The translations under genes were made by a program, and so were the position numbers. A stretch of DNA of 64,000 bases from the human T2T-CHM13v2.0 reference genome, Homo sapiens: NCBI RefSeq assembly GCF_009914755.1, contig NC_060943.1, one strand, 5' to 3'. Below are positions 1 through 64,000 of the stretch, one piece after another (the stretch's first letter is position 1; each line of letters opens with the position of its first letter). Under the pieces are notes generated by a model. It was not told the origin of the DNA, did not search any database, and saw nothing but the letters and a program-made list of their open reading frames with translations.

Positions 1-119
1 AAGATCGTGGTGATTCCATTATCATTACCCTTGTAACTTGTGAGCATCCTTACTGCCAGCAATCATTATTAGATATGGAATCTGATATAGGAGTTCATAT
101 TTACTGTATGAATATCTTG

Positions 120-411
120 GTGTGGGAGTGTTGGCTCATGCCTGTAATCCCAGTGCTTTGGGAGGCAGAGGCAGGAGGCTCGCTTGAACCCAGGAGTTCG
201 AGACAAGCCGGAAGAGCATGGCGAGACCCTCGTCTCTACAAAAATGTAAAAATCAGCCAAGTGTGCTGGTAGGTGCCTGTAGTCTCAGCTCCTTAGGAGG
301 CTGAAGTGTTAGGATCGCTTTCGCCCGGGATGTAATGGCTACAGGGAGTCGAGATCTTGCCACTGAACTTCAGCCTGGGCAACAGAGCAAGACTCTCTCT
401 CAAAAATAAAA
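120..411 (+). mobile_element. Alu SINE, old and diverged (AluJ-like); recurs in every unit
   Basis: ggctcatgcctgtaatcccag...tctctacaaaaatgtaaaaatcagcc...cagcctgggcaacagagcaagactct followed by an A-rich tail. Confidence 0.9.
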
Positions 412-429
412 TGCTTTTTCCTTTAGGCT

Positions 430-705
430 TAAATTCTAACACTCAAACCTCCAAAGCGGAGGTATTAGGAGGTGGGGCCCTTGGGAGATGATGAGATTAT
501 GAAAGTGGAACCCTCGTAAATGGGATTAGTGCCCTTCTGAAAGTGACGGAAGAGAGCTCGCCAGCACCTTCCATGTGGGGAGACAGGGAGGATATGACAG
601 TCTCCAACCTGGAAGAGGGTCCTCACCAGACCCCGATCATGCTGGCACTCTCATCGTGGACTTCCGGCCTCCAGAACTCTGATCAACAAATGTGTGTTCT
701 TAAAG
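430..705 (+). mobile_element. MLT1A-type MaLR LTR fragment; recurs in every unit
   Basis: ggtattaggaggtggggcccttggg...aatgggattagtgcccttc...cctcaccagac...tggacttccggcctccagaactctga matches the recalled MLT1A/MLT1A0 consensus. Boundaries approximate. Confidence 0.8.
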
Positions 706-867
706 AAAAAAAAAGTGTGGAAAGCAATGTTAATGTTCCCAATCACTTTGAGTACATTCTTTCCTTAACTATGTCTTAATGCATAGTTGTGTTGGATGGC
801 CTAGTTTGTAATGTTAGAATATGCATGTTAGTGAATTAATAAATACAGCAGTAAAGAATAGAGTTGT

Positions 868-1170
<303 letters not shown>

Positions 1171-1883
1171 AAGGCTGTTTGTTGACCATTTGAGTGGCCA
1201 GTCTTGGTGCTTCCTGGTGGGCGAGGAGAGCCCTGCCCCATTCCTACCCATTCCAGTAGTCATGGCATAAGAGTGATTCTCACTTTCTGCTATAGCCTCC
1301 TTATCCATTGGCTGAAATGATTCTTTTTTAATGTGTCTTATAAATGCGTCCATAGCAAAAAAAATTGAATTGACTTTTATAGGGACTCTTTCGGGGATTG
1401 TTACCCATCATTCTATAATTTGTTTGTACTCCTAGAAAAGGGAAGTATGCCGAGCACAGTGGATATTTCGTCTCAAATAATAAATAAATAACCAAATAGA
1501 AAAGAAAGAAAAGGAAGTAAAGGGAAATATACAAATATACAAGGTGTTAGGAGAGAGTTGCTAATCGTGATTCCCCCTTAATTGTCCAAACAGACCACCT
1601 CTGGGGATCTATTCGTAAAAGACTCGTTAGAAGTGCAGACTCATGCATTTGAGAATCACTCAGGGAAATCTGAAGATGACCTGTGGTGGGGGTGTAAATG
1701 GATACTTAAATGTGTCTTGTGATTGTGTGAGAGTGTGACTGTGTGTTTGTGTGTGTGCTGTCATCTGTGGAGTGGGGGATCCTCTTTTGCCTTGAGAAAG
1801 CTCATCTCTGTCCACTTACTCTGGGCTCTACCATCTGTGCCTTGTATCCAGTAGAAATAAAACAGTTTGCGGCAGAAATGGAG

Positions 1884-2190
1884 TTTTATTTTATTTTACT
1901 TTACTTTTTATTAGGATTATTTGTAGACCGGGTCTCACTCTGTCACTCAGGCTGGAGTGCAACGGCACGATCTCAGATCACTGCAACCTGTGCCTCCTGC
2001 ACTGAAGCCATCCTCCCACCTCAGCCTCTGGAGTGGGGAGATCCCACACCTGTGTAATTTTTGCATTTTTTCTAGAGATGGGGTTTCCTCATGCTGCCCG
2101 GGCTGGTTTCCAACGCCCGGGCTCAAGTGATCCACCCGCCTCAGCCTCCCAAAGTGCTGGGATTACAGGTGGGAGCTACTGTGCCCGGCC
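1884..2190 (-). mobile_element. Alu SINE, antisense (AluJ-like); recurs in every unit
   Basis: T-rich tail, then gggtctcactctgtc...ggctcaagtgatccacccgcctcagcctcccaaagtgctgggattacagg...cccggcc. Confidence 0.9.
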
Positions 2191-2201
2191 AGAAATGGAG
2201 A

Positions 2202-2514
2202 TTTTTGTTCTTCTTTTGATGAGACGGAACCTCGCACCGTGGCCCAGGCTGGAGTGCAGTGGAGTGACCTCGGCTCACTGCAAGCTCTGCCTCCTGGGGT
2301 CATGCCATTCTCCTGCCTCAGCCTCCCAAAGAGCTGGGACTACAGGCGCCCGACACCACGCCCAGCTAAGGTTTTTGCATTTATTTTTTTTTTTTTTGTA
2401 GGGACGGGCTTTCACCGTGTTAGCCAGGACGGTCTCGATCTCCTGCCCTCGTGATGCACCCGCCTGAGCCTCCCGAAGTGCTCGGATTACAGGCATGAGC
2501 CACCATGCACGGCC
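2202..2514 (-). mobile_element. Alu SINE, antisense (AluY-like); recurs in every unit
   Basis: AluY-type diagnostics ctgcaagctc, gccattctcctg, gactacaggcgcccg and ttagccaggacggtctcgatctcctg. Flanked by the direct repeat agaaatggagattttt (2191-2206 and 2516-2531). Confidence 0.9.
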
Positions 2515-2529
2515 CAGAAATGGAGATTT

Positions 2530-2870
2530 TTGAGCAAACACATTAAAGAAAAGAAACGCAAATAGACGAAACTCATTTTAACATTTTTATTTAACCCAAG
2601 GAATACAGATATAATCAACACCAATACAATTGATGTCACAGTGATGACTAAGATACATGCTACAATCCTTCATTCTCAGATGCAAAATCTAGTATGTGTT
2701 TTACAGCAAACGTCAGTTGGAAACTGAACGTCGATCACACATGCTTGATGTGCATGTCAATTTCATGAGAGTTACAATCTCAGGAGAAGTCTCACATAGC
2801 GTAAGAGTCCAAACATACCTTCAAGTGTTTCGACAAGTTCTTCACTACTCATTCTTAGAACTGAATTTAC
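2530..2870 (+). mobile_element. MER33/Charlie5-like hAT DNA-transposon remnant; its 5' piece at about 1840-1880 is split off by two Alus
   Basis: cacattaaagaaaagaaac...cattttaacatttttatttaacccaa...aaatctagtatgtgttttacagc resembles recalled MER33. tgtatccagtagaaata at about 1843 resembles the terminus. Boundaries approximate. Confidence 0.6.
2586..2591 (-). promoter_or_regulatory. Candidate polyadenylation signal AATAAA for the PRR23D-like gene
   Basis: First canonical AATAAA I found on the minus strand, about 1.1 kb after the stop. Weaker variants (AATGAA about 3642, AATACA about 3416 and 3267) lie closer. Confidence 0.3.
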
Positions 2871-3069
2871 CAACAACAATCCCAGCCTATTCATTGCTGA
2901 ACTGCATCCCATTGAAAGAATGGGTCACAGTTCCTCTCTCTAGACACTGTGGAACGACATTGAAGGCCCTTCCATCTTTTGGCGATTGTGAGGACAGGTG
3001 CTAGAAGCCTCTGCCCTCAGCCTTGTCCACGTGAGTTCTAATTCCTTTAGAACAACTATCTCAGGGTGG

Positions 3070-3500
3070 GAAAGATGGTTCCAATGCTAAGTGCCTATTG
3101 CATTGATTATGAATCAATGAAACTCTTTCTCCCTGGGGGTTGTCCCAGTTGGATTCCAAGCAGCACTGTCAGAGTGTTCCAGCTTCTCCACATGCTCCGC
3201 AGCCCTTGGGATGGTGAGTGATTGTCACGGTGGCTTCTGGGAGAGCTTCTTGGTTGTGGTTGAAGGTGTATTTGACGTGCATTTCCCCAGGGGAGGGACA
3301 GTGAACGCTTTTTGAAGTGGTTCTTTACATCCCCTTTGAGGAAATGTCTGCTCAAGTCTCTGGCTGGGTTTTGAACAGAATCATTTGTTTGTCCCATTGG
3401 AGTTTTGACAACTCTGTGTATTCTGAGTATGAGCAGTCCTTGCACGTATATGAGATTTGCAAATATTTTGTGCCCCAATCTCAAGGTTGCTCTTTGATAC
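3070..3500 (-). mobile_element. Ancient L1 (L1M-type) ORF2 3' remnant; recurs in every unit
   Basis: The translation KIFANLIYVQGLLILRIH...TNDSVQNPARDLSRHFLKGDV aligns by eye with the L1 ORF2p C-terminal region KIFA..SDKGLISRIY...[21 protein letters not shown]. Confidence 0.8.
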
Positions 3501-3704
3501 AAATCAAGAGCATCTGAGGCAGAGCAAAGGTTCAGGTGAGAGGACGGAGCATTTCTCCACCTCTCCAGCATGCGCAGCATCTCTCTCCTCCGAGATGCCG
3601 AGACATGTGTGCAGGGAGACACCATGAAAAAGCAGGTGTGCTTCATTCTGAATAGAGCGTCTCTGATTCCCGTCTGGTGCCTGAGGGTGCATGGCCCATG
3701 AGCC

Positions 3705-6099
3705 TTAGAAGAGACGTCTTCGGGCCTTGCACGTTGGCCTCCATAGAAACTTGTGGCAAATTCTGGGCTCCGGACTGGGTGATGGAGGTAGAGGTCTGAG
3801 GGCAGAGGTGGGCAGGGGCTCCAGGCCGTGGAGATCCAAGTGGAATTCTTCAGGCAGAGCCTGTCTCCAGGGACTAGGCTTGGGCATTTGGGATGAGCCC
3901 TGGGGGACGGCCGCTCTGTAGTCAGGTTTGAGGTAGAGGACACGCCAGGAAGAAGGGCTGACTCCATGCACAAGGTTTGCTGGGGGTCCCATCAGGGGCA
4001 GGAAGCCTTGGGGAGCCTCACCCTCTTCTACTGAAGGCGCCACACACACATTCTCTGCTCTCTGGGCTCTCACAGATCCATTTTCAATGTCAATCTCCCA
4101 GACAGTCTCTGTACTAGTGAGCAGGAGCCAGCGGGCATGGGCAGGGTACAAGAGATCCTTCAGGGACATCAAGAGTTGCTCAGGGACCACCAGGAGCTGC
4201 ACATTGAGGAGGCTGAGTCGCAGGGCTCCCTGTGGGTCCAGCCCCAGGAACTCCTGCCCCAGGCGCAGGTGCAGGACCATTCCTGGTTCCAAGACCGCGA
4301 TGATCATCTTCCTCTGGGGAAGCTGTGGGCCCTGGGGGAGAAAAGCCGTGGGTCAGTCATTGTCCTCTGAGGGTGGCTCAAACAGGGAGAGAGCAAGGCG
4401 GGGAGCTGCCAGTAACTTCCCCAGGCATAAATGAAACCCCGCAGGGACACCCAGAATTGGCACCTGTATTGACGCCCCTTGGGACGGTGATTTCCTGCAA
4501 GTCCCCTAGGGCCTGGAGCTCAGGCAGACCTGTCTCACCCACGCCCACCTAGGTGGTGTGACCTTACCTGGGGCAGCTCCAGGGGCAGCTGTGCAGGGTG
4601 GTGGGGAGCTGGCTGTACCGGAGCTGGTTCTGCACCTGTGGAGAGAGCAGAGTGTGCAGGTGAAAGCCCTTGTCATGCAGGATGCCCTTGAGGGTTCAAG
4701 GTGCCACCGTGAGAAAGACCAAATACAGAAGAAGCCAGGTACAGGACACCCAGCCACGGAGCTGCAGGAGGAAGCTCCCGACACTCTGGACAGCACAGCT
4801 GCTCGCCTCATGACGTGACGGGACACTGGCTTGGTAGCAGGGGACTCAGGATGAAAAAGAGAAGATGCCTCACCTGGATGAGGACCCAGCTCCTCCACTT
4901 TCTGGCGTTTTGGGGCATTTGATGGCGTGCCGCTGGAGCTGTAGGACAGAGAGACACAGTCAGATTTCGGGCAGTTCCCTAACGTCCAATTCCCTGAATC
5001 CCCACAAATTCACTCCACTTCCCTGCCTTTCATTCAAGGCCACAGACTCGTCATCCACTTCCTGTGAGACCTGCTCCCAATCTGTCCTAACTCCCAGCTG
5101 TTCTTGTTCTCACCCCATCTACCTGAGCTTCCCTGGGTGAAGAAAAGGCAGGGAAGGAGGGTCGGTGCCCACAGGGAGCAGTTTACCCTTTCAGGAGCTC
5201 ATGCAGATGAGAGTTGGAAAACTCTCCTTGGGTGTGAGGAGCTGGAGAAAGATGTTGAGATCCCGGAGAGGTGGCACCTCTGTCTACACAGGTAACAAAG
5301 GAATGGGGTCTTAGGATTCGAATCACAGCAGGAGAAGAGGAAGGAATTTGTCGGGCATGACGGCATGCGCCTGTAATCCCAGCACTTTGGGAGGCCAAGG
5401 TCGGAGGATTGCTTGAGTCCAGGAGTTTGAGAGCAGCCTGGGCAACATGGTGAAAGCTAGTCTCCACTAAAAATACTAAACATTAGTGGGTCATGGTGGT
5501 GCATGCCTGTGGTCTCACCTACTCAGGAGGCTCAGGTGGGAGGATCACCTGCGACTCAGAGGTGGAGCCCGCAGTCAGCTAAAATCACGCCACTGCACTC
5601 CAGTGTGGACCATCGGAGTGAGACGCTGTCTCAATAAAATAAATCAGTAAATAAGACAAATAGAAAAATTAAAAATGAAAAAAGGAGGAAACTGTTTTAT
5701 TTTTCCTAGTAGATCTTGAAACTCTCACATCATGTCCTACAATCTCCCTTCTTGCAGAACACAGAACCCATTCCCTGTGGAGCTGGTTGGGTGGATTGAA
5801 AGTGGGGCTGCCCTGAGATATGTGTGTGGTTGCGATGTAGAAGCCTTCCCAGCACCCTGTGATGACTTACGGGCACCTCACTTCCCTCTGGCCCCAAATT
5901 CAAAACATCCAATCTCATGGCAGGTTCATGCACCCTTTTCCCTTCCCCTCTCTCCAACACACACCCACACATCCCACAGGCAGGTCACCCCGCAGGCGTC
6001 CCCAGCACATAGCAAAGCTCACCCGCTCTCTCCTGCGTGGTCGCTCTTGGATTCGGTGCAGGAATCACTGGGGCTTCTTGGGCGCCGGGAACCTTTCAT
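3705..6099 (-). CDS. PRR23D-like proline-rich protein, 278 aa, copy 1, intact; join(6099..6023, 4938..4874, 4635..4568, 4331..3705)
   Basis: ATG in ttcACCATGa context. Donors GG|GTGAGC, AG|GTGAGG, AG|GTAAGG; acceptors tctctctgtcctacAG, ctgctctctccacAG, cttttctcccccAG (branch-like CTGAC upstream of the last). Intron phases 2/1/0 all compatible, 837 nt, stop TAA. Recalled PRR23 family hallmarks: N-terminal RPRSP, PKR(Q)KV, LELPQ, hydrophobic VLE-x-G...L-x-L core, LEPLP...PLPPSPSP, terminal CKARRRLF. Confidence 0.85.
5349..5680 (+). mobile_element. Alu SINE (AluJ-like) in intron 1, antisense to the gene; recurs in units 1-8
   Basis: gcctgtaatcccagcactttgggaggccaagg...ggattgcttgagtccaggagtttgag...gccactgcactccag...gtctcaataaaataaa. 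Confidence 0.9.
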
Positions 6100-6319
6100 G
6101 GTGAAAATTTCCAGGGTTCTCCAAGTCAGCCACTGCCAGTGTTTGTCTGTCTCCTGCAAAGATTTCTTCTTGGCTCCCGAATCCTTTAGTTCCTTTGAGA
6201 GAGTGGTGTCAGCCCCAAAGCTGCTCCCGAAGGCTTGGGTTGTGTAGCGACGGGGCTGTGGCCAGCGGCAGGTGGACGAGGCTCCGACAACTGAGCTCTT
6301 GGGGGAATCTTGTACACTG

Positions 6320-6465
6320 TCAGCAGGGGGTGGAGCCAGGGGATTTGTCAGCAGGAACTGATGTGATTGGCTGTTCCTGGTATGACAACGGGAGGGGCCC
6401 TCATGGAGGATTGGGGCGTAACTCAATCCATAGATGACCGATCAACAGAACCTGCCTAATCCCAT
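6320..6465 (-). promoter_or_regulatory. Putative TATA-less proximal promoter of the PRR23D-like gene (present in units 1-8)
   Basis: On the minus strand, CAGCCAATCAC (plus 6363-6373, NF-Y CCAAT consensus) and a second CCAAT (about 6410-6414). GGGGTGGAGC Sp/KLF box at about 6327-6336. No minus-strand ATG in 6100-6300, consistent with a clean 5'UTR. The TSS cannot be determined from sequence. Confidence 0.45.
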
Positions 6466-6872
6466 CAAGAGCCAACCTGTTTCCTGTCCCCTCCCATCCT
6501 CTAGGTCTTGCCTAATAATGATAGACACTTTCTGTCATACCCAATTCATCCATCGCTGAAATAGTTTTTCATGTGTGCCTTTTATATTTTCATGCAATAA
6601 AAATATGTTAATTTTCACGGTGGCCATCCTGGGGAATGCTATGTACATGAAATGAAGTGTCAAAGGAGCAGAAGCAGAAGGAAATTCACAAGCTTCTCTG
6701 AGCGTCTCTGCTTCAATTCCTGCCATGTTTCCTAAATATGTTGGCTTCTTTCTTCCTACCCAAGTAAGAAGGTGCTTCAGAAGATCAATCTTATGGCATT
6801 TGACAAACCCTGCTGAGAATTTCAGGATGACACGAAGGAACCTTTGATTGGATTTGTGGATGTGCCTGTGAA

Positions 6873-6875
<3 letters not shown>

Positions 6876-6914
<39 letters not shown>
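6876..6914 (+). repeat. (GT)n microsatellite, variable between units
   Basis: (GT)19G here; 26 at 14333-14385; 24 at 21806-21854; 20 at 29268-29308; 24 at 36729-36777; 23 at 44194-44240; 21 at 51661-51703; interrupted 37-nt version at 59122-59158. Confidence 0.97.
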
Positions 6915-6916
<2 letters not shown>

Positions 6917-7004
6917 GCCAGGATGAAGTGGCTGTTCCTGGGGTGGAGACCCTTCTTTCTCTTGAGAATGTTCATTGCTGTTGACTCATTGTGGGTTTTG
7001 GAGA

Positions 7005-7190
7005 TATTTTCTCTCTTTCTTTCGTTCTTTCAGACATTTTTTGCTTTCTCCCTCCCTGGATCCTAACCCCCCTCCATCCCCCCCCTCACTCCCTCCCTCC
7101 TTGTTTCCATCCTTCCTCCCTCCCTTCCCTCTTTCCTTCCTTCCTGCCTTCTTCCCTTCCCCTTCCCCTCTTCCTTCTGTCCTTCCTTCC
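7005..7190 (+). repeat. Pyrimidine-rich low-complexity tract (CCTT/CCCT repeats); recurs in units 1-8
   Basis: ccctccctccttgtttccatccttcctccctcccttccctctttccttccttcc... Confidence 0.9.
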
Positions 7191-8407
7191 TGTGTGTAAA
7201 AGAAAAATTGGTGAATAGAAGAATAATTGAATAACTGCCTGAGTCACTTATACATTTCTCATCTCACTCTGGGGACACAGAAGACCGTGTTGTACTCATC
7301 TCCTCGATTTTAAAAACAGTCATTCTAAAATCAAGGATTCTAGATGTATCACTTCTAGGCGAAATCTTGAAAGAGAATGTGTAAGAGTTTCATGTGCTCT
7401 TCATCTCTATGATCACAATTGAAGAAGGCAGGAGGTTGAGATGCTGCATCGCCAAGATCGTGGTGATTCCATTATCATTACCCTTGTAACTTGTGAGCAT
7501 CCTTACTGCCAGCAATCATTATTAGATATGGAATCTGATATAGGAGTTCATATTTACTGTATGAATATCTTGGTGTGGGAGTGTTGGCTCATGCCTGTAA
7601 TCCCAGTGCTTTGGGAGGCAGAGGCAGGAGGCTCGCTTGAACCCAGGAGTTCGAGACAAGCCGGAAGAGCATGGCGAGACCCTCGTCTCTACAAAAATGT
7701 AAAAATCAGCCAAGTGTGCTGGTAGGTGCCTGTAGTCTCAGCTCCTTAGGAGGCTGAAGTGTTAGGATCGCTTTCGCCCGGGATGTAATGGCTACAGGGA
7801 GTCGAGATCTTGCCACTGAACTTCAGCCTGGGCAACAGAGCAAGACTCTCTCTCAAAAATAAAATGCTTTTTCCTTTAGGCTTAAATTCTAACACTCAAA
7901 CCTCCAAAGCGGAGGTATTAGGAGGTGGGGCCCTTGGGAGATGATGAGATTATGAAAGTGGAACCCTCGTAAATGGGATTAGTGCCCTTCTGAAAGTGAC
8001 GGAAGAGAGCTCGCCAGCACCTTCCATGTGGGGAGACAGGGAGGATATGACAGTCTCCAACCTGGAAGAGGGTCCTCACCAGACCCCGATCATGCTGGCA
8101 CTCTCATCGTGGACTTCCGGCCTCCAGAACTCTGATCAACAAATGTGTGTTCTTAAAGAAAAAAAAAGTGTGGAAAGCAATGTTAATGTTCCCAATCACT
8201 TTGAGTACATTCTTTCCTTAACTATGTCTTAATGCATAGTTGTGTTGGATGGCCTAGTTTGTAATGTTAGAATATGCATGTTAGTGAATTAATAAATATA
8301 GCAGTAAAGAATAGAGTTGTGGTTGGGAATGGTGTCTCACGCCTGTAATCCCAGCACAATGGCATGCCGAGGCGGGTCAATCACCTGTAGTCGGGAGGTG
8401 GAGATCA

Positions 8408-8587
<180 letters not shown>

Positions 8588-9383
8588 CTAAATTCTATAT
8601 CAAAAAATTAAAAAAAAAAAAAAAAAGAAGGCTGTTTGTTGACCATTTGAGTGGCCAGTCTTGGTGCTTCCTGGTGGGCGAGGAGAGCCCTGCCCCATTC
8701 CTACCCATTCCAGTAGTCATGGCATAAGAGTGATTCTCACTTTCTGCTATAGCCTCCTTATCCATTGGCTGAAATGATTCTTTTTTAATGTGTCTTATAA
8801 ATGCTTCCATAGCAAAAAAATTTGAATTGACATTTATAGGGACTCTTTCGGGGATTGTTACCCATCATTCCATAATTTGTTTGTACTCCTAGAAAAGGGA
8901 ATTATGCCGAGCACAGTGGATATTTCGTCTCAAATAATAAATAAATAACCAAATAGAAAAGAAAGAAAAGGAAGTAAAGGGAAATATACAAATATACAAG
9001 GTGTTAGGAGAGAGTTGCTAATCGTGATTCCCCCTTAATTGTCCAAACAGACCACCTCTGGGGATCTATTCGTAAAAGACTCGTTAGAAGTGCAGACTCA
9101 TGCATTTGAGAATCACTCAGGGAAATCTGAAGATGACCTGTGGTGGGGGTGTAAATGGATACTTAAATGTGTCTTGTGATTGTGTGAGAGTGTGACTGTG
9201 TGTTTGTGTGTGTGCTGTCATCTGTGGAGTGGGGGATCCTCTTTTGCCTTGAGAAAGCTCATCTCTGTCCACTTACTCTGGGCTCTACCATCTGTGCCTT
9301 GTATCCAGTAGAAATAAAACAGTTTGCGGCAGAAATGGAGTTTTATTTTATTTTACTTTACTTTTTATTAGGATTATTTGTAG

Positions 9384-9584
<201 letters not shown>

Positions 9585-11161
9585 TGATCCACCCGCCTCA
9601 GCCTCCCAAAGTGCTGGGATTACAGGTGGGAGCTACTGTGCCCGGCCAGAAATGGAGATTTTTGTTCTTCTTTTGATGAGACGGAACCTCGCACCGTGGC
9701 CCAGGCTGGAGTGCAGTGGAGTGACCTCGGCTCACTGCGAGCTCTGCCTCCTGGGGTCATGCCATTCTCCTGCCTCAGCCTCCCAAAGAGCTGGGACTAC
9801 AGGCGCCCGACACCACGCCCAGCTAAGGTTTTTGCATTTATTTTTTTTTTTTTTGTAGGGACGGGCTTTCACCGTGTTAGCCAGGACGGTCTCGATCTCC
9901 TGCCCTCGTGATGCACCCGCCTGAGCCTCCCGAAGTGCTCGGATTACAGGCATGAGCCACCATGCACGGCCCAGAAATGGAGATTTTTGAGCAAACACAT
10001 TAAAGAAAAGAAACGCAAATAGACGAAACTCATTTTAACATTTTTATTTAACCCAAGGAATACAGATATAATCAACACCAATACAATTGATGTCACAGTG
10101 ATGACTAAGATACATGCTACAATACTTCATTCTCAGATGCAAAATCTAGTATGTGTTTTACAGCAAACGTCAGTTGGAAACTGAATGTCGATCACACATG
10201 CTTGATGTGCATGTCAATTTCATGAGAGTTACAATCTCAGGAGAAGTCTCACATAGCGTAAGAGTCCAAACATACCTTCAAGTGTTTCGACAAGTTCTTC
10301 ACTACTCATTCTTAGAACTGAATTTACCAACAACAATCCCAGCCTATTCATTGCTGAACTGCATCCCATTGAAAGAATGGGTCACAGTTCCTCTCTCTAG
10401 ACACTGTGGAACGACATTGAAGGCCCTTCCATCTTTTGGCGATTGTGAGGACAGGTGCTAGAAGCCTCTGCCCTCAGCCTTGTCCACGTGAGTTCTAATT
10501 CCTTTAGAACAACTATCTCAGGGTGGGAAAGATGGTTCCAATGCTAAGTGCCTATTGCATTGATTATGAATCAATGAAACTCTTTCTCCCTGGGGGTTGT
10601 CCCAGTTGGATTCCAAGCAGCACTGTCAGAGTGTTCCAGCTTCTCCACATGCTCCGCAGCCCTTGGGATGGTGAGTGATTGTCACGGTGGCTTCTGGGAG
10701 AGCTTCTTGGTTGTTGTTGAAGGTGTATTTGACGTGCATTTCCCCAGGGGAGGGACAGTGAACGCTTTTTGAAGTGGTTCTTTACATCCCCTTTGAGGAA
10801 ATGTCTGCTCAAGTCTCTGGCTGGGTTTTGAACAGAATCATTTGTTTGTCCCATTGGAGTTTTGACAACTCTGTGTATTCTGAGTATGAGCAGTCCTTGC
10901 ACGTATATGAGATTTGCAAATATTTTGTGCCCCAATCTCAAGGTTGCTCTTTGATACAAATCAAGAGCATCTGAGGCAGAGCAAAGGTTCAGGTGAGAGG
11001 ACGGAGCATTTCTCCACCTCTCCAGCATGCGCAGCATCTCTCTCCTCCGAGATGCCGAGACATGTGTGCAGGGAGACACCATGAAAAAGCAGGTGTGCTT
11101 CATTCTGAATAGAGCGTCTCTGATTCCCGTCTGGTGCCTGAGGGTGCATGGCCCATGAGCC

Positions 11162-13556
11162 TTAGAAGAGACGTCTTCGGGCCTTGCACGTTGGCCTCCA
11201 TAGAAACTTGTGGCAAATTCTGGGCTCCGGACTGGGTGATGGAGGTAGAGGTCTGAGGGCAGAGGTGGGCAGGGGCTCCAGGCCGTGGAGATCCAAGTGG
11301 AATTCTTCAGGCAGAGCCTGTCTCCAGGGACTAGGCTTGGGCATTTGGGATGAGCCCTGGGGGACGGCCGCTCTGTAGTCAGGTTTGAGGTAGAGGACAC
11401 GCCAGGAAGAAGGGCTGACTCCATGCACAAGGTTTGCTGGGGGTCCCATCAGGGGCAGGAAGCCTTGGGGAGCCTCACCCTCTTCTACTGAAGGCGCCAC
11501 ACACACATTCTCTGCTCTCTGGGCTCTCACAGATCCATTTTCAATGTCAATCTCCCAGACAGTCTCTGTACTAGTGAGCAGGAGCCAGCGGGCATGGGCA
11601 GGGTACAAGAGATCCTTCAGGGACATCAAGAGTTGCTCAGGGACCACCAGGAGCTGCACATTGAGGAGGCTGAGTCGCAGGGCTCCCTGTGGGTCCAGCC
11701 CCAGGAACTCCTGCCCCAGGCGCAGGTGCAGGACCATTCCTGGTTCCAAGACCGCGATGATCATCTTCCTCTGGGGAAGCTGTGGGCCCTGGGGGAGAAA
11801 AGCCGTGGGTCAGTCATTGTCCTCTGAGGGTGGCTCAAACAGGGAGAGAGCAAGGCGGGGAGCTGCCAGTAACTTCCCCAGGCATAAATGAAACCCCGCA
11901 GGGACACCCAGAATTGGCACCTGTATTGACGCCCCTTGGGACGGTGATTTCCTGCAAGTCCCCTAGGGCCTGGAGCTCAGGCAGACCTGTCTCACCCACG
12001 CCCACCTAGGTGGTGTGACCTTACCTGGGGCAGCTCCAGGGGCAGCTGTGCAGGGTGGTGGGGAGCTGGCTGTACCGGAGCTGGTTCTGCACCTGTGGAG
12101 AGAGCAGAGTGTGCAGGTGAAAGCCCTTGTCATGCAGGATGCCCTTGAGGGTTCAAGGTGCCACCGTGAGAAAGACCAAATACAGAAGAAGCCAGGTACA
12201 GGACACCCAGCCACGGAGCTGCAGGAGGAAGCTCCCGACACTCTGGACAGCACAGCTGCTCGCCTCATGACGTGACGGGACACTGGCTTGGTAGCAGGGG
12301 ACTCAGGATGAAAAAGAGAAGATGCCTCACCTGGATGAGGACCCAGCTCCTCCACTTTCTGGCGTTTTGGGGCATTTGATGGCGTGCCGCTGGAGCTGTA
12401 GGACAGAGAGACACAGTCAGATTTCGGGCAGTTCCCTAACGTCCAATTCCCTGAATCCCCACAAATTCACTCCACTTCCCTGCCTTTCATTCAAGGCCAC
12501 AGACTCGTCATCCACTTCCTGTGAGACCTGCTCCCAATCTGTCCTAACTCCCAGCTGTTCTTGTTCTCACCCCATCTACCTGAGCTTCCCTGGGTGAAGA
12601 AAAGGCAGGGAAGGAGGGTCGGTGCCCACAGGGAGCAGTTTACCCTTTCAGGAGCTCATGCAGATGAGAGTTGGAAAACTCTCCTTGGGTGTGAGGAGCT
12701 GGAGAAAGATGTTGAGATCCCGGAGAGGTGGCACCTCTGTCTACACAGGTAACAAAGGAATGGGGTCTTAGGATTCGAATCACAGCAGGAGAAGAGGAAG
12801 GAATTTGTCGGGCATGACGGCATGCGCCTGTAATCCCAGCACTTTGGGAGGCCAAGGTCGGAGGATTGCTTGAGTCCAGGAGTTTGAGAGCAGCCTGGGC
12901 AACATGGTGAAAGCTAGTCTCCACTAAAAATACTAAACATTAGTGGGTCATGGTGGTGCATGCCTGTGGTCTCACCTACTCAGGAGGCTCAGGTGGGAGG
13001 ATCACCTGCGACTCAGAGGTGGAGCCCGCAGTCAGCTAAAATCACGCCACTGCACTCCAGTGTGGACCATCGGAGTGAGACGCTGTCTCAATAAAATAAA
13101 TCAGTAAATAAGACAAATAGAAAAATTAAAAATGAAAAAAGGAGGAAACTGTTTTATTTTTCCTAGTAGATCTTGAAACTCTCACATCATGTCCTACAAT
13201 CTCCCTTCTTGCAGAACACAGAACCCATTCCCTGTGGAGCTGGTTGGGTGGATTGAAAGTGGGGCTGCCCTGAGATATGTGTGTGGTTGCGATGTAGAAG
13301 CCTTCCCAGCACCCTGTGATGACTTACGGGCACCTCACTTCCCTCTGGCCCCAAATTCAAAACATCCAATCTCATGGCAGGTTCATGCACCCTTTTCCCT
13401 TCCCCTCTCTCCAACACACACCCACACATCCCACAGGCAGGTCACCCCGCAGGCGTCCCCAGCACATAGCAAAGCTCACCCGCTCTCTCCTGCGTGGTCG
13501 CTCTTGGATTCGGTGCAGGAATCACTGGGGCTTCTTGGGCGCCGGGAACCTTTCAT
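11162..13556 (-). CDS. PRR23D-like protein copy 2, intact; join(13556..13480, 12395..12331, 12092..12025, 11788..11162)
   Basis: Same exons and splice sites as copy 1; the 200-aa last-exon ORF 11162..11764 is identical. Confidence 0.85.
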
Positions 13557-14329
13557 GGTGAAAATTTCCAGGGTTCTCCAAGTCAGCCACTGCCAGTGTT
13601 TGTCTGTCTCCTGCAAAGATTTCTTCTTGGCTCCCGAATCCTTTAGTTCCTTTGAGAGAGTGGTGTCAGCCCCAAAGCTGCTCCCGAAGGCTTGGGATGT
13701 GTAGCGACGGGGCTGTGGCCAGCGGCAGGTGGATGAGGCTCTGACAACTGAGCTCTTGGGGGAATCTTGTACACTGTCAGCAGGGGGTGGAGCCAGGGGA
13801 TTTGTCAGCAGGAACTGATGTGATTGGCTGTTCCTGGTATGACAACGGGAGGGGCCCTCATGGAGGATTGGGGCGTAACTCAATCCATAGATGACCGATC
13901 AACAGAACCTGCCTAATCCCATCAAGAGCCAACCTGTTTCCTGTCCCCTCCCATCCTCTAGGTCTTGCCTAATAATGATAGACACTTTCTGTCATACCCA
14001 ATTCATCCATCGCTGAAATAGTTTTTCATGTGTGCCTTTTATATTTTCATGCAATAAAAATATGTTAATTTTCACGGTGGCTATCCTGGGGAATGCTATG
14101 TACATGAAATGAAGTGTCAAAGGAGCAGAAGCAGAAGGAAATTCACAAGCTTCTCTGAGCGTCTCTGCTTCAATTCCTGCCATGTTTCCTAAACATGTTG
14201 GCTTCTTTCTTCCTACCCAAGTAAGAAGGTGCTTCAGAAGTTCAATCTTAGGGCATTTGACAAACGCCGCTGAGAATTTCAGGATGACACGAAGGAACCT
14301 TTGATTGGATTTGTGGATGTGCCTGTGAA

Positions 14330-14387
<58 letters not shown>

Positions 14388-15877
14388 GCCAGGATGAAGT
14401 GGCTGTTCCTGGGGTGGAGACCCTTCTTTCTCTTGAGAATGTTCATTGCTGTTGACTCATTGTGGGTTTTGGAGATATTTTCTCTCTTTCTTTCGTTCTT
14501 TCAGACATTTTTTGCTTTCTCCCTCCCTCGATCCTAACCCCCCTCCATCCCCCCCTCACTCCCTCCCTCCCTCTTTCCATCCTTCCTCCCTCCCTTCCCT
14601 CTTTCCTTCCTTCCTGCCTTCTTCCCTTCCCCTTCCCCTCTTCCTTCTGTCCTTCCTTCCTGTGTGTAAAAGAAAAATTGGTGAATAGAAGAATAATTGA
14701 ATAACTGCCTGAGTCACTTATACATTTCTCATCTCACTCTGGGGACACAGAAGACCGTGTTGTACTCATCTCCTCGATTTTAAAAACAGTCATTCTAAAA
14801 TCAAGGATTCTAGATGTATCACTTCTAGGCGAAATCTTGTAAGAAAATGTGTAAGAGTTTCATGTGCTCTTCATCTCTATGATCACAATTGAAGAAGGCA
14901 GGAGGTTGAGATGCTGCATCGCCAAGATCGTGGTGATTCCATTATCATTACCCTTGTAACTTGTGAGCATCCTTACTGCCAGCAATCATTATTAGATATG
15001 GAATCTGATATAGGAGTTCATATTTACTGTATGAATATCTTGGTGTGGGAGTGTTGGCTCATGCCTGTAATCCCAGTGCTTTGGGAGGCAGAGGCAGGAG
15101 GCTCGCTTGAACCCAGGAGTTCGAGACAAGCCGGAAGAGCATGGCGAGACCCTCGTCTCTACAAAAATGTAAAAATCAGCCAAGTGTGCTGGTAGGTGCC
15201 TGTAGTCTCAGCTCCTTAGGAGGCTGAAGTGTTAGGATCGCTTTCGCCCGGGATGTAATGGCTACAGGGAGTCGAGATCTTGCCACTGAACTTCAGCCTG
15301 GGCAACAGAGCAAGACTCTCTCTCAAAAATAAAATGCTTTTTCCTTTAGGCTTAAATTCTAACACTCAAACCTCCAAAGCGGAGGTATTAGGAGGTGGGG
15401 CCCTTGGGAGATGATGAGATTATGAAAGTGGAACCCTCGTAAATGGGATTAGTGCCCTTCTGAAAGTGACGGAAGAGAGCTCGCCAGCACCTTCCATGTG
15501 GGGAGACAGGGAGGATATGACAGTCTCCAACCTGGAAGAGGGTCCTCACCAGACCCCGATCATGCTGGCACTCTCATCGTGGACTTCCGGCCTCCAGAAC
15601 TCTGATCAACAAATGTGTGTTCTTAAGGAAAAAAAAAGTGTGGAAAGCAATGTTAATGTTCCCAATCACTTTGAGTACATTCTTTCCTTAACTATGTCTT
15701 AATGCATAGTTGTGTTGGATGGCCTAGTTTGTAATGTTAGAATATGCATGTTAGTGAATTAATAAATACAGCAGTAAAGAATAGAGTTGTGGTTGGGAAT
15801 GGTGTCTCACGCCTGTAATCCCAGCACAATGGCATGCCGAGGCGGGTCAATCACCTGTAGTCGGGAGGTGGAGATCA

Positions 15878-16057
<180 letters not shown>

Positions 16058-16851
16058 CTAAATTCTATATCAAAAAATTAAAAAAAAAAAAAAAGAAGGC
16101 TGTTTGTTGACCATTTGAGTGGCCAGTCTTGGTGCTTCCTGGTGGGCGAGGAGAGCCCTGCCCCATTCCTACCCATTCCAGTAGTCATGGCATAAGAGTG
16201 ATTCTCACTTTCTGCTATAGCCTCCTTATCCATTGGCTGAAATGATTCTTTTTTAATATGTCTTATAAATGCTTCCATAGCAAAAAAAATTGAATTGACT
16301 TTTATAGGGACTCTTTCGGGGATTGTTACCCATCATTCCATAATTTGTTTGTACTCCTAGAAAAGGGAAGTATGCCGAGCACAGTGGATATTTCGTCTCA
16401 AATAATAAATAAATAACCAAATAGAAAAGAAAGAAAAGGAAGTAAAGGGAAATATACAAATATACAAGGTGTTAGGAGAGAGTTGCTAATCGTGATTCCC
16501 CCTTAATTGTCCAAACAGACCACCTCTGGGGATCTATTCGTAAAAGACTCGTTAGAAGTGCAGACTCATGCATTTGAGAATCACTCAGGGAAATCTGAAG
16601 ATGACCTGTGGTGGGGGTGTAAATGGATACTTAAATGTGTCTTGTGATTGTGTGAGAGTGTGACTGTGTGTTTGTGTGTGTGCTGTCATCTGTGGAGTGG
16701 GGGATCCTCTTTTGCCTTGAGAAAGCTCATCTCTGTCCACTTACTCTGGGCTCTACCATCTGTGCCTTGTATCCAGTAGAAATAAAACAGTTTGCGGCAG
16801 AAATGGAGTTTTATTTTATTTTACTTTACTTTTTATTAGGATTATTTGTAG

Positions 16852-17052
<201 letters not shown>

Positions 17053-18630
17053 TGATCCACCCGCCTCAGCCTCCCAAAGTGCTGGGATTACAGGTGGGAG
17101 CTACTGTGCCCGGCCAGAAATGGAGATTTTTGTTCTTCTTTTGATGAGACGGAACCTCGCACCGTGGCCCAGGCTGGAGTGCAGTGGAGTGACCTCGGCT
17201 CACTGCAAGCTCTGCCTCCTGGGGTCATGCCATTCTCCTGCCTCAGCCTCCCATAGAGCTGGGACTACAGGCGCCCGACACCACGCCCAGCTAAGGTTTT
17301 TGCATTTATTATTTTTTTTTTTTGTAGGGACGGTCTTTCACCGTGTTAGCCAGGACGGTCTCGATCTCCTGCCCTCGTGATGCACCCGCCTGAGCCCCCC
17401 GAAGTGCTCGGATTACAGGCATGAGCCACCATGCACGGCCCAGAAATGGAGATTTTTGAGCAAACACATTAAAGAAAAGAAACGCAAATAGACGAAACTC
17501 ATTTTAACATTTTTATTTAACCCAAGGAATACAGATATAATCAACACCAATACAATTGATGTCACAGTGATGACTAAGATACATGCTACAATCCTTCATT
17601 CTCAGATGCAAAATCTAGTATGTGTTTTACAGCAAACGTCAGTTGGAAACTGAACGTCGATCACACATGCTTGATGTGCATGTCAATTTCATGAGAGTTA
17701 CAATCTCAGGAGAAGTCTCACATAGCGTAAGAGTCCAAACATACCTTCAAGTGTTTCGACAAGTTCTTCACTACTCATTCTTAGAACTGAATTTACCAAC
17801 AACAATCCCAGCCTATTCATTGCTGAACTGCATCCCATTGAAAGAATGGGTCACAGTTCCTCTCTCTAGACACTGTGGAACGACATTGAAGGCCCTTCCA
17901 TCTTTTGGCGATTGTGAGGACAGGTGCTAGAAGCCTCTGCCCTCAGCCTTGTCCACGTGAGTTCTAATTCCTTTAGAACAACTATCTCAGGGTGGGAAAG
18001 ATGGTTCCAATGCTAAGTGCCTATTGCATTGATTATGAATCAATGAAACTCTTTCTCCCTGGGGGTTGTCCCAGTTGGATTCCAAGCAGCACTGTCAGAG
18101 TGTTCCAGCTTCTCCACATGCTCCGCAGCCCTTGGGATGGTGAGTGATTGTCACGGTGGCTTCTGGGAGAGCTTCTTGGTTGTGGTTGAAGGTGTATTTG
18201 ACGTGCATTTCCCCAGGGGAGGGACAGTGAACGCTTTTTGAAGTGGTTCTTTACATCCCCTTTGAGGAAATGTCTGCTCAAGTCTCTGGCTGGGTTTTGA
18301 ACAGAATCATTTGTTTGTCCCATTGGAGTTTTGACAACTCTGTGTATTCTGAGTATGAGCAGTCCTTGCACGTATATGAGATTTGCAAATATTTTGTGCC
18401 CCAATCTCAAGGTTGCTCTTTGATACAAATCAAGAGCATCTGAGGCAGAGCAAAGGTTCAGGTGAGAGGACGGAGCATTTCTCCACCTCTCCAGCATGCG
18501 CAGCATCTCTCTCCTCCGAGATGCCGAGACATGTGTGCAGGGAGACACCATGAAAAAGCAGGTGTGCTTCATTCTGAATAGAGCGTCTCTGATTCCCGTC
18601 TGGTGCCTGAGGGTGCATGGCCCATGAGCC

Positions 18631-21029
18631 TTAGAAGAGACGTCTTCGGGCCTTGCACGTTGGCCTCCATAGAAACTTGTGGCAAATTCTGGGCTCCGGA
18701 CTGGGTGATGGAGTTAGAGGTCTGAGGGCAGAGGTGGGCAGGGGCTCCAGGCCATGGAGATCCAAGTGGAATTCTTCAGGCAGAGCCTGTCTCCAGGGAC
18801 TAGGCTTGGGCATTTGGGATGAGCCCTGGGGGACGGCCGCTCTGTAGTCAGGTTTGAGGTAGAGGACACGCCAGGAAGAAGGGCTGACTCCATGCACAAG
18901 GTTTGCTGGGGGTCCCATCAGGGGCAGGAAGCCTTGGGGAGCCTCACCCTCTTCTACTGAAGGCGCCACACACACATTCTCTGCTCTCTGGGCTCTCACA
19001 GATCCATTTTCAATGTCAATCTCCCAGACAGTCTCTGTACTAGTGAGCAGGAGCCAGCGGGCATGGGCAGGGTACAAGAGATCCTTCAGGGACATCAAGA
19101 GTTGCTCAGGGACCACCAGGAGCTGCACATTGAGGAGGCTGAGTCGCAGGGCTCCCTGTGGGTCCAGCCCCAGGAACTCCTGCCCCAGGCGCAGGTGCAG
19201 GACCATTCCTGGTTCCAAGACCGCGATGATCATCTTCCTCTGGGGAAGCTGTGGGCCCTGGGGGAGAAAAGCCGTGGGTCAGTCATTGTCCTCTGAGGGT
19301 GGCTCAAACAGGGAGAGAGCAAGGCGGGGAGCTGCCAGTAACTTCCCCAGGCATAAATGAAACCCCGCAGGGACACCCAGAATTGGCACCTGTATTGACG
19401 CCCCTTGGGACGGTGATTTCCTGCAAGTCCCCTAGGGCCTGGAGCTCAGGCAGACCTGTCTCACCCACGCCCACCTAGGTGGTGTGACCTTACCTGGGGC
19501 AGCTCCAGGGGCAGCTGTGCAGGGTGGTGGGGAGCTGGCTGTACCGGAGCTGGTTCTGCACCTGTGGAGAGAGCAGAGTGTGCAGGTGAAAGCCCTTGTC
19601 ATGCAGGATGCCCTTGAGGGTTCAAGGTGCCACCGTGAGAAAGACCAAATACAGAAGAAGCCAGGTACAGGACACCCAGCCACGGAGCTGCAGGAGGAAG
19701 CTCCCGACACTCTGGACAGCACAGCTGCTCGCCTCATGACGTGACGGGACACTGGCTTGGTAGCAGGGGACTCAGGATGAAAAAGAGAAGATGCCTCACC
19801 TGGATGAGGACCCAGCTCCTCCACTTTCTGGCGTTTTGGGGCATTTGATGGCGTGCCGCTGGAGCTGTAGGACAGAGAGAGAGACACAGTCAGATTTCGG
19901 GCAGTTCCCTAACGTCCAATTCCCTGAATCCCCACAAATTCACTCCACTTCCCTGCCTTTCATTCAAGGCCACAGACTCGTCATCCACTTCCTGTGAGAC
20001 CTGCTCCCAATCTGTCCTAACTCCCAGCTGTTCTTGTTCTCACCCCATCTACCTGAGCTTCCCTGGGTGAAGAAAAGGCAGGGAAGGAGGGTCGGTGCCC
20101 ACAGGGAGCAGTTTACCCTTTCAGGAGCTCATGCAGATGAGAGTTGGAAAACTCTCCTTGGGTGTGAGGAGCTGGAGAAAGATGTTGAGATCCCGGAGAG
20201 GTGGCACCTCTGTCTACACAGGTAACAAAGGAATGGGGTCTTAGGATTCGAATCACAGCAGGAGAAGAGGAAGGAATTTGTCGGGCATGACGGCATGCGC
20301 CTGTAATCCCAGCACTTTGGGAGGCCAAGGTCGGAGGATTGCTTGAGTCCAGGAGTTTGAGAGCAGCCTGGGCAACATGGTGAAAGCTAGTCTCCACTAA
20401 AAATACTAAACATTAGTGGGTCATGGTGGTGCATGCCTGTGGTCTCACCTACTCAGGAGGCTCAGGTGGGAGGATCACCTGCGACTCAGAGGTGGAGCCC
20501 GCAGTCAGCTAAAATCACGCCACTGCACTCCAGTGTGGACCATCGGAGTGAGACGCTGTCTCAATAAAATAAATCAGTAAATAAGACAAATAGAAAAATT
20601 AAAAATGAAAAAAGGAGGAAACTGTTTTATTTTTCCTAGTAGATCTTGAAACTCTCACATCATGTCCTACAATCTCCCTTCTTGCAGAACACAGAACCCA
20701 TTCCCTGTGGAGCTGGTTGGGTGGATTGAAAGTGGGGCTGCCCTGAGATATGTGTGTGGTTGCGATGTAGAAGCCTTCCCAGCACCCTGTGATGACTTAC
20801 GGGCACCTCACTTCCCTCTGGCCCCAAATTCAAAACATCCAATCTCATGGCAGGTTCATGCACCCTTTTCCCTTCCCCTCTCTCCAACACACACCCACAC
20901 ATCCCACAGGCAGGTCACCCCGCAGGCGTCCCCAGCACATAGCAAAGCTCACCCGCTCTCTCCTGCGTGGTCGCTCTTGGATTCGGTGCAGGAATCACTG
21001 GGGCTTCTTGGGCGCCGGGAACCTTTCAT
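18631..21029 (-). CDS. PRR23D-like protein copy 3, intact, P252T; join(21029..20953, 19864..19800, 19561..19494, 19257..18631)
   Basis: Same structure; g>t at 18714 changes LPPSPSP to LTPSPSP. Confidence 0.85.
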
Positions 21030-21802
21030 GGTGAAAATTTCCAGGGTTCTCCAAGTCAGCCACTGCCAGTGTTTGTCTGTCTCCTGCAAAGATTTCTTCT
21101 TGGCTCCCGAATCCTTTAGTTCCTTTGAGAGAGTGGTGTCAGCCCCAAAGCTGCTCCCGAAGGCTTGGGATGTGTAGCGACGGGGCTGTGGCCAGCGGCA
21201 GGTGGATGAGGCTCTGACAACTGAGCTCTTGGGGGAATCTTGTACACTGTCAGCAGGGGGTGGAGCCAGGGGATTTGTCAGCAGGAACTGATGTGATTGG
21301 CTGTTCCTGGTATGACAACGGGAGGGGCCCTCATGGAGGATTGGGGCGTAACTCAATCCATAGATGACCGATCAACAGAACCTGCCTAATCCCATCAAGA
21401 GCCAACCTGTTTCCTGTCCCCTCCCATCCTCTAGGTCTTGCCTAATAATGATAGACACTTTCTGTCATACCCAATTCATCCATCGCTGAAATAGTTTTTC
21501 ATGTGTGCCTTTTATATTTTCATGCAATAAAAATATGTTAATTTTCACGGTGGCTATCCTGGGGAATGCTATGTACATGAAATGAAGTGTCAAAGGAGCA
21601 GAAGCAGAAGGAAATTCACAAGCTTCTCTGAGCGTCTCTGCTTCAATTCCTGCCATGTTTCCTAAACATGTTGGCTTCTTTCTTCCTACCCAAGTAAGAA
21701 GGTGCTTCAGAAGTTCAATCTTAGGGCATTTGACAAACGCCGCTGAGAATTTCAGGATGACACGAAGGAACCTTTGATTGGATTTGTGGATGTGCCTGTG
21801 AA

Positions 21803-21856
<54 letters not shown>

Positions 21857-23346
21857 GCCAGGATGAAGTGGCTGTTCCTGGGGTGGAGACCCTTCTTTCT
21901 CTTGAGAATGTTCATTGCTGTTGACTCATTGTGGGTTTTGGAGATATTTTCTCTCTTTCTTTCGTTCTTTCAGACATTTTTTGCTTTCTCCCTCCCTCGA
22001 TCCTAACCCCCCTCCATCCCCCCCTCACTCCCTCCCTCCCTCTTTCCATCCTTCCTCCCTCCCTTCCCTCTTTCCTTCCTTCCTGCCTTCTTCCCTTCCC
22101 CTTCCCCTCTTCCTTCTGTCCTTCCTTCCTGTGTGTAAAAGAAAAATTGGTGAATAGAAGAATAATTGAATAACTGCCTGAGTCACTTATACATTTCTCA
22201 TCTCACTCTGGGGACACAGAAGACCGTGTTGTACTCATCTCCTCGATTTTAAAAACAGTCATTCTAAAATCAAGGATTCTAGATGTATCACTTCTAGGCG
22301 AAATCTTGAAAGAAAATGTGTAAGAGTTTCATGTGCTCTTCATCTCTATGATCACAATTGAAGAAGGCAGGAGGTTGAGATGCTGCATCGCCAAGATCGT
22401 GGTGATTCCATTATCATTACCCTTGTAACTTGTGAGCATCCTTACTGCCAGCAATCATTATTAGATATGGAATCTGATATAGGAGTTCATATTTACTGTA
22501 TGAATATCTTGGTGTGGGAGTGTTGGCTCATGCCTGTAATCCCAGTGCTTTGGGAGGCAGAGGCAGGAGGCTCGCTTGAACCCAGGAGTTCGAGACAAGC
22601 CGGAAGAGCATGGCGAGACCCTCGTCTCTACAAAAATGTAAAAATCAGCCAAGTGTGCTGGTAGGTGCCTGTAGTCTCAGCTCCTTAGGAGGCTGAAGTG
22701 TTAGGATCGCTTTCGCCCGGGATGTAATGGCTACAGGGAGTCGAGATCTTGCCACTGAACTTCAGCCTGGGCAACAGAGCAAGACTCTCTCTCAAAAATA
22801 AAATGCTTTTTCCTTTAGGCTTAAATTCTAACACTCAAACCTCCAAAGCGGAGGTATTAGGAGGTGGGGCCCTTGGGAGATGATGAGATTATGAAAGTGG
22901 AACCCTCGTAAATGGGATTAGTGCCCTTCTGAAAGTGACGGAAGAGAGCTCGCCAGCACCTTCCATGTGGGGAGACAGGGAGGATATGACAGTCTCCAAC
23001 CTGGAAGAGGGTCCTCACCAGACCCCGATCATGCTGGCACTCTCATCGTGGACTTCCGGCCTCCAGAACTCTGATCAACAAATGTGTGTTCTTAAAGAAA
23101 AAAAAAGTGTGGAAAGCAATGTTAATGTTCCCAATCACTTTGAGTACATTCTTTCCTTAACTATGTCTTAATGCATAGTTGTGTTGGATGGCCTAGTTTG
23201 TAATGTTAGAATATGCATGTTAGTGAATTAATAAATACAGCAGTAAAGAATAGAGTTGTGGTTGGGAATGGTGTCTCACGCCTGTAATCCCAGCACAATG
23301 GCATGCCGAGGCGGGTCAATCACCTGTAGTCGGGAGGTGGAGATCA

Positions 23347-23526
<180 letters not shown>

Positions 23527-24318
23527 CTAAATTCTATATCAAAAAATTAAAAAAAAAAAAAGAAGGCTGTTTGTTGACCATTTCAGTGGCCAGTCTTGGT
23601 GCTTCCTGGTGGGCGAGGAGAGCCCTACCCCATTCCTACCCATTCCAGTAGTCATGGCATAAGAGTGATTCTCACTTTCTGCTATAGCCTCCTTATCCAT
23701 TGGCTGAAATGATTCTTTTTTAATATGTCTTATAAATGCTTCCATAGCAAAAAAAATTGAATTGACTTTTATAGGGACTCTTTCGGGGATTGTTACCCAT
23801 CATTCCATAATTTGTTTGTACTCCTAGAAAAGGGAAGTATGCCGAGCACAGTGGATATTTCGTCTCAAATAATAAATAAATAACCAAATAGAAAAGAAAG
23901 AAAAGGAAGTAAAGGGAAATATACAAATATACAAGGTGTTAGGAGAGAGTTGCTAATCGTGATTCCCCCTTAATTGTCCAAACAGACCACCTCTGGGGAT
24001 CTATTCGTAAAAGACTCGTTAGAAGTGCAGACTCATGCATTTGAGAATCACTCAGGGAAATCTGAAGATGACCTGTGGTGGGGGTGTAAATGGATACTTA
24101 AATGTGTCTTGTGATTGTGTGAGAGTGTGACTGTGTGTTTGTGTGTGTGCTGTCATCTGTGGAGTGGGGGATCCTCTTTTGCCTTGAGAAAGCTCATCTC
24201 TGTCCACTTACTCTGGGCTCTACCATCTGTGCCTTGTATCCAGTAGAAATAAAACAGTTTGCGGCAGAAATGGAGTTTTATTTTATTTTACTTTACTTTT
24301 TATTAGGATTATTTGTAG

Positions 24319-24519
<201 letters not shown>

Positions 24520-26097
24520 TGATCCACCCGCCTCAGCCTCCCAAAGTGCTGGGATTACAGGTGGGAGCTACTGTGCCCGGCCAGAAATGGAGATTTTTGT
24601 TCTTCTTTTGATGAGACGGAACCTCGCACCGTGGCCCAGGCTGGAGTGCAGTGGAGTGACCTCGGCTCACTGCAAGCTCTGCCTCCTGGGGTCATGCCAT
24701 TCTCCTGCCTCAGCCTCCCATAGAGCTGGGACTACAGGCGCCCGACACCACGCCCAGCTAAGGTTTTTGCATTTATTATTTTTTTTTTTTGTAGGGACAG
24801 TCTTTCACCGTGTTAGCCAGGACGGTCTCGATCTCCTGCCCTCGTGATGCACCCGCCTGAGCCTCCCGAAGTGCTCGGATTACAGGCATGAGCCACCATG
24901 CACGGCCCAGAAATGGAGATTTTTGAGCAAACACATTAAAGAAAAGAAACGCAAATAGACGAAACTCATTTTAACATTTTTATTTAACCCAAGGAATACA
25001 GATATAATCAACACCAATACAATTGATGTCACAGTGATGACTAAGATACATGCTACAATCCTTCATTCTCAGATGCAAAATCTAGTATGTGTTTTACAGC
25101 AAACGTCAGTTGGAAACTGAACGTCGATCACACATGCTTGATGTGCATGTCAATTTCATGAGAGTTACAATCTCAGGAGAAGTCTCACATAGCGTAAGAG
25201 TCCAAACATACCTTCAAGTGTTTCGACAAGTTCTTCACTACTCATTCTTAGAACTGAATTTACCAACAACAATCCCAGCCTATTCATTGCTGAACTGCAT
25301 CCCATTGAAAGAATGGGTCACAGTTCCTCTCTCTAGACACTGTGGAACGACATTGAAGGCCCTTCCATCTTTTGGCGATTGTGAGGACAGGTGCTAGAAG
25401 CCTCTGCCCTCAGCCTTGTCCACGTGAGTTCTAATTCCTTTAGAACAACTATCTCAGGGTGGGAAAGATGGTTCCAATGCTAAGTGCCTATTGCATTGAT
25501 TATGAATCAATGAAACTCTTTCTCCCTGGGGGTTGTCCCAGTTGGATTCCAAGCAGCACTGTCAGAGTGTTCCAGCTTCTCCACATGCTCCGCAGCCCTT
25601 GGGATGGTGAGTGATTGTCACGGTGGCTTCTGGGAGAGCTTCTTGGTTGTGGTTGAAGGTGTATTTGACGTGCATTTCCCCAGGGGAGGGACAGTGAACG
25701 CTTTTTGAAGTGGTTCTTTACATCCCCTTTGAGGAAATGTCTGCTCAAGTCTCTGGCTGGGTTTTGAACAGAATCATTTGTTTGTCCCATTGGAGTTTTG
25801 ACAACTCTGTGTATTCTGAGTATGAGCAGTCCTTGCACGTATATGAGATTTGCAAATATTTTGTGCCCCAATCTCAAGGTTGCTCTTTGATACAAATCAA
25901 GAGCATCTGAGGCAGAGCAAAGGTTCAGGTGAGAGGACGGAGCATTTCTCCACCTCTCCAGCATGCGCAGCATCTCTCTCCTCCGAGATGCCGAGACATG
26001 TGTGCAGGGAGACACCATGAAAAAGCAGGTGTGCTTCATTCTGAATAGAGCGTCTCTGATTCCCGTCTGGTGCCTGAGGGTGCATGGCCCATGAGCC

Positions 26098-28491
26098 TTA
26101 GAAGAGACGTCTTCGGGCCTTGCACGTTGGCCTCCATAGAAACTTGTGGCAAATTCTGGGCTCCGGACTGGGTGATGGAGGTAGAGGTCTGAGGGCAGAG
26201 GTGGGCAGGGGCTCCAGGCCGTGGAGATCCAAGTGGAATTCTTCAGGCAGAGCCTGTCTCCAGGGACTAGGCTTGGGCATTTGGGATGAGCCCTGGGGGA
26301 CGGCCGCTCTGTAGTCAGGTTTGAGGTAGAGGACACGCCAGGAAGAAGGGCTGACTCCATGCACAAGGTTTGCTGGGGGTCCCATCAGGGGCAGGAAGCC
26401 TTGGGGAGCCTCACCCTCTTCTACTGAAGGCGCCACACACACATTCTCTGCTCTCTGGGCTCTCACAGATCCATTTTCAATGTCAATCTCCCAGACAGTC
26501 TCTGTACTAGTGAGCAGGAGCCAGCGGGCATGGGCAGGGTACAAGAGATCCTTCAGGGACATCAGAGTTGCTCAGGGACCACCAGGAGCTGCACATTGAG
26601 GAGGCTGAGTCGCAGGGCTCCCTGTGGGTCCAGCCCCAGGAACTCCTGCCCCAGGCGCAGGTGCAGGACCATTCCTGGTTCCAAGACCGCGATGATCATC
26701 TTCCTCTGGGGAAGCTGTGGGCCCTGGGGGAGAAAAGCCGTGGGTCAGTCATTGTCCTCTGAGGGTGGCTCAAACAGGGAGAGAGCAAGGCGGGGAGCTG
26801 CCAGTAACTTCCCCAGGCATAAATGAAACCCCGCAGGGACACCCAGAATTGGCACCTGTATTGACGCCCCTTGGGACGGTGATTTCCTGCAAGTCCCCTA
26901 GGGCCTGGAGCTCAGGCAGACCTGTCTCACCCACGCCCACCTAGGTGGTGTGACCTTACCTGGGGCAGCTCCAGGGGCAGCTGTGCAGGGTGGTGGGGAG
27001 CTGGCTGTACCGGAGCTGGTTCTGCACCTGTGGAGAGAGCAGAGTGTGCAGGTGAAAGCCCTTGTCATGCAGGATGCCCTTGAGGGTTCAAGGTGCCACC
27101 GTGAGAAAGACCAAATACAGAAGAAGCCAGGTACAGGACACCCAGCCACGGAGCTGCAGGAGGAAGCTCCCGACACTCTGGACAGCACAGCTGCTCGCCT
27201 CATGACGTGACGGGACACTGGCTTGGTAGCAGGGGACTCAGGATGAAAAAGAGAAGATGCCTCACCTGGATGAGGACCCAGCTCCTCCACTTTCTGGCGT
27301 TTTGGGGCATTTGATGGCGTGCCGCTGGAGCTGTAGGACAGAGAGACACAGTCAGATTTCGGGCAGTTCCCTAACGTCCAATTCCCTGAATCCCCACAAA
27401 TTCACTCCACTTCCCTGCCTTTCATTCAAGGCCACAGACTCGTCATCCACTTCCTGTGAGACCTGCTCCCAATCTGTCCTAACTCCCAGCTGTTCTTGTT
27501 CTCACCCCATCTACCTGAGCTTCCCTGGGTGAAGAAAAGGCAGGGAAGGAGGGTCGGTGCCCACAGGGAGCAGTTTACCCTTTCAGGAGCTCATGCAGAT
27601 GAGAGTTGGAAAACTCTCCTTGGGTGTGAGGAGCTGGAGAAAGATGTTGAGATCCCGGAGAGGTGGCACCTCTGTCTACACAGGTAACAAAGGAATGGGG
27701 TCTTAGGATTCGAATCACAGCAGGAGAAGAGGAAGGAATTTGTCGGGCATGACGGCATGCGCCTGTAATCCCAGCACTTTGGGAGGCCAAGGTCGGAGGA
27801 TTGCTTGAGTCCAGGAGTTTGAGAGCAGCCTGGGCAACATGGTGAAAGCTAGTCTCCACTAAAAATACTAAACATTAGTGGGTCATGGTGGTGCATGCCT
27901 GTGGTCTCACCTACTCAGGAGGCTCAGGTGGGAGGATCACCTGCGACTCAGAGGTGGAGCCCGCAGTCAGCTAAAATCACGCCACTGCACTCCAGTGTGG
28001 ACCATCGGAGTGAGACGCTGTCTCAATAAAATAAATCAGTAAATAAGACAAATAGAAAAATTAAAAATGAAAAAAGGAGGAAACTGTTTTATTTTTCCTA
28101 GTAGATCTTGAAACTCTCACATCATGTCCTACAATCTCCCTTCTTGCAGAACACAGAACCCATTCCCTGTGGAGCTGGTTGGGTGGATTGAAAGTGGGGC
28201 TGCCCTGAGATATGTGTGTGGTTGCGATGTAGAAGCCTTCCCAGCACCCTGTGATGACTTACGGGCACCTCACTTCCCTCTGGCCCCAAATTCAAAACAT
28301 CCAATCTCATGGCAGGTTCATGCACCCTTTTCCCTTCCCCTCTCTCCAACACACACCCACACATCCCACAGGCAGGTCACCCCGCAGGCGTCCCCAGCAC
28401 ATAGCAAAGCTCACCCGCTCTCTCCTGCGTGGTCGCTCTTGGATTCGGTGCAGGAATCACTGGGGCTTCTTGGGCGCCGGGAACCTTTCAT
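26098..28491 (-). pseudogene. PRR23D-like copy 4, frameshifted/truncated (123 aa); exons 28491..28415, 27330..27266, 27027..26960, 26723..26098
   Basis: Reads gggacatcagagttg versus gggacatcaagagttg in all other units. This 1-bp deletion near 26564 turns CTC TTG ATG into CTC TGA (stop at 26564..26562). Confidence 0.8.
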
Positions 28492-29264
28492 GGTGAAAAT
28501 TTCCAGGGTTCTCCAAGTCAGCCACTGCCAGTGTTTGTCTGTCTCCTGCAAAGATTTCTTCTTGGCTCCCGAATCCTTTAGTTCCTTTGAGAGAGTGGTG
28601 TCAGCCCCAAAGCTGCTCCCGAAGGCTTGGGTTGTGTAGCGACGGGGCTGTGGCCAGCGGCAGGTGGATGAGGCTCTGACAACTGAGCTCTTGGGGGAAT
28701 CTTGTACACTGTCAGCAGGGGGTGGAGCCAGGGGATTTGTCAGCAGGAACTGATGTGATTGGCTGTTCCTGGTATGACAACGGGAGGGGCCCTCATGGAG
28801 GATTGGGGCGTAACTCAATCCATAGATGACCGATCAACAGAACCTGCCTAATCCCATCAAGAGCCAACCTGTTTCCTGTCCCCTCCCATCCTCTAGGTCT
28901 TGCCTAATAATGATAGACACTTTCTGTCATACCCAATTCATCCATCGCTGAAATAGTTTTTCATGTGTGCCTTTTATATTTTCATGCAATAAAAATATGT
29001 TAATTTTCACGGTGGCCATCCTGGGGAATGCTATGTACATGAAATGAAGTGTCAAAGGAGCAGAAGCAGAAGGAAATTCACAAGCTTCTCTGAGCGTCTC
29101 TGCTTCAATTCCTGCCATGTTTCCTAAATATGTTGGCTTCTTTCTTCCTACCCAAGTAAGAAGGTGCTTCAGAAGATCAATCTTATGGCATTTGACAAAC
29201 CCTGCTGAGAATTTCAGGATGACACGAAGGAACCTTTGATTGGATTTGTGGATGTGCCTGTGAA

Positions 29265-29310
<46 letters not shown>

Positions 29311-30801
29311 GCCAGGATGAAGTGGCTGTTCCTGGGGTGGAGACCCTTCTTTCTCTTGAGAATGTTCATTGCTGTTGACTCATTGTGGGTTTTGGAGATA
29401 TTTTCTCTCTTTCTTTCGTTCTTTCAGACATTTTTTGCTTTCTCCCTCCCTGGATCCTAACCCCCCTCCATCCCCCCCCTCACTCCCTCCCTCCTTGTTT
29501 CCATCCTTCCTCCCTCCCTTCCCTCTTTCCTTCCTTCCTGCCTTCTTCCCTTCCCCTTCCCCTCTTCCTTCTGTCCTTCCTTCCTGTGTGTAAAAGAAAA
29601 ATTGGTGAATAGAAGAATAATTGAATAACTGCCTGAGTCACTTATACATTTCTCATCTCACTCTGGGGACACAGAAGACCGTGTTGTACTCATCTCCTCG
29701 ATTTTAAAAACAGTCATTCTAAAATCAAGGATTCTAGATGTATCACTTCTAGGCGAAATCTTGAAAGAAAATGTGTAAGAGTTTCATGTGCTCTTCATCT
29801 CTATGATCACAATTGAAGAAGGCAGGAGGTTGAGATGCTGCATCGCCAAGATCGTGGTGATTCCATTATCATTACCCTTGTAACTTGTGAGCATCCTTAC
29901 TGCCAGCAATCATTATTAGATATGGAATCTGATATAGGAGTTCATATTTACTGTATGAATATCTTGGTGTGGGAGTGTTGGCTCATGCCTGTAATCCCAG
30001 TGCTTTGGGAGGCAGAGGCAGGAGGCTCGCTTGAACCCAGGAGTTCGAGACAAGCCGGAATAGCATGGCGAGACCCTCGTCTCTACAAAAATGTAAAAAT
30101 CAGCCAAGTGTGCTGGTAGGTGCCTGTAGTCTCAGCTCCTTAGGAGGCTGAAGTGTTAGGATCGCTTTCGCCCGGGATGTAATGGCTACAGGGAGTCGAG
30201 ATCTTGCCACTGAACTTCAGCCTGGGCAACAGAGCAAGACTCTCTCTCAAAAATAAAATGCTTTTTCCTTTAGGCTTAAATTCTAACACTCAAACCTCCA
30301 AAGCGGAGGTATTAGGAGGTGGGGCCCTTGGGAGATGATGAGATTATGAAAGTGGAACCCTCGTAAATGGGATTAGTGCCCTTCTGAAAGTGACGGAAGA
30401 GAGCTCGCCAGCACCTTCCATGTGGGGAGACAGGGAGGATATGACAGTCTCCAACCTGGAAGAGGGTCCTCACCAGACCCCGATCATGCTGGCACTCTCA
30501 TCGTGGACTTCCGGCCTCCAGAACTCTGATCAACAAATGTGTGTTCTTAAAGAAAAAAAAAGTGTGGAAAGCAATGTTAATGTTCCCAATCACTTTGAGT
30601 ACATTCTTTCCTTAACTATGTCTTAATGCATAGTTGTGTTGGATGGCCTAGTTTGTAATGTTAGAATATGCATGTTAGTGAATTAATAAATACAGCAGTA
30701 AAGAATAGAGTTGTGGTTGGGAATGGTGTCTCACGCCTGTAATCCCAGCACAATGGCATGCCGAGGCGGGTCAATCACCTGTAGTCGGGAGGTGGAGATC
30801 A

Positions 30802-30981
<180 letters not shown>

Positions 30982-31774
30982 CTAAATTCTATATCAAAAA
31001 ATTAAAAAAAAAAAAAAGAAGGCTGTTTGTTGACCATTTGAGTGGCCAGTCTTGGTGCTTCCTGGTGGGCGAGGAGAGCCCTACCCCATTCCTACCCATT
31101 CCAGTAGTCATGGCATAAGAGTGATTCTCACTTTCTGCTATAGCCTCCTTATCCATTGGCTGAAATGATTCTTTTTTAATATGTCTTATAAATGCTTCCA
31201 TAGCAAAAAAAATTGAATTGACTTTTATAGGGACTCTTTCGGGGATTGTTACCCATCATTCCATAATTTGTTTGTACTCCTAGAAAAGGGAAGTATGCCG
31301 AGCACAGTGGATATTTCGTCTCAAATAATAAATAAATAACCAAATAGAAAAGAAAGAAAAGGAAGTAAAGGGAAATATACAAATATACAAGGTGTTAGGA
31401 GAGAGTTGCTAATCGTGATTCCCCCTTAATTGTCCAAACAGACCACCTCTGGGGATCTATTCGTAAAAGACTCGTTAGAAGTGCAGACTCATGCATTTGA
31501 GAATCACTCAGGGAAATCTGAAGATGACCTGTGGTGGGGGTGTAAATGGATACTTAAATGTGTCTTGTGATTGTGTGAGAGTGTGACTGTGTGTTTGTGT
31601 GTGTGCTGTCATCTGTGGAGTGGGGGATCCTCTTTTGCCTTGAGAAAGCTCATCTCTGTCCACTTACTCTGGGCTCTACCATCTGTGCCTTGTATCCAGT
31701 AGAAATAAAACAGTTTGCGGCAGAAATGGAGTTTTATTTTATTTTACTTTACTTTTTATTAGGATTATTTGTAG

Positions 31775-31975
<201 letters not shown>

Positions 31976-33553
31976 TGATCCACCCGCCTCAGCCTCCCAA
32001 AGTGCTGGGATTACAGGTGGGAGCTACTGTGCCCGGCCAGAAGTGGAGATTTTTGTTCTTCTTTTGATGAGACGGAACCTCGCACCGTGGCCCAGGCTGG
32101 AGTGCAGTGGAGTGACCTCGGCTCACTTCAAGCTCTGCCTCCTGGGGTCATGCCATTCTCCTGCCTCAGCCTCCCATAGAGCTGGGACTACAGGCGCCCG
32201 ACACCACGCCCAGCTAAGGTTTTTGCATTTATTATTTTTTTTTTTTGTAGGGACGGTCTTTCACCGTGTTAGCCAGGACGGTCTCGATCTCCTGCCCTCG
32301 TGATGCACCCGCCTGAGCCCCCCGAAGTGCTCGGATTACAGGCATGAGCCACCATGCACGGCCCAGAAATGGAGATTTTTGAGCAAACACATTAAAGAAA
32401 AGAAACGCAAATAGACGAAACTCATTTTAACATTTTTATTTAACCCAAGGAATACAGATATAATCAACACCAATACAATTGATGTCACAGTGATGACTAA
32501 GATACATGCTACAATCCTTCATTCTCAGATGCAAAATCTAGTATGTGTTTTACAGCAAACGTCAGTTGGAAACTGAACGTCGATCACACATGCTTGATGT
32601 GCATGTCAATTTCATGAGAGTTACAATCTCAGGAGAAGTCTCACATAGCGTAAGAGTCCAAACATACCTTCAAGTGTTTCGACAAGTTCTTCACTACTCA
32701 TTCTTAGAACTGAATTTACCAACAACAATCCCAGCCTATTCATTGCTGAACTGCATCCCATTGAAAGAATGGGTCACAGTTCCTCTCTCTAGACACTGTG
32801 GAACGACATTGAAGGCCCTTCCATCTTTTGGCGATTGTGAGGACAGGTGCTAGAAGCCTCTGCCCTCAGCCTTGTCCACGTGAGTTCTAATTCCTTTAGA
32901 ACAACTATCTCAGGGTGGGAAAGATGGTTCCAATGCTAAGTGCCTATTGCATTGATTATGAATCAATGAAACTCTTTCTCCCTGGGGGTTGTCCCAGTTG
33001 GATTCCAAGCAGCACTGTCAGAGTGTTCCAGCTTCTCCACATGCTCCGCAGCCCTTGGGATGGTGAGTGATTGTCACGGTGGCTTCTGGGAGAGCTTCTT
33101 GGTTGTGGTTGAAGGTGTATTTGACGTGCATTTCCCCAGGGGAGGGACAGTGAACGCTTTTTGAAGTGGTTCTTTACATCCCCTTTGAGGAAATGTCTGC
33201 TCAAGTCTCTGGCTGGGTTTTGAACAGAATCATTTGTTTGTCCCATTGGAGTTTTGACAACTCTGTGTATTCTGAGTATGAGCAGTCCTTGCACGTATAT
33301 GAGATTTGCAAATATTTTGTGCCCCAATCTCAAGGTTGCTCTTTGATACAAATCAAGAGCATCTGAGGCAGAGCAAAGGTTCAGGTGAGAGGACGGAGCA
33401 TTTCTCCACCTCTCCAGCATGCGCAGCATCTCTCTCCTCCGAGATGCCGAGACATGTGTGCAGGGAGACACCATGAAAAAGCAGGTGTGCTTCATTCTGA
33501 ATAGAGCGTCTCTGATTCCCGTCTGGTGCCTGAGGGTGCATGGCCCATGAGCC

Positions 33554-35952
33554 TTAGAAGAGACGTCTTCGGGCCTTGCACGTTGGCCTCCATAGAAACT
33601 TGTGGCAAATTCTGGGCTCCGGACTGGGTGATGGAGTTAGAGGTCTGAGGGCAGAGGTGGGCAGGGGCTCCAGGCCATGGAGATCCAAGTGGAATTCTTC
33701 AGGCAGAGCCTGTCTCCAGGGACTAGGCTTGGGCATTTGGGATGAGCCCTGGGGGACGGCCGCTCTGTAGTCAGGTTTGAGGTAGAGGACACGCCAGGAA
33801 GAAGGGCTGACTCCATGCACAAGGTTTGCTGGGGGTCCCATCAGGGGCAGGAAGCCTTGGGGAGCCTCACCCTCTTCTACTGAAGGCGCCACACACACAT
33901 TCTCTGCTCTCTGGGCTCTCACAGATCCATTTTCAATGTCAATCTCCCAGACAGTCTCTGTACTAGTGAGCAGGAGCCAGCGGGCATGGGCAGGGTACAA
34001 GAGATCCTTCAGGGACATCAAGAGTTGCTCAGGGACCACCAGGAGCTGCACATTGAGGAGGCTGAGTCGCAGGGCTCCCTGTGGGTCCAGCCCCAGGAAC
34101 TCCTGCCCCAGGCGCAGGTGCAGGACCATTCCTGGTTCCAAGACCGCGATGATCATCTTCCTCTGGGGAAGCTGTGGGCCCTGGGGGAGAAAAGCCGTGG
34201 GTCAGTCATTGTCCTCTGAGGGTGGCTCAAACAGGGAGAGAGCAAGGCGGGGAGCTGCCAGTAACTTCCCCAGGCATAAATGAAACCCCGCAGGGACACC
34301 CAGAATTGGCACCTGTATTGACGCCCCTTGGGACGGTGATTTCCTGCAAGTCCCCTAGGGCCTGGAGCTCAGGCAGACCTGTCTCACCCACGCCCACCTA
34401 GGTGGTGTGACCTTACCTGGGGCAGCTCCAGGGGCAGCTGTGCAGGGTGGTGGGGAGCTGGCTGTACCGGAGCTGGTTCTGCACCTGTGGAGAGAGCAGA
34501 GTGTGCAGGTGAAAGCCCTTGTCATGCAGGATGCCCTTGAGGGTTCAAGGTGCCACCGTGAGAAAGACCAAATACAGAAGAAGCCAGGTACAGGACACCC
34601 AGCCACGGAGCTGCAGGAGGAAGCTCCCGACACTCTGGACAGCACAGCTGCTCGCCTCATGACGTGACGGGACACTGGCTTGGTAGCAGGGGACTCAGGA
34701 TGAAAAAGAGAAGATGCCTCACCTGGATGAGGACCCAGCTCCTCCACTTTCTGGCGTTTTGGGGCATTTGATGGCGTGCCGCTGGAGCTGTAGGACAGAG
34801 AGAGAGACACAGTCAGATTTCGGGCAGTTCCCTAACGTCCAATTCCCTGAATCCCCACAAATTCACTCCACTTCCCTGCCTTTCATTCAAGGCCACAGAC
34901 TCGTCATCCACTTCCTGTGAGACCTGCTCCCAATCTGTCCTAACTCCCAGCTGTTCTTGTTCTCACCCCATCTACCTGAGCTTCCCTGGGTGAAGAAAAG
35001 GCAGGGAAGGAGGGTCGGTGCCCACAGGGAGCAGTTTACCCTTTCAGGAGCTCATGCAGATGAGAGTTGGAAAACTCTCCTTGGGTGTGAGGAGCTGGAG
35101 AAAGATGTTGAGATCCCGGAGAGGTGGCACCTCTGTCTACACAGGTAACAAAGGAATGGGGTCTTAGGATTCGAATCACAGCAGGAGAAGAGGAAGGAAT
35201 TTGTCGGGCATGACGGCATGCGCCTGTAATCCCAGCACTTTGGGAGGCCAAGGTCGGAGGATTGCTTGAGTCCAGGAGTTTGAGAGCAGCCTGGGCAACA
35301 TGGTGAAAGCTAGTCTCCACTAAAAATACTAAACATTAGTGGGTCATGGTGGTGCATGCCTGTGGTCTCACCTACTCAGGAGGCTCAGGTGGGAGGATCA
35401 CCTGCGACTCAGAGGTGGAGCCCGCAGTCAGCTAAAATCACGCCACTGCACTCCAGTGTGGACCATCGGAGTGAGACGCTGTCTCAATAAAATAAATCAG
35501 TAAATAAGACAAATAGAAAAATTAAAAATGAAAAAAGGAGGAAACTGTTTTATTTTTCCTAGTAGATCTTGAAACTCTCACATCATGTCCTACAATCTCC
35601 CTTCTTGCAGAACACAGAACCCATTCCCTGTGGAGCTGGTTGGGTGGATTGAAAGTGGGGCTGCCCTGAGATATGTGTGTGGTTGCGATGTAGAAGCCTT
35701 CCCAGCACCCTGTGATGACTTACGGGCACCTCACTTCCCTCTGGCCCCAAATTCAAAACATCCAATCTCATGGCAGGTTCATGCACCCTTTTCCCTTCCC
35801 CTCTCTCCAACACACACCCACACATCCCACAGGCAGGTCACCCCGCAGGCGTCCCCAGCACATAGCAAAGCTCACCCGCTCTCTCCTGCGTGGTCGCTCT
35901 TGGATTCGGTGCAGGAATCACTGGGGCTTCTTGGGCGCCGGGAACCTTTCAT
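33554..35952 (-). CDS. PRR23D-like protein copy 5, intact, P252T; join(35952..35876, 34787..34723, 34484..34417, 34180..33554)
   Basis: Same structure; shares the g>t variant (33637) with copy 3. Confidence 0.85.
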
Positions 35953-36725
35953 GGTGAAAATTTCCAGGGTTCTCCAAGTCAGCCACTGCCAGTGTTTGTC
36001 TGTCTCCTGCAAAGATTTCTTCTTGGCTCCCGAATCCTTTAGTTCCTTTGAGAGAGTGGTGTCAGCCCCAAAGCTGCTCCCGAAGGCTTGGGATGTGTAG
36101 CGACGGGGCTGTGGCCAGCGGCAGGTGGATGAGGCTCTGACAACTGAGCTCTTGGGGGAATCTTGTACACTGTCAGCAGGGGGTGGAGCCAGGGGATTTG
36201 TCAGCAGGAACTGATGTGATTGGCTGTTCCTGGTATGACAACGGGAGGGGCCCTCATGGAGGATTGGGGCGTAACTCAATCCATAGATGACCGATCAACA
36301 GAACCTGCCTAATCCCATCAAGAGCCAACCTGTTTCCTGTCCCCTCCCATCCTCTAGGTCTTGCCTAATAATGATAGACACTTTCTGTCATACCCAATTC
36401 ATCCATCGCTGAAATAGTTTTTCATGTGTGCCTTTTATATTTTCATGCAATAAAAATATGTTAATTTTCACGGTGGCTATCCTGGGGAATGCTATGTACA
36501 TGAAATGAAGTGTCAAAGGAGCAGAAGCAGAAGGAAATTCACAAGCTTCTCTGAGCGTCTCTGCTTCAATTCCTGCCATGTTTCCTAAACATGTTGGCTT
36601 CTTTCTTCCTACCCAAGTAAGAAGGTGCTTCAGAAGTTCAATCTTAGGGCATTTGACAAACGCCGCTGAGAATTTCAGGATGACACGAAGGAACCTTTGA
36701 TTGGATTTGTGGATGTGCCTGTGAA

Positions 36726-36779
<54 letters not shown>

Positions 36780-38269
36780 GCCAGGATGAAGTGGCTGTTC
36801 CTGGGGTGGAGACCCTTCTTTCTCTTGAGAATGTTCATTGCTGTTGACTCATTGTGGGTTTTGGAGATATTTTCTCTCTTTCTTTCGTTCTTTCAGACAT
36901 TTTTTGCTTTCTCCCTCCCTCGATCCTAACCCCCCTCCATCCCCCCCTCACTCCCTCCCTCCCTCTTTCCATCCTTCCTCCCTCCCTTCCCTCTTTCCTT
37001 CCTTCCTGCCTTCTTCCCTTCCCCTTCCCCTCTTCCTTCTGTCCTTCCTTCCTGTGTGTAAAAGAAAAATTGGTGAATAGAAGAATAATTGAATAACTGC
37101 CTGAGTCACTTATACATTTCTCATCTCACTCTGGGGACACAGAAGACCGTGTTGTACTCATCTCCTCGATTTTAAAAACAGTCATTCTAAAATCAAGGAT
37201 TCTAGATGTATCACTTCTAGGCGAAATCTTGAAAGAAAATGTGTAAGAGTTTCATGTGCTCTTCATCTCTATGATCACAATTGAAGAAGGCAGGAGGTTG
37301 AGATGCTGCATCGCCAAGATCGTGGTGATTCCATTATCATTACCCTTGTAACTTGTGAGCATCCTTACTGCCAGCAATCATTATTAGATATGGAATCTGA
37401 TATAGGAGTTCATATTTACTGTATGAATATCTTGGTGTGGGAGTGTTGGCTCATGCCTGTAATCCCAGTGCTTTGGGAGGCAGAGGCAGGAGGCTCGCTT
37501 GAACCCAGGAGTTCGAGACAAGCCGGAAGAGCATGGCGAGACCCTCGTCTCTACAAAAATGTAAAAATCAGCCAAGTGTGCTGGTAGGTGCCTGTAGTCT
37601 CAGCTCCTTAGGAGGCTGAAGTGTTAGGATCGCTTTCGCCCGGGATGTAATGGCTACAGGGAGTCGAGATCTTGCCACTGAACTTCAGCCTGGGCAACAG
37701 AGCAAGACTCTCTCTCAAAAATAAAATGCTTTTTCCTTTAGGCTTAAATTCTAACACTCAAACCTCCAAAGCGGAGGTATTAGGAGGTGGGGCCCTTGGG
37801 AGATGATGAGATTATGAAAGTGGAACCCTCGTAAATGGGATTAGTGCCCTTCTGAAAGTGACGGAAGAGAGCTCGCCAGCACCTTCCATGTGGGGAGACA
37901 GGGAGGATATGACAGTCTCCAACCTGGAAGAGGGTCCTCACCAGACCCCGATCATGCTGGCACTCTCATCGTGGACTTCCGGCCTCCAGAACTCTGATCA
38001 ACAAATGTGTGTTCTTAAAGAAAAAAAAAGTGTGGAAAGCAATGTTAATGTTCCCAATCACTTTGAGTACATTCTTTCCTTAACTATGTCTTAATGCATA
38101 GTTGTGTTGGATGGCCTAGTTTGTAATGTTAGAATATGCATGTTAGTGAATTAATAAATACAGCAGTAAAGAATAGAGTTGTGGTTGGGAATGGTGTCTC
38201 ACGCCTGTAATCCCAGCACAATGGCATGCCGAGGCGGGTCAATCACCTGTAGTCGGGAGGTGGAGATCA

Positions 38270-38449
<180 letters not shown>

Positions 38450-39243
38450 CTAAATTCTATATCAAAAAATTAAAAAAAAAAAAAAAGAAGGCTGTTTGTT
38501 GACCATTTGAGTGGCCAGTCTTGGTGCTTCCTGGTGGGCGAGGAGAGCCCTACCCCATTCCTACCCATTCCAGTAGTCATGGCATAAGAGTGATTCTCAC
38601 TTTCTGCTATAGCCTCCTTATCCATTGGCTGAAATGATTCTTTTTTAATATGTCTTATAAATGCTTCCATAGCAAAAAAAATTGAATTGACTTTTATAGG
38701 GACTCTTTCGGGGATTGTTACCCATCATTCCATAATTTGTTTGTACTCCTAGAAAAGGGAAGTATGCCGAGCACAGTGGATATTTCGTCTCAAATAATAA
38801 ATAAATAACCAAATAGAAAAGAAAGAAAAGGAAGTAAAGGGAAATATACAAATATACAAGGTGTTAGGAGAGAGTTGCTAATCGTGATTCCCCCTTAATT
38901 GTCCAAACAGACCACCTCTGGGGATCTATTCGTAAAAGACTCGTTAGAAGTGCAGACTCATGCATTTGAGAATCACTCAGGGAAATCTGAAGATGACCTG
39001 TGGTGGGGGTGTAAATGGATACTTAAATGTGTCTTGTGATTGTGTGAGAGTGTGACTGTGTGTTTGTGTGTGTGCTGTCATCTGTGGAGTGGGGGATCCT
39101 CTTTTGCCTTGAGAAAGCTCATCTCTGTCCACTTACTCTGGGCTCTACCATCTGTGCCTTGTATCCAGTAGAAATAAAACAGTTTGCGGCAGAAATGGAG
39201 TTTTATTTTATTTTACTTTACTTTTTATTAGGATTATTTGTAG

Positions 39244-39444
<201 letters not shown>

Positions 39445-41022
39445 TGATCCACCCGCCTCAGCCTCCCAAAGTGCTGGGATTACAGGTGGGAGCTACTGTG
39501 CCCGGCCAGAAATGGAGATTTTTGTTCTTCTTTTGATGAGACGGAACCTCGCACCGTGGCCCAGGCTGGAGTGCAGTGGAGTGACCTCGGCTCACTGCAA
39601 GCTCTGCCTCCTGGGGTCATGCCATTCTCCTGCCTCAGCCTCCCATAGAGCTGGGACTACAGGCGCCCGACACCACGCCCAGCTAAGGTTTTTGCATTTA
39701 TTATTTTTTTTTTTTGTAGGGACGGTCTTTCACCGTGTTAGCCAGGACGGTCTCGATCTCCTGCCCTCGTGATGCACCCGCCTGAGCCCCCCGAAGTGCT
39801 CGGATTACAGGCATGAGCCACCATGCACGGCCCAGAAATGGAGATTTTTGAGCAAACACATTAAAGAAAAGAAACGCAAATAGACGAAACTCATTTTAAC
39901 ATTTTTATTTAACCCAAGGAATACAGATATAATCAACACCAATACAATTGATGTCACAGTGATGACTAAGATACATGCTACAATCCTTCATTCTCAGATG
40001 CAAAATCTAGTATGTGTTTTACAGCAAACGTCAGTTGGAAACTGAACGTCGATCACACATGCTTGATGTGCATGTCAATTTCATGAGAGTTACAATCTCA
40101 GGAGAAGTCTCACATAGCGTAAGAGTCCAAACATACCTTCAAGTGTTTCGACAAGTTCTTCACTACTCATTCTTAGAACTGAATTTACCAACAACAATCC
40201 CAGCCTATTCATTGCTGAACTGCATCCCATTGAAAGAATGGGTCACAGTTCCTCTCTCTAGACACTGTGGAACGACATTGAAGGCCCTTCCATCTTTTGG
40301 CGATTGTGAGGACAGGTGCTAGAAGCCTCTGCCCTCAGCCTTGTCCACGTGAGTTCTAATTCCTTTAGAACAACTATCTCAGGGTGGGAAAGATGGTTCC
40401 AATGCTAAGTGCCTATTGCATTGATTATGAATCAATGAAACTCTTTCTCCCTGGGGGTTGTCCCAGTTGGATTCCAAGCAGCACTGTCAGAGTGTTCCAG
40501 CTTCTCCACATGCTCCGCAGCCCTTGGGATGGTGAGTGATTGTCACGGTGGCTTCTGGGAGAGCTTCTTGGTTGTGGTTGAAGGTGTATTTGACGTGCAT
40601 TTCCCCAGGGGAGGGACAGTGAACGCTTTTTGAAGTGGTTCTTTACATCCCCTTTGAGGAAATGTCTGCTCAAGTCTCTGGCTGGGTTTTGAACAGAATC
40701 ATTTGTTTGTCCCATTGGAGTTTTGACAACTCTGTGTATTCTGAGTATGAGCAGTCCTTGCACGTATATGAGATTTGCAAATATTTTGTGCCCCAATCTC
40801 AAGGTTGCTCTTTGATACAAATCAAGAGCATCTGAGGCAGAGCAAAGGTTCAGGTGAGAGGACGGAGCATTTCTCCACCTCTCCAGCATGCGCAGCATCT
40901 CTCTCCTCCGAGATGCCGAGACATGTGTGCAGGGAGACACCATGAAAAAGCAGGTGTGCTTCATTCTGAATAGAGCGTCTCTGATTCCCGTCTGGTGCCT
41001 GAGGGTGCATGGCCCATGAGCC

Positions 41023-43417
41023 TTAGAAGAGACGTCTTCGGGCCTTGCACGTTGGCCTCCATAGAAACTTGTGGCAAATTCTGGGCTCCGGACTGGGTGA
41101 TGGAGGTAGAGGTCTGAGGGCAGAGGTGGGCAGGGGCTCCAGGCCGTGGAGATCCAAGTGGAATTCTTCAGGCAGAGCCTGTCTCCAGGGACTAGGCTTG
41201 GGCATTTGGGATGAGCCCTGGGGGACGGCCGCTCTGTAGTCAGGTTTGAGGTAGAGGACACGCCAGGAAGAAGGGCTGACTCCATGCACAAGGTTTGCTG
41301 GGGGTCCCATCAGGGGCAGGAAGCCTTGGGGAGCCTCACCCTCTTCTACTGAAGGCGCCACACACACATTCTCTGCTCTCTGGGCTCTCACAGATCCATT
41401 TTCAATGTCAATCTCCCAGACAGTCTCTGTACTAGTGAGCAGGAGCCAGCGGGCATGGGCAGGGTACAAGAGATCCTTCAGGGACATCAAGAGTTGCTCA
41501 GGGACCACCAGGAGCTGCACATTGAGGAGGCTGAGTCGCAGGGCTCCCTGTGGGTCCAGCCCCAGGAACTCCTGCCCCAGGCGCAGGTGCAGGACCATTC
41601 CTGGTTCCAAGACCGCGATGATCATCTTCCTCTGGGGAAGCTGTGGGCCCTGGGGGAGAAAAGCCGTGGGTCAGTCATTGTCCTCTGAGGGTGGCTCAAA
41701 CAGGGAGAGAGCAAGGCGGGGAGCTGCCAGTAACTTCCCCAGGCATAAATGAAACCCCGCAGGGACACCCAGAATTGGCACCTGTATTGACGCCCCTTGG
41801 GACGGTGATTTCCTGCAAGTCCCCTAGGGCCTGGAGCTCAGGCAGACCTGTCTCACCCACGCCCACCTAGGTGGTGTGACCTTACCTGGGGCAGCTCCAG
41901 GGGCAGCTGTGCAGGGTGGTGGGGAGCTGGCTGTACCGGAGCTGGTTCTGCACCTGTGGAGAGAGCAGAGTGTGCAGGTGAAAGCCCTTGTCATGCAGGA
42001 TGCCCTTGAGGGTTCAAGGTGCCACCGTGAGAAAGACCAAATACAGAAGAAGCCAGGTACAGGACACCCAGCCACGGAGCTGCAGGAGGAAGCTCCCGAC
42101 ACTCTGGACAGCACAGCTGCTCGCCTCATGACGTGACGGGACACTGGCTTGGTAGCAGGGGACTCAGGATGAAAAAGAGAAGATGCCTCACCTGGATGAG
42201 GACCCAGCTCCTCCACTTTCTGGCGTTTTGGGGCATTTGATGGCGTGCCGCTGGAGCTGTAGGACAGAGAGACACAGTCAGATTTCGGGCAGTTCCCTAA
42301 CGTCCAATTCCCTGAATCCCCACAAATTCACTCCACTTCCCTGCCTTTCATTCAAGGCCACAGACTCGTCATCCACTTCCTGTGAGACCTGCTCCCAATC
42401 TGTCCTAACTCCCAGCTGTTCTTGTTCTCACCCCATCTACCTGAGCTTCCCTGGGTGAAGAAAAGGCAGGGAAGGAGGGTCGGTGCCCACAGGGAGCAGT
42501 TTACCCTTTCAGGAGCTCATGCAGATGAGAGTTGGAAAACTCTCCTTGGGTGTGAGGAGCTGGAGAAAGATGTTGAGATCCCGGAGAGGTGGCACCTCTG
42601 TCTACACAGGTAACAAAGGAATGGGGTCTTAGGATTCGAATCACAGCAGGAGAAGAGGAAGGAATTTGTCGGGCATGACGGCATGCGCCTGTAATCCCAG
42701 CACTTTGGGAGGCCAAGGTCGGAGGATTGCTTGAGTCCAGGAGTTTGAGAGCAGCCTGGGCAACATGGTGAAAGCTAGTCTCCACTAAAAATACTAAACA
42801 TTAGTGGGTCATGGTGGTGCATGCCTGTGGTCTCACCTACTCAGGAGGCTCAGGTGGGAGGATCACCTGCGACTCAGAGGTGGAGCCCGCAGTCAGCTAA
42901 AATCACGCCACTGCACTCCAGTGTGGACCATCGGAGTGAGACGCTGTCTCAATAAAATAAATCAGTAAATAAGACAAATAGAAAAATTAAAAATGAAAAA
43001 AGGAGGAAACTGTTTTATTTTTCCTAGTAGATCTTGAAACTCTCACATCATGTCCTACAATCTCCCTTCTTGCAGAACACAGAACCCATTCCCTGTGGAG
43101 CTGGTTGGGTGGATTGAAAGTGGGGCTGCCCTGAGATATGTGTGTGGTTGCGATGTAGAAGCCTTCCCAGCACCCTGTGATGACTTACGGGCACCTCACT
43201 TCCCTCTGGCCCCAAATTCAAAACATCCAATCTCATGGCAGGTTCATGCACCCTTTTCCCTTCCCCTCTCTCCAACACACACCCACACATCCCACAGGCA
43301 GGTCACCCCGCAGGCGTCCCCAGCACATAGCAAAGCTCACCCGCTCTCTCCTGCGTGGTCGCTCTTGGATTCGGTGCAGGAATCACTGGGGCTTCTTGGG
43401 CGCCGGGAACCTTTCAT
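41023..43417 (-). CDS. PRR23D-like protein copy 6, intact; join(43417..43341, 42256..42192, 41953..41886, 41649..41023)
   Basis: Same exons and splice sites; last-exon ORF identical to copy 1. Confidence 0.85.
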
Positions 43418-44190
43418 GGTGAAAATTTCCAGGGTTCTCCAAGTCAGCCACTGCCAGTGTTTGTCTGTCTCCTGCAAAGATTTCTTCTTGGCTCCCGAAT
43501 CCTTTAGTTCCTTTGAGAGAGTGGTGTCAGCCCCAAAGCTGCTCCCGAAGGCTTGGGATGTGTAGCGACGGGGCTGTGGCCAGCGGCAGGTGGATGAGGC
43601 TCTGACAACTGAGCTCTTGGGGGAATCTTGTACACTGTCAGCAGGGGGTGGAGCCAGGGGATTTGTCAGCAGGAACTGATGTGATTGGCTGTTCCTGGTA
43701 TGACAACGGGAGGGGCCCTCATGGAGGATTGGGGCGTAACTCAATCCATAGATGACCGATCAACAGAACCTGCCTAATCCCATCAAGAGCCAACCTGTTT
43801 CCTGTCCCCTCCCATCCTCTAGGTCTTGCCTAATAATGATAGACACTTTCTGTCATACCCAATTCATCCATCGCTGAAATAGTTTTTCATGTGTGCCTTT
43901 TATATTTTCATGCAATAAAAATATGTTAATTTTCACGGTGGCTATCCTGGGGAATGCTATGTACATGAAATGAAGTGTCAAAGGAGCAGAAGCAGAAGGA
44001 AATTCACAAGCTTCTCTGAGCGTCTCTGCTTCAATTCCTGCCATGTTTCCTAAACATGTTGGCTTCTTTCTTCCTACCCAAGTAAGAAGGTGCTTCAGAA
44101 GTTCAATCTTAGGGCATTTGACAAACGCCGCTGAGAATTTCAGGATGACACGAAGGAACCTTTGATTGGATTTGTGGATGTGCCTGTGAA

Positions 44191-44242
<52 letters not shown>

Positions 44243-45732
44243 GCCAGGATGAAGTGGCTGTTCCTGGGGTGGAGACCCTTCTTTCTCTTGAGAATGTTCA
44301 TTGCTGTTGACTCATTGTGGGTTTTGGAGATATTTTCTCTCTTTCTTTCGTTCTTTCAGACATTTTTTGCTTTCTCCCTCCCTCGATCCTAACCCCCCTC
44401 CATCCCCCCCTCACTCCCTCCCTCCCTCTTTCCATCCTTCCTCCCTCCCTTCCCTCTTTCCTTCCTTCCTGCCTTCTTCCCTTCCCCTTCCCCTCTTCCT
44501 TCTGTCCTTCCTTCCTGTGTGTAAAAGAAAAATTGGTGAATAGAAGAATAATTGAATAACTGCCTGAGTCACTTATACATTTCTCATCTCACTCTGGGGA
44601 CACAGAAGACCGTGTTGTACTCATCTCCTCGATTTTAAAAACAGTCATTCTAAAATCAAGGATTCTAGATGTATCACTTCTAGGCGAAATCTTGAAAGAA
44701 AATGTGTAAGAGTTTCATGTGCTCTTCATCTCTATGATCACAATTGAAGAAGGCAGGAGGTTGAGATGCTGCATCGCCAAGATCGTGGTGATTCCATTAT
44801 CATTACCCTTGTAACTTGTGAGCATCCTTACTGCCAGCAATCATTATTAGATATGGAATCTGATATAGGAGTTCATATTTACTGTATGAATATCTTGGTG
44901 TGGGAGTGTTGGCTCATGCCTGTAATCCCAGTGCTTTGGGAGGCAGAGGCAGGAGGCTCGCTTGAACCCAGGAGTTCGAGACAAGCCGGAAGAGCATGGC
45001 GAGACCCTCGTCTCTACAAAAATGTAAAAATCAGCCAAGTGTGCTGGTAGGTGCCTGTAGTCTCAGCTCCTTAGGAGGCTGAAGTGTTAGGATCGCTTTC
45101 GCCCGGGATGTAATGGCTACAGGGAGTCGAGATCTTGCCACTGAACTTCAGCCTGGGCAACAGAGCAAGACTCTCTCTCAAAAATAAAATGCTTTTTCCT
45201 TTAGGCTTAAATTCTAACACTCAAACCTCCAAAGCGGAGGTATTAGGAGGTGGGGCCCTTGGGAGATGATGAGATTATGAAAGTGGAACCCTCGTAAATG
45301 GGATTAGTGCCCTTCTGAAAGTGACGGAAGAGAGCTCGCCAGCACCTTCCATGTGGGGAGACAGGGAGGATATGACAGTCTCCAACCTGGAAGAGGGTCC
45401 TCACCAGACCCCGATCATGCTGGCACTCTCATCGTGGACTTCCGGCCTCCAGAACTCTGATCAACAAATGTGTGTTCTTAAAGAAAAAAAAAGTGTGGAA
45501 AGCAATGTTAATGTTCCCAATCACTTTGAGTACATTCTTTCCTTAACTATGTCTTAATGCATAGTTGTGTTGGATGGCCTAGTTTGTAATGTTAGAATAT
45601 GCATGTTAGTGAATTAATAAATACAGCAGTAAAGAATAGAGTTGTGGTTGGGAATGGTGTCTCACGCCTGTAATCCCAGCACAATGGCATGCCGAGGCGG
45701 GTCAATCACCTGTAGTCGGGAGGTGGAGATCA

Positions 45733-45912
<180 letters not shown>

Positions 45913-46706
45913 CTAAATTCTATATCAAAAAATTAAAAAAAAAAAAAAAGAAGGCTGTTTGTTGACCATTTGAGTGGCCAGTCTTGGTGCTTCCTGGTGG
46001 GCGAGGAGAGCCCTACCCCATTCCTACCCATTCCAGTAGTCATGGCATAAGAGTGATTCTCACTTTCTGCTATAGCCTCCTTATCCATTGGCTGAAATGA
46101 TTCTTTTTTAATATGTCTTATAAATGCTTCCATAGCAAAAAAAATTGAATTGACTTTTATAGGGACTCTTTCGGGGATTGTTACCCATCATTCCATAATT
46201 TGTTTGTACTCCTAGAAAAGGGAAGTATGCCGAGCACAGTGGATATTTCGTCTCAAATAATAAATAAATAACCAAATAGAAAAGAAAGAAAAGGAAGTAA
46301 AGGGAAATATACAAATATACAAGGTGTTAGGAGAGAGTTGCTAATCGTGATTCCCCCTTAATTGTCCAAACAGACCACCTCTGGGGATCTATTCGTAAAA
46401 GACTCGTTAGAAGTGCAGACTCATGCATTTGAGAATCACTCAGGGAAATCTGAAGATGACCTGTGGTGGGGGTGTAAATGGATACTTAAATGTGTCTTGT
46501 GATTGTGTGAGAGTGTGACTGTGTGTTTGTGTGTGTGCTGTCATCTGTGGAGTGGGGGATCCTCTTTTGCCTTGAGAAAGCTCATCTCTGTCCACTTACT
46601 CTGGGCTCTACCACCTGTGCCTTGTATCCAGTAGAAATAAAACAGTTTGCGGCAGAAATGGAGTTTTATTTTATTTTACTTTACTTTTTATTAGGATTAT
46701 TTGTAG

Positions 46707-46907
<201 letters not shown>

Positions 46908-48485
46908 TGATCCACCCGCCTCAGCCTCCCAAAGTGCTGGGATTACAGGTGGGAGCTACTGTGCCCGGCCAGAAATGGAGATTTTTGTTCTTCTTTTGAT
47001 GAGACGGAACCTCGCACCGTGGCCCAGGCTGGAGTGCAGTGGAGTGACCTCGGCTCACTGCAAGCTCTGCCTCCTGGGGTCATGCCATTCTCCTGCCTCA
47101 GCCTCCCATAGAGCTGGGACTACAGGCGCCCGACACCACGCCCAGCTAAGGTTTTTGCATTTATTATTTTTTTTTTTTGTAGGGACGGTCTTTCACCGTG
47201 TTAGCCAGGACGGTCTCGATCTCCTGCCCTCGTGATGCACCCGCCTGAGCCCCCCGAAGTGCTCGGATTACAGGCATGAGCCACCATGCACGGCCCAGAA
47301 ATGGAGATTTTTGAGCAAACACATTAAAGAAAAGAAACGCAAATAGACGAAACTCATTTTAACATTTTTATTTAACCCAAGGAATACAGATATAATCAAC
47401 ACCAATACAATTGATGTCACAGTGATGACTAAGATACATGCTACAATCCTTCATTCTCAGATGCAAAATCTAGTATGTGTTTTACAGCAAACGTCAGTTG
47501 GAAACTGAACGTCGATCACACATGCTTGATGTGCATGTCAATTTCATGAGAGTTACAATCTCAGGAGAAGTCTCACATAGCGTAAGAGTCCAAACATACC
47601 TTCAAGTGTTTCGACAAGTTCTTCACTACTCATTCTTAGAACTGAATTTACCAACAACAATCCCAGCCTATTCATTGCTGAACTGCATCCCATTGAAAGA
47701 ATGGGTCACAGTTCCTCTCTCTAGACACTGTGGAACGACATTGAAGGCCCTTCCATCTTTTGGCGATTGTGAGGACAGGTGCTAGAAGCCTCTGCCCTCA
47801 GCCTTGTCCACGTGAGTTCTAATTCCTTTAGAACAACTATCTCAGGGTGGGAAAGATGGTTCCAATGCTAAGTGCCTATTGCATTGATTATGAATCAATG
47901 AAACTCTTTCTCCCTGGGGGTTGTCCCAGTTGGATTCCAAGCAGCACTGTCAGAGTGTTCCAGCTTCTCCACATGCTCCGCAGCCCTTGGGATGGTGAGT
48001 GATTGTCACGGTGGCTTCTGGGAGAGCTTCTTGGTTGTGGTTGAAGGTGTATTTGACGTGCATTTCCCCAGGGGAGGGACAGTGAACGCTTTTTGAAGTG
48101 GTTCTTTACATCCCCTTTGAGGAAATGTCTGCTCAAGTCTCTGGCTGGGTTTTGAACAGAATCATTTGTTTGTCCCATTGGAGTTTTGACAACTCTGTGT
48201 ATTCTGAGTATGAGCAGTCCTTGCACGTATATGAGATTTGCAAATATTTTGTGCCCCAATCTCAAGGTTGCTCTTTGATACAAATCAAGAGCATCTGAGG
48301 CAGAGCAAAGGTTCAGGTGAGAGGACGGAGCATTTCTCCACCTCTCCAGCATGCGCAGCATCTCTCTCCTCCGAGATGCCGAGACATGTGTGCAGGGAGA
48401 CACCATGAAAAAGCAGGTGTGCTTCATTCTGAATAGAGCGTCTCTGATTCCCGTCTGGTGCCTGAGGGTGCATGGCCCATGAGCC

Positions 48486-50884
<2,399 letters not shown>

Positions 50885-51657
50885 GGTGAAAATTTCCAGG
50901 GTTCTCCAAGTCAGCCACTGCCAGTGTTTGTCTGTCTCCTGCAAAGATTTCTTCTTGGCTCCCGAATCCTTTAGTTCCTTTGAGAGAGTGGTGTCAGCCC
51001 CAAAGCTGCTCCCGAAGGCTTGGGTTGTGTAGCGACGGGGCTGTGGCCAGCGGCAGGTGGATGAGGCTCTGACAACTGAGCTCTTGGGGGAATCTTGTAC
51101 ACTGTCAGCAGGGGGTGGAGCCAGGGGATTTGTCAGCAGGAACTGATGTGATTGGCTGTTCCTGGTATGACAACGGGAGGGGCCCTCATGGAGGATTGGG
51201 GCGTAACTCAATCCATAGATGACCGATCAACAGAACCTGCCTAATCCCATCAAGAGCCAACCTGTTTCCTGTCCCCTCCCATCCTCTAGGTCTTGCCTAA
51301 TAATGATAGACACTTTCTGTCATACCCAATTCATCCATCGCTGAAATAGTTTTTCATGTGTGCCTTTTATATTTTCATGCAATAAAAATATGTTAATTTT
51401 CACGGGGGCTATCCTGGGGAATGCTATGTACATGAAATGAAGTGTCAAAGGAGCAGAAGCAGAAGGAAATTCACAAGCTTCTCTGAGCGTCTCTGCTTCA
51501 ATTCCTGCCATGTTTCCTAAACATGTTGGCTTCTTTCTTCCTACCCAAGTAAGAAGGTGCTTCAGAAGATCAATCTTAGGGCATTTGACAAACGCTGCTG
51601 AGAATTTCAGGATGACACGAAGGAACCTTTGATTGGATTTGTGGATGTGCCTGTGAA

Positions 51658-51705
<48 letters not shown>

Positions 51706-53195
51706 GCCAGGATGAAGTGGCTGTTCCTGGGGTGGAGACCCTTCTTTCTCTTGAGAATGTTCATTGCTGTTGACTCATTGTGGGTTTTGGAGATATTTTC
51801 TCTCTTTCTTTCGTTCTTTCAGACATTTTTTGCTTTCTCCCTCCCTCGATCCTAACCCCCCTCCATCCCCCCCTCACTCCCTCCCTCCCTCTTTCCATCC
51901 TTCCTCCCTCCCTTCCCTCTTTCCTTCCTTCCTGCCTTCTTCCCTTCCCCTTCCCCTCTTCCTTCTGTCCTTCCTTCCTGTGTGTAAAAGAAAAATTGGT
52001 GAATAGAAGAATAATTGAATAACTGCCTGAGTCACTTATACATTTCTCATCTCACTCTGGGGACACAGAAGACCGTGTTGTACTCATCTCCTCGATTTTA
52101 AAAACAGTCATTCTAAAATCAAGGATTCTAGATGTATCACTTCTAGGCGAAATCTTGAAAGAAAATGTGTAAGAGTTTCATGTGCTCTTCATCTCTATGA
52201 TCACAATTGAAGAAGGCAGGAGGTTGAGATGCTGCATCGCCAAGATCGTGGTGATTCCATTATCATTACCCTTGTAACTTGTGAGCATCCTTACTGCCAG
52301 CAATCATTATTAGATATGGAATCTGATATAGGAGTTCATATTTACTGTATGAATATCTTGGTGTGGGAGTGTTGGCTCATGCCTGTAATCCCAGTGCTTT
52401 GGGAGGCAGAGGCAGGAGGCTCGCTTGAACCCAGGAGTTCGAGACAAGCTGGAAGAGCATGGCGAGACCCTCGTCTCTACAAAAATGTAAAAATCAGCCA
52501 AGTGTGCTGGTAGGTGCCTGTAGTCTCAGCTCCTTAGGAGGCTGAAGTGTTAGGATCGCTTTCGCCCGGGATGTAATGGCTACAGGGAGTCGAGATCTTG
52601 CCACTGAACTTCAGCCTGGGCAACAGAGCAAGACTCTCTCTCAAAAATAAAATGCTTTTTCCTTTAGGCTTAAATTCTAACACTCAAACCTCCAAAGCGG
52701 AGGTATTAGGAGGTGGGGCCCTTGGGAGATGATGAGATTATGAAAGTGGAACCCTCGTAAATGGGATTAGTGCCCTTCTGAAAGTGACGGAAGAGAGCTC
52801 GCCAGCACCTTCCATGTGGGGAGACAGGGAGGATATGACAGTCTCCAACCTGGAAGAGGGTCCTCACCAGACCCCGATCATGCTGGCACTCTCATCGTGG
52901 ACTTCCGGCCTCCAGAACTCTGATCAACAAATGTGTGTTCTTAAAGAAAAAAAAAGTGTGGAAAGCAATGTTAATGTTCCCAATCACTTTGAGTACATTC
53001 TTTCCTTAACTATGTCTTAATGCATAGTTGTGTTGGATGGCCTAGTTTGTAATGTTAGAATATGCATGTTAGTGAATTAATAAATACAGCAGTAAAGAAT
53101 AGAGTTGTGGTTGGGAATGGTGTCTCACGCCTGTAATCCCAGCACAATGGCATGCCGAGGCGGGTCAATCACCTGTAGTCGGGAGGTGGAGATCA

Positions 53196-53375
<180 letters not shown>

Positions 53376-54169
53376 CTAAATTCTATATCAAAAAATTAAA
53401 AAAAAAAAAAAAGAAGGCTGTTTGTTGACCATTTGAGTGGCCAGTCTTGGTGCTTCCTGGTGGGCGAGGAGAGCCCTACCCCATTCCTACCCATTCCAGT
53501 AGTCATGGCATAAGAGTGATTCTCACTTTCTGCTATAGCCTCCTTATCCATTGGCTGAAATGATTGTTTTTTAATGTGTCTTATAAATGCGTCCATAGCA
53601 AAAAAAATTGAATTGACTTTTATAGGGACTCTTTCGGGGATTGTTACCCATCATTCCATAATTTGTTTGTACTCCTAGAAAAGGGAAGTATGCCGAGCAC
53701 AGTGGATATTTCGTCTCAAATAATAAATAAATAACCAAATAGAAAAGAAAGAAAAGGAAGTAAAGGGAAATATACAAATATACAAGGTGTTAGGAGAGAG
53801 TTGCTAATCGTGATTCCCCCTTAATTGTCCAAACAGACCACTTCTGGGGATCTATTCGTAAAAGACTCGTTAGAAGTGCAGACTCATGCATTTGAGAATC
53901 ACTCAGGGAAATCTGAAGATGACCTGTGGTGGGGGTGTAAATGGATACTTAAATGTGTCTTGTGATTGTGTGAGAGTGTGACTGTGTGTTTGTGTGTGTG
54001 CTGTCATCTGTGGAGTGGGGGATCCTCTTTTGCCTTGAGAAAGCTCATCTCTGTCCACTTACTCTGGGCTCTACCATCTGTGCCTTGTATCCAGTAGAAA
54101 TAAAACAGTTTGCGGCAGAAATGGAGTTTTATTTTATTTTACTTTACTTTTTATTAGGATTATTTGTAG

Positions 54170-54370
<201 letters not shown>

Positions 54371-55946
54371 TGATCCACCCGCCTCAGCCTCCCAAAGTGC
54401 TGGGATTACAGGTGGGAGCTACTGTGCCCGGCCAGAAATGGAGATTTTTGTTCTTCTTTTGATGAGACGGAACCTCGCACCGTGGCCCAGGCTGGAGTGC
54501 AGTGGAGTGACCTCGGCTCACTGCAAGCTCTGCCTCCTGGGGTCATGCCATTCTCCTGCCTCAGCCTCCCAAAGAGCTGGGACTACAGGCGCCCGACACC
54601 ACGCCCAGCTAAGGTTTTTGCATTTATTTTTTTTTTTTTGTAGGGACGGGCTTTCACCGTGTTAGCCAGGACGGTCTCGATCTCCTGCCCTCGTGATGCA
54701 CCCGCCTGAGCCTCCCGAAGTGCTCGGATTACAGGCATGAGCCACCATGCACGGCCCAGAAATGGAGATTTTTGAGCAAACACATTAAAGAAAAGAAACG
54801 CAAATAGACGAAACTCATTTTAACATTTTTATTTAACCCAAGGAATACAGATATAATCAACACCAATACAATTGATGTCACAGTGATGACTAAGATACAT
54901 GCTACAATACTTCATTCTCAGATGCAAAATCTAGTATGTGTTTTACAGCAAACGTCAGTTGGAAACTGAACGTCGATCACACATGCTTGATGTGCATGTC
55001 AATTTCATGAGAGTTACAATCTCAGGAGAAGTCTCACATAGCGTAAGAGTCCAAACATACCTTCAAGTGTTTCGACAAGTTCTTCACTACTCATTCTTAG
55101 AACTGAATTTACCAACAACAATCCCAGCCTATTCATTGCTGAACTGCATCCCATTGAAAGAATGGGTCACAGTTCCTCTCTCTAGACACTGTGGAACGAC
55201 ATTGAAGGCCCTTCCATCTTTTGGCGATTGTGAGGACAGGTGCTAGAAGCCTCTGCCCTCAGCCTTGTCCACGTGAGTTCTAATTCCTTTAGAACAACTA
55301 TCTCAGGGTGGGAAAGATGGTTCCAATGCTAAGTGCCTATTGCATTGATTATGAATCAATGAAACTCTTTCTCCCTGGGGGTTGTCCCAGTTGGATTCCA
55401 AGCAGCACTGTCAGAGTGTTCCAGCTTCTCCACATGCTCCGCAGCCCTTGGGATGGTGAGTGATTGTCACGGTGGCTTCTGGGAGAGCTTCTTGGTTGTT
55501 GTTGAAGGTGTATTTGACGTGCATTTCCCCAGGGGAGGGACAGTGAACGCTTTTTGAAGTGGTTCTTTACATCCCCTTTGAGGAAATGTCTGCTCAAGTC
55601 TCTGGCTGGGTTTTGAACAGAATCATTTGTTTGTCCCATTGGAGTTTTGACAACTCTGTGTATTCTGAGTATGAGCAGTCCTTGCACGTATATGAGATTT
55701 GCAAATATTTTGTGCCCCAATCTCAAGGTTGCTCTTTGATACAAATCAAGAGCATCTGAGGCAAAGCAAAGGTTCAGGTGAGAGGACGGAGCATTTCTCC
55801 ACCTCTCCAGCATGCGCAGCATCTCTCTCCTCCGAGATGCCGAGACATGTGTGCAGGGAGACACCATGAAAAAGCAGGTGTGCTTCATTCTGAATAGAGC
55901 GTCTCTGATTCCCGTCTGGTGCCTGAGGGTCCATGGCCCATGAGCC

Positions 55947-58345
55947 TTAGAAGAGACGTCTTCGGGCCTTGCACGTTGGCCTCCATAGAAACTTGTGGCA
56001 AATTCTGGGCTCCGGACTGGGTGATGGAGGTAGAGGTCTGAGGGCAGAGGTGGGCAGGGGCTCCAGGCCGTGGAGATCCAAGTGGAATTCTTCAGGCAGA
56101 GCCTGTCTCCAGGGACTAGGCTTGGGCATTTGGGATGAGCCCTGGGGGACGGCCGCTCTGTAGTCAGGTTTGAGGTAGAGGACACGCCAGGAAGAAGGGC
56201 TGACTCCATGCACAAGGTTTGCTGGGGGTCCCATCAGGGGCAGGAAGCCTTGGGGAGCCTCACCCTCTTCTACTGAAGGCGCCACACACACATTCTCTGC
56301 TCTCTGGGCTCTCACAGATCCATTTTCAATGTCAATCTCCCAGACAGTCTCTGTACTAGTGAGCAGGAGCCAGCGGGCATGGGCAGGGTACAAGAGATCC
56401 TTCAGGGACATCAAGAGTTGCTCAGGGACCACCAGGAGCTGCACATTGAGGAGGCTGAGTCGCAGGGCTCCCTGTGGGTCCAGCCCCAGGAACTCCTGCC
56501 CCAGGCGCAGGTGCAGGACCATTCCTGGTTCCAAGACCGCGATGATCATCTTCCTCTGGGGAAGCTGTGGGCCCTGGGGGAGAAAAGCCGTGGGTCAGTC
56601 ATTGTCCTCTGAGGGTGGCTCAAACAGGGAGAGAGCAAGGCGGGGAGCTGCCAGTAACTTCCCCAGGCATAAATGAAACCCCGCAGGGACACCCAGAATT
56701 GGCACCTGTATTGACGCCCCTTGGGACGGTGATTTCCTGCAAGTCCCCTAGGGCCTGGAGCTCAGGCAGACCTGTCTCACCCACGCCCACCTAGGTGGTG
56801 TGACCTTACCTGGGGCAGCTCCAGGGGCAGCTGTGCAGGGTGGTGGGGAGCTGGCTGTACCGGAGCTGGTTCTGCACCTGTGGAGAGAGCAGAGTGTGCA
56901 GGTGAAAGCCCTTGTCATGCAGGATGCCCTTGAGGGTTCAAGGTGCCACCGTGAGAAAGACCAAATACAGAAGAAGCCAGGTACAGGACACCCAGCCACG
57001 GAGCTGCAGGAGGAAGCTCCCGACACTCTGGACAGCACAGCTGCTCGCCTCATGACGTGACGGGACACTGGCTTGGTAGCAGGGGACTCAGGATGAAAAA
57101 GAGAAGATGCCTCACCTGGATGAGGACCCAGCTCCTCCACTTTCTGGCGTTTTGGGGCATTTGATGGCGTGCCGCTGGAGCTGTAGGACAGAGAGAGAGA
57201 CACAGTCAGATTTCGGGCAGTTCCCTAACGTCCAATTCCCTGAATCCCCACAAATTCACTCCACTTCCCTGCCTTTCATTCAAGGCCACAGACTCGTCAT
57301 CCACTTCCTGTGAGACCTGCTCCCAATCTGTCCTAACTCCCAGCTGTTCTTGTTCTCACCCCATCTACCTGAGCTTCCCTGGGTGAAGAAAAGGCAGGGA
57401 AGGAGGGTCGGTGCCCACAGGGAGCAGTTTACCCTTTCAGGAGCTCATGCAGATGAGAGTTGGAAAACTCTCCTTGGGTGTGAGGAGCTGGAGAAAGATG
57501 TTGAGATCCCGGAGAGGTGGCACCTCTGTCTACACAGGTAACAAAGGAATGGGGTCTTAGGATTCGAATCACAGCAGGAGAAGAGGAAGGAATTTGTCGG
57601 GCATGACGGCATGCGCCTGTAATCCCAGCACTTTGGGAGGCCAAGGTCGGAGGATTGCTTGAGTCCAGGAGTTTGAGAGCAGCCTGGGCAACATGGTGAA
57701 AGCTAGTCTCCACTAAAAATACTAAACATTAGTGGGTCATGGTGGTGCATGCCTGTGGTCTCACCTACTCAGGAGGCTCAGGTGGGAGGATCACCTGCGA
57801 CTCAGAGGTGGAGCCCGCAGTCAGCTAAAATCACGCCACTGCACTCCAGTGTGGACCATCGGAGTGAGACGCTGTCTCAATAAAATAAATCGGTAAATAA
57901 GACAAATAGAAAAATTAAAAATGAAAAAAGGAGGAAACTGTTTTATTTTTCCTAGTAGATCTTGAAACTCTCACATCATGTCCTACAATCTCCCTTCTTG
58001 CAGAACACAGAACCCATTCCCTGTGGAGCTGGTTGGGTGGATTGAAAGTGGGGCTGCCCTGAGATATGTGTGTGGTTGCGATGTAGAAGCCTTCCCAGCA
58101 CCCTGTGATGACTTACGGGCACCTCACTTCCCTCTGGCCCCAAATTCAAAACATCCAATCTCATGGCAGGTTCATGCACCCTTTTCCCTTCCCCTCTCTC
58201 CAACACACACCCACACATCCCACAGGCAGGTCACCCCGCAGGCGTCCCCAGCACATAGCAAAGCTCACCCGCTCTCTCCTGCGTGGTCGCTCTTGGATTC
58301 GGTGCAGGAATCACTGGGGCTTCTTGGGCGCCGGGAACCTTTCAT
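55947..58345 (-). CDS. PRR23D-like protein copy 8, intact; join(58345..58269, 57180..57116, 56877..56810, 56573..55947)
   Basis: Same exons and splice sites; last-exon ORF identical to copy 1. Confidence 0.85.
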
Positions 58346-60651
58346 GGTGAAAATTTCCAGGGTTCTCCAAGTCAGCCACTGCCAGTGTTTGTCTGTCTCC
58401 TGCAAAGATTTCTTCTTGGCTCCCGAATCCTTTAGTTCCTTTGAGAGAGTGGTGTCAGCCCCAAAGCTGCTCCCGAAGGCTTGGGTTGTGTAGCGACGGG
58501 GCTGTGGCCAGCGGCAGGTGGATGAGGCTCTGACAACTGAGCTCTTGGGGGAATCTTGTACACTGTCAGCAGGGGGTGGAGCCAGGGGATTTGTCAGCAG
58601 GAACTGATGTGATTGGCTGTTCCTGGTATGACAACGGGAGGGGCCCTCATGGAGGATTGGGGCGTAACTCAATCCATAGATGACCGATCAACAGAACCTG
58701 CCTAATCCCATCAAGAGCCAACCTGTTTCCTGTCCCCTCCCATCCTCTAGCTCTTGCCTAATAATGATAGACACTTTCTGTCATACCCAATTCATCCATC
58801 GCTGAAATAGTTTTTCATGTGTGCCTTTTATACTTTCATGCAATAAAAATATGTTAATTTTCACGGTGGCTATCCTGGGGAATGCTATGTACATGAAATG
58901 AAGTGTCAAAGGAGCAGAAGCAGAAGGAAATTCACAAGCTTCTCTGAGCGTCTCTGCTTCAATTCCTGCCATGTTTCCTAAACATGTTGGCTTCTTTCTT
59001 CCTACCCAAGTAAGAAGGTGCTTCAGAAGATCAATCTTAGGGCATTTGACAAACGCTGCTGAGAATTTCAGGATGACACGAAGGAACCTTTGATTGGATT
59101 TGTGGATGTGCCTCTGAAAGCGTGTGTGTGTGTGTGTGTGTGTGTTTGTGTGTGTGTGAAGCCAGGATGAAGTGGCTGTTCCTGGGGTGGAGACCCTTCT
59201 TTCTCTTGAGAATGTTCATTGCTGTTGACTCATTGTGGGTTTTGGAGATATTTTCTCTCTTTCTTTCGTTCTTTCAGACATTTTTTGCTTTCTCCCTCCC
59301 TCGATCCTAACCCCCCTCCTTCCCCCCCCTCACTCCCTCCCTCCCTCTTTCCATCCTTCCTCCCTCCCTTCCCTCTTTCCTTCCTTCCTGCCTTCTTCCC
59401 TTCCCCTTCCCCTCTTCCTTCCGTCCTTCCTTCCTGTGTGTAAAAGAAAAATTGGTGAATAGAAGAATAATTGAATAACTGCCTGAGTCACTTATACATT
59501 GCTCATCTCACTCTGGGGACACAGAAGACCGTGTTGTACTCATCTCCTCGATTTTAAAAACAGTCATTCTAAAATCAAGGATTCTAGATGTATCACTTCT
59601 AGGCGAAATCTTGAAAGAGAATGTGTAAGAGTTTCATGTGCTCTTCATCTCTATGATCACAATTGAAGAAGGCAGGAGGTTGAGATGCTGCATCGCCAAG
59701 ATCGTGGTGATTCCATTATCATTACCCTTGTAACTTGTGAGCATCCTTACTGCCAGCAATCATTATTAGATATGGAATCTGATATAGGAGTTCATATTTA
59801 CTGTATGAATATCTTGGTGTGGGAGTGTTGGCTCATGCCTGTAATCCCAGTGCTTTGGGAGGCAGAGGCAGGAGGCTCGCTTGAACCCAGGAGTTCGAGA
59901 CAAGCCGGAAGAGCATGGCGAGACCCTCGTCTCTACAAAAATGTAAAAATCAGCCAAGTGTGCTGGTAGGTGCCTGTAGTCTCAGCTCCTTAGGAGGCTG
60001 AAGTGTTAGGATCGCTTTCGCCCGGGATGTAATGGCTACAGGGAGTCGAGATCTTGCCACTGAACTTCAGCCTGGGCAACAGAGCAAGACTCTCTCTCAA
60101 AAATAAAATGCTTTTTCCTTTAGGCTTAAATTCTAACACTGAAACCTCCAAAGCGGAGGTATTAGGAGGTGGGGCCCTTGGGAGATGATGAGATTATGAA
60201 AGTGGAACCCTCGTAAATGGGATTAGTGCCCTTCTGAAAGTGACGGAAGAGAGCTCGCCAGCACCTTCCATGTGGGGAGACAGGGAGGATATGACAGTCT
60301 CCAACCTGGAAGAGGGTCCTCACCAGACCCCGATCATGCTGGCACTCTCATCGTGGACTTCCGGCCTCCAGAACTCTGATCAACAAATGTGTGTTCTTAA
60401 AGAAAAAAAAAGTGTGGAAAGCAATGTTAATGTTCCCAATCACTTTGAGTACATTCTTTCCTTAACTATGTCTTAATGCATAGTTGTGTTGGATGGCCTA
60501 GTTTGTAATGTTAGAATATGCATGTTAGTGAATTAATAAATACAGCAGTAAAGAATAGAGTTGTGGTTGGGAATGGTGTCTCACGCCTGTAATCCCAGCA
60601 CAATGGCATGCCGAGGCGGGTCAATCACCTGTAGTCGGGAGGTGGAGATCA

Positions 60652-60831
<180 letters not shown>

Positions 60832-63404
60832 CTAAATTCTATATCAAAAAATTAAAAAAAAAAAAAAAGAAGGCTGTTTGTTGACCATTTGAGTGGCCAG
60901 TCTTGGTGCTTCCTGGTGGGCGAGGAGAGCCCTGCCCCATTCCTACCCATTCCAGTAGTCATGGCATAAGAGTGATTCTCACTTTCTGCTATAGCCTCCT
61001 TATCCATTGGCTGAAATGATTGTTTTTTAATGTGTCTTATAAATGCTTCCATAGCAAAAAAAATTGAATTGACTTTTATAGGGACTCTTTCGGGGATTGT
61101 TACCCATCATTCTATAATTTGTTTGTACTCCTAGAAAAGGGAAGTATGCCGAGCACAGTGGACATTTCGTCTCAAATAATAAATAAATAACCAAATAGAA
61201 AAGAAAGAAAAGGAAGTAAAGGGAAATATACAAATATACAAGGTGTTAGGAGAGAGTTGCTAATCGTGATTCCCCCTTAATTGTCCAAACAGACCACCTC
61301 TGGGGATCTATTCGTAAAAGACTCGTTAGAAGTGCAGACTCATGCATTTGAGAATCACTCAGGGAAATCTGAAGATGACCTGTGGTGGGGGTGTAAATGG
61401 ATACTTAAATGTGTCTTGTGATTGTGTGAGAGTGTGACTGTGTGTTTGTGTGTGTGCTGTCATCTGTGGAGTGGGGGATCCTCTTTTGCCTTGAGAAAGC
61501 TCATCTCTGTCCACTTACTCTGGGCTCTACCATCTGTGCCTTGTATCCAGTAGAAATAAAACAGTTTGCGGCAGAAATGGAGTTTTATTTTATTTCACTT
61601 TACTTTTTATTAGGATTATTTGTAGACCGGGTCTCACTCTGTCACTCAGGCTGCAGTGCAATGGCACGATCTCAGATCACTGCAACCTGTGCCTCCTGCA
61701 CTGAAGCCATCCTCCCACCTCAGCCTCTGGAGTGGGGAGATCCCACACCTGTGTAATTTTTGCATTTTTTCTAGAGATGGGGTTTCCTCATGTTGCCCGG
61801 GCTGGTTTCCAACGCCCGGGCTCAAGTGATCCACCCGCCTCAGCCTCCCAAAGTGCTGGGATTACAGGTGGGAGCTACTGTGCCCGGCCAGAAATGGAGA
61901 TTTTTGTTCTTCTTTTGATGAGACGGAACCTCGCACCGTGGCCCAGGCTGGAGTGCAGTGGAGTGACCTCGGCTCACTGCAAGCTCTGCCTCCTGGGGTC
62001 ATGCCATTCTCCTGCCTCAGCCTCCCAAAGAGCTGGGACTACAGGCGCCCGACACCACGCCCAGCTAAGGTTTTTGCATTTATTATTTTTTTTTTTTGTA
62101 GGGACGGGCTTTCACCGTGTTAGCCAGGACGGTCTCGATCTCCTGCCCTCGTGATGCACCCGCCTGAGCCTCCCGAAGTGCTCGGATTACAGGCATGAGC
62201 CACCATGCACGGCCCAGAAATGGAGATTTTTGAGCAAACACATTAAAGAAAAGAAACGCAAATAGACGAAACTCATTTTAACATTTTTATTTAACCCAAG
62301 GAATACAGATATAATCAACACCAATACAATTGATGTCACAGTGATGACTAAGATACATGCTACAATCCTTCATTCTCAGATGCAAAATCTAGTATGTGTT
62401 TTACAGCAAACGTCAGTTGGAAACTGAACGTCGATCACACATGCTTGATGTGCATGTCAATTTCATGAGAGTTACAATCTCAGGAGAAGTCTCACATAGC
62501 GTAAGAGTCCAAACATACCTTCAAGTGTTTCGACAAGTTCTTCACTACTCATTCTTAGAACTGAATTTACCAACAACAATCCCAGCCTATTCATTGCTGA
62601 ACTGCATCCCATTGAAAGAATGGGTCACAGTTCCTCTCTCTAGACACTGTGGAACGACATTGAAGGCCCCTCCATCTTTTGGCGATTGTGAGGACAGGTG
62701 CTAGAAGCCTCTGCCCTCAGCCTTGTCCACGTGAGTTCTAATTCCTTTAGAACAACTATCTCAGGGTGGGAAAGATGGTTCCAATGCTAAGTGCCTATTG
62801 CATTGATTATGAATCAATGAAACTCTTTCTCCCTGGGGGTTGTCCCAGTTGGATTCCAAGCAGCACTGTCAGAGTGTTCCAGCTTCTCCACATGCTCCGC
62901 AGCCCTTGGGATGGTGAGTGATTGTCACGGTGGCTTCTGGGAGAGCTTCTTGGTTGTGGTTGAAGGTGTATTTGACGTGCATTTCCCCAGGGGAGGGACA
63001 GTGAACGCTTTTTGAAGTGGTTCTTTACATCCCCTTTGAGGAAATGTCTGCTCAAGTCTCTGGCTGGGTTTTGAACAGAATCATTTGTTTGTCCCATTGG
63101 AGTTTTGACAACTCTGTGTATTCTGAGTATGAGCAGTCCTTGCACGTATATGAGATTTGCAAATATTTTGTGCCCCAATCTCAAGGTTGCTCTTTGATAC
63201 AAATCAAGAGCATCTGAGGCAGAGCAAAGGTTCAGGTGAGAGGACGGAGCATTTCTCCACCTCTCCAGCATGCGCAGCATCTCTCTCCTCCGAGATGCCG
63301 AGACATGTGTGCAGGGAGACACCATGAAAAAGCAGGTGTGCTTCATTCTGAATAGAGCGTCTCTGATTCCCGTCTGGTGCGTGAGGGTGCATGGCCCATG
63401 AGCC

Positions 63405-64000
63405 TTAGAAGAGACGTCTTCGGGCCTTGCACGTTGGCCTCCATAGAAACTTGTGGCAAATTCTGGGCTCCGGACTGGGTGATGGAGGTAGAGGTCTGAG
63501 GGCAGAGGTGGGCAGGGGCTCCAGGCCGTGGAGATCCAAGTGGAATTCTTCAGGCAGAGCCTGTCTCCAGGGACTAGGCTTGGGCATTTGGGATGAGCCC
63601 TGGGGGACGGCCGCTCTGTAGTCAGGTTTGAGGTAGAGGACACGCCAGGAAGAAGGGCTGACTCCATGCACAAGGTTTGCTGGGGGTCCCATCAGGGGCA
63701 GGAAGCCTTGGGGAGCCTCACCCTCTTCTACTGAAGGCGCCACACACACATTCTCTGCTCTCTGGGCTCTCACAGATCCATTTTCAATGTCAATCTCCCA
63801 GACAGTCTCTGTACTAGTGAGCAGGAGCCAGCGGGCATGGGCAGGGTACAAGAGATCCTTCAGGGACATCAAGAGTTGCTCAGGGACCACCAGGAGCTGC
63901 ACATTGAGGAGGCTGAGTCGCAGGGCTCCCTGTGGGTCCAGCCCCAGGAACTCCTGCCCCAGGCGCAGGTGCAGGACCATTCCTGGTTCCAAGACCGCGA
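63405..64000 (-). CDS. PRR23D-like protein copy 9, partial (most of exon 4; 5' part outside the window)
   Basis: Open frame ...[10 protein letters not shown]...CKARRRLF* runs to the window edge. Confidence 0.8.
   Translation of the reverse strand, partial: AVLEPGMVLHLRLGQEFLGLDPQGALRLSLLNVQLLVVPEQLLMSLKDLLYPAHARWLLLTSTETVWEIDIENGSVRAQRAENVCVAPSVEEGEAPQGFLPLMGPPANLVHGVSPSSWRVLYLKPDYRAAVPQGSSQMPKPSPWRQALPEEFHLDLHGLEPLPTSALRPLPPSPSPEPRICHKFLWRPTCKARRRLF

What the first reader, a model, noticed from the sequence alone, without database searches (positions are those of the whole stretch)
3705..6099. A hidden four-exon, 278-aa PRR23D-like gene in every repeat unit
Seen: minus-strand segments 6099-6023, 4938-4874, 4635-4568 and 4331-3705 each have canonical GT/AG boundaries with polypyrimidine tracts, and their phases (2, 1, 0) join into one 837-nt [90 protein letters not shown]...CKARRRLF*. 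Recalled: human PRR23D1 is about 279 aa with collinear motifs (RRLRSPRDS, PKRRQVE, LELPQ, IVLEQG, PMPPSPSP, RARRCLF), and PRR23A-C end near CKARRRLF. Inference: this is a distinct, substantially diverged PRR23D paralog rather than PRR23D1/D2. The ORF track misses it because it is spliced. It may already exist as an uncharacterised LOC model.
Basis: partly seen in the sequence, partly recalled or inferred. Interest (0 to 1): 0.9.

Follow-up and report, generated by a model that had tools for sequence, protein, structure and literature searches.

The report
Hidden PRR23-family gene in macrosatellite
Each 7.46-kb unit of a human chromosome 19 tandem repeat, so far treated as non-coding DNA that regulates the neighbouring gene ZNF558, carries a complete four-exon gene of the little-known PRR23 protein family.

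Summary
The four minus-strand segments have canonical AG/GT boundaries and join to 837 nt, or 278 aa. The last exon matches Pfam DUF2476, the PRR23 family, at E=1e-22.

"Every unit" is slightly overstated. The ORF is intact in 7 of 8 complete copies in the window and in 21 of 22 across the CHM13 array. One copy has a 1-nt deletion.

The strongest new evidence is an old processed retrocopy on chrX. It runs without gaps across all three predicted junctions, from the 5'UTR to just past an AATAAA signal. This mRNA was therefore spliced and polyadenylated in an ancestral germ line.

A marmoset model named "PRR23D1-like" gives the same exon join. In a tree the gene falls in its own clade, sister to chr8 PRR23D at 38% identity. 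It shares exon sizes and a CCAAT-box promoter with PRR23D.

The array is the published MSat12 / ZNF558 VNTR, described as non-coding.

Not shown: present-day human expression, translation or function. Evidence for constraint is moderate (dN/dS 0.61 against the retrocopy).

Verdict: a real, unannotated human member of a known family.

The parts
6290..6480 (-). Proximal promoter of copy 1, conserved with the chr8 PRR23D promoter. It includes an invariant CCAAT box (AGCCAATCA) at 6372-6364.
   Evidence: Positions 6480-6289 are 123/188 identical to chr8, and the block 6372-6290 is 58/83 identical. The 5'UTR stretch 6288-6097 is only 82/187 identical. There is no CpG island.
6023..6177 (-). Exon 1 of copy 1. 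The 5'UTR reaches at least 6177, where the retrocopy begins, and the true start is probably near 6290. ATG is at 6099, the coding part is 6099-6023 (77 nt), and the donor is GT.
   Evidence: There is no upstream ATG in 6177-6100 and the reading frame has no earlier Met.
4874..4938 (-). Exon 2 of copy 1 (65 nt).
   Evidence: The chrX retrocopy crosses both of its junctions without a gap.
4568..4635 (-). Exon 3 of copy 1 (68 nt), ending in ...LELPQ.
   Evidence: The chr8 PRR23D exon has the same 68-nt length.
3705..4331 (-). Coding part of exon 4 of copy 1 (208 codons plus stop). This is the DUF2476 core.
   Evidence: PF10630, 82.1 bits, profile positions 59-259 of 259.
2573..3704 (-). 3'UTR of copy 1 (about 1.13 kb). 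AATAAA lies at 2591-2586 and a T/GT-rich stretch follows it.
   Evidence: Homology with the retrocopy runs to about 2576 and is followed on chrX by an A-rich remnant.
11162..13556 (-). Copy 2, stop codon to ATG. Intact, protein identical to copy 1.
18631..21029 (-). Copy 3. Intact, with P252T and one synonymous change.
26098..28491 (-). Copy 4. A 1-nt deletion in exon 4 shifts the frame and gives a stop at codon 124.
33554..35952 (-). Copy 5. Intact, with P252T and one synonymous change.
41023..43417 (-). Copy 6. Intact, identical.
48486..50884 (-). Copy 7. Intact, identical.
55947..58345 (-). Copy 8. Intact, identical.
63405..64000 (-). Ninth copy. Its exon 4 is cut by the end of the window and is identical as far as it can be seen.

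Best explanation
SHOWN. Each 7.46-kb unit of the chr19p13.2 macrosatellite (published as MSat12 and as the ZNF558 VNTR) is a complete transcription unit on the minus strand. It has a CCAAT-box promoter shared with PRR23D, four exons, a 278-codon ORF, a 1.1-kb 3'UTR and an AATAAA signal. The product belongs to the PRR23/DUF2476 family. It forms a lineage of its own, sister to PRR23D1/D2, and other mammals carry orthologues labelled 'PRR23D1-like'. The mRNA was made, spliced at exactly these junctions and polyadenylated in an ancestral germ line, because a processed copy of it was inserted on chrX.

INFERRED. The array is still a multicopy protein-coding gene in humans: 22 copies in CHM13, 21 of them intact. 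It is probably expressed only in germ cells or the male reproductive tract, like its paralogues, and kept silent elsewhere by the H3K9me3 heterochromatin reported over the array. The protein has three parts.
- A basic Ser/Pro-rich N-terminus with a KRQK nuclear-localisation-like motif.
- A beta-sandwich core of about 130 residues.
- A disordered acidic, proline-rich tail carrying the two most conserved family motifs, [10 protein letters not shown] and a C-terminal KARRRLF.

From recall rather than any test, I read the tail as Ser-Pro phospho-acceptor sites plus an RxL-type cyclin-docking motif. On that reading the protein is a nuclear substrate or adaptor of a cyclin-CDK.
For: GENE ANATOMY
- Searches give the exons and the ORF.
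- Pfam PF10630 scores 82.1 bits against a 27-bit cut-off.
- 21 of 22 array copies are intact and all 22 keep every splice dinucleotide.

RETROCOPY
- chrX locus L046 is colinear with the joined exons across all three junctions, with no gap.
- It runs from window position 6177 to about 2576, some 10-15 nt past the AATAAA at 2591-2586, and is followed by an A-rich remnant.
- A whole-genome DNA search found only the 22 array copies plus this one.

INDEPENDENT EXON JOINS
- The marmoset protein P0006 and the unnamed primate entry P0013 start with the same exon 1-3 product. Marmoset is 59/70 identical over exons 1-3.

CONSTRAINT
- Against the retrocopy, CDS K2P is 0.195, compared with 0.270 for the 3'UTR.
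- dN/dS is 0.61 (dS 0.277, dN 0.170).
- The chrX copy carries 4 frameshifting indels in the CDS; the chr19 consensus carries none.
- Three-way residue comparison: retrocopy-unique 45, marmoset-unique 31, human-unique 17, out of 261 sites.
- Open reading frames also exist in siamang, marmoset, tree shrew and bat.

PROMOTER
- 65% identity with the chr8 PRR23D upstream region against 44% in the 5'UTR, with an invariant CCAAT box.

FAMILY MOTIFS AND FOLD
- The human protein keeps all near-invariant residues of the family.
- AlphaFold2 gives an all-beta core at pLDDT 86-91 and a disordered tail.

PARALOGUE EXPRESSION AND CHROMATIN
- PRR23A-C are described as testis- and spermatogonia-specific, and PRR23D2 as epididymis-specific (PMC7436996, passages read).
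- H3K9me3 and some transcription over the VNTR are reported in bioRxiv 10.1101/2020.08.18.255562 (passages read).
Against: - I could reach no human RNA, ribosome-profiling or peptide data, so present-day expression is untested.
- RefSeq annotates no gene here in CHM13 (hub table).
- Variation among the units shows no coding signature. Variable columns are 5/837 in CDS, 14/1558 in introns and 124/5062 in the rest of the unit.
- The CDS variants are 3 missense, 1 synonymous and 1 frameshift.
- Amino-acid change since the gibbon split looks near-neutral or faster. There are 27 differences in 208 residues against siamang, of which 8 are human-unique, 11 siamang-unique and 9 unresolved.
- CpG observed/expected is low throughout, 0.0-0.56 around the gene. 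That fits long-term germline methylation.
- dN/dS of 0.61 could partly reflect an early functional period of the retrocopy.
- The fold search gave nothing above noise: best Z 5.0, with no Foldseek hit at E<=0.001. The proposed molecular role rests on short motifs only.
Confidence: 0.6

Rival explanations
1. The array is a set of dying gene copies. The ancestral gene was functional, but the human copies are silent relics. Their frames look intact only because the units were amplified and homogenised recently from one intact template.
For: - Units are 99.3-99.7% identical, so 21 intact copies are not 21 independent observations.
- The CDS is no less variable than the introns.
- Among-unit CDS variants are 3 missense, 1 synonymous and 1 frameshift.
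- Amino-acid divergence in hominoids is about neutral.
- H3K9me3 covers the array.
- RefSeq has no model here (hub table).
- The unnamed primate entry P0013 is frameshifted.
Against: - The consensus frame has stayed open over the same time in which the neutral chrX retrocopy gained 4 frameshifts.
- dN/dS is 0.61, and the CDS is less diverged than the UTRs.
- All six splice sites and the AATAAA are kept.
- The promoter is conserved with PRR23D.
- Open frames exist in siamang, marmoset, tree shrew and bat.
Confidence: 0.27
2. The unit matters only as DNA or as non-coding RNA. It acts as a copy-number-dependent heterochromatin block, with an associated lncRNA that tunes ZNF558. The PRR23-like ORF is irrelevant to that role.
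For: - ZNF558 expression falls as copy number rises (PMC4063668, passages read).
- CRISPRi on the VNTR silences ZNF558, and a lncRNA antisense to ZNF558 is reported (bioRxiv 10.1101/2020.08.18.255562, passages read).
- The array lies distal to and downstream of ZNF558, so I infer that this lncRNA is on the plus strand, opposite the gene described here.
Against: This does not exclude a coding role; the two can coexist. It leaves unexplained the conserved ORF, splice sites, promoter and orthologues in species with very different array sizes.
Confidence: 0.1
3. The four-exon ORF is a chance assembly of open frames and splice-like sites.
For: None beyond the general ease of finding AG/GT pairs.
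Against: Pfam E=1e-22. The retrocopy crosses all three junctions. The marmoset protein is colinear with the join. PRR23D has the same exon sizes.
Confidence: 0.01

Closest known systems
PRR23D1/PRR23D2 (three chr8 loci in CHM13: L043, L044, L045)
   Same: - Both match Pfam DUF2476.
- Both are multi-exon, with a 77-nt first coding exon, a 68-nt third exon ending in LELPQ, and a large last exon.
- The N-terminal RRxRSP motif and the C-terminal ARRxLF motif are shared.
- The CCAAT-box promoter block is conserved.
- The two clades are sisters with 100/100 support.
   Different: - Only 38% identity over exon 4.
- The chr19 gene sits in a separate clade.
- It is carried in a 22-copy tandem array, whereas PRR23D lies in the 8p23.1 duplications.
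- The TATA-like TATAAG of the chr8 promoter is absent on chr19.
'Proline-rich protein 23D1-like' gene models of siamang, marmoset, tree shrew and a bat (P0001, P0006, P0010/P0012, P0009)
   Same: These fall in the same clade as the chr19 gene and are probably its orthologues. Identity over exon 4 is 87% (siamang), 73% (marmoset) and 49-55% (tree shrew, bat). The marmoset model has the same exon 1-3 product.
   Different: Those are annotated by NCBI. The human gene is not annotated in RefSeq for CHM13 (hub table). Whether they also lie in tandem arrays could not be checked here.
PRR23A/B/C (three chr3 loci)
   Same: Same Pfam family, scoring 380-406 bits, and the same conserved motifs.
   Different: They are intronless, with the whole protein in one alignment block at 30-31% identity, and form the outgroup clade.
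Macrosatellites with a gene in each unit (D4Z4/DUX4 is the best-known case; this comparison is from my own knowledge)
   Same: A kb-scale, copy-number-variable, heterochromatic tandem array in which each unit holds a complete ORF. Array size also affects a neighbouring gene.
   Different: - The gene here is spliced and every unit has its own AATAAA.
- No DUX4-type binding motif was found in the window: 0 matches against 0.42 expected.
- No disease link is known.
MSat12 / ZNF558 VNTR (PMC4063668; bioRxiv 10.1101/2020.08.18.255562)
   Same: This is the same DNA: a 7.46-kb unit at 19p13.2 next to ZNF558. The CHM13 haplotype has 22 units. The preprint reports mean diploid copy numbers of 24-43 in humans.
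   Different: The passages I read treat the array as non-coding. They describe a macrosatellite and a putative lncRNA, with no mention of an ORF or of PRR23.

Membership tests
PRR23 family / Pfam PF10630 (DUF2476) | Match to the family profile above Pfam's gathering score | tested here: met
   82.1 bits against a 27-bit cut-off, E=1e-22, profile positions 59-259 of 259, from exon 4 alone.
PRR23 family / Pfam PF10630 (DUF2476) | Family-wide conserved motifs: hydrophobic beta core, [10 protein letters not shown], and C-terminal K/R-A-R-R-x-L-F | tested here: met
   The human protein keeps every column that is at least 90% conserved: L14, L20, L22, L24, L29, L31, P33, L37, G85, S176, L178, P182, S184, P185, P187, P189 and L207.
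PRR23 family / Pfam PF10630 (DUF2476) | N-terminal part of the profile (positions 1-58) encoded by exons 1-3 | tested here: inconclusive
   The joined human protein could not be handed to the Pfam tool. The colinear marmoset protein matches profile positions 3-227. The chrX retrocopy N-terminus (122 aa) matched no family.
PRR23D-type gene structure | Four coding exons with the same intron positions as PRR23D | tested here: met
   chr8 exon 1 is 77 nt and exon 3 is 68 nt, with the same boundaries. The chr8 counterpart of exon 2 was not located.
PRR23D1/D2 proper (orthology) | Groups inside the chr8 PRR23D clade | tested here: not met
   The chr8 clade has 100/99 support and excludes the chr19 gene, which sits in a separate clade with 84/86 support. 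Identity is 38%.
Expressed protein-coding gene | Spliced, polyadenylated mRNA | tested here: met
   Met for an ancestral germ line only. The chrX processed retrocopy crosses all three junctions and ends just after the AATAAA. Present-day human expression cannot be tested with these tools.
Expressed protein-coding gene | Purifying selection on the coding sequence | tested here: inconclusive
   In favour: dN/dS of 0.61 against the retrocopy, and 0 against 4 frameshifts. Against: near-neutral amino-acid change in hominoids and no coding signature among the units.
Processed retrocopy (the chrX locus) | Intronless and colinear with the mRNA, with a poly(A) tail and target-site duplications | tested here: inconclusive
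   Colinearity is clear. Only a short A-rich remnant follows the 3' end, and I could not identify convincing target-site duplications.
FHA-like beta-sandwich | Structural match well above background | tested here: inconclusive
   Best hit is Z 5.0, rmsd 2.2 over 63 residues, to 5fwh_A, with several FHA rows at Z 3-5. That is below the level the tool calls meaningful. Foldseek found nothing at E<=0.001.

The most novel reading that the evidence does not exclude
The macrosatellite known for switching ZNF558 on in the human brain lineage is primarily a multicopy, copy-number-variable, germline-expressed protein-coding gene array. The preprint reports mean diploid copy numbers of 24-43 in humans and more than 70 in chimpanzee, bonobo and gorilla.

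On this reading the heterochromatin over the array exists to silence this gene in somatic cells, much as at D4Z4/DUX4. The effect on ZNF558 would be a by-product. The human-specific contraction would also have cut the dosage of a fast-evolving reproductive protein by half or more.
Probability: 0.3. Interest if true: 0.8.

Novelty: new member of a known kind. Interest (0 to 1): 0.6.

Why it matters
This array is discussed as a non-coding regulatory repeat. Its shortening in humans has been linked to ZNF558 expression in forebrain progenitors.

If each unit also encodes a protein, three things follow.
- Copy-number differences between people and between apes are also gene-dosage differences.
- Experiments that silence or resize the array perturb a second gene.
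- Standard annotation and unique-mapping RNA-seq would have missed a human gene with 20 or more copies.

It also adds a third lineage to the uncharacterised PRR23 family. The chrX retrocopy serves as a ready-made neutral comparator for that lineage.

Tried and rejected
STRUCTURE AND HOMOLOGY SEARCHES THAT GAVE NO LEAD
- DUX4-type motif (TAAYYBAATCA, recalled): 0 matches in the window against 0.42 expected. There is no sign of DUX4 control.
- CpG island at the promoter: none.
- PDB search by sequence with the family profile: 0 hits at E<=1.
- Foldseek against PDB: nothing at E<=0.001.
- VIA-align wide: best Z 5.0, FHA-like, which is below the tool's noise level.
- ESM Atlas: it did not hold the human sequence. 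With the bat homologue it returned only the family itself and rows at TM 0.3 or lower.

COMPARISONS THAT WERE NOT INFORMATIVE
- Unit-to-unit diversity as a test of constraint: the CDS is no lower than the introns.
- The distal edge unit keeps the gene part near-identical and diverges only further upstream. That marks the array edge and is not evidence of selection.

LITERATURE
- No paper connecting PRR23 with this repeat was found in any of six searches: PRR23 (64 papers, 40 listed); ZNF558+VNTR (12); PRR23/macrosatellite/tandem repeat/VNTR/DUF2476; 23D1-like/PRR23D (22); ZNF558/macrosatellite/T2T; DUF2476/PF10630/PRR23E/PRR23F/PRR23D3 (3).
- The symbol PRR23E exists, but I could not learn where that gene lies.

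CLOSED OR LIMITED TOOLS
- The own genome cannot be searched with an alignment.
The strand of ZNF558 is therefore inferred from the papers' wording.

NOT RUN
- I sent no complex-prediction job.
Full report
**1. The observation**

I read the minus strand of window 3600-6250 and recomputed the joins.

| Exon | Coordinates | Length | Boundaries |
|---|---|---|---|
| 1 | 6099-6023 | 77 nt | ATG in caccATGa; donor GG\|gtgagc |
| 2 | 4938-4874 | 65 nt | acceptor tctgtcctacag\|C; donor CAG\|gtgagg |
| 3 | 4635-4568 | 68 nt | acceptor ctctctccacag\|G; donor CAG\|gtaagg |
| 4 | 4331-3705 | 627 nt | acceptor ttctcccccag\|G; stop TAA |

The frame upstream of the ATG holds no earlier Met, and there is no ATG in 6177-6100. 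Exon 4 alone (208 aa) matches Pfam PF10630 (DUF2476, the PRR23 family) at 82.1 bits against a 27-bit cut-off, E=1e-22, covering profile positions 59-259 of 259. So this is not a chance ORF.

**2. Copies**

- *In the window.* The gene region recurs every 7457-7473 bases: 8 complete copies and a cut ninth. Exons 1-3 with 12 nt of flank are identical in 8 of 8. Exon 4 is identical in 5 of 8, has two substitutions in 2, and has a 1-nt deletion in 1. The ORF is therefore intact in 7 of 8. Copy 4 (exon 4 at 26723-26098) stops at codon 124.
- *In the whole array.* I fetched the flanks from the window's own genome. The array runs from about chr19:8,736,169 to 8,901,206 in CHM13. It has 21 full units and one truncated distal unit, with degenerate partial pieces on both sides.
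- *State of the 22 copies.* All 22 keep every GT/AG, and 21 of 22 have an open 278-codon frame. Thirteen encode the identical protein, six carry P252T, one carries A176V, one carries A211V, and one is frameshifted.

**3. What the array is**

The unit length (7.46 kb), the position (19p13.2 between OR2Z1 and ZNF558) and the copy number identify it as a published repeat.

- It is MSat12 of Brahmachary et al. 2014 (PMC4063668, passages read).
- It is also the "ZNF558 VNTR" of Johansson et al. (bioRxiv 10.1101/2020.08.18.255562, passages read).
- These papers report that ZNF558 expression falls as copy number rises.
- The preprint reports mean diploid copy numbers of 24-43 in humans and more than 70 in chimpanzee, bonobo and gorilla.
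- They also report that the array carries H3K9me3, that there is some transcription within it in human neural progenitors, and that a putative lncRNA runs antisense to ZNF558.
- In the passages I read, neither paper mentions an ORF or PRR23.
- The array lies distal to and "downstream" of ZNF558. I therefore infer that ZNF558 is on the minus strand, that the gene described here has the same orientation, and that the reported lncRNA is antisense to it. I could not fetch the ZNF558 region to check this.

**4. Independent proof of the splicing**

A Pfam search of the whole CHM13 genome gave 29 DUF2476 matches: chr3 x3, chr19 x22, chr8 x3 and chrX x1. The chrX locus (L046) is a processed copy of the chr19 mRNA.

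- The joined 278-aa protein aligns to it colinearly at 62-72% identity, with frame shifts.
- At the DNA level it aligns to window 6177-6025, 4941-4871, 4639-4567 and 4340-2808 as one contiguous block.
- The alignment passes straight through all three predicted junctions without a gap.
- A more sensitive alignment extends the 3' homology to about window 2576. That is 10-15 nt beyond the first canonical AATAAA after the stop codon, at 2591-2586.
- On chrX an A-rich remnant follows this point. On chr19 a T/GT-rich stretch follows it.
- A genome-wide DNA search with exon 4 plus the 3'UTR found the 22 array copies, this chrX copy and one weak 129-nt hit, and nothing else.
- The chrX copy holds only fragmentary ORFs of 158 and 143 aa.

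This shows that an mRNA with exactly these junctions and this poly(A) site existed in a germ line.

**5. Age and constraint**

*Against the retrocopy:*
- K2P distance is 0.195 in the CDS, 0.270 in the 3'UTR and 0.378 in the 78 aligned 5'UTR bases.
- dS is 0.277, dN is 0.170 and dN/dS is 0.61.
- The chrX copy has four frameshifting indels and one 3-nt deletion in the CDS. The chr19 consensus has none.

*Three-way residue patterns, human / marmoset / retrocopy:*
- 151 sites are identical in all three. 45 are retrocopy-unique, 31 marmoset-unique, 17 human-unique and 17 differ in all three.
- So the retrocopy is about as old as, or older than, the human-marmoset split, and the human lineage changed more slowly than the retrocopy.

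*Evidence pointing the other way:*
- Human against siamang differs at 27 of 208 residues, with 8 human-unique, 11 siamang-unique and 9 unresolved. By my own rough estimate this is at or above the neutral expectation for that split, and I cannot explain it without ape DNA.
- Among the 21 full units, variable columns number 5/837 in CDS, 14/1558 in introns and 124/5062 elsewhere.
- The CDS variants are three missense, one synonymous and one frameshift.
- The units are 99.3-99.7% alike, so their intact frames are not independent observations.

Overall, long-term maintenance of the frame is well supported. Constraint on the amino-acid sequence is moderate at best, as is common for reproductive genes.

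**6. Relatives**

- The exon-4 protein found 18 proteins in the word-indexed library. Those with names are all "proline-rich protein 23D1-like": siamang at 87%, marmoset at 69% (73%), a bat at 55%, and tree shrew at 49-50%. No entry carried a human name.
- The 267-aa marmoset protein starts with the same exon 1-3 product, 59/70 identical. An unnamed primate entry (P0013) also does, although its C-terminal half is frameshifted.
- A full HMMER pass over 1.84 billion representatives found only 35 relatives at E<=0.001. The family is small.
- A maximum-likelihood tree of 29 rows gives three clades. One is chr3 and relatives. One is chr8 PRR23D and relatives, with 100/99 support. The third has 16 rows and 84/86 support, and holds the chr19 gene with siamang, marmoset, tree shrew and bat. 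The last two clades are sisters at 100/100.
- The chr8 gene has a 77-nt first coding exon and a 68-nt third exon with the same boundaries. The chr3 genes are intronless.

**7. Promoter**

- Upstream of the ATG, chr19 and chr8 align at 123/188 (65%) over window 6480-6289. That includes an invariant AGCCAATCA at 6372-6364 and a block of 58/83 at 6372-6290.
- The 5'UTR stretch 6288-6097 aligns at only 82/187, or 44%.
- This points to a shared proximal promoter and a start site near 6290. The retrocopy, which starts at about 6177, would then be 5'-truncated.
- There is no CpG island, and CpG observed/expected is low.
- No DUX4-type motif is present.

**8. The protein**

- The family alignment shows five conserved features: an N-terminal basic Ser/Pro motif, a KRQK-type basic patch, a hydrophobic beta-rich core, an acidic EEGEAP patch, and [10 protein letters not shown] followed by a C-terminal KARRRLF. 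The last two are the most conserved.
- The human protein keeps all near-invariant columns.
- AlphaFold2 on this alignment gave mean pLDDT 64 and pTM 0.51. The model has a confident all-beta core: residues 8-91 plus strand 131-138 of the exon-4 product, at pLDDT 86-91. The tail is disordered.
- No solved relative was found by sequence or by Foldseek.
- The best VIA-align match is Z 5.0 to an FHA domain, below the tool's own noise level. The Atlas gave no lead.
- My working model is a nuclear protein whose tail carries Ser-Pro phospho-sites and an RxL-type cyclin-docking motif. This rests on recalled motif definitions and is untested.
- Paralogues are described as testis- and spermatogonia-specific (PRR23A-C) and epididymis-specific (PRR23D2) in PMC7436996 (passages read).

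**9. Novelty and what stays open**

- None of my six literature searches found a paper linking PRR23 to this repeat.
- RefSeq for CHM13 has no gene anywhere in the array, according to the hub's table.
- I could not consult GENCODE/Ensembl or HGNC. The symbol PRR23E exists, but I could not find its locus.
- I file this as a new, unannotated human member of a known family. It is carried in an unusual vehicle: a copy-number-variable macrosatellite already famous for a non-coding role.
- Present-day expression, translation and function in humans are not shown.

Noticed in passing
L046 2633-4661 (CHM13 chrX:126,468,633-126,470,661, minus strand): An old processed retrocopy of the chr19 PRR23-like mRNA. 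It is 77-83% identical at the DNA level, has four frameshifting indels, and holds only fragmentary ORFs of 158 and 143 aa. It is useful as a neutral comparator. I do not know whether it carries a gene symbol.
   Followed up: yes
window 6493-6975 and the same place in each unit: This is the most variable part of the unit: 1-20 differences from consensus per 500 columns. It contains a (CA)n-type run, seen as HTHTHT... in the ORF listing.
   Followed up: partly
chr19:8,901,811-8,903,530 and 8,732,480-8,734,396 (outside the window; L041, L031): At the distal edge of the array lies a partial unit in inverted orientation, 90% identical, covering unit positions 4194-5920. A direct partial piece of the same part (90%) lies before the proximal edge. 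Neither contains the gene.
   Followed up: no
L043 253-836 and L045 253-785 (chr8, about 3 kb downstream of the PRR23D last exon): A second, frameshifted DUF2476-like fragment, 28% identical to residues 80-260 of the chr19 protein. It is probably a decayed tandem PRR23D duplicate.
   Followed up: no
window 5359-5650 and 2235-2516: Alu elements lie inside intron 1 (antisense to the gene) and just downstream of the poly(A) site. They recur in every unit and account for part of the masked stretches in the hub's list.
   Followed up: no
exon 4, all copies (compared with P0001 and P0003): Human differs from siamang and from an unnamed primate protein at 27 of 208 residues each. This seems at or above the neutral expectation for such close species. 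It might reflect positive selection, a raised mutation rate in the array, or homogenisation of different ancestral variants.
   Followed up: partly
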